This document shows positions 1-64,000 of a stretch of 64,000 nt of DNA, piece after piece. The stretch spans positions 1 to 64,000 of the IMG/VR virus record IMGVR_UViG_3300032265_003945, one strand, 5' to 3'. The notes beneath the pieces are model-generated. The model searched no databases, was not told the DNA's origin, and saw nothing but the letters and a program-made list of their open reading frames with translations. The DNA is from a virus. Each line of letters starts with the position of its first letter. The stretch's first letter is position 1. The translations under genes were made by a program, and so were the position numbers.

Positions 1-130
1 GATATTTCTTGCTAACTGCCTTATCTACTCCGCAAAAAGTATAAGGATATTTTTCATAGGCAGCTTTTCTAATAAAATTAGAAAAAAGAAACCCTAGGCT
101 TCCTGTAAATAATATTTTATGTTTTTCCAT
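1..130 (-). CDS. NAD-dependent epimerase/dehydratase (dTDP-glucose 4,6-dehydratase-like), N-terminal part, truncated by window edge
   Basis: Not in ORF track. Manual translation from ATG at 130 gives MEKHKILFTGSLGFLFSNFIRKAAYEKYPYTFCGVDK, matching the Rossmann ILxTGxxGFxxSNF start. The ATG overlaps the TAA of the upstream GT2 gene. Confidence 0.75.
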   Translation of the reverse strand, partial: MEKHKILFTGSLGFLFSNFIRKAAYEKYPYTFCGVDKAVSKKY

Positions 131-933
131 TACAATAACTTATGTTTGGGGTCTAGGTAGTGATCTTGATCTATAGTAATTATATCTTTCCACTTATCAA
201 GGAAATTTTTAATATTTTGTTGCAGGAACATTTTTTGCACCGGATTCTTCTTTAATGTGGCACTTTCCTCATGGTAGATGCTGGTATTTCCACAATAAAT
301 TACTTTTTTCTTTTGAAGATATTTAACATCTAAGCAAAAATCAATATCTTCGAAGCACCAAAAATAAGACTCATCTAGCATTTTACTTTTAGAAGAGGCG
401 CTCTTTAAATATTTGTATTTGGTCAGCAAACAAGCTCCGGTAACTGCCTGAAACTCACGGTCTAGAGAATCATATTTATTGCACTCTTCTCTGGCTCGAA
501 AATGAATTGGAGTTTTAGTTTGCTTGTGAAATACTACTCCTGCATGTTGAATCTTATTAGTTCCAGTATATAATAACTTGGCGCCAACAACGCCAACCGA
601 ATTGTCGAATGAGCGGATCATACTATTAATGGAAGTAGTATCATTAAAAATGATATCGTTATTTAATAATAGTACAAAATCATTCTCTTCCGGCGTAGCA
701 TGATTAATAGTATAATTGACTCCGGCAGAAAAACTTTGTAAGTTATTTTTATAATTTATTACTTCAATCTGCGGGTGCCATTGCGAAGCTACTGAATAAG
801 TGTTGTCGGTAGATCCGTTATCTTTAATGGTCCATTTCCAATCAACATTGGAAAGGCAGGGAAGTAAAGAATCTTTTAACTTAGATAGTTTGTCTAAGCC
901 ATTCCAAGAGAGGGTAATGATATGTAGCATCAA
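130..933 (-). CDS. Glycosyltransferase family 2
   Basis: DNGSTD, LLLNND, IQHAG, AVTGACLL and EDIDFC are typical GT2 motifs. Confidence 0.9.
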   Translation of the reverse strand: MMLHIITLSWNGLDKLSKLKDSLLPCLSNVDWKWTIKDNGSTDNTYSVASQWHPQIEVINYKNNLQSFSAGVNYTINHATPEENDFVLLLNNDIIFNDTTSINSMIRSFDNSVGVVGAKLLYTGTNKIQHAGVVFHKQTKTPIHFRAREECNKYDSLDREFQAVTGACLLTKYKYLKSASSKSKMLDESYFWCFEDIDFCLDVKYLQKKKVIYCGNTSIYHEESATLKKNPVQKMFLQQNIKNFLDKWKDIITIDQDHYLDPKHKLL

Positions 934-1965
934 TTATAAACCTACCTTAACGCTGGCGGTAATGGAAAGGTCCTTATCGGTTGACATGTTAACGGAAGCT
1001 CCGAGATAAGTGCTTTGAATAAAGGGGATATGCTTGCCAATATTATAAGAAACCGGAGTGAGAGAAAAATAAATCTTCTTATCTGGAATGGTTGCCATAG
1101 CTCCAACTTGAAGAATAGCAAAATCTGGAGTTCCACGATATCTTCCATAATTCATTAAGGACATAGAGAGGGAGGGTCCGAATTGAGGACTTAACTTGTC
1201 GTTAGCCCCGCCTTCGACCCCAAGATAGAGTCGAGGATCAAATACCCTGAACTTAGCTTCAGGAAATACTTGAGCAGTTTCTGCTTGCGAGATAGGGATG
1301 TCATAATCTTTTCCATCTACTTTAATTTGCATTTTATTATAGTTAGTGACTCTATTATCTTCATCTGTAGCAGTTACCGTAGAGAGTTTGTATTCACGAG
1401 GGAGTACGTCTAGGCTCCATGGCTTATCCTTGGCGGCAGTAAATCCAGCTTGTCCAAATGGCACTTGAAGATTTCCTTTAAATAATTCATTAATTTTAAG
1501 CCACTGGGTGGTAGTAAAATAATTATTTCTATCTTTTAAGCACTCTATTGTTTTATCCCCACAGGGCACAGTAACTACTGTTGGCTCCACGGGGTCTTCC
1601 ACTCCATTATGTGGGGTGATTTCAGTATGACCGCTTGAGGGAAGATTGTTCCAATCATAGCCTATTGAAGAAACAAGAACCGTATTAATCGAATCTACTT
1701 TAGCATGAAGACTCTGTAAGTCTTTGTTAATTTTAGCAAGATCCATTCCATTAGCTTTAATCATAGAATCAATATCTTTAGATGTAGCATATTGGGACAT
1801 GGAACGAGTAATTGCGTCTCCTAGATCTTTTTGCTTTACCATAGAAGATTCAATTTCTTTCTGCATATTAGAGATTTGAAATTGCTTATAGATCATGAAA
1901 GAAATACCGCAAACCAAACAAATTACAGAAAGATAGATAATAATTCTTTTTTCAAAATCTGACAT
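934..1965 (-). CDS. Membrane-anchored protein (N-terminal TM helix, coiled coil, beta-rich C-terminus); possibly spanin-like
   Basis: Hydrophobic IIIYLSVICLVCGISFMIY, then a heptad-rich segment, then alternating beta strands ending SVKVGL. Confidence 0.45.
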   Translation of the reverse strand: MSDFEKRIIIYLSVICLVCGISFMIYKQFQISNMQKEIESSMVKQKDLGDAITRSMSQYATSKDIDSMIKANGMDLAKINKDLQSLHAKVDSINTVLVSSIGYDWNNLPSSGHTEITPHNGVEDPVEPTVVTVPCGDKTIECLKDRNNYFTTTQWLKINELFKGNLQVPFGQAGFTAAKDKPWSLDVLPREYKLSTVTATDEDNRVTNYNKMQIKVDGKDYDIPISQAETAQVFPEAKFRVFDPRLYLGVEGGANDKLSPQFGPSLSMSLMNYGRYRGTPDFAILQVGAMATIPDKKIYFSLTPVSYNIGKHIPFIQSTYLGASVNMSTDKDLSITASVKVGL

Positions 1966-1966
1966 A

Positions 1967-2800
1967 TTAAGCTCTTTGCATTTCCGGGCACCAGTGAATA
2001 GTTCGGGTACCCATTTTTTCTCTTATAATATTATATCCGAGCGGGTCCTTTTTTTGACTATAAACCTGAAAATTAAAAGAATATTTACCGGCATTACCAT
2101 CAACATTCTGATAAGTGGAGAAGCTGGCTCCCTGGGCTTGATATGACTCATTCATAACATTATAAATATGATCACATAAAGAAATTAATTCTAAATTAGT
2201 TAATTCTTTTCCTTTTTTCCAGGGACTAATCCTAGAGCGATATAAAGCCTCAGCACGAATATAGTTGCCCACTCCACAGAAAATAGATTGGTCCATTAAT
2301 ATCTGACCAATAGGAGTGGATTTATTTATTTTATTTTTTAACCACTCTATTTTTGAAGAAATATCTTCTGACAAAGGATCCCAGCCAAGAGAATCGAGCT
2401 TATCAAGTAACTCTTGTTTTGAGTTAACAAATTTAATTGTACCAAAATGTCGAGGGTCATTAAAATACAAAAATTTAAAATCGGAAATTGCTTGATCTAT
2501 TGATTCGAACTTATCAACATATTGAAGAGTAAAACAAGTATGCTTGTCTTCTTTATTTTCCCATTGACCAGTCATTCCGTAGGTGCAAAACATATATTGA
2601 CCATTGCTCAAGGACCAATACATGAATTTTCCTTTAACATTAATATCAAGAACGGAGCATTGCATAGTTGAGTTATAATTTTCGGGAATTTTCTTGCTAT
2701 ATCTTCCATTTTTAGAAAAAAATGAATTAATGATAGTTTTCCCGCAAATAATTTTTCTTAAATGGTCACAACTTGTTTTTAGCTCTGGTGATTCCGGCAT
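1967..2800 (-). CDS. mutM: Fpg/Nei-family DNA glycosylase/AP lyase without the Cys4 zinc finger
   Basis: N-terminal MPESPE catalytic motif, KGK, GMTG, NDPRHFG and H2TH motif DQSIFCGVGNYIRAE. Confidence 0.9.
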   Translation of the reverse strand: MPESPELKTSCDHLRKIICGKTIINSFFSKNGRYSKKIPENYNSTMQCSVLDINVKGKFMYWSLSNGQYMFCTYGMTGQWENKEDKHTCFTLQYVDKFESIDQAISDFKFLYFNDPRHFGTIKFVNSKQELLDKLDSLGWDPLSEDISSKIEWLKNKINKSTPIGQILMDQSIFCGVGNYIRAEALYRSRISPWKKGKELTNLELISLCDHIYNVMNESYQAQGASFSTYQNVDGNAGKYSFNFQVYSQKKDPLGYNIIREKMGTRTIHWCPEMQRA

Positions 2801-2850
2801 AGTTCCTCCAATTACGCCTCTATCATAGTCATGCTTGGTGGAGGTGCAAA

Positions 2851-3534
2851 TTATTTTTTAATTAAATGACTCCACTTACTGATAAATATTTCTCTTGCCT
2901 TTTTATAAAGCAAATGAGTATTTAATTGTTGGCTGGAGACTCTTCCAAAATGCACAACAGGGATTTCAACTACATTCATTTTTACATCGAGCTTTCTGGC
3001 AAGAAAGCTGGTATGAGTGTCTTCAAAATAACAAAAAAACTCTTCAGAAAATGGACCGCTGTAATTATTGATTATTAATTTATCCCAGATTTCTTTAGAG
3101 GACGCCAAGCACCACCCGGACATATAAGAATAAGGGCTATCAAGATAAGTATTGGACTCTTTAACAAAATTAAGTTGATTATCCAACAATCCCATGGTTG
3201 GTCCAACTAAGCCTTCAGAGCATTTATCGATAATTGGCTGGGTCCAGTTTTCAAAATTAGATCTAACCCTGATGTCGTTGTTTAGAAATAATACATTGGA
3301 AGCGGAGGATAGCGAATAGCCTTTATTGCTTCCCCAGGCAAAACCTTTATTCTCTTCGCTTCTAAAATAAGTAATTTCTTTTGAATTCTCTAATTGATGT
3401 TTAGTTTCATCTGAACTACCATTATCTACAATAATAATTTCATGATCATTTGATAATTTTGATAAGTCAGATAAACAACTTTTAGTAAAGTTCCATTTAT
3501 TATAAACGCAAATTGCAATACTTAATTTTTTCAT
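2851..3534 (-). CDS. Glycosyltransferase family 2
   Basis: IIIVDNGSSD, VLFLNND, GWCL and FED motifs. Start reassigned to ATG at 3534 (MKKLSIAI), forming an ATGA overlap with the GT4 stop. Confidence 0.9.
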   Translation of the reverse strand: MKKLSIAICVYNKWNFTKSCLSDLSKLSNDHEIIIVDNGSSDETKHQLENSKEITYFRSEENKGFAWGSNKGYSLSSASNVLFLNNDIRVRSNFENWTQPIIDKCSEGLVGPTMGLLDNQLNFVKESNTYLDSPYSYMSGWCLASSKEIWDKLIINNYSGPFSEEFFCYFEDTHTSFLARKLDVKMNVVEIPVVHFGRVSSQQLNTHLLYKKAREIFISKWSHLIKK

Positions 3535-4619
3535 TTTACTAAACCTAGAATTTGATCGCCTATTTTGTCCCAAGAATACTTTTCCAATATAGAGGGGGCT
3601 AGTAATTGAGCTTTTTCCTTTAGAGAGTCTTTATTCGCATAAGCATGTTTCAATTTTTCTACACCAGAGTCAATGTTAGGCATGAAAGCTTTGCTTCCTG
3701 GTTGGTAGGACCAATAGACCATGTCTGGCTTAACAAAAAACTCTTTTCCCTCAATTAATAAAGAATTTTCTTCATTTAAAAAATCTAAAAACCCTCCATA
3801 ATTTGGGGCGATATTGAATAACCCGGCTGCCTGAGCCTCTAGCCCCGTCATCCCAAATGCCTCGGTATACGAAGCGGAAAAAGCAGCATCGCAAGATTTG
3901 TAAAGAGAATAAATATTGGGAACGAACTGCCTAATTATTTCTATTTCTGCATGATTTTTGTATTTCTGTTTAAAATCATTAAATATTTCTTGGAAATTTA
4001 CCTCAAAAAGTTGAGTTGGCTTTTTCTCATGAACTTTAATTACTAAACAAACATCATCTGCCTTAGTAAAAGCCCTCCCAAACATCTCTAATAATCCAAA
4101 AAGATTTTTTCTTTTATGAACTTGAGCAACGTTAACGAATAGCTTAAAATTCTTTTTTGTTTTTAATGGGTATGGGTGGGCTGAGAGAATTTCCTCTGCA
4201 TTAACTCCGTGCGGAACTACAGTTAGATGGTTTTCTGGGATTCCAGAATTGATAAAGACTTGTTTTGCAAATTGGGAGGGTGGAAGTATCTGGTCGCACT
4301 CTTTATAGTTTTTAGCAAATCCCGAAGGTAAGCTATTTTTACCATCAAATTCATAAGTCCAAATTCCGAATCTGTTCTTATTTCCATTTTTTAAATAATT
4401 AGGAAAATTTCTAAAAGCAGTATAACTAAGCTGCATTGGATATTCTGCTTCAGGAATAGACTTTAAATATGGCTTTAGGTCTGGCGGTAGATACTGAACT
4501 CCGTCTGTACTAAATAGATCAACTTCGTGCCCGCTCTTAATAAAGGCACGAGCGAGATTTTGACCGACTATTGCCCAACTATAATTAGCGCCCAGAAATT
4601 GCTGTATTTTTATCTTCAC
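3531..4619 (-). CDS. Glycosyltransferase family 4 (GT-B)
   Basis: VVPHGV, KRKN and EAFGMTGLEAQAAG (EX7E motif). Confidence 0.9.
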   Translation of the reverse strand: MKIKIQQFLGANYSWAIVGQNLARAFIKSGHEVDLFSTDGVQYLPPDLKPYLKSIPEAEYPMQLSYTAFRNFPNYLKNGNKNRFGIWTYEFDGKNSLPSGFAKNYKECDQILPPSQFAKQVFINSGIPENHLTVVPHGVNAEEILSAHPYPLKTKKNFKLFVNVAQVHKRKNLFGLLEMFGRAFTKADDVCLVIKVHEKKPTQLFEVNFQEIFNDFKQKYKNHAEIEIIRQFVPNIYSLYKSCDAAFSASYTEAFGMTGLEAQAAGLFNIAPNYGGFLDFLNEENSLLIEGKEFFVKPDMVYWSYQPGSKAFMPNIDSGVEKLKHAYANKDSLKEKAQLLAPSILEKYSWDKIGDQILGLVK

Positions 4620-4664
4620 TTAATTAGCCCTTTGGAGGCTAATATAACATTGGTAAAAAAATAA

Positions 4665-7600
4665 TCAAACAGGAGGAAGAGATTGGAAATCTATTCCATT
4701 ATCAGGATTATTATAAGTGATTACTAATCGAGCCATTGTGCAAATAGCGTTTCCAGAAACAGAAGAATTAAGTCGCAATACGCAGATACTGTCTGACGGA
4801 TAATTTATTAACTGAGATTTTAGATCTTTGCTCTTAAATAACATAAATTGAGTTCCGGTATCATCTCCCAAATAAAAACTATTTCCATCTAAATAAATGT
4901 CACCTCCATCGTCTTGCATTGTAATTTGAGCAACATCTCCAGAAAAAGATTGTACGACAACTTCAAGGCGAATATCTTTAATGTCTTGTAAAATAAAAGA
5001 ATTAAAAGAAAATGGGAAAGCGGCTATAATTTGAGAGTTTGATATTGAATTTTGAACATATCCCGACACGCCATAAATATAAACTGGATTTTTATAATAA
5101 AAGGAGGGGCTAAGCAATCCATTACTGTCTGTCTTTATTAGTTTATTGGCATCGGAAACTCCGGAAGTGCTATTAATTGCGAATTGATAGCTTAATGAGG
5201 CTCCATTACTCATTAAAACAGTTCCAGATGCGCCTACAGCATCTAAGCCAGTTCCGCCATGAAGTATTGGCAAAACACCAACAACATCAGTTTCTAAGTC
5301 GACAAGGGCAGAAGCACCTCCGACAACTGGTCCGCTAAAGATACTAATTAACTTCATTAAATTAGATACCTTAGTAGAGTCAACATACAAGGGCTTATTG
5401 TTAAATCCGCCTTTTTTCAAAAAGACATTAATTTGAACCTTGGTAGTGAGAGTGGAGAGAACGGGGTCCTGGTATAAATTAGTAAAATTAAGAGTAATTA
5501 TTCCAGAAGCATAATCAATACTAACGCCTATTTTGCCGTCTACGATAATTCCTTGTATTCCATTCGGGTCAATTCCATTGGTATTGGGAGAAAATGACTG
5601 TATCGATACAGATAATCTGAGTTGATCTTTAGATAGGGCATCTGATTGAACAGTAGAGAAGTCGGCAAATCTCATTGCCGGAAAGCCTAATCTAGTTATA
5701 CCATTGCCGTTATAGTCTCTGACGAAATCATCAAAAACATTAATATCTCTTTCTGACCCAATCATTCCTGGAGGAATTTCTAAAATTATAGTTCCAACTT
5801 CAAAATCTATCTTATAAAAATCCCCATTCTCTCTAACAATTTCTCCGCCAGGTCCGATAATTAAATTATCAGGAACAAACGTATCTACTCTGCCCGGATC
5901 AAATTCGGGTCGCATATTGTAAGTTTCGACCTGAATTCCATTTAGATCTTTGCTATAGATGATGGTATCCTGACCATTATCAAAAATGGTAGGAACGAGT
6001 TTATTCTTAGAGTTACTAACTACTAGATAATCTTCCCAGGAGAATTGTTTTTGAAAAAATAAATTAGCTGGTAACGCAGAGATATTTCTCCCCTGCAATA
6101 GAGCGTCATCTACAAAGACATCTCCTAGCAAATGAATATCTGTATTTCGAGTGGCTAAAGAAGTAAAATAATCATCATTTCTATCCAGGCTTGAGGCGCT
6201 AACTTGATATTTTTCAAGAGTTAATTTAATAACATTGAATGGTTTTCCTATTTTATTAAATACTGGATCTACTGGAGGGATAAATGACTCTTTATTTATA
6301 TACTTATTTAGTAGATCAGCGTCCTGAGCATTTACTAAATAATCTTCGTTAAGATCAGATCTAAACAGCTCTGGAATAGATTTAGAGTTTAATAAAATTT
6401 TTCTAATAGTTAGAATGTCTAACATACTATCGATTCCGATAATATCGAACCCGCCATTGTTTGCCGCATTGCCGCTATTAAATATTAGCAATTTGTTTCC
6501 ACCAACAGCGGGAGATAAATTAAAGAAATCTACTGATGCGCTAGAGAAATTAGCTTGTCTTGGATTAGAGGGATCGGGGACTAAGATACCGTCTGCGCCA
6601 GAAGCAATTATCTTATTATTTTCAACGTTGACGACTTGGAAAATTATATTTGTAGCATTTCCGAAAGGATACTGATAAGAAGAGTAGCCATTAACAAAAG
6701 TAACTGTATTGTTAACAATGTCCGGATTAAAAGTTGAATGTAAGGGTGGAGTCTGATTGAAATTAAATCCAAGATAAGTGTTAATTAAATTAAAATCTTC
6801 GTCATTAACAACCCCATCACCGTTAACGTCACCATAAAGCATGGAAATTATTTCTGCAGTAGCTACTCGATAATAAATACTTGGGCTACTAGAAAAATCT
6901 GGGAAAATTTTAATCTTAGTTAGATTTCCAGTTAATAATTGAGTTTGCAAGAACTTAACACTCTCATCATACTTTGGATCAGAAGGATCTTCTACTATTT
7001 TAATGAAAATTTCATTATTAATAAAAGAGAAAGTATATAATTTGGCGTTAAAATTAGCATCGCTAGATGCGTCAAAAAACTTAATATTCTTATCTGCAAT
7101 AGCTCCAATTAAAAGAGGGTCGGTAGTCTGAGATAAATTGGCGATATCTAATGAACTTAATAACTGTACATTTGGAACATTTTGCTGTCTAGAGAAAATC
7201 AGGTTGCCGGTTCTTAAATCTTGAACAGGCGTATTCTTTTCTGTTTCGGCAAAAACAACACCCCTAAAAGTATCTGCTCCACTAAAATATAAATTATCTA
7301 AACAATAATCTACCGTAGCTCCTGTATTAAGATCTTCGGTTACTTTTGGAAGAGTTACGCCATTACCCGAAACATAAGCTTGCCCGTCTGTCACCTTAGC
7401 CGCATCAGTAGCTATATTAAACCATAAATCTTCATCCACTAAGTCTACCCAAAGAGTTCCATTAAATACTGTTAATTTAGAGTTAGATAGCTCTTTATTT
7501 CCGGTAGAAATCAGTATATTGCCCTTATCAGCGGCGCCGGAGCGCTTAATGGTAAAAGCGTAATAGCTTTCAGGAACTATAGAATAACTTCCTCCTAAAG

Positions 7601-8603
7601 CAGTATTGCTAAAAATAAAATCTACAGGCTGAGGAACGGTATTTAATTGTGTTCCGGCGGCAAGCAAGGTGTCGTAGCTAAAACTAATCTGAGCCAACGG
7701 AACTGGAGAGGGAGAATAATCTATTAATGTTTGTGGGGGTATATCCGTAGGGCACTGAAGCGCAGTTTGTAGAGGATAAACGCTAACAACAATTTCCCCA
7801 TTCCATTTATAATCATCTACAACTGCATCGGGATTGGTAGCGGCTAATAATAAAGTAATTTTTTGAATATTATTGGTTTTTGCTTGGAATTTTTGACCTA
7901 TTTGAGTAGTAACATCATTAAAATTAATAATTTTATTATCTCTCTCAGCCATTCTAATATTTAAATTATCAATATTATAATAAGGCAGTCCAGCTCTTAA
8001 TAAATCTAGCGGAGATGAATATAAGGAGGAAAAGAAGTCTCTAAAAAATAAATTTGGCTGAGTTGTTTGAGCCACCATAGAGGCGCTTCTTGATAAAGAA
8101 TAAGGCTTAGCTTCTTTGATAAGAATCTTGCCACCTAAATTAAAAGATTGATTGGATTCCCCTCTAAAATCATTAATTAATATTTGTAAAACAGCAGTAT
8201 AATGCTTTTTAGTAATTTGAGATTCATTCACTCTAAAGTAAAAGGTCTCATATTGAAGATTTTGTTGAAAATCTAAACCTATAATTCCTATTTTTACCGA
8301 TCTTTTCCCGCCAGTTTTTGATTCTGAAAGAGATATTTCTAATTGATTTCCGTAATTATTATCTGAAGGTTGATTTTGAGCCTCAATTATTGTGCCATCA
8401 AGCAATCCTATTGTGGCATCTGAATTAAATAAAATTCTATCCTGCAAAGCATCTACCAATATCCCAGTCCCAAACTGATTATTAATTATAGCAGATTGAA
8501 TAGAATTGTTGTAATTTTGCTCTAAATTTAGATCTGAGGCATCTACCTGCTCTGCGTCGAACCATACATTTTGCATGGCTGAAACTGGATTGCGTTTAGT
8601 CAT
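4665..8603 (-). CDS. Large virion/baseplate-associated protein with dockerin-like Ca-binding loops
   Basis: 1312 aa at the end of the baseplate cluster. It contains YGDVNGDGVVNDEDFNLI and SDLNEDYLVNAQDADLL, plus the fibre-like motif GVLPILHGGTG. Confidence 0.65.
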   Translation of the reverse strand: MTKRNPVSAMQNVWFDAEQVDASDLNLEQNYNNSIQSAIINNQFGTGILVDALQDRILFNSDATIGLLDGTIIEAQNQPSDNNYGNQLEISLSESKTGGKRSVKIGIIGLDFQQNLQYETFYFRVNESQITKKHYTAVLQILINDFRGESNQSFNLGGKILIKEAKPYSLSRSASMVAQTTQPNLFFRDFFSSLYSSPLDLLRAGLPYYNIDNLNIRMAERDNKIINFNDVTTQIGQKFQAKTNNIQKITLLLAATNPDAVVDDYKWNGEIVVSVYPLQTALQCPTDIPPQTLIDYSPSPVPLAQISFSYDTLLAAGTQLNTVPQPVDFIFSNTALGGSYSIVPESYYAFTIKRSGAADKGNILISTGNKELSNSKLTVFNGTLWVDLVDEDLWFNIATDAAKVTDGQAYVSGNGVTLPKVTEDLNTGATVDYCLDNLYFSGADTFRGVVFAETEKNTPVQDLRTGNLIFSRQQNVPNVQLLSSLDIANLSQTTDPLLIGAIADKNIKFFDASSDANFNAKLYTFSFINNEIFIKIVEDPSDPKYDESVKFLQTQLLTGNLTKIKIFPDFSSSPSIYYRVATAEIISMLYGDVNGDGVVNDEDFNLINTYLGFNFNQTPPLHSTFNPDIVNNTVTFVNGYSSYQYPFGNATNIIFQVVNVENNKIIASGADGILVPDPSNPRQANFSSASVDFFNLSPAVGGNKLLIFNSGNAANNGGFDIIGIDSMLDILTIRKILLNSKSIPELFRSDLNEDYLVNAQDADLLNKYINKESFIPPVDPVFNKIGKPFNVIKLTLEKYQVSASSLDRNDDYFTSLATRNTDIHLLGDVFVDDALLQGRNISALPANLFFQKQFSWEDYLVVSNSKNKLVPTIFDNGQDTIIYSKDLNGIQVETYNMRPEFDPGRVDTFVPDNLIIGPGGEIVRENGDFYKIDFEVGTIILEIPPGMIGSERDINVFDDFVRDYNGNGITRLGFPAMRFADFSTVQSDALSKDQLRLSVSIQSFSPNTNGIDPNGIQGIIVDGKIGVSIDYASGIITLNFTNLYQDPVLSTLTTKVQINVFLKKGGFNNKPLYVDSTKVSNLMKLISIFSGPVVGGASALVDLETDVVGVLPILHGGTGLDAVGASGTVLMSNGASLSYQFAINSTSGVSDANKLIKTDSNGLLSPSFYYKNPVYIYGVSGYVQNSISNSQIIAAFPFSFNSFILQDIKDIRLEVVVQSFSGDVAQITMQDDGGDIYLDGNSFYLGDDTGTQFMLFKSKDLKSQLINYPSDSICVLRLNSSVSGNAICTMARLVITYNNPDNGIDFQSLPPV

Positions 8604-8612
8604 CTTTTACTC

Positions 8613-11600
8613 TCATTGATAGTACTGTAGATATGCTTTAGAATTAGCTGGCTTAAGCATGTATATTAGTTTTTCTAAAATCTGCTTAACCGTATCGCTA
8701 CTGCTAACTATACCAAAAGAATCAAAAATATTTACAGTAAAATCAAAAGCGGAGCCTTGGTTAGCTACAATAAAGGCAAAATCTTCATTTAAAGTGGCAG
8801 AACTATCGAAATTTAAGAGATATGTAGTATATAGGTCAGTTGTTACCGGGAAAGCGACTTCTAAATTGGAAGAATAGTTAGGATCTAGTGGCTCCCCATA
8901 CGGACTATAGATGGGTCTAGAAATATTAGATATTCTTAAATTATCTATTAGGCAATCCGCCTCGCTGTTCAAAGAATAATCAGCGCCTAAATAAACTTGG
9001 TTAATGGTATCTTTAAAAGAAATATTTTGGTTTCCAATAGAGATGCCCGCAGTCCCCGCTCCGAGATCGGAGAAAGCTCCAAAATTAACCTGACCATTAA
9101 TTAACAAACTAGATCTTTCGTACCCATCAACGAACATTCTTATTTCATCCGAGTTTACTTGACTATTGAATTTAAAGCTAACCTTAACTCTGTGCCAGGT
9201 ATCTCGAGACCAGTATATAGGAGAGGTTATATTATAATTTTTACCCGAAGCAGTTACATCGAAATTTAAATATCCGCCAGGATCTTTATAAATAGATAAC
9301 CTATCTCCGTTGAATCCCTTGGGAATAAATTTAACTATTACAGGAGTATTGTCTTTTGGCAATTTTTTATTTAAATAAATAGTTTGATAATTTAAGATAT
9401 TATTTGATCCATTTATAGGCTTATAGGTAACAATTAAATTTGCATTATTTAAAGGCAGAGGTTTTCCTAGATAAATTGTTTTCTTATCCAGACTAACTGC
9501 TCCATTTTCAAAATAATTAACTCTAGATAGATCTCCTACCACAACTACAGAAATTACCTGTAGGATTTGATTTTTAACACTAACAGAGCTGTTATTGTTG
9601 CTGGTGGTCACCTCTGCAATTGCGTTGTCTAGCCCTATCTCCAGCTTGCCTCCTGCAAAATAATTTATATTAGGATCTCCGTTTTTTAATGTAACGCTAA
9701 TGATATTGCTTACTGGCTCACTTAATTTAATTTCTGAATTATTTAAGCTGACCGTCTCAACCACCTTAGCTCCGTAAGCATCAAAATAATACCTATAATT
9801 TGGATCTTTGGCGGAATCATAGAGTGGGTTAACCCAAAATTCTATTGTGCCATCTTTTTTGGTATCTAGTACTCCATAATTATCTAAAATAACAGGATTG
9901 TTAACTAACGAGATAGAGTTTTGAAAATTACTATTAATGGATACGTCCGATTGAATGAAGTTACCTCCAATGTTTTTAACATAGAAAGACGCAGAATTAA
10001 CAAAAGGATAAAAATTAAAATCAATTAGAGTCAAAGTGTTAATATCAGACCTTAATGGAATTAAAGAATTATAATCTTTAGTGATAGATCTTTGATTGGA
10101 TGGAATTACTTGACCTACACGAGTATCCGATAACTGTATTGAATATATTTTTACCTGATCAAGAGCCGCATTAGACTGATGAGATTTTAAAATATCACAA
10201 CCAAGATAGATTTCTTCATTAGCGAGAGGGTCAAATTTTATAGTTGTGTAAGTACTATATTCAAATTCGTAGTAACCAACATTTAAGAAGTAAGGCTCTC
10301 CGACGAATTGAGTTTGTTCTAGTACGAAAAATCCATTTTGAAAACCAGTTCTATAATCCGTGACATTTAATACTTTATAGTACCCATCGGTAAAATCACC
10401 CAAGGGGATTGACAAATCTAGAATTAAACTCTTGTGATCTTGGCTAACGTCTGATATTCTATAGATTCCTGCCGCTGCCAATGGCTGCTGTACAATTAAG
10501 ATATTGTCCTTATCCAAAGAAGAGAAGAAGTTATTGTCATCTGTGACAATATTTTCTCCCGTTTTTCTTAATGTTTGACCGGTGCTCATTTGATAACTAT
10601 ATCGAATAAGCGGAACCAGTGAACTATCCTCGGCATAAGTAATAGGGTATTTTTCTTTTATTTCAAATGCTAAGCAATCTTTTAAGAGATTAAATGGCTT
10701 GCAAATTACTTGAATATGATTTACGGTAATAAACTTATTAGAGAAATCTAATTTTCCGTAATCGTCAAAGTAAATAGTTTCGCTAATTATGTTATAATCG
10801 TAATCATATCCACCTAGAATAATTTGAACGGGAGTAGAGAAATCTACATTATTTGTTCCTGAAATAGTTGCAGATAAAGTTCTACCTTTTTCAGAGTTTG
10901 ACGGAGGATTGTCGGTAGATAGATAATGCAGTATTCCAGAAATTACCGTAGAGTTATGAGAATTAACTACGCTATTTGAAGAGATTACTCTGGTAATTTT
11001 AACGTCATTCAAAGATACTGGCGGTGGTAGTCTGGTCGGTATTACATTTTCTATCTGATTCCCCCAAACATAGTGAAGCTGCTTAATTTTACGATGATTT
11101 AACCCAAAAGTATTTAATAATACCAAATCTTTTGCAAGAACATCATTGGTAATGGTCAAGGTAGCATTGAATAAATTATCTGAAGACAGTTGATAAGATG
11201 GGCGTAATGCCTTTACTCCAGGAATTTCTTTTTCTATATTAGAGTAAATATAAAAGGTTAGACCGCTTAATGTAACTGGCATTTTTTGGTCTAGTGTTAA
11301 TTGCTGCCCGTTTACATTTAAAATATTATAAATTAATTCAAATCCGCCATCCAATATTCTAAGCAAGTATCCGGGTTTTATTTGGGTGAAATTAGATGAA
11401 GCCGAAGTGACGACATTGTTGCTGAGTGAAGTACTTAGATCATTATTTTCATAAATCACACTAAGAGTTGAAACCGCAACGCTCGGATAAACATTGGCAT
11501 CTAATTTTAGAGTATAGCTAGCTTTATTAACGGAAAATTTTAAATTACTTAACGTGACAGGCATTGGTTGATCTAGAGTAAGATCATTACCATTAATGGC

Positions 11601-14600
11601 GTCAATGGTATATCCGGATTGATTAAACAATCCATCTTCAATATAAATTAAATCTCCAATATTAATATTGTAATTTCCAAAATTTATTGAAGAATTAACA
11701 ACATTGCTGCCCGCAGAAGTGGCTAGATCATCACTCCCAACAATATCTTTATCAGAGGATCCTACTAAGGTTTCAGGATTAACGGTTCTAAATTTTTCAT
11801 GGGGGAAAGGAAGTAATTTTTGACCATATTTAATTATATTCGGGACTTCAAATCCATCTATAAATAGATGCATTTCGTCTCGATGATTTCCAGAATTTAA
11901 TTTCCAAGATGCACCGATAAAATGCTTTTCATTTTTCTTCCAATTAGATACGTCTGCACTAACCACATAAACTGTTTTAAACTTATCAATAATTTTAAAG
12001 TTTAAATATCCCGCAATATCTTTATAAATAGAGAGTCTATTCTTTTCTTTCTCCCCGGAATCAAGTATATAATACTCGTGATCAGAAATAAAAGTAAATA
12101 TTTGAGATTGATCCTTTAAATTATTTATTTTAATTGCAACTTTATTGTTAGTAGTTGTAGTTGTAATGTCAGCGCCGCTACTTGCACTTTTAACATCATA
12201 AAAATTACCATCTGAATTTATTTGAACAGAATATTTTTGACCATTTCCAGTATTATCAATAATGTCAACGTACCATCTATTAAATAATCCAGAAATATCT
12301 GGAGCATAGTAGATAAATACGCCGTTCTTATTTTTCTGAGGGATTCCAGAAGAATTAGAATTCTTATCTATTGTAAAAGAATTATTTATTAGTAATGGAT
12401 GATGCTCTCTATCTCCGATAAAAATAGAATTTTGTGCGACAGGAGAGTTGTCCTTTAATATTTTAAAAGTTAATTTTGCATTATTGTCTATGCCATCCCA
12501 TTGCGGCAAAATCCATGTTTCGAAAGTTCCTTGATTAATGGAAAGATTCGAGGAGCGTGGTAAAGAAATTCTTTGAGAAGGAGAGTCTATCAATGCTCCA
12601 TTTCCGAACTTAACTGGTATTAATTGAAAGTTTCCTTCGGTAGTTATTTGGTTTGGATAAAGTAAGCTACTCCCAAGAGACCAGCTATTGAATACCGACT
12701 CGATAATTTGAGGATCGATGTGTGTTATTTTATTTACCAAGTTCTTAATGCCACTAATTGTTGGACCTTTCAAAAAAGAAGATAGGGCGCCGGTTAACGC
12801 ATCTCGATATCTTTCTCTGTCCAGATCAACATTAAAAACATTCAATTCCGGAATAAGTAATAAGGATCCGAAATTTTTCAATAAAGCGTCTCTGAGGGCG
12901 CCTACTCGATATGACACATAGTAAGTAGTGTTTTCGGAAACGGCATTGCTTTGTCTAAAGTCAATTACGTTATCTCCGTACTCATAACTGATAACAATTT
13001 CATCAAGTAAATAAGTATAGTCTGCGTAAAGGTCGCCTTTGTTATAATCTACTACGACTCTAGAGAGATCGTTTATGGATACAGTGTAAGATAGATTAAC
13101 TATCTGCCCTGCGGCGGGAGAATTTACTCCCGATAGAATTAATTTTGCAAGATTTCCGGTTACAATTTGTCCGCCAGAATCCCAGAGCTGTTTTCCGTCT
13201 GAATTTCTGATGATGCTAATATCATAAGAAATATTTGGAGATAGGTAGCTGGTATTTTCTGGTAAAGGTATGTATAAATTAACCCCGTCATCATTGACTT
13301 GAGTGATTAGAGATTGAGGGATTGGAGAAACAGTTATTGTATTTCCGCTAAAAGAAGAAAAATTAGAAAAATTAATTGGGTTTAAATTATTAACTAAGTC
13401 CTGATACTCAAAAACACCTCTAACATATTTTATTTGTTCAGATACTTTCCCATAAAAAGATAATTGATCAAAATAACCTATTACGCCATTATTAATTTGA
13501 TACGGCTTTGTCTGTTCATTATTGTAATATAGCTCATCGGAATCTTGAAGATTTTCTGGGAAAATATTATTGTCACCAAAAGACAAATAAGTAAAACTTT
13601 TATTTTTTGGATTAAGAGGGTTTACTTGATAATAAATGTCATTTACGCTTATGATATGTTTTTTCGCTGTAATGATATTATTTTTTCGATAAGAAATAGT
13701 GCCGATATCATTATTTTGATTTGCACTTACTGCGCAATAGACTATCCCGTTAACATAATCGATACAGTATTCTCCAATATTATTTAAATTATTTAAGTTA
13801 ATTTGAATATTTGAATCTTTTTGAAAATATTTTTCTTTTTGAAAGATACTTTTATTGGAAAAGCTTGCACTGGAATTAATAGAAGACCCGATACAATCTT
13901 CTGTTGAAGCTATTAAACTGTTATTATTTAATAAAATTTTAAAAATGTTAAGAGAGCTTTGATTAATAGAGCTGCTATTAACAAACAAGAACTCATTTAA
14001 GACCGCCTCAAAAGTAACTCTTTCCGAAGTTTCATCATCTATTCTTGGAGCTATGTTATAATCAAAATAAACTTTATTATCGTTCCAACGATTAATCGAG
14101 TACAGCTCACCCGAAGTTTCATTGTAGATTCTAAAGACATTAGTTACAGGTGAGTTCGTGGTTTGTATTGTCCCTAAATTAAGTAACCTATTCTCGACTC
14201 TCTCTTGCAATGATTCATTATGGACTTCCGCCACATAATCTTTATTTGGAATCAATACTTTTTCATAGCTAAAATTAATTAATGCAGAGTTGTCTCTTAA
14301 ATTACCTTTTGGTAAAGAAACTAAATCTTTAGTATCTGAATCATACACATAGTCTACTTCATCTTGATAGGAAAATCTATAATTATAAGTGGCGACGGGA
14401 GGAGATGCCCCTGTTCCGGACTTAGAGCCGTCTGCGCCATAAACATACACTCTTCCAGTGGTATAGTCTACGCTATAAGCTCCAGGAAAAGATGGGAGAG
14501 CCTCTAATCTAAAGGGAGATTCATATAGGAAGGCGGGATGCTTAGCATTAACGTTAATGCTGTTAGGATCGGTAAAAGTAACCCCGCCTAATTGAGGAAC

Positions 14601-15716
14601 GTCATTATTTAAATCTACAATTGGGGCGTGCTTTAAATTAAAAATATTTATAATTGATGGAAGCGTTTCTCTACTAGACGTTAGCACCTCTTCTACTCTT
14701 AAGGAATCAGAATAAATTATTTTACCAACATCTTTATATTGATAAGAGCACTCTATTCTGACAATAGCGTCTAATTTAAAAGAAGGATCTTGAAGTATCT
14801 GCTCGTTTAGCTTTATTTGATTATCTTCTAACAATAAATATTTAAATCCAAAATCCTGATCATATTTATTTTCTTTTATTTGATACCCAAGAGTCTGAAT
14901 ATCATATTCGTATATTGAAGGCAGGGAACTCAATATAAAAGTTAATTTTGTTAGCTTAATTACAGGTGAAGAATTTAAATTTAAAATTAAACTATTGATG
15001 TTAAATTTGCCGTCCACATCTACAGAGTCTGGAGTTAAAAGCTCTCTAGTAACTTGAGTTGATTGAAGCGTAAACGGATAGAATGGAAAAGTGTCTACGC
15101 TATAAAAACCAGAGACTTTATTTCCAGAAGGGGTAAGTCCAACCCTAATAATTTCATAGGCGCCTTCTTGATCTAACCGATCAAAAGGTCCACCGCCTCT
15201 TGTTTTTTGCTCATCTTCAATAGTGTTACTTAAATAATTTTCATTTTTTACTTGACGCACATCATATAAGGATTTAGATATGCTATTTACAAAAGAACCA
15301 ATAACTTTGTAAACTGCAGTAGTTGGGTCTTCTACATTATAAATATTTTCTCTTAAGAAATTTACTAAATAAGTTCTAATGATATTATCGGGCTCTTCTG
15401 GACCTAAGATTATCTTTAAGTTGCCTACGTTATCTTCCAGTAATTTAAACTCACCATTTAAAGATTGAAATGGGTGATTAGAAGTTGAGCGAAACACGAT
15501 ATCATAAGCGGCATAAGGAGTCAAAGGCTGGCAATAAATCTTTAAGACATTATTGACCACTTGGACTTTAAGAGCTTTAGAATCTGGAACATTTAAAGTT
15601 TGAGATAAAATTTGAATGTTGCTAACATCTAAATTATTAGTTAATTTTTCAGTAAAACTAGCTATTAAATTAGAGCTATCAACAACTGTAACTGATTCTA
15701 CTCTTAGGTTGCTCAT
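8613..15716 (-). CDS. Giant baseplate-associated protein with LamG/ConA-like domains
   Basis: 2367 aa directly after baseplate J. LamG-like segments include GTFETWILPQW, GTIEFWVNP, WHRVKVSF..MFVDG and IDNLRISN. It ends in the wedge-like motif LKPANSKAYL. Confidence 0.7.
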   Translation of the reverse strand: MSNLRVESVTVVDSSNLIASFTEKLTNNLDVSNIQILSQTLNVPDSKALKVQVVNNVLKIYCQPLTPYAAYDIVFRSTSNHPFQSLNGEFKLLEDNVGNLKIILGPEEPDNIIRTYLVNFLRENIYNVEDPTTAVYKVIGSFVNSISKSLYDVRQVKNENYLSNTIEDEQKTRGGGPFDRLDQEGAYEIIRVGLTPSGNKVSGFYSVDTFPFYPFTLQSTQVTRELLTPDSVDVDGKFNINSLILNLNSSPVIKLTKLTFILSSLPSIYEYDIQTLGYQIKENKYDQDFGFKYLLLEDNQIKLNEQILQDPSFKLDAIVRIECSYQYKDVGKIIYSDSLRVEEVLTSSRETLPSIINIFNLKHAPIVDLNNDVPQLGGVTFTDPNSINVNAKHPAFLYESPFRLEALPSFPGAYSVDYTTGRVYVYGADGSKSGTGASPPVATYNYRFSYQDEVDYVYDSDTKDLVSLPKGNLRDNSALINFSYEKVLIPNKDYVAEVHNESLQERVENRLLNLGTIQTTNSPVTNVFRIYNETSGELYSINRWNDNKVYFDYNIAPRIDDETSERVTFEAVLNEFLFVNSSSINQSSLNIFKILLNNNSLIASTEDCIGSSINSSASFSNKSIFQKEKYFQKDSNIQINLNNLNNIGEYCIDYVNGIVYCAVSANQNNDIGTISYRKNNIITAKKHIISVNDIYYQVNPLNPKNKSFTYLSFGDNNIFPENLQDSDELYYNNEQTKPYQINNGVIGYFDQLSFYGKVSEQIKYVRGVFEYQDLVNNLNPINFSNFSSFSGNTITVSPIPQSLITQVNDDGVNLYIPLPENTSYLSPNISYDISIIRNSDGKQLWDSGGQIVTGNLAKLILSGVNSPAAGQIVNLSYTVSINDLSRVVVDYNKGDLYADYTYLLDEIVISYEYGDNVIDFRQSNAVSENTTYYVSYRVGALRDALLKNFGSLLLIPELNVFNVDLDRERYRDALTGALSSFLKGPTISGIKNLVNKITHIDPQIIESVFNSWSLGSSLLYPNQITTEGNFQLIPVKFGNGALIDSPSQRISLPRSSNLSINQGTFETWILPQWDGIDNNAKLTFKILKDNSPVAQNSIFIGDREHHPLLINNSFTIDKNSNSSGIPQKNKNGVFIYYAPDISGLFNRWYVDIIDNTGNGQKYSVQINSDGNFYDVKSASSGADITTTTTNNKVAIKINNLKDQSQIFTFISDHEYYILDSGEKEKNRLSIYKDIAGYLNFKIIDKFKTVYVVSADVSNWKKNEKHFIGASWKLNSGNHRDEMHLFIDGFEVPNIIKYGQKLLPFPHEKFRTVNPETLVGSSDKDIVGSDDLATSAGSNVVNSSINFGNYNINIGDLIYIEDGLFNQSGYTIDAINGNDLTLDQPMPVTLSNLKFSVNKASYTLKLDANVYPSVAVSTLSVIYENNDLSTSLSNNVVTSASSNFTQIKPGYLLRILDGGFELIYNILNVNGQQLTLDQKMPVTLSGLTFYIYSNIEKEIPGVKALRPSYQLSSDNLFNATLTITNDVLAKDLVLLNTFGLNHRKIKQLHYVWGNQIENVIPTRLPPPVSLNDVKITRVISSNSVVNSHNSTVISGILHYLSTDNPPSNSEKGRTLSATISGTNNVDFSTPVQIILGGYDYDYNIISETIYFDDYGKLDFSNKFITVNHIQVICKPFNLLKDCLAFEIKEKYPITYAEDSSLVPLIRYSYQMSTGQTLRKTGENIVTDDNNFFSSLDKDNILIVQQPLAAAGIYRISDVSQDHKSLILDLSIPLGDFTDGYYKVLNVTDYRTGFQNGFFVLEQTQFVGEPYFLNVGYYEFEYSTYTTIKFDPLANEEIYLGCDILKSHQSNAALDQVKIYSIQLSDTRVGQVIPSNQRSITKDYNSLIPLRSDINTLTLIDFNFYPFVNSASFYVKNIGGNFIQSDVSINSNFQNSISLVNNPVILDNYGVLDTKKDGTIEFWVNPLYDSAKDPNYRYYFDAYGAKVVETVSLNNSEIKLSEPVSNIISVTLKNGDPNINYFAGGKLEIGLDNAIAEVTTSNNNSSVSVKNQILQVISVVVVGDLSRVNYFENGAVSLDKKTIYLGKPLPLNNANLIVTYKPINGSNNILNYQTIYLNKKLPKDNTPVIVKFIPKGFNGDRLSIYKDPGGYLNFDVTASGKNYNITSPIYWSRDTWHRVKVSFKFNSQVNSDEIRMFVDGYERSSLLINGQVNFGAFSDLGAGTAGISIGNQNISFKDTINQVYLGADYSLNSEADCLIDNLRISNISRPIYSPYGEPLDPNYSSNLEVAFPVTTDLYTTYLLNFDSSATLNEDFAFIVANQGSAFDFTVNIFDSFGIVSSSDTVKQILEKLIYMLKPANSKAYLQYYQ

Positions 15717-18700
15717 CTTGTCTCAATATTCACTATAACGTTGTTTGCCACAAAGTATTCGTTCTTTTGAGCCGTTAAGCTAAGAACTTGACCTGGGACC
15801 CCTGTTTTATTAAAATAAATTATTCTTGATCTATCTACGCCATTAATAGAGTAAGAAGAATTTACCAAATCCGATCCATCAATTATTCCTCCTAAAGAAT
15901 TTAAATTAATAGAAGAGGTTAATATGTTTCTGACATTTTGAGCAACTATAGATGAACTGTTAGTAAAGATAGAGCTAACCACTATATTCATAGTTACATC
16001 TACAAGTATTGCGATTGCCTCTTTTGCAATAACATCTGCATTTATCGGTCTGTTATTTTCTATATTAAAAGTGGCATCCGTAATTGTTTGATTATAATTA
16101 TAAGTTATAGTGATTCTTTCATTTGTCTTTGGCGCAGTGTAATCGTAGAATACTTTGTATCTAGAGCCAAGAGGGGGTTGATTTATTGTATTTAAATTTA
16201 AAACGGAAGATGCGGTTGATTTAAACCCGCTACTCACATAGACTTTATCAATTAATAAGAATTTTTTACCCGTATATAATAAACCAGGAGCAGTATAGTT
16301 TAATGTTTCAGAGTCCGCAGAATTAACTACACAAATAGTGGCTCGCATCTTATCTCCAATTTTTGGAAGATAAGGGTTAGTCGAAGTATCTAGCATATTC
16401 GTGCTAGTCGATGGCAAAATCACACTAAATCTATCTAAAAGAGGGTTTTCGATTAACTCTCCTATATAGTAAGAGTTATCTCTTATTTTTGAGTTAATTA
16501 AATCATAATTAACAATAACATTAGTAACTTCATCTAGGTTTCCTGCAGTTTGAACTTTTTCTAGCTTAACTATTCTAGCCAATTTAAGAGAAGAAGGTAT
16601 AGCAGATGTAGAAGATAAACTTAACCCTTTAACAACTGCTTCTAGTAAATTGACCTCTAGCCCGGACGCAGTTGAGGTAAAGATTACATCTTTTATTTTA
16701 AAAATAGTTTTTCCTGTAATGGCAATCGAGCCATTAGATACGTTTTGATCGAAAATTAAAGAAGAAATGTTTGTTGGAGAGGTTCTTAAATTATTATAAT
16801 TATAATAATTTATAAAAACTTTATCAAATAGTTTAGGATTGCCAAAAGATGATAGAATTAATTTATTATTTGCAAAATTTATCGTGCCAGATCCGTTCCA
16901 CACTTCTTGATTATCTGAGATCCTAGTAATAGAAATTTGAGATTTACTAATATTTTCTAGGGAAATAGTCGCTGTAAATTGCTGCAAACTAGAATTAAAA
17001 TTAATTATATCAAATATACCATTGTTATTAAAATTATACCCATCATAAATTTTTAATTTATAATTAGATATGGCAGTAATATAATTAAGATTCATTGTCG
17101 GGCTAGTAACTAAGATCTGTTGAGGGTTTGACGGATCTTTTTGCAAATACCCATCAAGAACTTCTCCGTAAACTATTTGGGAGGCGGGGTCTAATATTTC
17201 AAATCTTAATGGTCCGACATTATCTATAAAATTTAAAATATCAACATATAGTTTTTGATCAGCATCAGATTTTACCTCTGATTGTTGTAATGCAATTACT
17301 TCATTAGAAAAACTAACTGGCTGATATCTCGTATTATCCTTGGAGTAGTAGAATGTAACTACTTGATCTTTTTCCAAAGGAGAATTGTAATTAGATAGTA
17401 TTAACTGATAATTATTATTAGAATTATTAAAAGTTATAGTTCCTGGATGCATGCTATCCCAAAGAACAGCGCCATCACTAATTCTTATAATAGATAAGAT
17501 GTCCGATGTGCCCAGGGTGAAGTTATTTGCATTAATGGATAATTCAATGTAAAGCTGATTGCTAACATTTTTATTAATTAATAAGCTCTCTCTTATTAAA
17601 TTATTAAATATATTGTTATTTATAAATCCCAGGTTATTTAAGTTAAATCCATTAGAGACTCTGCTCGCTGGGAGCAGGGTCGTTGCGGAAGAGTAGAGCG
17701 AAGGGACATTGGCTATGTAAGAAACATTTAAATAAATTTGAGAAGAGTCTGTTACGATATTGCTTGCCGGTATATTAATTGTACTAGAATTAAAGCTGCC
17801 ATTTATATTATCTACATAAAAAGTATTTTTACTATCAAAAATAATAGAGACTTTTTGACCACTTACTGCGGTAGTGTCTGCCGGTAGAATTATATTTGCG
17901 CCATAGACAACTTTAATGCCTATGACTGATGTGCTGGCTGTAAAAGATCCGTTATTTTCAGCCGTATTATATAGTTCAACAAAAGTATTCTTTAAATAAA
18001 TATTTTGTATTGATTGAACTGGAACTGGTAAATTTAATAATTGAACGGATTTTCTCCCGGCGTATATCCCAGAGGTTACATCCGAGACAATACCGTCTTT
18101 TTGTTCAAAAGTATTGCAAGATATTACTGAGCTTATTGGGTGAGATACGGATCCCGTAAATATATTTGCCGTAGCGTCTTTGATAAATAATGCTTTTTCG
18201 TCTTTTATTTCTGAGCAATAACCCCAGTCAACATTATCAATTGAAGGACGTAAATTATCATTTAAATATTTTCCATCATAATCCGAATATTGATCATAAT
18301 CAAATATCCAAGTATAATCTACCTGAAGGACATCAGTGGCAACCGGTAAAGTATTACCAGAAATTTTTATTCTTCCAGTTGTATTGACGCTTCCGGTTCC
18401 GTCTACATTTTGATTTACTATGAAATATCTTTCCCCGGTATTAACATTAAATACTCTAGTTACATTTGTTAAGGGATAGTGAAATAATTGAATAATTGAT
18501 CTGTCGCTAGTAATAACGCTATTCTCATTAACAATAGATATATTTTGCTGAATATTTGGAATGTTCAGCACATCAGTGTATGACAATGGATCTTGTCCAT
18601 TAAATTTATTTTTAATTAAGTCCTGGGAGAAGGCAGATATTTTATTTGATGTCCATTTAAACTTATCAAATCCCCAGGGAGATCCTGCATACACTCCCGT

Positions 18701-19816
18701 GTCTTTTACTAGCTCATAATTTCCGGAAACTCTTCCGAGAGAATCGACTGATTTGGGTATGAAATTAGGTCCGCTCAGAGAACCTACTACGGTAACAAGA
18801 GAGTCGACTGGCTGAGACGGCAAGGTCCCATTCTTTATATTATCTACTCTTCTTTTGTTAACAGTCTTGTTTTCATCTCCGGATATTTGTCCCAAGACAA
18901 TATCGTTTTTATCATTGGAAGAGTTATTCGTATTACTTTTATCTTGATAGATATAGGTATCTATTGTTTGGAGTAAATTTTGCCCCAAAATAATAACATC
19001 AACTTTGCCGCCTTGTCCCTCGGAAATAATTGTTTTATTGCCGCTAGAGTCGGTCGAGACTACGGTCCCATCTCTTGTCATCAAGGGGTCACCCGGCTCG
19101 ATAACCGTGGCATCTATAACATTGGTAGTGGCGAGGGCGGTGCTTCTATAACCAAGGGCAGTGCCAATGCTAGAGCCATTAAAAAGAGCTAGAATTCTAT
19201 TTCTAAAAGCAGCGTCGTTTTCCTGATTCGAGCCGCCAGTAAAATTATTAGTATTTGTTGCCCCGGTGATTCCAGTGGTCGTAGATCTAGAGATATAATA
19301 TTTGCCAATATTTCCAATGGCTCCAGGAGAAACACATTGAACTAAAACTTGTATCGCGTATTGATCTTTAATACCTACGAAGTCTAAATCATTTTTGAAT
19401 CTAGTAGCCGTAGATGCGTATGAGTTGGCTGAAGCTGGAATAATAGAGACTCCGGTAGTTACTTGAAAAGAAACTCCGCTACTGGTAATAACTAAATCTC
19501 CTGAATTAACTGCAAATGGAGCATCTACGGAATTAAAAGTAAGAAGGGCTACCCCATTAGCCGGTACAGCTTGTTTTCTAGACAACCCGAAATTTTTTGC
19601 TAGTTTGTCTAAATCTGCCCCAGCAGCCAATTTAATAGATTGTAAATCTGAAACGTTAGCAAGCTCATCATAAATTAAAGAAATTTGGCTAGCGGGGGCA
19701 TCAATAAATAAATCTCTGGCAACAGTTCCAGGTTTAGTATCTAGATCTGGCTGAACCAGCTTAAAATAATCAATTAAGCCTAAGATAATATCATTTACAT
19801 TTCTTATTGTTACCAT
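15713..19816 (-). CDS. Baseplate J-like wedge protein with very large internal insertion
   Basis: N-terminal DTKPGTVARDLFID, GADLDKLAKNFGLSRK, FTGGSNQENDAAFRNRI and GGKVDV, plus a J-like C-terminus. It follows the gp25-like gene. Confidence 0.85.
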   Translation of the reverse strand: MVTIRNVNDIILGLIDYFKLVQPDLDTKPGTVARDLFIDAPASQISLIYDELANVSDLQSIKLAAGADLDKLAKNFGLSRKQAVPANGVALLTFNSVDAPFAVNSGDLVITSSGVSFQVTTGVSIIPASANSYASTATRFKNDLDFVGIKDQYAIQVLVQCVSPGAIGNIGKYYISRSTTTGITGATNTNNFTGGSNQENDAAFRNRILALFNGSSIGTALGYRSTALATTNVIDATVIEPGDPLMTRDGTVVSTDSSGNKTIISEGQGGKVDVIILGQNLLQTIDTYIYQDKSNTNNSSNDKNDIVLGQISGDENKTVNKRRVDNIKNGTLPSQPVDSLVTVVGSLSGPNFIPKSVDSLGRVSGNYELVKDTGVYAGSPWGFDKFKWTSNKISAFSQDLIKNKFNGQDPLSYTDVLNIPNIQQNISIVNENSVITSDRSIIQLFHYPLTNVTRVFNVNTGERYFIVNQNVDGTGSVNTTGRIKISGNTLPVATDVLQVDYTWIFDYDQYSDYDGKYLNDNLRPSIDNVDWGYCSEIKDEKALFIKDATANIFTGSVSHPISSVISCNTFEQKDGIVSDVTSGIYAGRKSVQLLNLPVPVQSIQNIYLKNTFVELYNTAENNGSFTASTSVIGIKVVYGANIILPADTTAVSGQKVSIIFDSKNTFYVDNINGSFNSSTINIPASNIVTDSSQIYLNVSYIANVPSLYSSATTLLPASRVSNGFNLNNLGFINNNIFNNLIRESLLINKNVSNQLYIELSINANNFTLGTSDILSIIRISDGAVLWDSMHPGTITFNNSNNNYQLILSNYNSPLEKDQVVTFYYSKDNTRYQPVSFSNEVIALQQSEVKSDADQKLYVDILNFIDNVGPLRFEILDPASQIVYGEVLDGYLQKDPSNPQQILVTSPTMNLNYITAISNYKLKIYDGYNFNNNGIFDIINFNSSLQQFTATISLENISKSQISITRISDNQEVWNGSGTINFANNKLILSSFGNPKLFDKVFINYYNYNNLRTSPTNISSLIFDQNVSNGSIAITGKTIFKIKDVIFTSTASGLEVNLLEAVVKGLSLSSTSAIPSSLKLARIVKLEKVQTAGNLDEVTNVIVNYDLINSKIRDNSYYIGELIENPLLDRFSVILPSTSTNMLDTSTNPYLPKIGDKMRATICVVNSADSETLNYTAPGLLYTGKKFLLIDKVYVSSGFKSTASSVLNLNTINQPPLGSRYKVFYDYTAPKTNERITITYNYNQTITDATFNIENNRPINADVIAKEAIAILVDVTMNIVVSSIFTNSSSIVAQNVRNILTSSINLNSLGGIIDGSDLVNSSYSINGVDRSRIIYFNKTGVPGQVLSLTAQKNEYFVANNVIVNIETR

Positions 19817-19834
19817 TTACTTTTCTCAGGCTCC

Positions 19835-20266
19835 TCATATAGTGGTTACGGTAAAATCAGTGGCTAGAGCCTTTAATCCCTTACTCAAAACTTTCACTCG
19901 AACCAAAAACAACCTAAAGTCATTTGTATCCCTGCTAATTGATATATCCATAATATAATTAATTTGCTCAAAAGGGGATAATGTTTGTAATTGTTTTGAT
20001 TGTGTTTCTTGCAAAGATTTTAAATTTTGTATGGCATTTTCTAATTGAACCCTAGATACCTGCAAGATAATGTCATTGCTTAGGGGTGAGCCAATCATTG
20101 TTTTTGAGAGAAGGGAACCGTACCACGGATAAAGTGGGTTAGTTCCGGTAGGAGTAATGCATATTTTTAACAAATCCTGGGCTAATTTATCCGTATCGGT
20201 AACAACATTTAAGTTACCGTTATTGACTACCAAATCTCCAGAAATTATTTTTAGATCAAAGGACAT
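19835..20266 (-). CDS. gp25/GPW-like baseplate wedge protein
   Basis: DLKIISGDLV..KLAQDLLKICITPTGTNPLYPWYGS; size and position fit. Confidence 0.8.
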   Translation of the reverse strand: MSFDLKIISGDLVVNNGNLNVVTDTDKLAQDLLKICITPTGTNPLYPWYGSLLSKTMIGSPLSNDIILQVSRVQLENAIQNLKSLQETQSKQLQTLSPFEQINYIMDISISRDTNDFRLFLVRVKVLSKGLKALATDFTVTTI

Positions 20267-20310
20267 AATTTTGCCTTATTTTATATAAAAATGCAAAATT
20301 ATTACTTTAA

Positions 20311-21993
20311 TCAAGAGGATGCCGATTTTTTAAGGTTCAGATAGATGGCATCACATATAGAATATAAATATTTTACTAAAACTGAAAATCTAGATAGAGC
20401 TTCTTTAATTCCAATTCTTTCGGGAAGAGGGGTCCTTAAATTAAAAATTTTATTTTGCATTCTAGCATAGGCGGTATCATCAAAGAAAGAAATTAAAACC
20501 TGCTCATCTATTAAATAAAGTGCTGAAGTAATTACTAAAACATCGCATAATCCAAGACCACTAAATTCTCCCATTATATATTCTATATACTTAAGGGCGT
20601 TGTTGGTATAAGAAAATGCATTGGACCTTGCTTTATTGAGTTGCTCCAAGTTTTTTTGATCTAAGGTAGAATCTATCGGTGGTCCATTGATAAAATCAGT
20701 AATCGCTCCCAGAGCGCTTTGTAATTGAGCTAAGAAAGGGTTTTCAGATAAACTAGAAGTTTTTATAATTTTGTTAAAGAGAATATCTATTTGATTTGTA
20801 GCATTTTTTGCCGTTAAATACACTATTTCAATTTCTCTTTTATCTTTATTATTAGGATCTGATGAGAGTATTTTTCTTAAGTTGCATCCATACTCTGGTC
20901 CAGATTGACTCGGTACGGGTATTAAATTATAATTTCTTTGATTTTCATTAATTACATCTACGTTTTTTTTAAGCTCTGCCATCATTTTTTTAGCAAGTCC
21001 TATGAAACTAGCATAATAAACCGATGTATTTCCTGATGCATTTGTATTTGTATAGATTTTATTTAAATCTGAGCTATCTAATGAGATAGATCCTGTACTG
21101 GTCACCTGCTTAATGTAATCGATCTGGCTTTTTTGATAATCACTTAATTGCTCTTTTTGATTATTTGAAGAAAGTCTATCAATACATATTTGTTGCAAGC
21201 CAGCCGCAGGATATTGGATTTTAGTATCAGGAGTTTTACCATCAAATATAAAAAAGGGAACGTTAATATGATTGCTATCTCCCGCTGCAAAAGATGCTCG
21301 AGGATCAACTACAAATGGCATAATGAAATGGTATCTTTCGTTTGCATTTTTACCGAACCACTTAATATAAGGCGAAAGATCGTCAAGAGCGGTACGATTA
21401 AATAAATTAACATACGTCATCATATCTTTGCCATCCACGGATTCTGTAGAGACATTATATTTACAATCCTTAGATTCTATTTCTAAGGGATTTTTTTCTG
21501 GATTATTCATGCAACTATCAAATTTTCTTGGATTTTTTGTAACTAGTGCTAAAACGCTCGCCCCAATACTTTCATTCCTAGAAAAAATAGATAATATTTG
21601 ATTTAAATATAAATTTCTATCATTAGATGTTATGTAGCATTTTGTTTTAGTAAAATTATTTGATATTTTTATTTTATTTTCAATATTATCGGTATTAGAG
21701 TCGTACCCGGGATTAAAGAAATTATCATTATCAATTACCGGCATCCCTAATATTCTGTAGAAAGCGTGACACCTAGATTCTTTAAAAGCATAAGATGAGT
21801 CATCGTTGAAGACCAATACGGGAGGAGGATCTCCTTTAGTTACTTCTGGACTATCAATTGTGTAAATATTATTTTCATTTATAATTCCAGAAATATAATT
21901 ATTTCCACGGTACCCATCAATATGCTTAATCCATTTAGAATACAGGTCATCTAGATCTATAGTGTAATTTGCGTTATCTCGGTAAAACGGCAT
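20311..21993 (-). CDS. Hypothetical virion protein
   Basis: 560-aa ORF coupled to the upstream gene within the baseplate cluster; no motif recognised. Confidence 0.55.
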   Translation of the reverse strand: MPFYRDNANYTIDLDDLYSKWIKHIDGYRGNNYISGIINENNIYTIDSPEVTKGDPPPVLVFNDDSSYAFKESRCHAFYRILGMPVIDNDNFFNPGYDSNTDNIENKIKISNNFTKTKCYITSNDRNLYLNQILSIFSRNESIGASVLALVTKNPRKFDSCMNNPEKNPLEIESKDCKYNVSTESVDGKDMMTYVNLFNRTALDDLSPYIKWFGKNANERYHFIMPFVVDPRASFAAGDSNHINVPFFIFDGKTPDTKIQYPAAGLQQICIDRLSSNNQKEQLSDYQKSQIDYIKQVTSTGSISLDSSDLNKIYTNTNASGNTSVYYASFIGLAKKMMAELKKNVDVINENQRNYNLIPVPSQSGPEYGCNLRKILSSDPNNKDKREIEIVYLTAKNATNQIDILFNKIIKTSSLSENPFLAQLQSALGAITDFINGPPIDSTLDQKNLEQLNKARSNAFSYTNNALKYIEYIMGEFSGLGLCDVLVITSALYLIDEQVLISFFDDTAYARMQNKIFNLRTPLPERIGIKEALSRFSVLVKYLYSICDAIYLNLKKSASS

Positions 21994-24260
21994 CAGCTAT
22001 CTCCTGAAGAAATTTCTTCTCTAGATACGTCTCCGTCGTCTCTTCTAGGTTGACCATCCGAGGAGTCGCCTATTCCGACAGACGTAGTTCCAACTCCAGA
22101 AGATGCGTAAATGAATTGATACTCTATTTTTCTAACAGAAACGCTAGATTGTTTTGATAGATCGGCGGGAATATTAGTGTCAGATATTTTTTTATTATCA
22201 AATGATATTTCTAATTCTCCAACTCCAGCCGTCTTACTGCCTATTTCTGCGATAAAGTATCGACTTCCATCATAAGAGAAAGAGGTGATATCTCCAAAAG
22301 TTACGTGAGGAATTATTTTTTCAGCCAATGAAGATGCGGAAGCGCTCGGCAATGAGCCGCACAAAGAGGCTCCGGAGCTTTCTTTTAAATCCACCTTTAC
22401 TTGAATTTTCTTGCTTGTAAATTGAACGGAGGGATTTATCTCTATGGTAGACCTGTATTGATCGAAACCGATTGGTATAATCGAGTTTATTGTGCTTTCT
22501 GTTTCTTGTTGCAGTTGCTGCATACAAGCAATTGCGGTAGCTTGCAGTTGTTGAGCGCCACTTTCCGTCACATCGTTTCTAAAGGCATCGATAGCTGAAA
22601 ATACGCATTCCTGAGCTTTTGTAACATCCGGGAAAACAAGATTTTGTAATTGCGCAATCTTAGTATTAAAATCATTGCTAAATACGGCATTTGTAAAAGT
22701 TTTATCAATATTTACTTGAGGCATGCACCCATTAGTAATAAGATCTTTTGATAGCAATACAGAGTGATTTATTTTAAATGTATATTCAATATTGTTAATA
22801 ATGACTGTTGGAAAATCTGTAATTGATTGAAAAATTGTTTTTGGAGGATTTTTTATGAAAAGAAAATTCTCTATTGTGGCTTGTGCACTTACTTCTGTAG
22901 TATTATTGCTTGCATTAGTATCGTAACCGGTTACAACAGTAACTCCATCCTCTTCAAATCCCTTTCCTCCCGCCATTTTTAAGACTCCCGTTGGATTTAC
23001 TTTAAAGGAATTGTCGGGTTGAATTAAAAGAGATTCTGTTGGATTGGTTATAATGCAATCTTTAAATACTAGATGCCTTATCTTATTTGTCGAAGATACT
23101 GATCTTCCCCAATCTGATGGATTGTATAAAAACTTCATATCCACTAGATAGGGGGCTTGGTTCGGTGGGGTTGACGCAGTATAATTTGAATCTGTGGGGA
23201 AAAATACCGGTTTTGGAGGCTCAGGAATGTCCTTAGCATCAATCATATTAATGAATTGTTGATAAAGATAACTGTTCGGACCGGCGCTATAGCCTTCTGT
23301 AGTGTATTCTCCCGAAGGAGCGTGTGCAGAAGCTTGGTCATAGAATCTAAAACTGGACTCTCTGTCTATTTTTTGGGGCAAGGAGCCAATTAAAACAGAG
23401 TATAACGGGTCGTTTTGGTTTATTCCTGCAAGATTTGGAAGTGACTGAACTTGGCTAATGTACTGGAAGGACCCGGTAGTTCGAATAAAGTTAGAATATT
23501 TTATAAAATTAGGGCAAACATCGGCGGTACAGCAGTTTTGAAAATCGCTGCTGTCGCATGGCGGTATAGCAAATCCAAGCTGCAGAATATCTTTAAAAAT
23601 TTGAATCACTAAAGATATCATTAAAAACACAACGAAAACATTTTGAAATAAGCAGAGAATTATACCAATTTTTTTAGCAACTGCCAGTATTACTTCTTTG
23701 TCAGCTCTATCTATAGCCTTGAACAAAGTTCTAATATTTATAATTATTAACTTAACTAGTTGTACAATTAAAAGTATTACGTATTGTATAATTTGAATTA
23801 TTAATATTAATAAGGCAATGATCATTACAATCAATGCTAATAATGGAAATAATGCCAAGAATAAAGGAATACATTCTCTAAAAAGTCTTTGCACGGCGTT
23901 TGCCGTTTTTACCGGATTAGGTAATGCGCAAATTACTTCAATCACGCACAAGATCATTTTTAGCAGTGGTAGAAAAAATTTATACAACATCAAAAATGGC
24001 AAAAATTGATCTAATACTTTAATCACCCCGTCAATAATATCTTTTCCAAAATTAGGGTTTAATGGTGACTTTAGCTCTCCTACTGGCAGTAAAACTTTAA
24101 CCAATTCAAAAATGCCAGACAAATCTGGTGGTCCGAGAAGACCTTTAAAGTCAGGAATGGGCAGATTTGGGACGCCAGGAAGCCCAAAGCCAGGTATTGC
24201 TGGTCCGGATGGACCATCCGGTATATTTATATTAATGCTATTGGGATCGCAAGGACACAT
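21993..24260 (-). CDS. Baseplate-cluster protein with long hydrophobic helices and C-terminal Ig-like segment
   Basis: Extended hydrophobic runs at about aa 85-230, Cys clusters and a beta-rich C-terminus. Confidence 0.55.
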   Translation of the reverse strand: MCPCDPNSININIPDGPSGPAIPGFGLPGVPNLPIPDFKGLLGPPDLSGIFELVKVLLPVGELKSPLNPNFGKDIIDGVIKVLDQFLPFLMLYKFFLPLLKMILCVIEVICALPNPVKTANAVQRLFRECIPLFLALFPLLALIVMIIALLILIIQIIQYVILLIVQLVKLIIINIRTLFKAIDRADKEVILAVAKKIGIILCLFQNVFVVFLMISLVIQIFKDILQLGFAIPPCDSSDFQNCCTADVCPNFIKYSNFIRTTGSFQYISQVQSLPNLAGINQNDPLYSVLIGSLPQKIDRESSFRFYDQASAHAPSGEYTTEGYSAGPNSYLYQQFINMIDAKDIPEPPKPVFFPTDSNYTASTPPNQAPYLVDMKFLYNPSDWGRSVSSTNKIRHLVFKDCIITNPTESLLIQPDNSFKVNPTGVLKMAGGKGFEEDGVTVVTGYDTNASNNTTEVSAQATIENFLFIKNPPKTIFQSITDFPTVIINNIEYTFKINHSVLLSKDLITNGCMPQVNIDKTFTNAVFSNDFNTKIAQLQNLVFPDVTKAQECVFSAIDAFRNDVTESGAQQLQATAIACMQQLQQETESTINSIIPIGFDQYRSTIEINPSVQFTSKKIQVKVDLKESSGASLCGSLPSASASSLAEKIIPHVTFGDITSFSYDGSRYFIAEIGSKTAGVGELEISFDNKKISDTNIPADLSKQSSVSVRKIEYQFIYASSGVGTTSVGIGDSSDGQPRRDDGDVSREEISSGDS

Positions 24261-24270
24261 ACTTTATATA

Positions 24271-26358
24271 TTATATCGTTGGATTTAGGCTTTGCGCTAT
24301 TTTCTCGACTCGCCTTCCTTCAATTTCAACTATTTCTCCGGAAATAGAAACCTTTGAATTAGATCTTATATCGATTTCCCCATTAGACTCAATAAATATT
24401 TTGGTTGGAGATATTAGGGATATCCCTGTTTTATCTATTCTAATAACAGTAGCATTGTTTCCTTCCGTTATAACCCGAATATCAATGGCTCCAGAAGTGT
24501 ACGCATTGTTTATCCCTTTGCTATCAAACCTACTATCTTGGCTTTCATTAATGCCGAATCCACCTACTTGCAATAGAAGTTGACCATCCATCCCAATAGC
24601 TGCACTAATATTATTTTTATCTTTACCTATATTAGCTATCATTCCTCCGGCAGTATCAAGCCAAATTGACTGTCTATCTATCGTATTTGCTCCGACATTA
24701 AGCTCGATGGAGCCATCTAAATTAATAGATCCGCTACGACCTCCGGCATTTTTACCAACAATTATAGATTCGCTGACGATCGGATGGGTGATGACTTGAT
24801 TTGGAAAAATAAGTGTTTCTGGTGGATTATAAAGATAATTTGTAAGGTCGGGAAGTTGATGAGAAATACAAGTGGCAGTAATATCGTGATAAGCTGTTCC
24901 ATGAGCAAGATGAGAGACATTATTTCCATCAGTAATCTTTTTAGAGATTCTATCAATGGGCGAAACTTCTGCACCATCCTTATCTTTAATAGAAATTAAT
25001 CCACGATTATATCCACCTTTGCTTTTTATTTGGTCTTTTTTACTTTCATACTTTAAATTAAAATTAACCATTCCTGCCGCAAATGAATCATGCAAAACAT
25101 CAACCGCATCACTGGGAAATAGTAATTCATTTGGATTAATAGACGGATCATTTGCTGCGGCAACCGTATTATAATTCTCATATCGAGTTAATAGGGGCAC
25201 ATTTCCCGACTCCGAAGAAGCGGGAATATTTATTTTGAACTGACCCTCTTTATCTACGTCAACGAAAAATCTACTTCTACTGCGAGCATAGTCCGACGTA
25301 TCGTTTACGTCGGGAGGATTATTGAGTTTTCCAAGATCTTTTTTAGCATTTATTTCAAAATGAAAAGCTATTCCTCGTCTTTGATTTTCCCTGATTTTAA
25401 AATAATTATCTGCTTGAGAAGATTGAAGATCTCCATTAAGTTTATTTTTAATTGGGAATCTATTTAAATCTAAAAGATTTCCATAAATATCTACTACGGT
25501 ACCTTTTACTGACTCCATTAAATAATTGGGTGAAGTTAACCCTAAACTCAGAGTATCTGCCCTACTCGCCCGCCTATCTTTTTTAAGCGTTGGCAAGGTC
25601 GAAGATTTGCTGGCTTTTTCTGAGGACGAGAGATAATTTTCGGATTCAGATTTTAAATCTAAAACATTAGAAGAGTAGGAAAACTCATAAACAATTTCTC
25701 TATTTTCTGTAAAATTGGGGCTTTTTAATGAAACAAACTCATTTAATTCTGTAGAATTAAAATCATCGAAAGAAAATAAAGATATTGACGGTATGTTTCT
25801 ATAAAAATCTTCTTTAATTAGTTTTAAACTGTCTGGATAATTGGTTTCACCAATTTCTCTTCTTATTTCCCCATCAATTTTTCTAGAAGATTGAGAAAAA
25901 TTAAAATGATAATTGTAATTATTATTAGAACTATCGTACCAATTATCAGATGCGTATTCTCCATTATAAAGAAGTAATCTTTTATTTTCTGATTTTCCTA
26001 AAATAATATCATTTTGTCTTAATAAAATATTATTTTCCGGATTACTTCTTAGTAGTAACTGCCCTGGGACTAAATTTTGCGGCAAAATACCATGATTCGT
26101 GGCGTAATATTTAATAGGGACATATTGACTGCTTTGTCCTTGCAGAATGAGGGCTGGTGTATTTGGCGGCGGTTTGGCGCCAATAAGCACGCCATTATTA
26201 TCTGAATATGTATAATAAAAATCGTATTGAGAATTCTTTTTTCCGCCCAAGGAAATACTTAACGGAATTCTATTACTAGAATCGTCTACGGTTCCGGTGA
26301 CCTTCCCGGTAATAATTAATCCAGGAGGTGGGGTAAATTTTAAACTACTAGCGTTCAT
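24271..26358 (-). CDS. Putative baseplate central spike (gp5/gpV-like)
   Basis: OB-fold-like N-terminus and C-terminal beta-helix-type repeats (IRIDKTGISLISPTKIFIESNGEIDIRSNSKVSISG). It lies after the hub gene. Confidence 0.6.
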   Translation of the reverse strand: MNASSLKFTPPPGLIITGKVTGTVDDSSNRIPLSISLGGKKNSQYDFYYTYSDNNGVLIGAKPPPNTPALILQGQSSQYVPIKYYATNHGILPQNLVPGQLLLRSNPENNILLRQNDIILGKSENKRLLLYNGEYASDNWYDSSNNNYNYHFNFSQSSRKIDGEIRREIGETNYPDSLKLIKEDFYRNIPSISLFSFDDFNSTELNEFVSLKSPNFTENREIVYEFSYSSNVLDLKSESENYLSSSEKASKSSTLPTLKKDRRASRADTLSLGLTSPNYLMESVKGTVVDIYGNLLDLNRFPIKNKLNGDLQSSQADNYFKIRENQRRGIAFHFEINAKKDLGKLNNPPDVNDTSDYARSRSRFFVDVDKEGQFKINIPASSESGNVPLLTRYENYNTVAAANDPSINPNELLFPSDAVDVLHDSFAAGMVNFNLKYESKKDQIKSKGGYNRGLISIKDKDGAEVSPIDRISKKITDGNNVSHLAHGTAYHDITATCISHQLPDLTNYLYNPPETLIFPNQVITHPIVSESIIVGKNAGGRSGSINLDGSIELNVGANTIDRQSIWLDTAGGMIANIGKDKNNISAAIGMDGQLLLQVGGFGINESQDSRFDSKGINNAYTSGAIDIRVITEGNNATVIRIDKTGISLISPTKIFIESNGEIDIRSNSKVSISGEIVEIEGRRVEKIAQSLNPTI

Positions 26359-26359
26359 T

Positions 26360-29300
26360 TTATTTTCTAAGGACGGGTTTAATAAAGCAATCTATTATAT
26401 ATCCAACTAAGTATTTCTTTTTCTTATACACAATTTCTACGGGAGTTTTAGAGATTGCGTTGGGGTCTGCCGCTGGCGTAATGCTGGAAGTATCTTTTTT
26501 TGCAAGCTGATCGGCTGCATTAAAAGCAAATCTAGATGGGCTGGACCTTCTGCTTGAACTTGATAAATCTACAGCTGGGGCGACAGTGACCGTTGCCCTA
26601 GATCTATTTCTAAAATTAAGTAACGAAGGATCCTCGTCATTAAAAGTTGAAGTTCCGTCAAAAATTGATTTAATATAATTGGCGAAATTTTTTGTGATAT
26701 CTGACTTTTTAAAAGCCTTATCTTCATAAATTACTAATCTTAATTCTAAGTCAAAATTTGGATCATTATTTGAATTTATAGCTTTATCAAAAGCAGAAGA
26801 TATTTGTTTTAAAATATTAGAATTAGTATTGCCAATAGGAGTTTTTTCAGATAATAATTTTTGATTTATTTCTTCGGTTGTTCCTTTTTGTAAAATTATT
26901 TGAGGATCTAGGACGAAACAACCTACCGCAGTACCGTCGACAACGTTCAAATTTTTTCTATTATCTATGGTGACATTGTCTCTGTTATTGTAAAGCATTT
27001 TTCCGGCTATATCTAAATTAGTTGGAATATATTCTCCAGGATAATGTCCGTAAGAAAGATCTAGAGTGGTTGCGAACTCTCCTCCCATACTAATAGTATG
27101 TCTTACTGATTCTACATAGAATAACATTCCTTTTTGCTCTAAATACACAACTTCTCCTGGTTGGGAGAACTCATTGCCAATAACGGTAACCGATCCTTTA
27201 ATTATATTTTTTCTTTGCCTTGATAACAAGGCGGCTGCAAATGGTCCAGTTTGCGACTGTGGATTGGTTAAGAATGGCATATCTACTTCGGATGCCTCTT
27301 TGAGACCATACATTTTCCATAAATCATAATCAATTGCATCTGAAGAGATAAGCGCATTACCTCCGTTAGGGAGAAAATCAAATCCAGGTCCGCCAGATTG
27401 AGTTGCAGATTTGGGTAAATTTTTATCTAGCCGACCAGTTACTCTTACAGAGGTATATTCTGGCCCATTAGAATCTATATTATAATTAATAATTTGAGAA
27501 TTTTTAATAATATATCTGGAACCTGACCCAGGACCGTAATCATCATATGACTCATCTTCAATCAGGTATTCAAATGCTTCTGGAAATGTTTGGCTGGAAG
27601 TAGTCGAGGAAGGAAATAGTAACTGAGTTGTTGTTTCCGAATTATTTAAAGAATTTAGCTCTGATGCATTTTTAATTACTGAATATAATGACTTAATCGC
27701 TTTTTGTCTTTCAAAGATTTTTTTAGCCATTTCATTTGTTATTTTAAAAGAATCTACCTGGTAAAATTTTGGAAAAACTACCTCCCCAATAACACTTCCA
27801 GATTCTTCAGAAGACCCTCCATAAGAATTAGAATAAATATAATCTTGTGGCTTAATTCTTACTCCTATTTTTTTGTACACTCTATCAATTAAATAATTAA
27901 TTAGCTTATCCTTACTTTCGTCTTCCTGCGTAGACAGTAATTGTTGTTGAAGCAATTGAGAATTAAGAACAGTATTTCTAAAATTATTTAATCTACCACC
28001 TAAATCAAAAGTGCTTTTAATATTTAATTGAGGTTTTAAAATTCCATTTAAATTTTTTGTTTTTTCAAAATTATCATCTCTTTCTGTCCTGTCTGAGTTA
28101 ATGTTCCCATTAGAATCTAGAAAGGAGTACAACTCAGCGAATCCCTTTATTTCTCCATTGTATGGATCGGATAATAAATTAAAATTTGCTTTGCCTGCCG
28201 AATTTGGAGAGGCTAACGGAGATCCCAAATCATTAGATGTAGATGATTTAATAAAATTAATAACGGGAGTGTCGTCGGTACGATTATTTTTTTGACCAGA
28301 AATAGCTGCAAATATTCTTAGCTCATCTTCAATAGCTGTAATTTTATTATAAAGAGATTGTATTTGATTAAAGAATAGGTTATTTAGAAATTGAGGAAAT
28401 ATTTGAATATTGCTTTTGCTGTTTTTATTTTGAAGCATTTTGTAAAAAACAGACTTGGGCATTCTATTATATTGCGGAGTTCTAACTCTTAGATGTCCCT
28501 GAGTATCTGCAAAAAATTCTAAATCTAGTACCTTTGCGGCAGATTTTATTTTTTCTAATACGGTACTATATCTGTTATTATAGAGATCTATTTTTTGCCC
28601 AGCGATATCCGCTTCAAAGGCTGATAAATCATAGCTTTTATCATAGGAATCATCAACTATAAAATAATTAACATCTTGATTAGACCGAACAGCCCAAGAT
28701 AGTCTTCTTGTTAAGAAATTTATTTTTCTTCTTAGCGCCCGTCGATTATTAGGATCTTCATAATTAATTCCCTTGCTAAGATAATAATTATAATCAGTAG
28801 AAATATCATTTCCAATAATAGTAAAATTATCAGTTTTTAAAAAATTAGTAAAGGACTGCTCTTGATCTTGCAAAATATTTTGAGATTTTGATATTTTTTC
28901 TTTATTTTGCTCCATTATTGCGGAAGGATTAATAGTTGAATCATTGTTCAAGGATGCAACAATGATAGAAAATTGAAGCTCCTGTAAGGATTTGTAATTT
29001 TCTTGAAGCGTTACCTGGGCTTTAATTAAATCTTGCGTTCTCAAAGAAATCATTTCCGTATAAGATTTCTCATCAATAGATAAATTTTTAAAAGGAACAA
29101 AGTTTCCCCAAAGAGAATTATTTTTTTGTATATTTGAAGATAATTGAGATAATCTAGATGCTACCAAACGAGAATTGTCTTTGTTTAAATTTAGTCCGCC
29201 CGTATCAATTCCCGCCTTAAAATAATTAGGATAATTATAAGGAGTTCCAGTAACCAGCAAAGAAATTGTGTTCATGACGTCTTGGTTGGCTAACACTTCG

Positions 29301-31363
29301 GTGGTAGAGCTTTGTTGCCCATAATGCTCTTCAGTAAAAATTTCATCGGAGGAGCCGCCTAAGCTTAAGATTCCAATTCCTTCTTTCCATTTATATAAAA
29401 GACCATCTGGAGCAAAAATTATTTTTTTACCTCGCAAAGTATAATCTGCTTTGCCATATTGAATTTCAGAGTGCAATGATTGTAATGAGGGCGCCCTCCC
29501 TGCATTATTTCCGGCAGAAAATCTTATTAAACCAGAATTAATGAGAGCTTGATTTTCATCTAACAATTCTAAATTTTGATTTAAAGAATAGGTCTGATCA
29601 AATCCAGTCTTGTACGGAGTTAGTGGATCGTAAAGCATTCCAGCTGCCGTGGTATCTACTCCGGGATTAAAGTTTACTCGTCCTTGTTCTAAATAATAAG
29701 TATTATCTCTAGCGGTTATATCGACACCAAAGACACCTCCACTATACGAACTTCCTACGGACGTCACTACGCCTGCAAATACGTGAGCCCCTTCTTTTTC
29801 ACTAGTAAATTGGGACCTTAACATATTCCAGAGATAATTAGGAATATCCGTATTTCCTAAAAATATAGACTTTTCTGTTTGCAAATCTAAATTATTAGAG
29901 GGTAGAAAAAAGTTATTGTAAGAATTTTTAATATCATAAATAGTATTAGAAAAATTAGTAAACAATCCAAATCCATTAAAAGCATTTTGAATTCCGGACA
30001 TAACTTTTCCGTCAAATTTTGTTTTGCTGGACATAAAAATATTTACAGTATCCATTGGTTGGATTATATTTTTTCCAGAAAAATAAAATGTTAATTTTCT
30101 TCTGACATTATTTATTATCTCAGAAGCTCCATTCACAAAATCATAATTTCTAATTGTGGCTTTATCTAATTTTATTTTAGTATAAATTGCGTTAATGGTG
30201 TCAGAAAATAAATTTAGCTCGTTTGTAGCATCTGCTAGAACATTAGAATCAGCGGATATTTTGTGACGACTTCTTAGAGGCGATAGTCCTTGCTCTCCTA
30301 GAACGGCTCCCCCTAAGAGATATGGATCCGCTACTTTTACTTGGCTAAGATTAAGATTACTTGGTTCAAAAATTATTTCTTGCCCGGTCACATCTACAAT
30401 TGCAATTACTCTTCTGCCATAAACCGTATCGGGATTAATTTTAAAAGATATTTCTGAAGCGCCACGAGATCTTCTTGTTTGATTTAGTTGACCTATCTTT
30501 TTTTCAACTAAATCTTCGGCAGTTTCTTTGCCTAAAGAAATAGAAGAGCTGAACCCTTTTTTACTTTCAAAAGCGTTATTGACGTTAATTGTATCGCTAA
30601 TGGCGTATTCGATATCCATTGGCGTGACGGTCATTATTTCATATGGATCATCAATTCCAATGGAGCACATTCCTCCAGAAGAAAGAGAGCAGCTACAGGA
30701 TACGTTGGTAAAATTAGTTAACTCAATTACTCCGGTGCCTCGCCCATATCTTAAAGAGTATGGAGTGACAATATCTTCAATCCATTGAGTGTAAAAATTA
30801 GGAGCGGAGTAATTGAAAATAGATTTTATTTTTCTAACTGTTTGACTAAATTCTCCAGGCTCTCCACTGATAGTGGTAGATGAAATAAAGTCAGACAATC
30901 CTATAATAAAAGGCAATACTTGTTCATCTATTTCGCCTACTTTTTGTGAAGCCAATTGTATTTTGCATAATTTTTCATATGCGGATATCTGCTTGCATTT
31001 ATTTAAAAATAAATTATCCATTGCCAAGAAAACTAACTTCTCTTCTTCATTCATAAATTCTGGAACGAAGTTTCCAGCTAAAGAAGAATACATTTTCTTT
31101 TTTATTAAAACAGTTACATTGGGCTCCTGCATACTTATTTCCATCATTTTAGCAGAAGCTGTTCCGTAATTATTTTGAAGATATCCTTCTTCAAGATAAT
31201 TTCTTTGAGCAGATTGATCTATATTTTTGGCAAAATCTCCTAATTTAGCGAAATTATTTTGCTGACCATCTAATTTACCACTTAAAGTTCTTTGATCTTC
31301 TGGAAGTTCTCCTCCTAAAAATTGGTCAGCTAATTGATTTCCTAAATCACTTAAAAATCCCAT
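26360..31363 (-). CDS. Putative baseplate hub protein (gp27/gpD-like) with large insertions
   Basis: VFAGVVTSV, LEFFADTQGHLRVR and GSVTVIGN..PGEVVY..FYVESVRHTI..FATTLDL are typical hub segments. Confidence 0.7.
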   Translation of the reverse strand: MGFLSDLGNQLADQFLGGELPEDQRTLSGKLDGQQNNFAKLGDFAKNIDQSAQRNYLEEGYLQNNYGTASAKMMEISMQEPNVTVLIKKKMYSSLAGNFVPEFMNEEEKLVFLAMDNLFLNKCKQISAYEKLCKIQLASQKVGEIDEQVLPFIIGLSDFISSTTISGEPGEFSQTVRKIKSIFNYSAPNFYTQWIEDIVTPYSLRYGRGTGVIELTNFTNVSCSCSLSSGGMCSIGIDDPYEIMTVTPMDIEYAISDTINVNNAFESKKGFSSSISLGKETAEDLVEKKIGQLNQTRRSRGASEISFKINPDTVYGRRVIAIVDVTGQEIIFEPSNLNLSQVKVADPYLLGGAVLGEQGLSPLRSRHKISADSNVLADATNELNLFSDTINAIYTKIKLDKATIRNYDFVNGASEIINNVRRKLTFYFSGKNIIQPMDTVNIFMSSKTKFDGKVMSGIQNAFNGFGLFTNFSNTIYDIKNSYNNFFLPSNNLDLQTEKSIFLGNTDIPNYLWNMLRSQFTSEKEGAHVFAGVVTSVGSSYSGGVFGVDITARDNTYYLEQGRVNFNPGVDTTAAGMLYDPLTPYKTGFDQTYSLNQNLELLDENQALINSGLIRFSAGNNAGRAPSLQSLHSEIQYGKADYTLRGKKIIFAPDGLLYKWKEGIGILSLGGSSDEIFTEEHYGQQSSTTEVLANQDVMNTISLLVTGTPYNYPNYFKAGIDTGGLNLNKDNSRLVASRLSQLSSNIQKNNSLWGNFVPFKNLSIDEKSYTEMISLRTQDLIKAQVTLQENYKSLQELQFSIIVASLNNDSTINPSAIMEQNKEKISKSQNILQDQEQSFTNFLKTDNFTIIGNDISTDYNYYLSKGINYEDPNNRRALRRKINFLTRRLSWAVRSNQDVNYFIVDDSYDKSYDLSAFEADIAGQKIDLYNNRYSTVLEKIKSAAKVLDLEFFADTQGHLRVRTPQYNRMPKSVFYKMLQNKNSKSNIQIFPQFLNNLFFNQIQSLYNKITAIEDELRIFAAISGQKNNRTDDTPVINFIKSSTSNDLGSPLASPNSAGKANFNLLSDPYNGEIKGFAELYSFLDSNGNINSDRTERDDNFEKTKNLNGILKPQLNIKSTFDLGGRLNNFRNTVLNSQLLQQQLLSTQEDESKDKLINYLIDRVYKKIGVRIKPQDYIYSNSYGGSSEESGSVIGEVVFPKFYQVDSFKITNEMAKKIFERQKAIKSLYSVIKNASELNSLNNSETTTQLLFPSSTTSSQTFPEAFEYLIEDESYDDYGPGSGSRYIIKNSQIINYNIDSNGPEYTSVRVTGRLDKNLPKSATQSGGPGFDFLPNGGNALISSDAIDYDLWKMYGLKEASEVDMPFLTNPQSQTGPFAAALLSRQRKNIIKGSVTVIGNEFSQPGEVVYLEQKGMLFYVESVRHTISMGGEFATTLDLSYGHYPGEYIPTNLDIAGKMLYNNRDNVTIDNRKNLNVVDGTAVGCFVLDPQIILQKGTTEEINQKLLSEKTPIGNTNSNILKQISSAFDKAINSNNDPNFDLELRLVIYEDKAFKKSDITKNFANYIKSIFDGTSTFNDEDPSLLNFRNRSRATVTVAPAVDLSSSSRRSSPSRFAFNAADQLAKKDTSSITPAADPNAISKTPVEIVYKKKKYLVGYIIDCFIKPVLRK

Positions 31364-31365
31364 AA

Positions 31366-32283
31366 TTACCTTGTATTAATTTTTTTATTAAAAGAATATT
31401 GGGAAGAGGTTGCTGTCCCAGTTGATTGATTATAATCTGAACCAAGATTACCAGAAGCTGGGTTAAAATCTTGATCAAAATGACTTCCGAGATTTCCACC
31501 TCCTCCAATTGGTGTTTTATGCCATGGTAAGAAATTAGTTCTATACCCTCTTCTTTGAGTGGCTGTAAATGATATATCATAGGAAAACAATAAATCAGTA
31601 GTTTCTCGAACAGTAATACTATTAAAGTAGCCTCTGAATACCCAGCCCATGTAATACATCTCCACAGTTAATGCATGATTGGCTAAGGTAGGTAAATTTC
31701 GAGGAGATAATGCATTAGATGCAGGAGAAAGAAGCGCCGAAGTAATTCCACCAGTAATGGCTCCAAAGCCGCCTCCAATGCCGTCACTTATTTTTCCTCC
31801 AATATAATTTGCGCCTTTACCAACAATGTTGTTTGCTAAATTTTCTGCGGCATTATTACTGGATAAAGTTAGTCCTACAGCATCGAAGGCGTATTGTTCG
31901 GAACGATAAACTTCATACAATGCGTTTATTCCTTCTACGCCTGAGCTGCCAGTGGTTCCAGCAAGAGCTATTGTAGTAAGCTCCTCTCCCCAATACTGAA
32001 TATTATATCCGCCTTTGGTTCTTCGATTTTGAATTGCTTTTCTAAAAGAATAAGATATATTTTCCGGATTAACATACATTCTAACGACGCCCATATCCGG
32101 AACAAACCAATTAATTAAATGTCTTTTACTGTTCTGAGCCGCAGTGACGCCATAAGGAACTTTGGTGAATGGCAATCCTACATCTGAGCCAGGCGCATTG
32201 GGGGCACTGAACCCTTGCTCTTTTACATTGCTCAGATTGTTGATAGAATCATTAAGATCAGTAATATCTTTGATGGTCACCAT
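31366..32283 (-). CDS. Tail tube initiator / baseplate tube-like protein
   Basis: MYVNPENISYS..TKGG..QYWGEEL..GTTG and FRGYFNSITVRE..FSYDISF. It follows the tape measure gene. Confidence 0.7.
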   Translation of the reverse strand: MVTIKDITDLNDSINNLSNVKEQGFSAPNAPGSDVGLPFTKVPYGVTAAQNSKRHLINWFVPDMGVVRMYVNPENISYSFRKAIQNRRTKGGYNIQYWGEELTTIALAGTTGSSGVEGINALYEVYRSEQYAFDAVGLTLSSNNAAENLANNIVGKGANYIGGKISDGIGGGFGAITGGITSALLSPASNALSPRNLPTLANHALTVEMYYMGWVFRGYFNSITVRETTDLLFSYDISFTATQRRGYRTNFLPWHKTPIGGGGNLGSHFDQDFNPASGNLGSDYNQSTGTATSSQYSFNKKINTR

Positions 32284-32295
32284 ATATTTTTCCTA

Positions 32296-34530
32296 TCAAT
32301 TGCCTGTAGAGCTTGCCGCGTTTGCGTTGGGGTCCGCTCCTAATAATCTAGATAAATCTTCTAAAATAGTTTTTTGGCATTTAGTGCAAAAGAATGGAAT
32401 TCCTCCGTGCGGATGACCGCCAGTATCTTGTGGAGATTTTGCCGCTCCTTTTGCTGCCGAAACTTTTTCTGGAGATTTTACATCAGGCTTGCTCGCAGCG
32501 ACCAAATTTCTAATGGCATCTTGTTCGCGCCCTATACGAGCGGCTTCAGCATCTTTTGCAGAAGTCTGTAAAAGATTTCCTCCTGATTCTTTTAATCTTT
32601 TAGCTTCCGCTAACGCCTCACCTCTTTGCGAATCAAGCTCCTTAAGCTTTTTTTGGGGGTCTATTGTACCTTTTTTAACACCCTCTACAAAATCTTTAGT
32701 GTACGCCTCTAAATAATCCATTGCGGCGCCTGCAACTGATCCTATCGCGCCTGTAGATGCAATAGCTCCACGGCTTCGAGCAGTTCCAGGATCCTCTTTC
32801 ATCGAGACGGGATCCCTGCGATCTAAATCGCGAAGCTTTGCTTTCAATTCTTTGGCTTCTGCTGAAATCGAATCTACATTTCCAAAAAGAGATGTCACTC
32901 CTGGGCTTGCTGTTCCAGAAAGATATTTCGTGCTGGCTAATGCTACTATTTGAGTATCTAATTTAATAGCATCTAGGGCATCATTGGATCTGGAGATAAG
33001 GGTATTGTTTTCATCTTGCTTTGACTTACCTCCCTCAAAATAATCTTTCAGGGATTTAGAAGAGTCGTCTAGCGCGCCTACCTTGCCCTCATCTTCCGCT
33101 TTCATTCCCTCTAACAATCTTTCAGCTGCATCATTGCTTTTAGCAAAACCTCCTAACGGACCTTGCTGCAATAAAGTTATTTGCTTGGCAAACTGAGCCG
33201 CCGCCTCTGGACTTTGTCTAGCCTCTTGCACAGAGATTAGTTCGCCTCCCATTTGGGATTTTAATGTTTCTTTTACTTTTTTAGCGACTTCGTCAAACTT
33301 ACCTTCCCTTAGAAGGGCGTCGATATCAAAAGCTCCTTGTAACCCGCCAGGTCCACCGCTCTGCTCAGAAAGATAGGCTTTTTGAGCTAAAGATAAATTT
33401 TTAAAATTCTGAATGTATCCTTCCGCTAATTCTGCGGAGCTTTTAGCACTCAATCCAGTCGCTTCTAATCCCTTAGCGACTTTGTACATATTTTCTACCA
33501 GCCCTTGAGAGTTATCTCCGTATAGTTTAAAGGAACTCGCTAGATTAGTAATATGACTCCTAAGAGTCTGACTATCTAAACCTAATTGGTTGGCTGCCTT
33601 TGCCGTGCTGGCTAAAAATGTCAAAACTTTATCGCCAGCTCCCTCGGATCCTGGTCCGGTAGTAATTAAGTTGAAACTATCTCTTAATTCTTGAGTTTGC
33701 GCCACCAATTTTTCTACAGGCACGCCAGCGCCTTGAGATAAAGTTATTAGTGCTTCCCCAAATCCTTTTATCATGTTCGAACCCGTAGCGGTAGTTGTGG
33801 CGACTAAATCTAAAGCCCCGGGTATTTTCATTATTTGATTGAGGTATTTTTCTGATTCGTTTGTAGTTAGTCCGGTATTTAATTGTATTTGCTTTAGCTT
33901 TTCAATATATTGAGCACCAACAGCATCTAAAGAGCCATAAGTTTTAATTTGATTGTTTAACACATCTAATTGCCCAGTTGTTGCTGCGGTTTTAAATAAA
34001 GTTTCATTAAATAATTTCTGATTATTAGATGCCTCAAGAGTATTTAGAGCAAATGCTTTTATACTCATCCCCGCTTTATCAGCAGCTTGTTTTAATTTAT
34101 CTTCGGATTCACTCCCCATAGCTTTTGCTATCCCAGCAGCATTATTTTCGCCGAGTTTACTTATCGCGTCTTTAATTTGAGCATGTCTGGCTTGATAAGT
34201 TTCAAAACCAGTCACATCAGTAAGGTCATTTGTAAGTTGCCCAAAGGCTTTGCTTGCTTCTTGAGTGGCTAAAGATACTGCCGCCATAATTTGCGGATAA
34301 TTAACTGCAATGCTTTGCAATTTTTCAAAAGCGCTTCCCGATGACGTTAATCCGTCTTTGAGCTCATCACTACTTATCTTTAATCGATCAAATATTTTAT
34401 AAATTGTAGTAGAAGGAGACTCTAAATTTTCAAGAGACTTTCTATAATCATCAGCAGCCTCTGTGCCTTCTTTAATAGCTTTAGTAGTTGAGGTAACTAT
34501 ATCTGTTGTGGATGGTTCCGCATTCGGCAT
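32296..34530 (-). CDS. Tape measure protein
   Basis: Ala/Gly/Lys-rich, helical-looking 744-aa protein immediately after the frameshifted chaperone pair. Confidence 0.75.
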   Translation of the reverse strand: MPNAEPSTTDIVTSTTKAIKEGTEAADDYRKSLENLESPSTTIYKIFDRLKISSDELKDGLTSSGSAFEKLQSIAVNYPQIMAAVSLATQEASKAFGQLTNDLTDVTGFETYQARHAQIKDAISKLGENNAAGIAKAMGSESEDKLKQAADKAGMSIKAFALNTLEASNNQKLFNETLFKTAATTGQLDVLNNQIKTYGSLDAVGAQYIEKLKQIQLNTGLTTNESEKYLNQIMKIPGALDLVATTTATGSNMIKGFGEALITLSQGAGVPVEKLVAQTQELRDSFNLITTGPGSEGAGDKVLTFLASTAKAANQLGLDSQTLRSHITNLASSFKLYGDNSQGLVENMYKVAKGLEATGLSAKSSAELAEGYIQNFKNLSLAQKAYLSEQSGGPGGLQGAFDIDALLREGKFDEVAKKVKETLKSQMGGELISVQEARQSPEAAAQFAKQITLLQQGPLGGFAKSNDAAERLLEGMKAEDEGKVGALDDSSKSLKDYFEGGKSKQDENNTLISRSNDALDAIKLDTQIVALASTKYLSGTASPGVTSLFGNVDSISAEAKELKAKLRDLDRRDPVSMKEDPGTARSRGAIASTGAIGSVAGAAMDYLEAYTKDFVEGVKKGTIDPQKKLKELDSQRGEALAEAKRLKESGGNLLQTSAKDAEAARIGREQDAIRNLVAASKPDVKSPEKVSAAKGAAKSPQDTGGHPHGGIPFFCTKCQKTILEDLSRLLGADPNANAASSTGN

Positions 34531-34531
34531 T

Positions 34532-34884
34532 TCATGTTCCTATTTTTTTGCGCTTTCTTCTTCTCTTAAGAGATGCTTTATTTTCCGTATTTTCATGCGA
34601 ATCTTTAACAATCTTCAAAGATTGCTCAAATTCTTCTTCAGAGACAGAGACTGATTTTTCATCGGCGTTAATTATTCTTTGCAACATTTCAGGATTGCTG
34701 AAACCGCCAACTAAATAAGCGTGATTTTTATAGGATTCGTTAGATTCTTTCTTATCTTCCAGCCAGCTATAAAACATCCACATTTTTTGAACCGGATCCA
34801 TATCAATAATAAATGGATCATCTGGTAATACTTTATAGGTCTTGCATAAATACCATGTGAATTTATGGTCCGGTTCAGCTACTA
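34532..34884 (-). CDS. Tail assembly chaperone, -1 frameshift extension (gpT-like part)
   Basis: The -1 frame is open from the slippery site through IVAEPDHKFTWYLCKTYKVLPDDPFIID into the listed 34532..34801 ORF. Confidence 0.8.
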
Positions 34885-35508
34885 TTTTTTTATATCTTCT
34901 ACCGTCTTCCTCGCTTCTTGATCTGTTTTAAATGAATATTTATCTTTAATTTCTTTATTTACATTCAAATACTCATTATATAATCTATCAGAGACTGCCT
35001 CGTCCAGCTCATCGATAAATTCTAATTTAGCCGTGAATTCACTGGTACCGAGAAAAGAATCAATATCAACTCCTGCAACAGAAACTAAACTTCTTGCTAA
35101 CGCTTGTTTTCTTAATTCAAAAGAAAATTCTATTGTGCCATCATATTTGAGAGAGGCTGTTAATATGTCTCTATTTTCTTTTGTTTTAAGAGACCTTAAC
35201 ACAAAAATATTTTCTCCAATTTCAACTTCTTTAAGGAGTCTTGACATTCCGCACAAAGTTTCAATTCTTCTCTTTGCAGCCTCAGAAATTTTAGAATTAT
35301 CTAAGCTCGCTTGTCGTCGAGCCTCTCCCCTTTGAACAAATTGCTGTTGAGTGGGAACCGCAACTTGCTGATATTGAGGTTGCGACGGCATTTGAGATTG
35401 CTGTTCTGGATACACTCCCTCTTCCGATCCATCTTCTTCATTAACAACAAACTCTCGCATACCGCCTTGAAACTTTTTGGAACCTAGTGAACTGTTAATT
35501 GTGGGCAC
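34882..35508 (-). CDS. Tail assembly chaperone (gpG-like)
   Basis: Lies between tube and tape measure genes and ends ATA AAA AAA TAG. Confidence 0.8.
   Translation of the reverse strand: MPTINSSLGSKKFQGGMREFVVNEEDGSEEGVYPEQQSQMPSQPQYQQVAVPTQQQFVQRGEARRQASLDNSKISEAAKRRIETLCGMSRLLKEVEIGENIFVLRSLKTKENRDILTASLKYDGTIEFSFELRKQALARSLVSVAGVDIDSFLGTSEFTAKLEFIDELDEAVSDRLYNEYLNVNKEIKDKYSFKTDQEARKTVEDIKK
34885..34891 (-). other. Programmed -1 ribosomal frameshift slippery site A AAA AAA
   Basis: In-frame X XXY YYZ heptamer directly before the TAG; the -1 frame joins the downstream ORF. Confidence 0.8.
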
Positions 35509-35521
35509 TCTTACTCTCCTT

Positions 35522-35570
35522 AAAATAAATAAAGCCTTCGTGTATATATAACGAAGGCTTTATTTATTTT
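35522..35570 (-). terminator. Intrinsic terminator after tail tube gene
   Basis: 20-bp inverted repeat aaaataaataaagccttcgt / acgaaggctttatttatttt with a 9-nt loop. Confidence 0.75.
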
Positions 35571-35584
35571 TTTAAATTTAAGGA

Positions 35585-36211
35585 TTAGAATCCGCCGGTC
35601 AAATCAATCAATCCCTGCGCATCAAGAGAACCTCTACGATTGCCTACGTCAGTTCCTTGCTCAATAGCATCGACGTATGGGTTAACCGCTCTAGGAACAA
35701 TGATATTGCCAACTGGTCCGCCATTCATAACGCTAAAGATGGTTTCTGCTTGGCAGTTCATCGTTTCAGAAATAACCCAATCAGTTGAACTGTACGCATA
35801 CGATATGCTTTGAATCCAGCAATTTTTTAATGTAGTGATGATTTGATTAGAGGGGTCTTGAGATTGATTATCAATAATCAAAATATCAAATGGATATCTT
35901 TGAGATTGAACGTGAACGAAGCCACGGCTAAAGGCTTGGGCAATGCGTAATTTATCAAATCTAATTCTGGTCGCATTGACGGTAAAAGTGGAGGATCCTG
36001 AAGGAACGGAATCTACCGAGCCATCAGCTCCTACTTCGGAAATTTGCCTAAGTGGTCTATTTTCATTGACAGTAAGCCCCTGAACAGCTCCTACTGGAGT
36101 GTTGCCTACTTGAATGATGATATTAGTGCTAAGAGCGGTGCTCGTCTTATTACTGTAGCCGTTGTCTTGGTATAAAGTGGATCCGGTTTGTGGATAGCCG
36201 TTCGTGACCAT
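35585..36211 (-). CDS. Tail tube protein
   Basis: VGAVQGLTVNENR..EVG, PFDILIID and TTLKNCWIQSISYAY. It lies downstream of the sheath and has a GAGG RBS. Confidence 0.8.
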   Translation of the reverse strand: MVTNGYPQTGSTLYQDNGYSNKTSTALSTNIIIQVGNTPVGAVQGLTVNENRPLRQISEVGADGSVDSVPSGSSTFTVNATRIRFDKLRIAQAFSRGFVHVQSQRYPFDILIIDNQSQDPSNQIITTLKNCWIQSISYAYSSTDWVISETMNCQAETIFSVMNGGPVGNIIVPRAVNPYVDAIEQGTDVGNRRGSLDAQGLIDLTGGF

Positions 36212-36275
36212 TTAATTTTCCTCTCTCAAACAATTAAAAATTGCTTTTCTTCTGATTATGCATAATTATTACTAA

Positions 36276-36893
36276 TTATTTTGATAATTTTCTTTTTCCT
36301 TTTAAAATATTTAATTTAGAACTGAGCGGTCGAAGATTCGCTAGCGCCCAACACTCTAAAAACTGAACACTTTCTAAACATTCATATTTAAAATCGGCTT
36401 TAGGTCGAACATGGTCTATGTGCCAAGTCCAAGTAGATGGGTCATCATCTTTCCAATTATTTGAATCAAATTTACCCCAATTACTCCAATTCATCCAAGG
36501 TTCAAATAAAGATTCTAAATGATTTTTTAACTCTTCTATGTTATAGGGTAGCTTAGGTATTTTGCTCGATTTATTATTTAATTTTCTTTTAAGGGAACTA
36601 TTGATGTAAGAAGAAATATTAGTTCTTAACTTATAATTAAGATCATTTTTTCTTTTATTTTTCTTATAGTTCCTGTCATATTCTTTCATGTAAGCAGAAA
36701 TTTTTTCTTTATTTTTAACTTTATATTCTTTATATGAATTTTTATTTTCTTGATATCTGCGACGGCATCTAATTTTGTTCGAATCTTTTTCGCAAACCAA
36801 ACAAAGAGCCTCTCTAGATCCATTTTTATGTTGCCTAAATAATTCAATAGGTAGTAGCTTGTTGCAGCTTTTATTTTTGCAAATTTTATTCAT
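36276..36893 (-). CDS. Free-standing HNH-type homing endonuclease
   Basis: N-terminal Cys pairs and LESLFEPWMNWSNWG..WHIDHVRP..CWALANLRPL. Likely start MNKICK at 36893. Confidence 0.8.
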   Translation of the reverse strand: MNKICKNKSCNKLLPIELFRQHKNGSREALCLVCEKDSNKIRCRRRYQENKNSYKEYKVKNKEKISAYMKEYDRNYKKNKRKNDLNYKLRTNISSYINSSLKRKLNNKSSKIPKLPYNIEELKNHLESLFEPWMNWSNWGKFDSNNWKDDDPSTWTWHIDHVRPKADFKYECLESVQFLECWALANLRPLSSKLNILKGKRKLSK

Positions 36894-36901
36894 AACAAAT
36901 A

Positions 36902-36929
36902 AAAATGGCGGGCATTCACCCGCCATTTT
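36902..36929 (-). terminator. Intrinsic terminator after sheath gene
   Basis: Stem aaaatggcggg / cccgccatttt with a 6-nt loop and a U-tract on the minus strand. Confidence 0.75.
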
Positions 36930-36944
36930 CTATAGATTAATTAA

Positions 36945-39713
36945 TCAAATTGTTCCGACACCGACTCTGATGTATATCCAGTTGACCGGGTAGGTGGGTT
37001 GAACCTTAACGAGAATGTTCCATTGCCTTGGATCAACTGAATCTCTTTGGACAACAAGGTCCTTATATGCAGTGATGAGAGATTGATTGATGAAGGCGTT
37101 AAGAACATTGACCGCTTGGTTTGCCAAAGTAATTTGAGTGGTCTGAGTTTCTGGGAGACCGATATAACCAGCAAAGCTCGCTCTCATCGACTTAGCAATT
37201 CTGTCTCGAATAAAGACGATGCTAATTTCTTGCTCTTCGGCGAAGCCACTTTGTGTTGTAGTAATGCCCCAAACAATTCTACCACCACCAGAAACTGGTT
37301 GAAGAGTACATACGCCAGAAGAGGCGAGCGACTCAAGAGTTAATTGAGAGAAGAGTTTGTTGCGAAGGATGGTAAATCCAGAGAGAACCTTATTGGTGAG
37401 GGGAATTTCGACTCTGGGTTGACCACCGAGGTAACCGGCAGCGGCGGCGGCGATATAGAAACCATCGATAAGTACGTTATCTGCGCCAGCTTGAACAACG
37501 ATTTGGTCTGGGTAGAAGTAAACGCAACGATAGGTTCTGCCATAAGCATCAGATACAGAGTAATTAGCAATATCTTCAATGTTACCATTAAGAATCTCTG
37601 TAGCGCTATCTCCTTGAATACCTTCAAGAATTCCGATATTTTCTACTGCTACCGGAGTATTGGTGCCATCCGAAGCCGAACCGATTAAGTTGGCGGGGGC
37701 TAATCCAGAAATGGCGCCTATAAACAATACGCGCTCTTTGCGATTGCGTATGTTGCTCATGGTTAAGCAGTGATTAAGGGCATTTTGGAAAATAACCGAA
37801 ATAGTTGATTTGGGGAGAGGAACAACAATATCTACGTTGGTCTTTTCTAGCGCCGCGAGTGCATTTAACCAACCAGCATCATAGAAAGAGGCGTCTTTTT
37901 CATCAACAACAGATACTCTGAGGGCGTATCCATTTGGCACAACGTCATTGTGAATAATGACATAAACGCTGGTTAGATCGGGATCTAACACAGAATAAAC
38001 TAGTGGAGTCTCAATGACGACAGATTTTTTAATATTTACATATCCTAGTCCGCCACCAGTGATATCAAATAATCCGTAATTAGCACCAGCTGTTTTGATG
38101 TTTAATCGTTTTCCAGCCAAGGTTCCATCAAGAACAGAGCTGGTAACAGTGGCAGTCGCGACATCAACTAAAGCCAATATCCCGTCAGAAGCGCTATGCC
38201 CAGGAACAACCAATCCTGTAAGCGGATCGATAACTTCAAAATCTAAAGTGGGAACAAGATTATTTTCAAAAGGATCGTAGCTAGTTACATCAACCGAAGC
38301 GTAAAGTTTACCATTGCTTACCGAAGTTACTGTGTACTTGGCGTTATTGGCAACATTTTCTGCATCGATTATTTTGAGGGTTTTACCAACATAGTTGGAA
38401 GTAAAGGTGAAGCTGGGAGAGCTGAAAACAGCGCCATTGCCATTAGCGACTAGAGGGTCTCTAGCAATGTATCCGTCAAATCCAGAAAGGATAGTGGCAT
38501 CGTTATCATAATTTTCTATTAAAGAGTAATAGAAAGAATATTCTGCATCGGTGATAAATTGGTGATAAGTTGGGTTAGATCCACCAGTGCCTACTTTGTA
38601 GTATTCATATTTGTTAGGAAGTATTTGTGTTTCAATTCCAGTAGCATTATCTGTGATAAAGAATTGAATATTAGAGTTTACATCAGGAACAACTCCTAAG
38701 GGGAGCGCAAAAACGAAGTCATCATCAAGCACAGAAGTGCTCTTTACTGATTCAGAAAGAATAACCGAAGTTTTGCGAGGAACGGCAGGAGCACATTGTA
38801 AAGCAACGATAGATGAGGTGGTATTGGCAAAGGCTAATTGAGAACCGAGGCTAAGATTATTGTCGATGCTGGGAGAACCGTAACGCTTGGTTACTTGATC
38901 CATTCCCTGTAATTGAACCGGATCATTAAGATAAGAAGAGACGATGTAGGTGGCGGTTAAGCTATCATTGGGAGAAAGTTTTCCGCTGCTAACTTTAACA
39001 GTAAATCCATCTCCTTCAGAGAGAGGATTTCCGCTAGTAGTTTGATAGATGGCAAATTTAATAATGCCATTAGAAGCTGTTTGACCATTGGAAGTCCATA
39101 TTACTGGATTTCCGTTAGAATCTGTTTTGTTTCCAGAAATAGATCCAACTGCAATGAATTTGGCGGTTTCTGGAATGGGAGTGTTGCTGTTGTCTCTTTG
39201 AACCGAAATGCAACGAATGCTCCAGGTTTCGCGGGGCGCGTTAGAATCTACTAATTCTAAATCGGAAGAAATATATCCATCGCCTTTGTTGGTGGTAAAT
39301 GCGGAATAATTTTGTCCGCCCAAGTCTTGAAGGTTGGCTTTTTGCATTTCGATTCTGCCTGTATCAGGATCAAATCGATAGTCATATTTAAAAGCAAAAG
39401 AAGATGAATTAATTTTTTGTTCAATTCCAACTAAGGGCAAACCATTGCGGTACAAGGTGGTTCTATTAGAAACAACAGGAAAGAAAGAGAGAAGAAAATG
39501 TCTTCCATCGGCTCCGTTAGACGAAGTATAAGAAGAATTAAGACCATCTTTTCCATTGCCAAGTGCGGAAGATACGAGGGTTTCAGGGGTTAAACCTTCG
39601 CCCATAATCGCGGGAACACGTAATCCACCAGCTACAGCGGTGCCTCTTGATTCTGTTACTACGTCCGTAAATACCCCTGGTAATACGTTTGTTGCGCCTG
39701 GAATGTTAGCCAT
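36945..39713 (-). CDS. Contractile tail sheath protein
   Basis: N-terminal PGVFTDVV and sheath C-terminus RIVWGITT..EISIVFIRDRI..VKVQPTYPVNWIYI. Confidence 0.9.
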   Translation of the reverse strand: MANIPGATNVLPGVFTDVVTESRGTAVAGGLRVPAIMGEGLTPETLVSSALGNGKDGLNSSYTSSNGADGRHFLLSFFPVVSNRTTLYRNGLPLVGIEQKINSSSFAFKYDYRFDPDTGRIEMQKANLQDLGGQNYSAFTTNKGDGYISSDLELVDSNAPRETWSIRCISVQRDNSNTPIPETAKFIAVGSISGNKTDSNGNPVIWTSNGQTASNGIIKFAIYQTTSGNPLSEGDGFTVKVSSGKLSPNDSLTATYIVSSYLNDPVQLQGMDQVTKRYGSPSIDNNLSLGSQLAFANTTSSIVALQCAPAVPRKTSVILSESVKSTSVLDDDFVFALPLGVVPDVNSNIQFFITDNATGIETQILPNKYEYYKVGTGGSNPTYHQFITDAEYSFYYSLIENYDNDATILSGFDGYIARDPLVANGNGAVFSSPSFTFTSNYVGKTLKIIDAENVANNAKYTVTSVSNGKLYASVDVTSYDPFENNLVPTLDFEVIDPLTGLVVPGHSASDGILALVDVATATVTSSVLDGTLAGKRLNIKTAGANYGLFDITGGGLGYVNIKKSVVIETPLVYSVLDPDLTSVYVIIHNDVVPNGYALRVSVVDEKDASFYDAGWLNALAALEKTNVDIVVPLPKSTISVIFQNALNHCLTMSNIRNRKERVLFIGAISGLAPANLIGSASDGTNTPVAVENIGILEGIQGDSATEILNGNIEDIANYSVSDAYGRTYRCVYFYPDQIVVQAGADNVLIDGFYIAAAAAGYLGGQPRVEIPLTNKVLSGFTILRNKLFSQLTLESLASSGVCTLQPVSGGGRIVWGITTTQSGFAEEQEISIVFIRDRIAKSMRASFAGYIGLPETQTTQITLANQAVNVLNAFINQSLITAYKDLVVQRDSVDPRQWNILVKVQPTYPVNWIYIRVGVGTI

Positions 39714-39806
39714 TTTTAAATCCTTGTTCTATAAAAGTTGTTAGCCCTTTTAGCCTAAATTAATATATTTTTATTGACAGTTTGATTAAAGAATCGTTAT
39801 ATTTCT

Positions 39807-40406
39807 TTATAATATTTTTTTATGCCTAACTCTAGAGGCTCCTTCCGACATATTTGTCTTGGCATCCAATGGTCGTAAATTATTTAATGCCCAACATTTC
39901 TTAAAATTTTCTTCTTTGACGCTCTCATAATAAAAAGATGATTGAGGTAAAATGTGATCAATGTGCCAATATCTTCCATAATTATCCCAAGTCATATAGG
40001 AGTCAAATTGTTTTTCCAAATGAATCTTTAGATCATTAATCTTCCACTCTAAATATTGATCTAGGGTAGAATTCTTAGAGAATCCATTTTTCTTTAGCGC
40101 ATGATAGATGGAGCGAGAAATATTTTTTCTCAATCTAAAAAATAAATTATTTTTAATTTTTTCTTGATATTTTATGTTTTGATAATTTTTATTCTTTATC
40201 TTCCACTCTTTAGTATAAACTTTGTTTTTCTCTTTTTGATCTGGCGTTCTTGGATTCTTTTTATTGTAGGCGATTGTATTGAGCGATTCGCATCTTCTAC
40301 AGATAGATTTAAAATAATATTTTCCAGAAGGATATTTTAATTGTCGATAATTCTGCTTATCGGCTTCTTTTACGGATAAACATTGCTTACAGTTCTTAAA
40401 ATTCAT
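39807..40406 (-). CDS. Free-standing HNH-type homing endonuclease
   Basis: CKQC/CRRC and HLEKQF..MTWDNYG..WHIDHILP..CWALNNLRPL. Confidence 0.8.
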   Translation of the reverse strand: MNFKNCKQCLSVKEADKQNYRQLKYPSGKYYFKSICRRCESLNTIAYNKKNPRTPDQKEKNKVYTKEWKIKNKNYQNIKYQEKIKNNLFFRLRKNISRSIYHALKKNGFSKNSTLDQYLEWKINDLKIHLEKQFDSYMTWDNYGRYWHIDHILPQSSFYYESVKEENFKKCWALNNLRPLDAKTNMSEGASRVRHKKIL

Positions 40407-41197
40407 AAGTTATTAATAATATTATCAGTAAGAGAAATGTCTGTATAAATAGAGAAATTAGGGTCTGTAGGAGCTTCAGGATTTTCTATATTTACTAATT
40501 CGGTAACAAAAAGAATTCTGTCAATAATGCTGCTAACCGGAATTTCTCTTCTCCATTCGGTACGAATATCTATAGTAATGCTTTGTCTAAATAACTTATC
40601 GTTGCGATCTTCGGATTCTGATGGTGCGCCAATATTAGGTGGCTTAACTACGATACCGGCATTTCTCATTGTCTCAAACATAATATCGGCAAAGCAAATA
40701 CCGACCAATTCTGCAAGATCGTCACGAGAGCGAAGAGAGCGAGTGATAATATCGATGGTAACAGAGCCCTCCCAAATACCAGCGAAAAGAAAGGCTCTAG
40801 GAGTATAGATGGTTTTATGATTGCCGTAACCGTCTTCATAGACAGTGGTTTCATAAAGAGGGGCTCCGGCTTCTCTGTTGGCGGAAATGGGGACATATCG
40901 AGCGCCATTGGCTTTGACGAGAATGGCTGGATAATGAATCCCGTCATATCTATAATTTTCGCCAATAAAGATTCTAGTAGTGGCGTTATCGTACAGTCCG
41001 GCGGTTAGGGGCAAATCGGTATGATCTACTGTCTTAGCAAATCCATACTCATCTTTCGTATAATGGTAATAACTGTCTTTTGAGAAAAAATCTCTCAAAG
41101 TAGCTATCACCATTTCTTTAGGATAAACTAGCGCAGAATACTGAACCAAATGATGAATATTCTGAAGATCGCTACGGGCAAAGTTGTTGGTAGACAT
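40403..41197 (-). CDS. Putative tail completion/terminator protein
   Basis: YPAILVK..SVTIDIITRS..RDDL pattern; last structural gene before the sheath. Confidence 0.6.
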   Translation of the reverse strand: MSTNNFARSDLQNIHHLVQYSALVYPKEMVIATLRDFFSKDSYYHYTKDEYGFAKTVDHTDLPLTAGLYDNATTRIFIGENYRYDGIHYPAILVKANGARYVPISANREAGAPLYETTVYEDGYGNHKTIYTPRAFLFAGIWEGSVTIDIITRSLRSRDDLAELVGICFADIMFETMRNAGIVVKPPNIGAPSESEDRNDKLFRQSITIDIRTEWRREIPVSSIIDRILFVTELVNIENPEAPTDPNFSIYTDISLTDNIINNL

Positions 41198-41204
41198 CCT
41201 ATAA

Positions 41205-42206
41205 TTATGGCTTTTTATGCCGACTTCTTCTTACTCCATCAAAATAATTTTGTTTTGAACTGAGGGGTCTAAGATTAGTTAAGCTCCAGCATTGCTGAAA
41301 AGAATCGTCATCGGTCGAACGATAAGAAAAAGTAGAAGCAGGAATAATATGATCTATCTGCCAAGTCCAAGTAGAAGGGTCATCATCTCTCCAGGTTTTG
41401 GAATCATATCTTCCATAGTTATCCCAGTTCATCCAGAATTCAAATTGAGATTCTAGATGAGATTTTAATTCTTGCTTAGAGTAAGGGAGAGATGAAAATT
41501 TTTTATTATTACTGTTAATTGAGCTTTTTATTAAATAATTTCTAATAGAGCTGCTAATATTATGGCGAATTAATTCGCAAGGGCTATTAGATCTTTTAAT
41601 AGCCCTGTTTTTATTTCTAAGATGTTTTTTAGCAATCGAGTTATTATCTCTACATTGATTACAAGTATTAAATTGCTTTTTATCAAAGAAATAAATTTTA
41701 TTTTTTGTTTCTCTACATTCCCTACAAAATACATTATCTGTAGAATATAGATAATTTTTAATTTTTTTCTTAACTAGCATTACAGAACAATTATATTTTA
41801 CAGATAATTGTTGATAAGAAGAGTTATTTTTATAATCTTGAATTAAAGAATCAATTTCTTGTTGAGAAAATTTTTTAGTGTATTGAGAAGCGGATCTAAC
41901 CTTTGAAACGTTTGATTTAATTATTTTTTTAATTTTAGAAGAATTAATGCTAAATTTTTTTGATATTTCTTTTCCGGACAAACCAGAGTTATAAAGATCA
42001 ATGATCTTATTAATCTTGCTTACAGATAAGTTAATTTTTTGCTTTTTAATAGGAATATTATTTTCTCTTAATATTCTTAAAATAACTTTAAAATTAACAT
42101 TGAATCTTGCGGCAATTTTGGTAGTTGATTCTCCGGAGAGATAATGTCTAATTATCTCTCCGGATTCATGTGAAGTAAAATATTTTTTATTATGAGCAAC
42201 TACCAT
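41205..42206 (-). CDS. HNH-type homing endonuclease with three N-terminal HTH repeats
   Basis: Repeats of I..Y..G.S..IA.KF, then WQIDHIIP..CWSLTNLRPL. Confidence 0.8.
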   Translation of the reverse strand: MVVAHNKKYFTSHESGEIIRHYLSGESTTKIAARFNVNFKVILRILRENNIPIKKQKINLSVSKINKIIDLYNSGLSGKEISKKFSINSSKIKKIIKSNVSKVRSASQYTKKFSQQEIDSLIQDYKNNSSYQQLSVKYNCSVMLVKKKIKNYLYSTDNVFCRECRETKNKIYFFDKKQFNTCNQCRDNNSIAKKHLRNKNRAIKRSNSPCELIRHNISSSIRNYLIKSSINSNNKKFSSLPYSKQELKSHLESQFEFWMNWDNYGRYDSKTWRDDDPSTWTWQIDHIIPASTFSYRSTDDDSFQQCWSLTNLRPLSSKQNYFDGVRRSRHKKP

Positions 42207-43843
42207 TTATATCTTATTTTTAGATTTGAAGCATCGACTTCTCTATAGTCTGCGACAGCGGGTAAATCTGCCTTTATGTTTATTTTTGTTAGAGGGGACC
42301 GGGCAGAAGATGTATCTAATGACAAAGACTCATCAACTAATTCGTATACTGTTTGTAAATTTAATTCGTTAGAGAATTCTTCTATTTCCGAAGTCGCTTT
42401 AATTTGTATTTTTCTGCTATTTATCAATAAACTATAAGTTTGATTATCTCCAGCAAATAATTGGCTGATCTTTAAATCACAAGATGTATTTACAATAAAT
42501 ACATTTGGAGGTAAAATTTCATTAGAGTTGATCGACCAATTAAAATAATTATTCTCTCCACCTAGATTATAGGTTTCTTTCGTATACTCTTCTGTGTAGG
42601 GGATGCCTATGATTCTTTTAATTTGAATGTATCCATCTTTTATGTTAGTGTTGAATGCTGCCGGATCAATTTCATATATTCCATCATTATCCGCATTTGA
42701 TCCAAATATTTTGCATCTTATTGGTGGTAACCCGTAAGTTGCCGAATCAGCATTTAATTTATATAATATAAGCTGATATATTCTATATATTGAAGTATCT
42801 AAGAGGTTAGTTAATCTATCCTCTCCCTTTTTTATTGGCTGACTATTATCATAATTTGCTAGATTGCAAGTTCCATTTTTAACAACATAGTAGGGGTGGG
42901 GGATTGTGTAGTTAGCGTTATAGACTTTAGGTATCCATTCTATTCCGGAATAAGAAAGCTCGCTCCATACTCCATTTTCTAAGAACCATAAAGGCAATCC
43001 AAAAGAGTCTATTTTTGGAATGAGACCTGTATCATCTGTGTATAAATAATATGGACCTAATGGATAGGTGGGAGAAGGAGGGTTGTTGGGAGGCGAAGAA
43101 GAAGATGTTTCCCATGCCGGCCATTTATACAGCTCATTGGTTGAGTACAGTAAAGATATGTGCGCAGAAACTTCTCTTTTAATAGAATTATCTACGATAA
43201 ATTTAACAATTCCATTATCACTAGATATTTTATTTCTAAATTTCCAATAACAAACTGCGCTAAATCCTCGGGTAATAGTTATTGGGTTGTTTGAAAATGA
43301 TTTTTCTCCAACTGAAGAGTCAACAATAACTTCTTCGGTTTGATTTTTATTTCTTTCTACGGTCCAGCCTGACCCTCTTGACTTAACGACATCTTGCCAA
43401 TTACTAACGCCATCTACCGTATCATGGCTAAAATAATTATCTACAATTAAAGCAGAAGATAGATTAGGGCTTGGATTTTCTGTTGGAAGAAAATAACCCG
43501 AAATAAAAGATTTTATTGTTTGAGATATACCTCTAGATATATTATTATTAGAGATAACGCCTATATTGCTTATTTTGTTGTAAGTTACAATTCCATTATT
43601 TATAAATCCGCAGATGTCATTTTTAGTTGCGCTAAAAGATATTTGACTACCAAAAGACATTCCGTCAGTGTAAGTTTGTCCAGAAGAAAAAATATGATTA
43701 GAAGAAATCTGACAGCCATTTTGAAAACCTGACCTCCCTCTAACATTGATTCCTGCAACGGGAAATTGGCTGGAAGATATTTTTGTTAAATTATTAGGAT
43801 TTGCAGAAATATTATTGTTTGTTATTTTAAGAAGAGTTGTCAT
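42200..43843 (-). CDS. Hypothetical virion protein (possible continuation of the upstream beta-helix protein)
   Basis: The N-terminus continues Asn/Ile-rich beta-helix-like repeats, 11 bp after the upstream stop. Confidence 0.5.
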   Translation of the reverse strand: MTTLLKITNNNISANPNNLTKISSSQFPVAGINVRGRSGFQNGCQISSNHIFSSGQTYTDGMSFGSQISFSATKNDICGFINNGIVTYNKISNIGVISNNNISRGISQTIKSFISGYFLPTENPSPNLSSALIVDNYFSHDTVDGVSNWQDVVKSRGSGWTVERNKNQTEEVIVDSSVGEKSFSNNPITITRGFSAVCYWKFRNKISSDNGIVKFIVDNSIKREVSAHISLLYSTNELYKWPAWETSSSSPPNNPPSPTYPLGPYYLYTDDTGLIPKIDSFGLPLWFLENGVWSELSYSGIEWIPKVYNANYTIPHPYYVVKNGTCNLANYDNSQPIKKGEDRLTNLLDTSIYRIYQLILYKLNADSATYGLPPIRCKIFGSNADNDGIYEIDPAAFNTNIKDGYIQIKRIIGIPYTEEYTKETYNLGGENNYFNWSINSNEILPPNVFIVNTSCDLKISQLFAGDNQTYSLLINSRKIQIKATSEIEEFSNELNLQTVYELVDESLSLDTSSARSPLTKINIKADLPAVADYREVDASNLKIRYKW

Positions 43844-43854
43844 ATTTTTCTCTT

Positions 43855-46800
43855 TTAACTAGCAGATCCATCGTTAACATAAACGTCAATATATTGAGCA
43901 GTGTTATTATCAATAATCATACTTCCAGTTGTACTGGGCGTTCCTATAGGAGAGTTTCCATAATTATCTAATGTTAGGATGGCGTCGCAGGTGTTACCTT
44001 CAATTAATATATTTCCTCCATCTAATGATGGAGAAGAATAGGCGCTAATATAAGAAAAATTATTATTAGCTACAACAATATTTTCTGCGGTAAATCCAGA
44101 TTTATTATTTGTACCCGCCATAATAAAACCATTATAATTATAAGCGACATTGTTTTTAATAATTATATTGGAGAACTGATTGATTTTTGTTTGATCAGAT
44201 TCTCCATAATTTATGAAAGCAACCGCCGCATAAAATGTGTTAACTGGAGAAGTGCCTCCAATAAATCTGCACTTGTCAATTACAACAAAATCAATGATAT
44301 TTGGAGCGTTTGTACTTGAAGGTGCGGTAAAGCAAACGAGTGGAGGAAGTTGGTAGTCTTGGTTTTTATTGTTCCCACCATCTCTACAATATTCTGACTG
44401 CCCATTTTGAGGAAAGCTATTTTGAGCTAAGGTGCAATTTGTTATTTTAACATTGTTAATGCTGCCATTGGAAACTATCGCCCCGCCTCCAATGAATCTT
44501 ATTTTATCATCTTTATTAAAGTAACCTGCGGCAAAAAGAGGGGGAGTATAATTAACAAATGTATTATCTATAATAATATGATCTGCTTGAGAATTTTTGT
44601 ATCCTCCCCTGGGGTTTAATAGGATTCCTATTTTTGATTGGATAGAGTTAAACTTAGAATTAGTTATTGTATTTTCATAACTTTCTATAATTTCTCCTCC
44701 AGGAATATCATGACTATCGTCTCCCAAGACTAACCCATAAGCGTTAGTTACAATAGAGTTAACATTAAAGTCATTAATTATATTTCTACTTCCATAAACT
44801 CTAATTGCGGATCCCTCAGGAGAGCTACAAATGATGTTATTAATATTAAATTTATTAATAACATTATCACTTCCTATTTGAATAAAGTACTCAAATCCCT
44901 GATTAGAATTCTGATAAGCAGAGGAGGGCGAGAATGCATGAAAGAAACTGCTTGCTCCAAATAAGGTATTTTCAATTATATTTTTATTTCTTAAAGTAAA
45001 TACTGTTTGATGGCAGTTAACATCTGTGGCAAAAGTGCAGTTAATTAATTTATTATCGTCTTGAAGAACGAACCCTAACCCATTATTAGATTTCACGGAT
45101 CCAAATCCGCAACTTTCCAATACGTTATTATTATATCCTAATAATAAAGTATTGGAATTATCTTCTAATATAGCAAAAGAGCATTCAATAAATTTATTAT
45201 AAGATTGAATACCTATTAGCGTATTATTACTTGTTGTTGGTGAGTTCTTTATTTCTTCAAAAAAGCACTTTGAAAAATTATTAAAATCTATAATATAGAA
45301 AAAATTAATTCTGGAAAATATACAATTATTAAAATAATTACCACTATTAATTTGTAAAATCATCGAAGAGACAAGATCAGTAGAATCAAATTTAAAATTT
45401 ACATTTTCAAATGTACAGCTTGAATTATTTATTTGCAATATTTGACTATTTTCTAAAAATTTAAAATTTAAATCTTTAAAAGTAATATTAGATCCGAGCT
45501 GAAGTACTGGAGTTGTTCCCATAACAAATCCAGCTTCACTTCCTTCTCCTTGGAATACTGCGGGTAAATTAATTTGAGAAAAATCAAGCGTGCCAGAAGT
45601 ATTAATATTTCCTTTTATAGTAACATGATTGGAAATTTTACCATAATAATTAATCCAATTTTTAACCGCTTCAAAACTATGGAAGTAAGAAACGATATTG
45701 TTTTCAGCAGAAGTATCCGCCCAAGTAAAAGTATTATTTAAAGGTTCGCTATTAATGAATTTACGGACATCACTTAAAGAGATGCTATTGTATGTAACTC
45801 CATTAATTCCCGAGTTATAGTACCCATCAACTTCTAAAACATATAATGGAGTTAAGTCTTTTCTATTGTTAATTAGATCCTTGAAAAAGACACCATTAAC
45901 GGAATATGAATTCGCTAATCCGTTACTAACGGAAACATCGTAAACTTTAATGTCTCTGGCTGCACTTGGTGCTCCGGATTGTGAAGCTCCGTCCAACAGT
46001 GCTATGAATTGATATTCATAATTATCATTAGCGCATAGGGCCCAGAGCATATTATAGCTGTTGGCTCCAAAAATTTCTTTCACCGAGGGAACTTGTACTG
46101 AGGTATTGTTTAGTTGAACTAGTTTTCCGTTTACTAGAGAGATTCCTCCCTCTAGGAAATTAACACTTCCCGAGGATAGGGAAACATCTGTATCAAACCC
46201 TCTCACTACGCCATTGACATGAATTAATCTTTCAGGTGCAGAAATATAATTTAAAGCAGAAGTAGATAGGTCTTTTTCAGAGATATTTCCAAACTGCCTT
46301 AAATCAAGAATATGATCTACTATGTTGGTTGCGCCATTTAATTGCGCAGAAGCCAGTAACAACACTTCGTCGTCCAAGGCTATTGTTGGGAATAATTGAA
46401 TTGAGATATATTTATTTGAAATGTCTGAAACATTGACATTAATGTCAAAAATAAAATCAATATAGTCTATCCCTGTTTCATCATAGAAGCGAGTGACTTC
46501 GCCTTTGCGACCACTAACAAGAGGTCCTAAATTAGAGTCGCTTCCTGGCAAGCCATCTCTATTTAATAATCTGCCAGAAAATGTATTGTCATGTTGGCTA
46601 AAATTATCAATTAATAAAGTTATTTTGTTAACTGTTCCATAAGAGTATCCTCTTAATTTAGGAGAGACTCTCACTATATTAATTTTAGATAGCTCTGCGT
46701 TTGAATATAATGGAACGTTGCTGCCAACCGTGAAAACAGGGTCAGTAAGATTCATTCTTGCTCTTTCAAGAGCGAATGTTCTTCCTTCTTTATTTAAATA

Positions 46801-49146
46801 AACTTCAAAATGTCTTTTGAAGTTAAAATTATAAGCAGAATCAAAAGAGTTAACAGAATTGAATCCAACCGAATCGGAATTAAAATATAAATTGTAATGA
46901 TAACCGTCATTTGGGACAGCTAGGTCGCTAGGTATTGGTTGCGGGGGACTAATTCCGTTAGTGGCTATGCTTCCCTGAATGGCGTCATATACGGTAATAT
47001 CTGTTTGATCGGCGGAGGGTCCCCCGCAAATATTAAAGACAACAGACTTGATGGTAAATCTTCCAAAATTAATCTGATTATTATTTTGTAAAGACTGAAC
47101 AACTAGGGTTTTCCCTGGGGATATTCCACTAGAAGCAAGATTATAATTAACTCGATAAGTTGTCTCTATTCTATTAGGAAGCTGTTGTTGAGAGGCAATT
47201 GAAGAAATCCAATATCCATCTCCGTATTTATCTGTTACTTGATGAGGCTCGATGGCAAATTTGTCAGACTCTACGCCTACGCCATCTATGTAATAGTTAT
47301 TTCTTCTTAATGGAAGGAATATTTTTGTTGGAAAATTATAAGCGTTTTGAGCCGATGGATGGCTCCCAGTATATTCTGGGCTAGCCACATTGGATTTGTT
47401 CTTACCGAAACCTAAAGGATCGGAGGTAACTAATCCATCCGCATTGTAAGAGATAATGTTTTTGGGATAAACAAGAGAAACGTCTTTATACTTGGAGCCA
47501 TCTGAGGATAATTCTCCAGCAATAATAGAGAAAGCGGAATTATTGTAAGGTTCTGCGAGCATAATCCCAAATTGACCTTGATAAGAGAATGCTACAAAAC
47601 GATAATTGTAACCTACTTTCCTAAAGGCATCATTGGTCGATTTAATAACAGAATCAAGAGTGTATGCGCCAGGGGTAGCTCCTCGATTGCCTGTAACATC
47701 GATTGGAGCCATTTTGACTTGTTTTTCTGATGGATTGCCAGTGGGATACAAGACCAAGTAAAGATAATAATTATTGCTATTAAGCAAAGAAGGATCAAAC
47801 CCGTTGCCTAATGTAATCGCTCCTCTTGGATGACTAACTATTAAGCTAGGAATTTCTCCAATTTCATTTGCCCCTGATGCGTTCAATGTCTGTGCAGCAG
47901 AAACAGATAGAACTCCGTATTTATTTGTATTGAACAAGGGTCTATCTATGCGGGCATAACCATCGTAACCATCTGCGGACATTAAATTTTTGCCATCTAT
48001 TCTAACGGCATAAACAGAGGGAATTGCTGGATCGGCAGATTGAACATATTTTTTTTCTTTAACTAAAAATTCTGTTTGAATTAATCCGTAATTAATTCGA
48101 AGAACATCGCCTGCTTTAACTAAAGAAAATTGAGAGTCAAACTGAAACCCGCTATTCGCAGAAGTTTCTGGGAAAAATCTAATAATGTCATCGCCAGTAT
48201 TTGGATTGTCCCATACAGAAGTTGCGTTATTGTAAGATAAATAAGCTTTAACGGCGGTTGAAGGAACTACTGGCGGACCGTAACCATCTACAGTTAAAAT
48301 AGAAGATCTAGATGCTCTAGATATTCCTCCAGTAAATAAGTTTTGAATTCTACTTCCGAGTAGAAAAATGCTATTTTGATCAATAAAATCTGCAAATTTT
48401 TGCAAGCTATTTGCATCTAAAGGTATGACATTATAGCTGGAAGTATTTAAATAAATGCCTGCGGCTGTATGAGCGAAGTTAGATGGGTAGCTATCTCCCC
48501 CCAGGGTATACACTGGGAAGACAGATCCGCCAAAATATCCATCTGATTTTTGATGAGAAACATAATCATTATTAATATCGCTTAATAAAGAATAAGCGTT
48601 TGTATTATCTCTAAACTTTGATCCAAAATTTATTGGAAGGGGAGGATTGTTTGGATTAAATTTATTAGTTAAATACTGATTAGAGTTAAAAGCAACATCT
48701 ATATGAGATAATTCGTGGCGATAGGCAGTTCCCGCTAAATGTGGATTGAGCTTCACGCCTGTACTATCTACCCAGCCGAGAGCTTTATTCACTCCTAAGG
48801 ATAAGTGCGTAATGTAATCATACAAATCTTGTGTAGAGTGATCTAAGGATAATTTATGTTCTTTAATTTGAGCATTATCAGCAATGTATCCGTCATAAAT
48901 TGGAAGAGTAACAAATCCTAATAAAGTTAGAACAGATGGTTTAATGCAACCATCTGGATTTAGGGTGACACCTAGCCTTGCAGCTATCGACCCTGCAGAT
49001 CCTGAAGCGCCAATACCGATCTCTTCTTCGATGTTAAGTACGGCGTCACGAAGAGCGTTAATAGCTTCTCCCCCTATTTCTGTTAAATTATTGTTTACGG
49101 GAGGAAGCGTAACGTCATTATCAATTTTATTAGGAAAATCGCTCAT
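43855..49146 (-). CDS. Large virion protein with C-terminal right-handed beta-helix repeats
   Basis: N-terminal FPNKID..INALRDAVLNIEEEIG fibre-anchor-like motif, and C-terminal repeats of the N.F.NC.F type. Confidence 0.65.
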   Translation of the reverse strand: MSDFPNKIDNDVTLPPVNNNLTEIGGEAINALRDAVLNIEEEIGIGASGSAGSIAARLGVTLNPDGCIKPSVLTLLGFVTLPIYDGYIADNAQIKEHKLSLDHSTQDLYDYITHLSLGVNKALGWVDSTGVKLNPHLAGTAYRHELSHIDVAFNSNQYLTNKFNPNNPPLPINFGSKFRDNTNAYSLLSDINNDYVSHQKSDGYFGGSVFPVYTLGGDSYPSNFAHTAAGIYLNTSSYNVIPLDANSLQKFADFIDQNSIFLLGSRIQNLFTGGISRASRSSILTVDGYGPPVVPSTAVKAYLSYNNATSVWDNPNTGDDIIRFFPETSANSGFQFDSQFSLVKAGDVLRINYGLIQTEFLVKEKKYVQSADPAIPSVYAVRIDGKNLMSADGYDGYARIDRPLFNTNKYGVLSVSAAQTLNASGANEIGEIPSLIVSHPRGAITLGNGFDPSLLNSNNYYLYLVLYPTGNPSEKQVKMAPIDVTGNRGATPGAYTLDSVIKSTNDAFRKVGYNYRFVAFSYQGQFGIMLAEPYNNSAFSIIAGELSSDGSKYKDVSLVYPKNIISYNADGLVTSDPLGFGKNKSNVASPEYTGSHPSAQNAYNFPTKIFLPLRRNNYYIDGVGVESDKFAIEPHQVTDKYGDGYWISSIASQQQLPNRIETTYRVNYNLASSGISPGKTLVVQSLQNNNQINFGRFTIKSVVFNICGGPSADQTDITVYDAIQGSIATNGISPPQPIPSDLAVPNDGYHYNLYFNSDSVGFNSVNSFDSAYNFNFKRHFEVYLNKEGRTFALERARMNLTDPVFTVGSNVPLYSNAELSKINIVRVSPKLRGYSYGTVNKITLLIDNFSQHDNTFSGRLLNRDGLPGSDSNLGPLVSGRKGEVTRFYDETGIDYIDFIFDINVNVSDISNKYISIQLFPTIALDDEVLLLASAQLNGATNIVDHILDLRQFGNISEKDLSTSALNYISAPERLIHVNGVVRGFDTDVSLSSGSVNFLEGGISLVNGKLVQLNNTSVQVPSVKEIFGANSYNMLWALCANDNYEYQFIALLDGASQSGAPSAARDIKVYDVSVSNGLANSYSVNGVFFKDLINNRKDLTPLYVLEVDGYYNSGINGVTYNSISLSDVRKFINSEPLNNTFTWADTSAENNIVSYFHSFEAVKNWINYYGKISNHVTIKGNINTSGTLDFSQINLPAVFQGEGSEAGFVMGTTPVLQLGSNITFKDLNFKFLENSQILQINNSSCTFENVNFKFDSTDLVSSMILQINSGNYFNNCIFSRINFFYIIDFNNFSKCFFEEIKNSPTTSNNTLIGIQSYNKFIECSFAILEDNSNTLLLGYNNNVLESCGFGSVKSNNGLGFVLQDDNKLINCTFATDVNCHQTVFTLRNKNIIENTLFGASSFFHAFSPSSAYQNSNQGFEYFIQIGSDNVINKFNINNIICSSPEGSAIRVYGSRNIINDFNVNSIVTNAYGLVLGDDSHDIPGGEIIESYENTITNSKFNSIQSKIGILLNPRGGYKNSQADHIIIDNTFVNYTPPLFAAGYFNKDDKIRFIGGGAIVSNGSINNVKITNCTLAQNSFPQNGQSEYCRDGGNNKNQDYQLPPLVCFTAPSSTNAPNIIDFVVIDKCRFIGGTSPVNTFYAAVAFINYGESDQTKINQFSNIIIKNNVAYNYNGFIMAGTNNKSGFTAENIVVANNNFSYISAYSSPSLDGGNILIEGNTCDAILTLDNYGNSPIGTPSTTGSMIIDNNTAQYIDVYVNDGSAS

Positions 49147-49196
49147 AGTGAAACCTTGCCAATGAAGCTTTGAAAATACTCTAACAAAATATCAAT

Positions 49197-49562
49197 TTAT
49201 TGATTATTTTGCTGAGGATCTTCTTTTTTATTTTTTGGGATCTGTGCCACAATCATAGATTTAGCTACTCTATAAACTAACCCAGAAAGCATGCCTGCGA
49301 CAAGTCCAAAGAATACTCTCCCACTTAGGGTAGAGACTACTTCTGGAAAAGGATATTTGCTAATTAATCCAGCAACAACGCCGCCAAGAATTACTGGTAA
49401 AATAGGCATTATTAAGTCCCCCCATAATAATTCTAATTTTTTTAAAGAATAATAATTAATTATAAAATATCCAATTTTTCTAACCACAAAAGTAATTGCC
49501 GCAATTCCTAGACATAACATTACGAATTGCCAACTTAGAAGTGTTTGAAGAGCTGTGTCCAT
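49197..49562 (-). CDS. Holin-like small membrane protein
   Basis: 121 aa with three hydrophobic helices and a charged C-terminal tail. Confidence 0.55.
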   Translation of the reverse strand: MDTALQTLLSWQFVMLCLGIAAITFVVRKIGYFIINYYSLKKLELLWGDLIMPILPVILGGVVAGLISKYPFPEVVSTLSGRVFFGLVAGMLSGLVYRVAKSMIVAQIPKNKKEDPQQNNQ

Positions 49563-49576
49563 ATTTTACCTTTATT

Positions 49577-51721
49577 TTAGCTTAGTAGTATTGAAAGAGT
49601 TACGTTTGTGGGAAATGCAGAGGTTGAGCCAATAAAAGAAACAATAACCGATAAATTATCTCCAGCGTTAACGGGGAAAGAGTGCACAACATCAGAACCA
49701 GAAGTGGCAGTTGTTAACGTAGTGGTTGTTAAAGTTGTAGCTACCCCGTTTTTATAAACTGTATAGATCACTCTGTCTGCTCCGGTTCCAGCAGTTTGAT
49801 TTAAGTAAAGCTTGCTCACTGTTCCGCTTACCGGTACGGTTATTTTCTTTTCCGCTATATTATTGCCTCCATATGGTCCACCAGGAGGTAAATAAGTTGA
49901 AGAAGGATTATATGTAATGGAAGACGCTCCAAAAAGAAATACTGTCCCTATTCCAGAAGAGCCAGCAGCTCCAGTCGCCCCAGTGGCACCATTTGCGCCT
50001 GCCGCACCTGCACCAGTAGCGCCGGTAGCCCCTATAGTCCCTGCAATACCCGCAATACCCGCAACGCTAAAAGTCCAAGGAGCGGATATGTTTCCATAAG
50101 TTCCAGAAGATGAGCTAGTATTATCAACAAATACTGTTAAAGTATTACCGCTAAAAGAAGTAATTACACCTTCCATATAGGTAGGACCAATTGCAGCTCT
50201 AACTCTTGTTCCAGCAACAAAAGAAGTTTGAGTGTCTAGTAAATTAGTTGTCCAAGTTCTATAATAAGGCAGTCCACCTGTAGCTAAAGAAATGGCAGTA
50301 GGAGAATTCAATCCTCGATAACCTACCCCATCCGATCCAGAAGTTCCTGTTGCCCCAGTTGCCCCTGTGGTGCCTCCGCCAGGTCCGGTAGCTCCGGTAG
50401 CGCCAGCTGCTCCGGTTGCCCCTGTAGCCCCCGAAGAAAAGTGAGCTAAGCTCCATTCTCCACTTCTGAAAACTAAAGTATCTCCCTCATTTGGAGTTCT
50501 GACTAAATAAGAGAATGGATTGTCGTACAAACCAACAACAGTTTGTAAGGTTGAGCTACCAGAAAGATTGTTTCCTGGGGTAAAATAATTTCCTACCGGT
50601 GCAAGATCCCATTGGTTGGATCTAAACACCAAAGTATCTCCATTCATAGGGTGTTCAGCTGTAGGAGAAATTGGTTGATTATAAATTCCGACAACCGTAG
50701 GTCTATCGCAGGCGCCTCCCAAATCGTTAGTTAAAGTGATTGCGCCTTTATTGTAACCATCGGCGCAAGGTAAATCGGATGGTTGCCAGAAACTACCATC
50801 AAGAGGATCTTCTACGTATCTTAAAAATTGTCCATTAAATGGAATTTGGTCTCTTAATGGAATTAACCGTAATCCAACAACTTTGGCTCCTCCTGAATTT
50901 CCTGGAGACAAGTCTTCGGTTAAGGTAATGGCGCCACGAGTAGTACTAGTTGCTAGCGGTATTGGTCTCGATCTCCAAGAACCGCCTTCAAACAATAAAG
51001 CGTCGAATTCGCTAGGGCAATCCGGAGCAATTGGTTTGCACTGTATGCCAACTACACAAATACAGTCTGCGGACAAACCAAGATCGCACCCTAATTTAAT
51101 TACTCCGTAATTATTGGCGCTGGCAATAGGCAAATTGCTATTAGTCCACTCAGATCCGTCCCATTTTAAAAATTGATTTGAAGTTACTGGTTCGTTAAAT
51201 TTTAGTGAATATCCCTGTAACTTATTTACCTGCAAATAATCGGCAAGTCCACCAATGTCTCCATTGTTCGCCAATCCTGCTATTTTTACTGTTCCAAAAA
51301 CTTGATCGCTTGCTGGCGGAACTTGAGTGCTTGGAGGGGACGGAGTCCAATAACCGTTATTATCATCCCAAGTTAAAACATTACCATCGCTTGGGGCTGC
51401 GTTTAAAATAGAGTAGCCTTGTATTTTGGTAACTCTTGGAGAGTCTGCAGTTGATGCCGGTCCCGCTAAATCGCCCGCTAACTTTAAAATTCCTTTAATG
51501 GTCTGAGTAGCATCTGGTATTGTTGGGGGAAAAGCAATATCAGCTATTTTTTCAATAGCTGATTGCAAATTAGAGGCGACATATCCATCAATATTGACCT
51601 GGGGCGAAAGGAGTAGACCATCCGCATGATGATTAAAATCGTACCCATCTATGTGCTTTTGAAAATCATAACGATCGGTAGCTAACCGACCTACACCGGG
51701 CGTATATTTAAGATTAGTCAT
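49577..51721 (-). CDS. Fibre protein with tandem repeats of about 60 aa and collagen-like segments
   Basis: About six GxIxLxxDL..VxGxxxxP repeats, two GAT(Gxx)n runs and a small beta-sandwich C-terminus. Confidence 0.8.
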   Translation of the reverse strand: MTNLKYTPGVGRLATDRYDFQKHIDGYDFNHHADGLLLSPQVNIDGYVASNLQSAIEKIADIAFPPTIPDATQTIKGILKLAGDLAGPASTADSPRVTKIQGYSILNAAPSDGNVLTWDDNNGYWTPSPPSTQVPPASDQVFGTVKIAGLANNGDIGGLADYLQVNKLQGYSLKFNEPVTSNQFLKWDGSEWTNSNLPIASANNYGVIKLGCDLGLSADCICVVGIQCKPIAPDCPSEFDALLFEGGSWRSRPIPLATSTTRGAITLTEDLSPGNSGGAKVVGLRLIPLRDQIPFNGQFLRYVEDPLDGSFWQPSDLPCADGYNKGAITLTNDLGGACDRPTVVGIYNQPISPTAEHPMNGDTLVFRSNQWDLAPVGNYFTPGNNLSGSSTLQTVVGLYDNPFSYLVRTPNEGDTLVFRSGEWSLAHFSSGATGATGAAGATGATGPGGGTTGATGATGTSGSDGVGYRGLNSPTAISLATGGLPYYRTWTTNLLDTQTSFVAGTRVRAAIGPTYMEGVITSFSGNTLTVFVDNTSSSSGTYGNISAPWTFSVAGIAGIAGTIGATGATGAGAAGANGATGATGAAGSSGIGTVFLFGASSITYNPSSTYLPPGGPYGGNNIAEKKITVPVSGTVSKLYLNQTAGTGADRVIYTVYKNGVATTLTTTTLTTATSGSDVVHSFPVNAGDNLSVIVSFIGSTSAFPTNVTLSILLS

Positions 51722-51749
51722 AATACCTTATTTAATATGATATTATCAC

Positions 51750-53339
51750 CTAAATTAATATTTCATGAGTATGCCCTAACGCTTCGATAACAACTAGCTT
51801 ATTAGCCGAAGCATCCCAAACAACCTGATGATTGTGTGCTTGAACAATGCTGCTTAGCTGAGAAAATTTATCTGGGCTTTGTTCATTGGTAACAATTTCG
51901 TGTTTATGAGGTCCAATGCCAAAAGCATTGGTAATGGAAGTATTTACCTTTGCTGGCAAAGTAGCTGTATTTCTAAAAGCATTAATTTGATAAGCAATGT
52001 CAAATTTACGAATTCTTTGCACTCTCATTCTTTGAGCACTCTCTAGCTGTGTAACAGTTCTGTTTCTATTAACCGATAAAACTTCATATCTGAATTCTTC
52101 ATTGCCGTCTTGATCAAATCGAATTAAAATATCCCTATCTTTAACAGTGGGGACGGTTAATGTCCAGCATTCGGTAATCAACTCAGATTCTAACCCAGCT
52201 TCTTGCATTTTTAAATCTTCATCAGCGGGGCTGAAGCGAACCATAATTCTACCATCGGAGCGACGAGGGTTGAAATATTGTTCGTAGCCCATCACAAATT
52301 TAGTCCCCAGGCAGCGAACGCACCTGTCATCAGGGTACTCGCTTGTCGGCAATACACAGCTACAAACAATCCCGGTTCTTTGCCTTTTAATTAAAACAAC
52401 CGGCTCACCAGTAATGCTAAGCAATATCTCCTGTCTTTGCAAAATTCTTTCTTGCAAAGGAATTCCTCTTAGTACTCTCCCTACCCCATCATAACCATCG
52501 GCACAAAACTGCTCTCCGCTCAAATAACTTCCAACGCACTCTCCTGAAATTAACTTAACTGGATCGGTTCTATGCCACCCATCGTAATCATAAGAATTAA
52601 AGTCGACATTGTAAGCATCGCTCCCACTCAAATCAGTGGTTAACAAATCTTTAGTGACTTGTTTGTATCCATCTGCAAGAGTAAAGGCATTATGATCCAA
52701 ATCAAATCTACTTTGACAAGGGTAAATTCTATCAAACGAAGAATATTCTTTTCCGGCAAAGAAAGTTACTGCAGGATTCCAATAACCATATCCATCATAT
52801 CCGTCTAAATTATGAATTCTTGCTTCGGTATTCCAGTACCCTCTTTGGCTCGCTGAAGTTAATATCAAATTGTTATTTATTCGATCTACTGAAAGATATT
52901 GAATTAGTTCAATGCCAATTTTAATTACACCGTAATCTGGAAAGTCAGTGCTATCTATTAAAGGAATTAACAATTGAGAGCTTGTAATATCTTCTCTTAG
53001 CAAGGTTTCTGGATAAACTTTTAAATTATTAAAAGAACTGGGTAGCTTGGACAAATCCGTTACAACCGGATTGTACTCTACTGGGCGAACAGAGAAATAA
53101 TAAAGCTGACCTGGAGTAAGATCACTTATATCGGCGCTCAAGTAACCGTCATAAGAAATAAATTTAACACCTTCAGAAAAAACATTTTCTCGCACAGTGC
53201 TGTAATATAAATTATATGCAACGCTGTAACCATCAAAATTAGAGAAAGCTTTAAACCACTTGGTAATGACAGAATAACCATCCCCGTTGGAAATGGTAGC
53301 GTCTATCCCGACATCAGTGTTTATCGCATAATAAATCAT
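51750..53339 (-). CDS. Putative neck/head-closure protein with FN3-like N-terminus
   Basis: YNLYY..LTPGQLYYFSVR (FN3-like), GEPVVLIKR..CSC..CVRCLGT and WTLTVPTVKDRD..RYEV, with a His-rich C-terminus. Confidence 0.6.
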   Translation of the reverse strand: MIYYAINTDVGIDATISNGDGYSVITKWFKAFSNFDGYSVAYNLYYSTVRENVFSEGVKFISYDGYLSADISDLTPGQLYYFSVRPVEYNPVVTDLSKLPSSFNNLKVYPETLLREDITSSQLLIPLIDSTDFPDYGVIKIGIELIQYLSVDRINNNLILTSASQRGYWNTEARIHNLDGYDGYGYWNPAVTFFAGKEYSSFDRIYPCQSRFDLDHNAFTLADGYKQVTKDLLTTDLSGSDAYNVDFNSYDYDGWHRTDPVKLISGECVGSYLSGEQFCADGYDGVGRVLRGIPLQERILQRQEILLSITGEPVVLIKRQRTGIVCSCVLPTSEYPDDRCVRCLGTKFVMGYEQYFNPRRSDGRIMVRFSPADEDLKMQEAGLESELITECWTLTVPTVKDRDILIRFDQDGNEEFRYEVLSVNRNRTVTQLESAQRMRVQRIRKFDIAYQINAFRNTATLPAKVNTSITNAFGIGPHKHEIVTNEQSPDKFSQLSSIVQAHNHQVVWDASANKLVVIEALGHTHEILI

Positions 53340-53450
53340 ATTATTATCTCAGAATATCGAAAGATATTGTTAACAATTTAACTTGAACTTTATCTCGACA
53401 AACTCTTGGGACATATATATAGGGAGAGTAATTATTCTCTACTATAGGGG

Positions 53451-53972
53451 TTAGACTTTGCTCATGAGAACATCTTTCTTCTCTTTTCTTTCTTTTTTAC
53501 TATCTATGTCATGATGGTCTAACAAACCCTCTACGTACTTCTCTGCTTGATTGTCTCCAAATTCTCTAGAAATATATTCTATTTGATTTTGAAAACCCTC
53601 TTGTTCATCTGGGTTGTCTAGGTATTCCCCTTCGTCTGCGCCTTTCGTTGGCTTGTTTTTAAAACATTGTTGCAGATAGTGGGAAACTTCATGAATTAAG
53701 TACCCGTAATCTTTAAAGAAATCTCCATCCGCCAATAATTTATAATTTAAAGTAATTATTCCGTGCGAAGTAGTGGCGGAAACTTCAATATCTCCAAATC
53801 TCATTGGGATTAAATCTAAAAAAGAAATATCAACGCCAAAGTCTTGAAAAACTTTTTTCATAACTTCATCAGTTTTTAAAAACTTTTTAGCTCGATTAAT
53901 TATATTTAAAAGAGATTTAGGAGACCTCTTTTTTATTTCTTCGATGGTATATTTCTTTTTACCCTGGATCAT
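53451..53972 (-). CDS. Zincin-like (HExxH) metallopeptidase domain protein
   Basis: LIHEVSHYLQ with downstream YLDNPDEQEGF. Confidence 0.65.
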   Translation of the reverse strand: MIQGKKKYTIEEIKKRSPKSLLNIINRAKKFLKTDEVMKKVFQDFGVDISFLDLIPMRFGDIEVSATTSHGIITLNYKLLADGDFFKDYGYLIHEVSHYLQQCFKNKPTKGADEGEYLDNPDEQEGFQNQIEYISREFGDNQAEKYVEGLLDHHDIDSKKERKEKKDVLMSKV

Positions 53973-54002
53973 AGCTTAATGCGAATAAATTAATATAATT
54001 TT

Positions 54003-54376
54003 ATGAAAAATACTTATTATGTAGCTTTATCAAAAATTGATGGCAAAGGAGTTTTTGCCGACCAATATTTTGTAACCGGAGATTATATTGGAAAATGTTT
54101 AATTTCTATTTTAAAACAAGATAAAAAAGAAGATAAAGAGTATGGTTATAGTGATGTTTCCGAGAGATTAGGAACTTTGGTGCAAAAAAAACTAAATTAG
54201 AAAAATATTTAAACCACAGCCCTCAACCCAATGCAGAATTATTTTTTCATCATGGACTGGAGTTACATTTAAAAGCAATTGCTGATATTGCTAAAGATGA
54301 AGAAATTACAGTAAATTATGGAGATGCTTTTCCTAAGATAGATCAGTTGCAGATAAAGTTTATTAAATTAATCTAA
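54003..54376 (+). pseudogene. SET-domain methyltransferase gene split by a -1 frameshift in an A8 tract
   Basis: Frame 1 gives SKIDGKGVFA. The -1 frame after 54184-54191 gives KYLNHSPQPN..AIADIAKDEEITVNYG, with a stop at 54376. Confidence 0.8.
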
Positions 54377-55063
54377 TAAAAATCCTGGATGGATAACTAC
54401 AGTACATTCTGATTGCTCGGTTCCTCCTTCAGATCCAAGAACAAAAGCTTTATTAGTAGGAACTTCAAATATTTTATCATTATTATCTACTATAGAAGAA
54501 AATCCTAAGCCACCACCACCACCACCACCCCAATTTCCAAATCTTGTTTCACAATGACCGGTATCTAAATTAATTATAGCTACATATCCTCTTTTGTAAT
54601 CATAGATGGATTGATTTTGAGGATTAACCACATTAGATTTAATTAATCTTACAGTTCTTTTTTTATATTTAATATTTTCTTTTAAAGCTTTTTGTAATTT
54701 TTTAGATAAACTAGATGTTGCGACTCGGTCGCCCGACCATTTATTAAATTTAGAGTCAGCGGGAGCTTCTTTTAAACTTTCAAAAAAATCATCTTCTGTT
54801 TTATCTACTTTTGTTTTATCTACTACAACATCTTCATGGAATTTTTTAAGTACTTCCCAGGCTTCATTTATATCAACGATATTTTGCGATCCGCCTAAAT
54901 CTGAGCGATCTGGATGAAATTGAAAAGATTTTTTCTTATAAGCTCTTTTTATTTCTTCTAGACTAGCATGAAGAGAGACTTCTAAAATTTGAGCAGCCCT
55001 TTCAGGACTCATAGAAGCTAATTTAAAAAATAAATTTATTTTATCAAATAGTTTTTTAGACAT
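54368..55063 (-). CDS. J-domain (DnaJ-like) protein
   Basis: IKRAYKKKSFQFHPDR..INEAWEVL, with the HPD motif intact. Confidence 0.85.
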   Translation of the reverse strand: MSKKLFDKINLFFKLASMSPERAAQILEVSLHASLEEIKRAYKKKSFQFHPDRSDLGGSQNIVDINEAWEVLKKFHEDVVVDKTKVDKTEDDFFESLKEAPADSKFNKWSGDRVATSSLSKKLQKALKENIKYKKRTVRLIKSNVVNPQNQSIYDYKRGYVAIINLDTGHCETRFGNWGGGGGGGLGFSSIVDNNDKIFEVPTNKAFVLGSEGGTEQSECTVVIHPGFLLD

Positions 55064-55079
55064 GATTTAATATTAAATA

Positions 55080-55478
55080 ATGCCCAATATAGAAAAAATA
55101 ATTTACAAAAAATAAAAAATAAAAGAAAAAGATAAACAGAAAAGTAAAAAGTATTATCAAAAAAATAAACAAAAAATTCTTAGTCTAGAAAAAGAAAAAT
55201 ATTTAAATAATAAAGAAAAAATACAAGAAAAAAATAAAATTTATTATGTAAATAATAAAGAAAAAGTTTTATTGTCAAGTAAGAAATATTATTTAAATAA
55301 TAAAAATAAAATTAATAATTATTATAAAAATTATTATAAAAATAAAAGAAAAGTAAATGTTAATTTTAAGATAAAAACAGCAATTTCTGCCAATATAAGT
55401 TTTTATTTAAAAAATAATAATTTAAGTAAAAATAAAAAATCTACATTAAAATATTTAAATTATTCCATTGAAGAATAA
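55080..55478 (+). pseudogene. Truncated HNH-endonuclease remnant
   Basis: KIKTAISANISFYLK..SKNKKSTLKYLNY closely matches the HNH at 56246. There is an in-frame TAA at 55113 and the catalytic half is absent. Confidence 0.75.
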
Positions 55479-55572
55479 AAACCAACGAGAATTAAACTTT
55501 ATCTCTGGCAGATCTATCTCATGATTAAGTGCTGCATTTAAACCTGCATCTATTTCTAGATTACACCTGTTA
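55476..55572 (-). pseudogene. TnpB (IS200/IS605-family) C-terminal remnant
   Basis: Minus-strand translation NRCNLEIDAGLNAALNHEIDLPEI resembles the zinc-ribbon end plus RuvC-III motif DxDxNAAxN. Confidence 0.6.
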
Positions 55573-55689
55573 CTTTCTCTTCGGGCAAAGAAAGATATTG
55601 CAGAAGGAGAAGAGATTACGGTAGAATATGGAGACGCTTTTGAAAAAATAGATCAGCTGCAAAGAGATCTTGTTGCAAAAATAAAATAA
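55573..55689 (+). pseudogene. Second SET-domain C-terminal remnant
   Basis: LSLRAKKDIAEGEEITVEYGDAFEKIDQLQ, paralogous to the C-terminus of the split SET gene. Confidence 0.75.
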
Positions 55690-56229
55690 TTATGTTGTTG
55701 GAATCTTATTTTTACTTATATTTGCCAATTGTTTTTTTACTTCTTCGGCTTGTTGATCTGTCATTTTCGATGGAGCGGCGGGAGATTGTGTGGGGCGAGG
55801 AGCTGCCACAGCTCCTCCCGGTAAGCTGGCAACCAATCTTTGTAAATTTTCAATTGGACCCATCCTAACGTCCTTGCTAACATATTCTTCGCCCATAGAA
55901 GATAGCACCAGCGGTACTTTGATATTTTGCTTGTTTCCTTTTAGGACATTAATAAACGCATTTATCTTATAATTTAAGGAAGTTTTATTAATTAGCGAAG
56001 CATTAGATGCTTCCAATATATCTTCAATATAACCTTTAATTATATTGGGTAATTTTGAAGGAGGAACATTGGCTTTTTGAGAAATCACTTGCCCGCAATA
56101 GTAAGAAGAATATCCAGATAATTGCTGAGCTGCTTGTTTGATTTGCTCAACGAGCGGTGAAGGTTGGCTACTTTGAGCTAATTTAATTTCAAATCTATTG
56201 GCTAATTTAATTGCTTTGCTAATATTCAT
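55690..56229 (-). CDS. Hypothetical protein with N-terminal KLANRF..KLA motif
   Basis: Likely start MNISKAIKLANRFEIKLAQ at 56229, which avoids overlap with the divergent HNH gene. Confidence 0.6.
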   Translation of the reverse strand: MNISKAIKLANRFEIKLAQSSQPSPLVEQIKQAAQQLSGYSSYYCGQVISQKANVPPSKLPNIIKGYIEDILEASNASLINKTSLNYKINAFINVLKGNKQNIKVPLVLSSMGEEYVSKDVRMGPIENLQRLVASLPGGAVAAPRPTQSPAAPSKMTDQQAEEVKKQLANISKNKIPTT

Positions 56230-56245
56230 GACTATATTCAATTTT

Positions 56246-56947
56246 ATGAGCATATTAAAAACTTGTAATAAATGTAAGAAAGAAAAAAATTGCAATAATT
56301 TCAACTTTTCTCAATTCAAAAATAAATTCGGTAGATACAAAGAGTGCATCTCTCACTACAATAAAAAATATAGAGAAGATAATTTAGATAAAATTAAAGA
56401 ATCGGACAGAAAAAGCTCTATGGCTTATTACTCTAAAAATAAAAAAGAAATTTTAGATAAATACAATAAAAAGCACTACAACGGGACGAGACAAAGATTT
56501 GCCAGATCTAAACAATTTAGCATTAAAAATTATAATAAAGAATATCAAAAAAATAAAAGAAAAAATAACATTCAGTTTAAATTAAAAACAAACATATCAG
56601 CAAATATTAATTTTTATTTAAAAGTTAACGGTAAAAGCAAAAATAAAAAATCAACATTAAAACATTTACCATACAAGGTAGACGAGTTAAAGATTCATTT
56701 AGAATCTCTATTTCAGCCTTGGATGAACTGGAATAATTATGGCAAATACAATCCGAAAACTTGGGATGACGGCGACTCTGCCACTTGGACTTGGCAAATA
56801 GATCATGTCATCCCTCACTCCACTTTTAATTATTCTTCCATGGAAGATGCGGACTTTAAGAGATGCTGGTCGTTAAGTAACCTAAGACCCTACTCATCCA
56901 GAGATAATTTTATGGACGGAGTGAGGCGGGTTAGGCATCTTAAATAA
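56246..56947 (+). CDS. Free-standing HNH-type homing endonuclease
   Basis: MSILKTCNKCK start and WQIDHVIP..CWSLSNLRPY. Confidence 0.8.
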   Translation: MSILKTCNKCKKEKNCNNFNFSQFKNKFGRYKECISHYNKKYREDNLDKIKESDRKSSMAYYSKNKKEILDKYNKKHYNGTRQRFARSKQFSIKNYNKEYQKNKRKNNIQFKLKTNISANINFYLKVNGKSKNKKSTLKHLPYKVDELKIHLESLFQPWMNWNNYGKYNPKTWDDGDSATWTWQIDHVIPHSTFNYSSMEDADFKRCWSLSNLRPYSSRDNFMDGVRRVRHLK

Positions 56948-56955
56948 CGCTGAGG

Positions 56956-57858
56956 TCAAAGTATTTTTCGTTCTTTAAGATGCCTAAGCCTTCGTACCGC
57001 AGGGTTGAAACCACTGCTCATGCTCCAGACACCTAAGCCCTTTGGTTGAGGTCTTAGGCTATTTTTTATATATTTAAGTTTATCCCAATAATTGGTTAGC
57101 AGAGTTCCATATTGACTGTTCAACAAATCGCTGACGCCAGGCAACTGGAATGAAATCCCGTTATCGGTGACGTTAATCTCGTTTCCTTTCTCGATTAACG
57201 CACGGCTCGCTAATGCATATAAAGTTGCCCCTTCGACCAATATTTCTCCAAATTGATCTATGAACATATCGTCATCAAATTGAAAATAGGTAAAATAGGG
57301 AACTTGATTGAAGTCCCAGAGGGCTCCTGCTAACATGGTAACTAACTGGTCTACGGAAAAGATGTCGCAAGTAACGTAAACTGTATTTCCATATTTATCT
57401 GTGGTCTTGACTTTCCCCGAGCTATTTAATCTTCTTTTTAACAATCTAAGTAGTTTGTTAATATTTTTAATGGCTATCTGAGAATAATCAAATTCGGGCG
57501 TATCACCCAAATGAGCATATCCATCGCTATTTATTGCAGGGACATCCGTAGCACTAACGATAAAAGAAAAATTAGTCTCTACTCTAAAGCCATTAACAAA
57601 ACCCACCCAAATATCGGAATAAACACCCAAGGGTCCATTGTAACCTACCGTATAAACAAAAGAATACTTTCCCGTGTCCACTTTAGCCACACCAGCAGAA
57701 GTGGGTCCAAAAGACACTAATCCTGTCGGATCTACTACCGTGATAGTGGGAAAAATATCCGTATCAATAGGGTTTCCTTGTGCGTCCTTAAATTGGACGG
57801 TTAAGTTAACTTGATCGTTTAAGTCAAGCATTTCCCCACGGGCTTTGATAGTTGCCAT
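56956..57858 (-). CDS. Putative head-tail adaptor/neck protein with N-terminal Ig-like domain
   Basis: Start MATIKARG with a GAGG RBS; a beta-rich N-terminus followed by helical FSVDQL..ALWDFN..TDNGIS. Confidence 0.55.
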   Translation of the reverse strand: MATIKARGEMLDLNDQVNLTVQFKDAQGNPIDTDIFPTITVVDPTGLVSFGPTSAGVAKVDTGKYSFVYTVGYNGPLGVYSDIWVGFVNGFRVETNFSFIVSATDVPAINSDGYAHLGDTPEFDYSQIAIKNINKLLRLLKRRLNSSGKVKTTDKYGNTVYVTCDIFSVDQLVTMLAGALWDFNQVPYFTYFQFDDDMFIDQFGEILVEGATLYALASRALIEKGNEINVTDNGISFQLPGVSDLLNSQYGTLLTNYWDKLKYIKNSLRPQPKGLGVWSMSSGFNPAVRRLRHLKERKIL

Positions 57859-57892
57859 GGATAAATTCCTCTTTATTGATATATGTTTTTTT

Positions 57893-58699
57893 ATGCCTGC
57901 AAAAATAAGTGAAGATGTTTCTAAACAAATATGCAATTTATATTTATCCGGAGAAAAGGGAACTAATCTTAAAAAAATATTTAATTTAAATATTAAAACT
58001 ATTTACAGTATTTTGTTTAGGAACGGAATTCAAATTAGGTCGCCGGAAGATTCTAAAAGAAAATTTAATTTTGATCAAAATTATTTTGATCAAATTGATT
58101 GTCCCAGAAAAGCTTATTGGCTTGGCTTCATAGCCGGTGACGGCGGGATCGTAAGAAATTGTTTAAGATTTAACCTATCTAAACAAGATATTAATATTTT
58201 AAAACAGTTTAAAAAAGATTTAAAATCAGATCATAAAATAGAGCAATATTGCAATAATATTGTTAGTTTCACTTTAACTTCTAAAAAATTAAAAGAATCC
58301 TTAGCGCAATGGGAAATTTATCCCTCTAAATCTAAAATATTATCTCTTTGTTCAAAAATTCCAGATCAATTTATTAATTATTATTTATTAGGGATTTTTG
58401 ATGCAGATGGTTGCTTTAGCGTAGATAAGCGGCGAGGAATTAGATATTGCATGATCGGCTCCACTATATCTATGTTGCAAATTCAAGAAATTTTAATTAA
58501 AAAATGTGGAGTAAATAGAGTAAAGCTTCACTCGCACCCAAGCGAAGGAATATCTCAACTTCATTATTCTGGAAATCGTCAAGTTAAAAAAATTGTAGAT
58601 TTTTTATATAAAAATCTAGATGTTTGCTTAGATAGAAAATTTAAAATCGCTTCTGATTTTTATTCTTTAGATCCCTTAAAAAATTACACTGCGCTATAA
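57893..58699 (+). CDS. Free-standing LAGLIDADG homing endonuclease
   Basis: KAYWLGFIAGDG and YLLGIFDADG, an N-terminal HTH and LDRK near the C-terminus. Confidence 0.88.
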   Translation: MPAKISEDVSKQICNLYLSGEKGTNLKKIFNLNIKTIYSILFRNGIQIRSPEDSKRKFNFDQNYFDQIDCPRKAYWLGFIAGDGGIVRNCLRFNLSKQDINILKQFKKDLKSDHKIEQYCNNIVSFTLTSKKLKESLAQWEIYPSKSKILSLCSKIPDQFINYYLLGIFDADGCFSVDKRRGIRYCMIGSTISMLQIQEILIKKCGVNRVKLHSHPSEGISQLHYSGNRQVKKIVDFLYKNLDVCLDRKFKIASDFYSLDPLKNYTAL

Positions 58700-59013
58700 A
58701 TTCCATACGGAGCACTTACCACTAATTGATAAATAATTTCTTGCACGGCAAGAGTAAAAGGATCGATATAGGTGACGTCAACTAAGTACGAACCTACTGC
58801 AGAAGCTCCGGTGGGAATAGTAAAGTAGGAAACATACAGTCCTGTAGCTACTTGAACCATCGGGCCAGTGTAACCATCTATTAACTCTAAGGCAGGATTC
58901 CAGATATTAGCTACTCTCGGAAGCTCCGAACAATCCATGCGATAACCGTCTGGACCAGTCGTCTCTAATACGATAGAGGCTTTTTGTCCCGGAGTGTATT
59001 GTAAAATGTTCAT
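58684..59013 (-). CDS. Small Ig-like virion protein
   Basis: Beta-rich (TGLYVSYFTIP..GSYLVDV), similar in pattern to the N-terminal domain of the 56956 ORF. Confidence 0.5.
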   Translation of the reverse strand: MNILQYTPGQKASIVLETTGPDGYRMDCSELPRVANIWNPALELIDGYTGPMVQVATGLYVSYFTIPTGASAVGSYLVDVTYIDPFTLAVQEIIYQLVVSAPYGIYSAV

Positions 59014-59015
59014 GT

Positions 59016-59327
59016 CTACCAAGCCTCGATACGAACAGAAATGCTAGGTCCGCCAGACTTGACTCTTAACCAAATCATGGATACAGTTCTGTTATCAAAA
59101 ATTATTCCTTTGGTAAGATCAGCAGAGTTTAACTCTGTATGAACCGTGTTGCCATTAAAAGAAACCTCAACTACTCCCGATCCTTCATTTAAAAATAAAA
59201 TACCGTTGGTAGAGAAAGTAATGATGGCGCTGGGATAATCTGAAAAAGTTGCGCTACTAACGTCAATTCTTTGAAAGAAATTAAAATCTTTTCCCTGAGT
59301 TTTTTTACCAATTTCATAGAAAGCCAT
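59016..59327 (-). CDS. Small beta-rich virion protein
   Basis: NEGSGVVEVSFNG and an AGGTG RBS; first gene of the minus-strand structural run. Confidence 0.5.
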   Translation of the reverse strand: MAFYEIGKKTQGKDFNFFQRIDVSSATFSDYPSAIITFSTNGILFLNEGSGVVEVSFNGNTVHTELNSADLTKGIIFDNRTVSMIWLRVKSGGPSISVRIEAW

Positions 59328-59382
59328 GGTTCACCTATTTTAATGCAATTTTATTCCTCTAAAGGTAGGATATATAGATATT

Positions 59383-60444
59383 ATGAGTAAATACGCCGAA
59401 GTTGTTTCCATTAATGGTCAAAAAATTGACAAAAAGTATGTAGCTTCCTTAGATAAGCAAGGTCGAGAGAATTTGGTTGAGCCCCTGTTTAATCATTTTA
59501 GGAATCAGGGATGGTTGTATCCAGATGAAGAAGGTAAAATTAAAAGTGAATATCAGAAATTAGTAGATCATGTCCCTGATCTTTCTTCTGACGTTTTATT
59601 TAATAATTCCTCTCTTGCCACTAATATTTGTAAATTTTTCTGTCATAAATTTTATCATGCTACGGAAAAAGGCAAGAGAAACATGATTGAGGTTTTTAAT
59701 GACGATCAATCATTAAAAAAATTAATTAGAAATAGATTGGGTATGGATTGGTACGATCCCGCTAATAACCCTCAGGGAGTAGAGGAAACTTTTCATATCT
59801 CATTTCGAATGATGGTTCAAGGGCTCAGAAGCAGTAGACTAGTTCCTTCTATTTCTGTTTTTAAGCCCGATGTTGCTAAATACATGTACACTAAATATTC
59901 TCAACCAGAAGACACTGTATTTGATTACAGCGCTGGGTGGGGCGCTCGAATGCTGGGAGCCGCTTCTTGCAATCGAAAGTATATAGGAGTGGATCCCTGG
60001 ACCATCGATGAGCTAGAGACAATGAAAAATTATCTAGATCTAAAAGAGGTAACTCTTATTCAAGATGGATCGGAGAATGTTAGCTTAGGAGAAAATACGA
60101 TTGATTTTTCTTTTTCTAGCCCTCCCTATGTTACTGATAAATCTTTTATTAAAGAGTTTTATTGTCAAGACGATAATCAAGCTTATAGTCAAGGCATCGA
60201 TTCTTTTTATAACAATTATTGGAAGAATACTTTGCTCAATGTAAAAGCTATGCTCAAGCCCGGAAAATGGTTTGGCTTAAATGTTACTAGAGACTGCAGT
60301 AAAATGGTAGAGATGGCGAAAGCTGTTTTTGGAGAGCCAGTAGAAGAAGTTAGTTTAAGACTTGTTAAGTCGCATCTTAACAAGAAAGGCAAAGAAGATG
60401 CCACTAAGTATGAGCCTATTTTTATGTTTAAAAATATTAAATAA
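59383..60444 (+). CDS. SAM-dependent amino-methyltransferase (N4-C/N6-A DNA MTase-like)
   Basis: FDYSAGWGARMLG (motif I) and FSSPPY (motif IV). Confidence 0.8.
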   Translation: MSKYAEVVSINGQKIDKKYVASLDKQGRENLVEPLFNHFRNQGWLYPDEEGKIKSEYQKLVDHVPDLSSDVLFNNSSLATNICKFFCHKFYHATEKGKRNMIEVFNDDQSLKKLIRNRLGMDWYDPANNPQGVEETFHISFRMMVQGLRSSRLVPSISVFKPDVAKYMYTKYSQPEDTVFDYSAGWGARMLGAASCNRKYIGVDPWTIDELETMKNYLDLKEVTLIQDGSENVSLGENTIDFSFSSPPYVTDKSFIKEFYCQDDNQAYSQGIDSFYNNYWKNTLLNVKAMLKPGKWFGLNVTRDCSKMVEMAKAVFGEPVEEVSLRLVKSHLNKKGKEDATKYEPIFMFKNIK

Positions 60445-60446
60445 TT

Positions 60447-61205
60447 ATGTTTATTAACTCTTATTCCTGGAAGTGTTTGTTAGGTGCTCAAGCCAAAGAA
60501 ATTAAAGAATATGACGGAATCTACGCCTGGAAAGTGGGAAAGAGAAATCATTTGGTTGCTGATAGAAAATTAACCGAAGCAGATCTTGCCACTCTAAAAG
60601 AACACACTCCATGTAATTTTAATTACATGAGCAAAGATAACGTTGCTTTCTTAAAAAAATATTGCAAAATCACTACCTCTGCAGATCGATCAGTGGTTGT
60701 AGATTTAGAGAATTTTTCTTTAGACGGCGGAGAATTTAAAAAAACCAGACAATCATTTAATAAATGTAAGAAAAATAATCTTACCGTAGAAAGTAATTTT
60801 AGAAAACTAAAAGATGTCGAAGATATGGTTGAGGAATGGTCCAATGACTATACCGACAAATATTTTAGAGATTTCTCAGGTAAAAATTATTATTTCTATA
60901 AAAATAATTTTCATCAAGATTGTATTAATGTCTTTATTTATCACCAAGATGCCCTAGTAGCTTTTAGCACTCTGTCCCCTAATCAAAATGGGAACTCTGT
61001 GTATATTATTGGTAAAGCCTTGTATAAAAGATTTGCGGGAATATCAGAGTATGCTGATATCGTTGCTTATCAACAAGCAATTGCTTCTGGAGTAAAAAAA
61101 ATAGATATGGGACAAGCTCCCAAGAATCTTCTTAAATATAAAATGAAATATCCTGGAGCCTCAATAGAAGTAAGTTATGATGGAAAAATTTTAGAAGTTA
61201 TTTAG
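60447..61205 (+). CDS. DUF2156 / MprF-C-like GNAT-fold protein
   Basis: FSLDGGEFKKTRQSFNK, IIGKA and IDMGQ..LLKYKMKY resemble the aminoacyl-transferase domain. Confidence 0.55.
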   Translation: MFINSYSWKCLLGAQAKEIKEYDGIYAWKVGKRNHLVADRKLTEADLATLKEHTPCNFNYMSKDNVAFLKKYCKITTSADRSVVVDLENFSLDGGEFKKTRQSFNKCKKNNLTVESNFRKLKDVEDMVEEWSNDYTDKYFRDFSGKNYYFYKNNFHQDCINVFIYHQDALVAFSTLSPNQNGNSVYIIGKALYKRFAGISEYADIVAYQQAIASGVKKIDMGQAPKNLLKYKMKYPGASIEVSYDGKILEVI

Positions 61206-61658
61206 TTATTTACCGTAATGCTCTTCAGCGTGGCAATTAGGGCATAATAATTCTAAGTTATCTAAATCGTCAGATCCTCCATCTTTGCGCCTTATCTTAT
61301 GATGGATATTTAATATTTTTTGATTAGAGTAAGAGCATCTTTCGCAGAATTCTCCACGAAGAGCCACTAATCTAGATTTTAAAAATCTTTGAGTGGTAAC
61401 TTTATCTTTTCTAGGACCAGTTTTATATTTGCTGCCTATTTTTAATTTGTTAGCGCAAGCTTTGCTGCAATGTTTTTTATTTAACCCGCTTTTGAATTTA
61501 GAATTGCACACGGGGCAAGATTTCCAAATAATAGAAGCTTGAACATAGCATTGTTGAGAGCAGTAAACTTTACCCTTTTTAAGTTGAAAAGGTCGTCGAT
61601 AAATTGCCTTGCTGCATATTATGCAATTACAATTTGTTTTTCTGCTATATTTTTTCAT
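61206..61658 (-). CDS. HNH endonuclease with zinc-finger repeats
   Basis: CERC..IHHKIRRKDGGSDDLDNLELLCPNCHAEEH. True start MKKYSRK lies just downstream of the tRNA. Confidence 0.85.
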   Translation of the reverse strand: MKKYSRKTNCNCIICSKAIYRRPFQLKKGKVYCSQQCYVQASIIWKSCPVCNSKFKSGLNKKHCSKACANKLKIGSKYKTGPRKDKVTTQRFLKSRLVALRGEFCERCSYSNQKILNIHHKIRRKDGGSDDLDNLELLCPNCHAEEHYGK

Positions 61659-61666
61659 GAATAAAT

Positions 61667-61756
61667 TGGCGGAATTGGGCGGATTCGAACCGCCGGTACG
61701 GTTTCCCGTACACTGCATTTCCAATGCAGCTCCTTAAGCCACTCGGACACAATTCC
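61667..61756 (-). tRNA. trnS: tRNA-Ser(GGA)
   Basis: Acceptor stem GGAATTG/CAATTCC, anticodon arm CTGCA-TTGGAAA-TGCAG, long variable arm, TTCGAAT T-loop, G discriminator and encoded CCA. Confidence 0.95.
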
Positions 61757-61781
61757 AAACAATAATATAACATATCATTAG

Positions 61782-61967
61782 ATGTTTGATGATATTTTTT
61801 TAAAAAATCTTTCTTCAGAAGAAGCGGAGCAATTCATGGAAGATTTATGGGAGTGCGGAATTCCTCCTGTTTCTTTTGAGGAGTGGAAAGCTTTCTATCA
61901 TAAATGGAAAGATAGGGTAGAGCTTCCTGATCTTAATTTAGAAAATTACAATTTATTTAAAAAATAA
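61782..61967 (+). CDS. Small hypothetical protein
   Basis: 61-aa non-overlapping ORF with plausible composition. Confidence 0.5.
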   Translation: MFDDIFLKNLSSEEAEQFMEDLWECGIPPVSFEEWKAFYHKWKDRVELPDLNLENYNLFKK

Positions 61968-62033
61968 CCGGCTTGATATATTGAGTCCTGGACTTAAACT
62001 ATCTTAGTCCAACTTAAAACAAAAGGAAATTTT

Positions 62034-62333
62034 ATGCGTAAAGTATTTTTTGTAACGATCGCCACAGCCTCGCTACTCTCAGTTGCCTGCGGAGATTCAA
62101 CAGATTCAAAATCAACAACAACTTCATCTAGCGCTACCTCTTCATCGGTGGCTTCTAGCTCCGGTGCTGGCGGCGCCGCATCAACCAGCTCATCGGATGC
62201 CTCTGCTTCGAGCGCTACGGGTACAGGCGGAGCTTCGAGCGTTGCTACAGGTGCCGGAGGCGCAGGAGGCGCCGGATCGGGCGGAGGAGCATCTTCTTCA
62301 TCGGTTGCCGTTTCGTCATCATCTGGTATGTGA
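62034..62333 (+). CDS. Small Ser/Gly/Ala-rich lipoprotein
   Basis: AAGGA RBS, signal peptide MRKVFFVTIATASLLSVA-C with a lipobox, and a low-complexity mature part. Confidence 0.75.
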   Translation: MRKVFFVTIATASLLSVACGDSTDSKSTTTSSSATSSSVASSSGAGGAASTSSSDASASSATGTGGASSVATGAGGAGGAGSGGGASSSSVAVSSSSGM

Positions 62334-62357
62334 CAATTAACTAAAATATTGTTGTAT

Positions 62358-62392
62358 AAAAACCCTCCGAGATATTTTCCGGAGGGTTTTTT
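62358..62392 (+). terminator. Intrinsic terminator after lipoprotein gene
   Basis: Inverted repeat aaaaaccctccg / cggagggttttt with a U-tract. Confidence 0.8.
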
Positions 62393-62426
62393 ATATTATA
62401 ATTTAAAATTAATAATTTGATATGTA

Positions 62427-62609
62427 ATGATGGCTCCCATCAAAAAGCTAATCGAAGGAATTGATTTCGTTTGCGTGGATGGGAAATTGATATGGACCGA
62501 AAAATTCTTGCTGGAGAGAGGGTTTTGCTGTAATGGAAGATGCCCTAATTGTCCGTATAAAATAAAAAATAATCTATCAATAAAAAAAAATCATAATTAT
62601 GAAAAATAA
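62427..62609 (+). CDS. DUF5522-like small Cys-rich protein
   Basis: WTEKFLLERGFCCNGRCPNCPY. Confidence 0.7.
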   Translation: MMAPIKKLIEGIDFVCVDGKLIWTEKFLLERGFCCNGRCPNCPYKIKNNLSIKKNHNYEK

Positions 62610-64000
62610 TATTTGTTACTTAACAGATTTTTTTTATAAGAAAGCCTCCGAAAAAATTGACACAGATTTATCTTTTGAAGCGGAGGAAATCTATCCACTC
62701 TTAAATAAGATGGGGTGTAAATCTATTTCAGATGCAGAAAAATATTTAAAAAATAAAATTATTCCCCTAATCAAAGAAATAGATTATATCTATCTTTTAC
62801 CTAAAAAAAATCCATCCGGAGCATTAATTGGATCAATGGGTAGCTTACACTTGCTCACAGATGCAAGAGTTTCAGATTCTTCTCGGGAAGATTTAATTGG
62901 CTCTGGTGATGGAGTAAAGAATTTAATTCTTTATAGTTTTAACAAAGATATTTCGGAAAAAGAAATTGAGGATTACTTTAAAACGGTTCCAATAAACGAA
63001 TCTCCAACAGTGGCGCATTACTATTGGGTCGGGGAAGCATTGTCTCTTCTGTTAAATTTAAATCTAAAAGATGAAAATTTTGGAAATTGCTTTGAACAAT
63101 TTGTTATTAAAAATAAATCTAAATTAGATGAATTGAATCAATTTAAAACTATTTCAGAGCCTAATTTTTTGGGACAAGGGGCTCAAGGAGTTGTTTTTTT
63201 ATTAGACCCTGGTAAAAAAGGAGAGTCGACAGCTAAAGTAGTTAAAATTTACACAAATAATGATTTGCACGAGTCAAATAAAAAAAGCTTTAATGATTTG
63301 TATCAAAATCCCAGTTTGTCCGGTACAGAGATGAGGTTTTATGACCTTGGTAAGTTGGGTGATTTTTATTTTGATAACTATTCATTGCCCATTTATTATA
63401 CAGTAATGGATTTAGTTGAGCCGGTTTTTGATAAAGCTGAAGATTATTCAGAAAAATCTGATATTGAAAGAAAAATAAATAAGGTAACTGACTGTATTCA
63501 TTCTGCCATGTTGGATTGTACAGGAGAATCTCGAAAACAATTAATTAAATTAACAAAATTAACAGAAGCAGAAAAAAACTCCTTGTTTAAAAAAATTAAT
63601 AATTTAGTCTCTGAATATTTAAACTCTTCAATAAAAAATTATATAAAAGATTCTTTTAAATTAAGAGATAATTGGTTAGAGAAATTTACAGAAGAGTACG
63701 TCTTTAAGTGGATGACTGGTCGACGAGATTTAGCTTGTAGAAATCTAGGAGTTAATTCTAATGGCTATTTAGTATATTATGATCCCTACTACCCATCGTA
63801 TGATGTTGGGGGTATAAGAAATAAAGATTCGACTTTAAATATAAATAATATTAATAAGTTAGCTAATCGTTTTTATAGATTAGCATCTGAAAATAAATTT
63901 GCTTGGGTAGAGGATGCTGAAGTTCCTCCTGAGCCTGGATCTACCCCTATTCCTGGCGGGCATGTAAGGTTTTACCACTATACAGGGGTAAATGAACCAA
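62599..64000 (+). CDS. Protein kinase-like multidomain protein, truncated by window end; probable ART-like domain begins at the edge
   Basis: Not in ORF track. The frame is open from ATG 62599 to the end and contains LGQGAQGVVF, KVVKIY, YTVMDL, RRDLACRNLG and VYYDP, then HVRFYHYT. Confidence 0.8.
   Translation, partial: MKNNICYLTDFFYKKASEKIDTDLSFEAEEIYPLLNKMGCKSISDAEKYLKNKIIPLIKEIDYIYLLPKKNPSGALIGSMGSLHLLTDARVSDSSREDLIGSGDGVKNLILYSFNKDISEKEIEDYFKTVPINESPTVAHYYWVGEALSLLLNLNLKDENFGNCFEQFVIKNKSKLDELNQFKTISEPNFLGQGAQGVVFLLDPGKKGESTAKVVKIYTNNDLHESNKKSFNDLYQNPSLSGTEMRFYDLGKLGDFYFDNYSLPIYYTVMDLVEPVFDKAEDYSEKSDIERKINKVTDCIHSAMLDCTGESRKQLIKLTKLTEAEKNSLFKKINNLVSEYLNSSIKNYIKDSFKLRDNWLEKFTEEYVFKWMTGRRDLACRNLGVNSNGYLVYYDPYYPSYDVGGIRNKDSTLNINNINKLANRFYRLASENKFAWVEDAEVPPEPGSTPIPGGHVRFYHYTGVNEP

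Follow-up and report, generated by a model that had tools for sequence, protein, structure and literature searches.

A D-G-Y tripeptide enriched in the neck, tail and fibre proteins of huge phages as a candidate tag for a shared reader

Why should one three-residue word recur throughout the virion proteins of a phage? The question is raised by a 64,000-nucleotide window, a fragment of an uncultured huge phage, for which a preliminary description had noticed Asp-Gly-Tyr (DGY) in virion proteins and proposed it as the acceptor site of a nearby glycosyltransferase (GT) cluster. The counts it gave for five proteins (7 in a 529-aa protein, 8 in a 1763-aa protein, 3 in a fibre, 2 in a 112-aa protein and 1 in a 326-aa protein) were identical in our recount, and its rough prediction of fewer than one DGY in ~3,400 aa agrees with a computed expectation of 0.89 in 3,444 aa, against 21 found. 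Residue shuffles of the five proteins gave a mean of 0.88 DGY and a maximum of 6 in 5,000 shuffles, with none reaching 21, and a first-order Markov expectation of 6.0 is likewise surpassed. The 24 ORFs of the virion module together hold 30 DGY versus 3.1 expected, whereas the 16 non-structural ORFs of the window hold none versus 0.6 expected; the GTs, nucleases and MTase, described as free of DGY, are indeed so. Eight further DGY had been reported as spread over other virion proteins; we count nine (Table 1). The enrichment of DGY in virion proteins is real.

That chance, a DNA-level repeat or one inherited duplicated domain lies behind the enrichment is so improbable as to be negligible. The tripeptide was picked after it had been seen, which leaves an opening for chance, but DGY ranks first among all 8,000 tripeptides in the five proteins (Poisson P ~6e-22) and the enrichment is reproduced in 99 independent loci. 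On the minus strand, the nucleotide pattern GAYGGNTAY was counted 30 times, without exception in frame 0; the plus strand has a single copy. The codons at the DGY sites are mixed. Because all coding sites are in frame and their codons vary, the enrichment is a protein-level signal, as had been claimed at the outset, and a DNA-level repeat is ruled out as its source. The flanks of the sites share no mutual similarity and no consensus except a depletion of Lys, which rules out a longer hidden motif or a repeated domain.

Table 1. Features of the window, with DGY counts and residue numbers of the sites.
Feature	Coordinates	Strand	Remarks
Variable island after GT4	130-3573	-	GT2, DNA glycosylase, 343-aa protein, GT2
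GT2	130-933	-	island member
343-aa protein ('dehydratase' in the preliminary description)	934-1965	-	no detectable family
Fpg/Nei-type DNA glycosylase	1967-2800	-	island member
GT2	2851-3573	-	island member
GT4-family glycosyltransferase, GT-B fold	3531-4619	-	Glycos_transf_1, Glyco_transf_4; candidate reader
1312-aa distal fibre	4665-8603	-	0 DGY here; 2-7 in orthologues
2367-aa giant fibre, LamG-like domain	8613-15716	-	2 DGY: 1777, 2197
1367-aa baseplate J-like protein	15713-19816	-	2 DGY: 888, 925
560-aa protein	20311-21993	-	1 DGY: 26
922-aa tail sheath	36945-39713	-	2 DGY: 145, 413
264-aa protein (earlier 'tail completion')	40403-41197	-	1 DGY: 122
547-aa protein	42200-43843	-	1 DGY: 403; absent from the earlier tally
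1763-aa virion protein, no assigned family	43855-49146	-	8 DGY: 85, 202, 287, 392, 395, 643, 747, 1107
Small conserved protein	49197-49562		DGY-free
714-aa collagen-like tail fibre	49577-51721	-	3 DGY: 25, 45, 321
529-aa neck-type protein	51750-53339	-	7 DGY: 20, 36, 64, 179, 182, 223, 281
Small conserved protein	53451-53972		DGY-free
326-aa protein (earlier 'adaptor')	56956-57936	-	1 DGY: 138
112-aa protein	58684-59022	-	2 DGY
MprF-C-like gene	60447-61205		set aside
Kinase-like ORF	62599-64044		ruled out as reader

The signal extends well beyond this fragment. In 99 related loci we counted 1,327 DGY versus 91 expected (14.6-fold), the runner-up tripeptide reaching 4.3-fold, and on the neck, fibre, sheath and baseplate proteins of the phage and its relatives DGY occurs at about 15-25 times chance. 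It is confined to the module that encodes tail, neck and fibre proteins: enrichment is 5.6- to 13.9-fold in the tail modules of three complete DGY-rich genomes (G001, G017 and G043), and unmarked shared families stay at 1.0- to 1.4-fold (12 versus 8.7 expected in DGY-rich genomes, 9 versus 9.1 in a sister clade), which shows no avoidance of DGY by proteins outside the virion. In the same two groups, the sheath family holds 7 versus 0.7 and 3 versus 0.7, and the distal-fibre family 12 versus 1.0 and 9 versus 1.2. The mark is carried by hundreds of environmental phages of 300-480 kb; a literature search for the DGY motif with phage or tail fibres returned no paper.

The signal is also narrow. 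Substituted variants occur in the relatives near expectation (NGY 0.8-fold, DGF 1.3-fold, EGY 0.9-fold), as do the permutations GDY (1.0-fold) and DYG (0.9-fold); YDG and GYD rise only about twofold, as tandem DGYDGY runs would produce. At conserved sites, Asp-Gly is followed by Tyr 768 times and by Phe 12 times, while after a non-Asp residue and Gly the figures are 34 and 20. Judged by these substitution patterns, the Asp and the Tyr hydroxyl appear to work as one unit.

Many sites are fixed in position and some turn over. The 529-aa protein, which includes the run DGYDGYGY, has an FN3 domain at its N-terminus, followed by a middle domain and, at residues 292-455, by a neck domain resembling stoppers and terminators; three HxH motifs lie in its C-terminal part. 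Its fold matches FN3 domains (Z ~10), a neck chain of phage 812 (8q01_S, Z 10.2) and a stopper-tail terminator entry of phage T1 (9l0e_A, Z 10.1); a tblastn search for relatives in cultured phage records gave no match. All seven of its DGY lie N-terminal to the neck core, in loops immediately ahead of strands in an AlphaFold2 model (pLDDT 80), and sites 20, 179, 182, 223 and 281 are kept in 81%, 72%, 86%, 100% and 84% of 105 homologues. Homologues of the 1763-aa protein, which includes a DGYDGY run, carry a mean of 5 DGY; site 287 is kept in 46 of 59 and site 643 in 49 of 59, the remainder being lineage-specific, and a model of residues 1-800 places DGY at loop-to-strand junctions or in segments with pLDDT <50. 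The single site of the 326-aa protein persists in 53 of 61 homologues at its column and that of the 264-aa protein in 33 of 37. The sites of the 714-aa fibre, recognised by tail-fibre PHROGs and a weak, sub-threshold Pfam collagen-repeat match (E 1e-4), show no positional conservation. The family of the 112-aa protein is the densest, with 16.8 DGY per 1,000 aa, and orthologues of the giant fibre carry 2-8.

DGY sites are found in accessory domains (FN3, Kelch-type, LamG-type) and in fibres. Both sheath sites are N-terminal to the C-terminal sheath domain (residues 830-917), the sole Pfam-matched stretch of that protein, and both baseplate J-like sites lie in a C-terminal extension past the Baseplate_J domain (residues 67-279). 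Tandem DGY(x0-2)DGY runs are frequent, also in distal fibres, and 111 of 848 neighbouring DGY pairs are spaced by 3-5 residues. The preliminary description had suggested mapping DGY on predicted structures. In the AlphaFold2 models, the sites fall in loops, at strand starts or in low-pLDDT segments, within accessory domains, and DGY may sit on accessible flexible segments; a turn position entering a strand is seen too.

Such surroundings would suit ligand-binding patches, in which Asp and Tyr form weak sugar or metal sites and make the tail stick in a multivalent manner to host polysaccharide or environmental matrices, comparable to Tyr-rich antibody loops. The sites in loops of accessory domains and fibres, the tandem runs of the distal fibres and lineage-wide changes, explicable by a host switch, are compatible with this. 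It is nevertheless a quite improbable explanation: stickiness driven by composition would raise all orders of D, G and Y, and DGY alone is enriched; moreover, the neck, tail-completion and sheath proteins are also marked, far from the receptor-binding tip.

The turn position leads to another possibility. At least 9 of the 14 sites modelled with AlphaFold2 lie at the start of a beta strand or within 3 residues before it, and several DGY columns are kept in 80-100% of homologues over 40-60% identity. DGY could be a structural or assembly motif, with Asp-Gly forming a tight turn and Tyr opening the next strand, and the hairpin tip could dock a common tail partner (a cement, whisker or fibre-network protein, or a phage chaperone) that binds DGY but leaves it chemically unaltered. 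We consider this somewhat unlikely. Small conserved DGY-free proteins are encoded amid the marked genes, and trigger factor and a full-length DnaJ are present in all three DGY-rich genomes compared and in none of three low-load genomes, but such partners remain putative and tandem DGYDGYDGY loop insertions are hard to see as docking hairpins.

Turn motifs such as the Asp-box (S-x-D-x-G-x-T-W) and Asx or type I' beta-turns are recurrent structural elements that accept Asn for Asp and are retained by homologous folds, and NGY is a better type I' turn former than DGY. Like them, DGY is a short Asp-Gly word at hairpin tips that recurs in non-homologous folds. Unlike in them, neither Asn for Asp nor Phe for Tyr is readily interchanged, NGY not being enriched, and whole lineages lose DGY from several proteins together. 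Turn propensity is thus insufficient, given the NGY value and a load of only 2.2-fold in homologous proteins of the sister clade.

DGY also changes between lineages. Within the DGY-rich clade, a nested clade (L045, L082, P0129, P0136 and P0141) has 0-1 DGY in the 529-aa family, with DGT, DDT, NGY or DDE at the former sites; every site has been swapped and the fold kept. Two of its members, P0136 and P0141, are full-length homologues with 39-44% identity and no DGY at all, and in L045 the adjoining 326-aa, 112-aa and 1170-aa genes are free of it as well. P0141 is encoded on a contig of 169,721 bp. A search of viral and genome contigs for a long contig of the DGY-less nested clade found none, and metagenomes gave fragments only. 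In the sister clade, the overall load of 2.2-fold equals that of DGT, and the mark is retained chiefly in the two fibres beside GT4, which carry 26 DGY versus 3.9 expected; DGY ranks first among tripeptides there. Homologous folds therefore do not need DGY, as both clades indicate, and the tripeptide is gained or lost in several unrelated proteins of a lineage together. These lineage-wide, multi-protein changes, combined with the loop sites and the conservation pattern, favour a shared reader over local structure, and the comparisons support the idea that some common factor reads DGY as a short motif.

We tentatively propose that DGY works on its own as a tag of three residues, borne by turns and loops in outward-facing accessory domains of the neck, the sheath, the baseplate and the fibres throughout a large group of uncultured huge phages, and that a single shared factor would read it while the virion assembles. 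The likeliest reader would be the conserved GT4 encoded right after the distal fibre genes, which might put a first sugar on the Tyr hydroxyl and recognise the site by the Asp that precedes this Tyr by two residues. Lineage-variable island genes could then lengthen the glycan, and the outcome would be a sugar coat on the tail. The existence of a reader, its enzymatic nature, its identity with GT4 and the role of Tyr as acceptor are all inferred. Taken as a complete system, cytoplasmic Tyr O-glycosylation with a D-G-Y sequon, started by GT4, extended by the island and giving a coat that lineages tune or drop, is possible but doubtful. Against this reading, the fibre immediately beside GT4 in the window carries no DGY, and many DGY sites are positionally conserved, exactly where a two-residue beta-turn enters a strand; in the models, this conserved position also fits a structural or contact role.

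What makes GT4 a candidate is its place in the genome. It is a core gene of this phage group: each of the 17 genomes with a completeness of 90% or more has it, the low-DGY clade included. Baseplate J, giant fibre, distal fibre, GT4 and the variable sugar island follow one another in this order in all seven genomes compared; the distal fibre is found in every relative, always immediately upstream of GT4, and GT4 lies 43-58 kb downstream of the 529-aa gene. The enzyme is closest in kind to generic GT-B enzymes (glycogen and sucrose-phosphate synthases) and not to known protein glycosyltransferases. Since every genome has GT4, in each case right behind the fibre genes, co-occurrence, the check envisaged in the preliminary description, says nothing about its link to DGY: its presence does not co-vary with tenfold differences in DGY load, and it is synteny that carries its candidacy.

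The other members of the proposed cluster fared differently. Both GT2 genes are missing from the complete DGY-rich genomes G001, G005 and G014, GT2a also from G043, and the 343-aa gene from G008 and G043, so that none of the three tracks DGY and all are ruled out as required partners, relatives that lack the GTs yet stay enriched being an outcome that the preliminary description itself had named as refuting; the island genes appear, from gene content, not to be needed for the DGY mark. The label 'dehydratase' for the 343-aa protein found no support, as no family match was obtained in Pfam, NCBIfam, PDB sequences or the ESM Atlas. Of the original proposal, the idea of a short motif that is read is supported, and the dependence on the GT2s and the 343-aa gene is not. 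At the same locus, the sister clade has a different sugar island (GT1-family enzymes, NeuB, a CMP-transferase and a KDO-8-P-synthase-like gene), which could extend the glycan there as the GT2s might in the window. DNA glycosylation as the role of the island is weakened by the presence of a ThyA-type enzyme in only two of five complete island-carrying genomes.

The motif-level evidence would serve equally if an enzyme from outside the GT cluster, of phage or host origin, altered Tyr or Asp in a different way, be it by phosphorylation, nucleotidylation, sulfation, DOPA hydroxylation, or Asp isomerisation or methylation. We judge this improbable. The window does contain a kinase-like ORF, but no homologue was found at E 1e-4 in G001, G017 and G043, which rules it out as the reader. 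The MprF-C-like gene was set aside, since it had no blastp match at E 1e-5 among the ORFs of 80 related loci and none in three short contig fragments. Eleven families occur only in the three DGY-rich genomes when these are compared with three low-load complete genomes: RNA ligase, trigger factor, DnaJ, HNH, an FAD-oxidoreductase-like protein that could speak for such a modification, cold-shock protein, IF-1, proteins without assigned function and two structural ones. None is a GT or recognisable as a protein-modifying enzyme, and with three genomes against three all are confounded with phylogeny.

Should DGY prove to be a sequon, virion glycosylation would have its first defined acceptor motif and phages their first cytoplasmic system for glycosylating proteins on Tyr; glyco-engineering could make use of a three-residue tag that directs Tyr glycosylation to chosen sites. 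If it is a docking motif, it would point to an as yet unseen common component of huge-phage tails. The hypothesis is directly testable with two small recombinant proteins.

Finally, we would like to place DGY among known systems. The glycans of mycobacteriophage virions are Ser/Thr-linked. They are attached by phage-encoded glycosyltransferases (Freeman et al. 2023, via PMC12619734), and the account in PMC12619734 places them at the C-termini of capsid and tail-tube subunits. As in the mycobacteriophages described there, GT genes adjoin structural genes, GT4 following the distal fibre in each of the seven genomes, and a sugar coat made in the cytoplasm is proposed, here as read from genes alone. 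Unlike in that account, the candidate acceptors are Tyr residues inside the protein chain, located at 4-93% of its length and not in C-terminal tails; the proteins compared are those of the neck, sheath, baseplate and fibres of huge myoviruses.

Tyr O-glycosylation is known from S-layer proteins (beta-Glc to Tyr and beta-Gal to Tyr, with stable bonds), with only two to four known sites per protein and transfer attributed to an O-oligosaccharyltransferase during secretion; a motif of the DGY type does not appear in this review (PMC2943079). The likeness lies in prokaryotic O-glycosidic bonds to Tyr on self-assembling surface proteins. Since virions assemble in the cytoplasm, the secretion route is improbable here, and we regard en-bloc transfer to DGY by a membrane O-oligosaccharyltransferase as unlikely.

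Short sequons offer the third comparison, namely D/E-X-N-X-S/T of Campylobacter PglB and D-(S/T)-(A/I/L/V/M/T) of general O-glycosylation in Bacteroidota. These systems act outside the cytoplasm with lipid-linked glycans on Asn or Ser/Thr, whereas a DGY system would depend on a soluble transferase in the cytoplasm and on Tyr as acceptor. What DGY shares with them is a very short, enriched motif with strict residues (21 versus 0.9 expected in the five proteins, 1,327 versus 91 in the relatives), an acidic residue that must stand one or two positions ahead of the acceptor, and many unrelated targets.

In the window, Asp-Gly-Tyr (DGY) is the top-ranked of all tripeptides, both in the five densest proteins and in all 41 ORFs. 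The DGY counts of the preliminary description were reproduced for each protein it named, and its overall tally was nearly right, falling one short of the 30 counted because of an additional site in a 547-aa protein. The excess that it had estimated is likewise borne out, as 21 DGY lie in the 3,444 aa of the five densest proteins against 0.89 predicted from composition, and 5,000 residue shuffles of these proteins yielded a mean of 0.88 and a maximum of 6. In the same proteins, Tyr follows 21 of 40 DG dipeptides and Asp precedes 21 of 34 GY dipeptides; DGF and EGY are absent, and DGW and NGY occur once each. All 30 coding-strand occurrences of the degenerate DNA word GAYGGNTAY are in frame, and the opposite strand has a single one, so that the signal is, as proposed, one of protein rather than a DNA repeat. 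The 16 non-structural ORFs contain no DGY against 0.6 expected, a non-significant depletion.

The window covers 64 of the 78 kb of a virus contig. With few exceptions its genes are on the minus strand, where they make up a myovirus tail module that also includes several very large proteins without known family. Its 529-aa neck-type protein has ~900 homologues (55-80% identity), exclusively from metagenomes, and is encoded by 80 IMG/VR loci, whose contigs reach 480 kb and in several cases are complete; tblastn against cultured phage records gave no match. The window is therefore one part of a larger genome, that of an uncultured huge phage. Past its end, an ORF that runs off the contig (G000:C1:76666-78264) starts with a long collagen-like (Gly-Ala-Thr)n repeat and has one DGY. 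Endonuclease-type genes, including one LAGLIDADG and one HNH gene, are scattered through the tail module. Four paralogues match the same 14 ORFs in relatives, with HTH or endonuclease VII-like matches, and this family reaches up to 9 copies in the complete relative G001. Given this copy number, the genes, interspersed among structural ones, resemble mobile homing endonucleases.

Features of the window, with DGY density of the protein family across relatives
Feature	Position (nt)	Strand	DGY per 1,000 aa	Remark
GT4, GT2, Fpg-type glycosylase, 343-aa unknown protein, second GT2	130-4619	-		end of tail module
GT2 (one of GT2a, GT2b)	130-933			
Fpg/Nei-type DNA glycosylase	1967-2800			
GT2 (one of GT2a, GT2b)	2851-3573			
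GT4	3531-4619	-		orthologues across relatives
Distal fibre	4665-8603			
LamG-bearing 2367-aa fibre	8613-15716	-		
Baseplate J	15713-19816	-		
Sheath	36945-39713	-	4.3	
264-aa protein	40403-41197		3.3	
547-aa protein	42200-43843			
1763-aa protein	43855-49146		2.9	
Small conserved proteins	49197-49562, 53451-53972		0	
Collagen-like fibre	49577-51721	-		
529-aa neck-type protein	51750-53339		7.3	
326-aa protein	56956-57936		3.1	
112-aa protein	58684-59022		16.8	
MprF-C-like protein	60447-61205			252 aa
Kinase-like ORF	62599-64044			
Endonuclease-type genes	36276-36926, 39807-40406, 41205-42206, 56198-56947, 57845-58699, 61206-61724			

The enrichment is genuine and extreme; it is also specific and extends over the whole clade. 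An initial set of 80 related loci contains 1,146 DGY versus 84 expected, and 99 pooled high-load loci (474,300 aa, 1,203 distinct proteins; load being observed over expected DGY) contain 1,327 versus 91, or 14.6x, with the runner-up tripeptide at 4.3x. Related words are flat in the pooled set (NGY 0.8x, DGF 1.3x, EGY 0.9x, GDY 1.0x, DYG 0.9x); YDG and GYD are up only ~twofold, which tandem DGYDGY runs would yield. The same protein families are marked throughout the relatives, over a background of ~0.2 DGY per 1,000 aa. In complete relatives, the tail module is where DGY accumulates (5.6-13.9x), and the unmarked families shared with low-load genomes stand at 1.0-1.4x, so that DGY does not look avoided outside it. 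Our literature search found no paper describing such a mark. Outside the tail module, a Kelch-type propeller protein carries DGY within its repeat consensus IIDGYxYLFGG (L199:12133-13368 in the complete relative G017; L249:19431-20000 and L250:1-642, G001 159431-160642).

Numerous sites keep their position across homologues: in the 529-aa protein residues 20, 179, 182, 223 (100%) and 281, in the 1763-aa protein 287 and 643, in the 326-aa protein 138 and in the 264-aa protein 122. Lineage-specific sites also occur, including four of the eight in the window's 1763-aa protein. The flanks have few lysines and are otherwise without consensus. Among 848 neighbouring DGY pairs, spacings of 3-5 residues are preferred (111 pairs), and runs such as DGYDGYGY and DGYxDGYxDGY are found; in G017, a DGYDGYDGY insertion occupies one loop of the Kelch-type propeller. 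In the models, one of the 529-aa protein (pLDDT 80) and one of the 1763-aa protein limited to residues 1-800 (pLDDT 69), the sites fall in loops at most 3 residues before a strand, among the first residues of a strand or where pLDDT is below 50. The sites of the sheath and of the baseplate J protein map outside the domains matched in Pfam. At conserved positions, D-G is followed by Tyr 768 times and by Phe 12 times, versus 34 and 20 times for non-D-G (raw counts ignoring phylogeny), which indicates that Asp and the Tyr hydroxyl go together.

Could local structure account for the mark? In a tree of the 529-aa family labelled by the load of each locus, a low-DGY clade of 32 loci (31 below 4.5x, one at 6.8x) is flanked on both sides by DGY-rich clades. 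This clade has homologous virion proteins, in which DGY stands overall at 2.2x, level with DGT, and no further tripeptide is an outlier; this puts the structural baseline at about twofold. The low-load clade is nevertheless still marked: in three complete genomes, the two giant fibres that immediately precede the GT4 orthologue carry 26 DGY versus 3.9 expected, largely in tandem runs, with DGY the top-ranked tripeptide (P 1.6e-13), and its 529-aa, sheath and 326-aa families keep 8 versus about 1.5 expected. A second, small clade (L045, L082, P0129, P0136, P0141), nested deep within the DGY-rich one, has 0-1 DGY in the 529-aa family, with DGT, DDT, NGY or DDE at former sites; at locus L045, the neighbouring 326-aa, 112-aa and 1170-aa proteins are DGY-free too. 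P0141 is encoded on a 169,721-bp contig; scans of sequence collections for long contigs of this clade gave fragments only. By tree and residual marks taken together, the DGY mark is ancestral to the group, its extent shifting by lineage in several unrelated proteins at a time. Such coordinated change is not explained by local structural need and favours a shared factor recognising DGY, a reader of some kind, which we consider probable. This reading has three forms: Tyr glycosylation started by GT4, ranked slightly first but doubtful; docking of DGY on a common partner, almost as likely; and a modification other than glycosylation, which is unlikely. A ligand-binding role, which falls outside the reading, is slightly less likely still.

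Tyr glycosylation at DGY, initiated by GT4, is a reading we hold only tentatively. The GT2/GT2/GT4/dehydratase cluster, or else another modifier, had been proposed to act on DGY; GT4 is plausible by position, but both GT2s and the 343-aa gene are dispensable. As necessary partners these three were rejected, being missing in complete DGY-rich genomes (GT2b in G001, G005 and G014; GT2a in these and G043; the 343-aa gene in G008 and G043). A weak trend remains in the 529-aa-locus set, where the three complete genomes without either GT2 have the lowest loads (8-12x versus 13-18x; two independent contrasts only). The label dehydratase had to be dropped, as the 343-aa gene matches no known family. 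GT4 orthologues, 43-58 kb downstream of the 529-aa gene, occur in 10/10 DGY-rich and 7/7 further genomes at least 90% complete, the low-load clade included, and three contigs lacking GT4 end before its expected position as computed from coordinates. Because GT4 is present whatever the load, co-occurrence is uninformative, and by position GT4 is a reasonable candidate reader. Against the link counts the fibre adjoining GT4 in the window, which has no DGY. In seven genomes, no other member of this distal fibre's family lacks DGY. At residues 590-615 the fibre carries a dockerin-type calcium-binding repeat (PF00404, E 1e-6).

The order baseplate J, giant fibre, distal fibre, GT4 is kept in 7/7 genomes compared. 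After GT4 come GT2, Fpg, the 343-aa gene and GT2 in the window, and in the sister-clade genome G032 four or five GT1-family enzymes with NeuB, a CMP-transferase and a KDO-8-P-synthase-like gene; the post-GT4 genes resemble a glycan pathway that varies by lineage and is linked to the fibre module. The sister-clade island (L209:4139-14303; G032 84-94 kb), encoding NeuB, a CMP-sugar cytidylyltransferase, a KDO-8-P/DAHP-synthase-family enzyme and the four or five GT1-family transferases, is by its predicted enzymes a nonulosonic-acid or KDO-type glycan pathway on a huge-phage tail-fibre module. Of five complete island-carrying genomes, three have no ThyA-type enzyme, which weakens the reading of DNA as the sugar target. 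The Fpg/Nei-type glycosylase between the glycosyltransferase genes is full-length (TIGR00577, E 5e-47); among six relatives compared, only G017 and G001 carry one.

Two other candidate readers were rejected: the kinase-like ORF has no homologue in G001, G017 and G043, and the MprF-C-like gene has no match among ORFs of related loci. The latter, adjoining a DNA methylase, matches LPG_synthase_C, the MprF C-terminal aminoacyl-transferase domain (E 5e-13). Eleven families, including trigger factor, full-length DnaJ and an FAD-oxidoreductase-like protein, occur in 3/3 DGY-rich and 0/3 low-load genomes; none is a glycosyltransferase in this three-versus-three comparison, which is confounded with phylogeny. 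G001, G017 and G043 each encode trigger factor, full-length DnaJ, IF-1 and a cold-shock protein (in G001, L254:2177-3424, L254:18240-19253, L261:19451-19663 and L257:7354-7581), and blastp found none of the four in three complete sister-clade genomes.

Finally, the 529-aa protein combines an N-terminal FN3 domain (Z about 10) with a middle domain, a domain resembling neck stoppers/terminators (292-455; 8q01_S, Z 10.2; 9l0e_A, Z 10.1) and, towards the C-terminus, an HxH part; 7/7 of its DGYs lie N-terminal of the neck core. It also has an invariant CxC...CxxC cluster (C326, C328, C340, C343) and three invariant HxH pairs (H478/480, H502/504, H523/525), putative metal sites of the kind seen in phage fibre tips.
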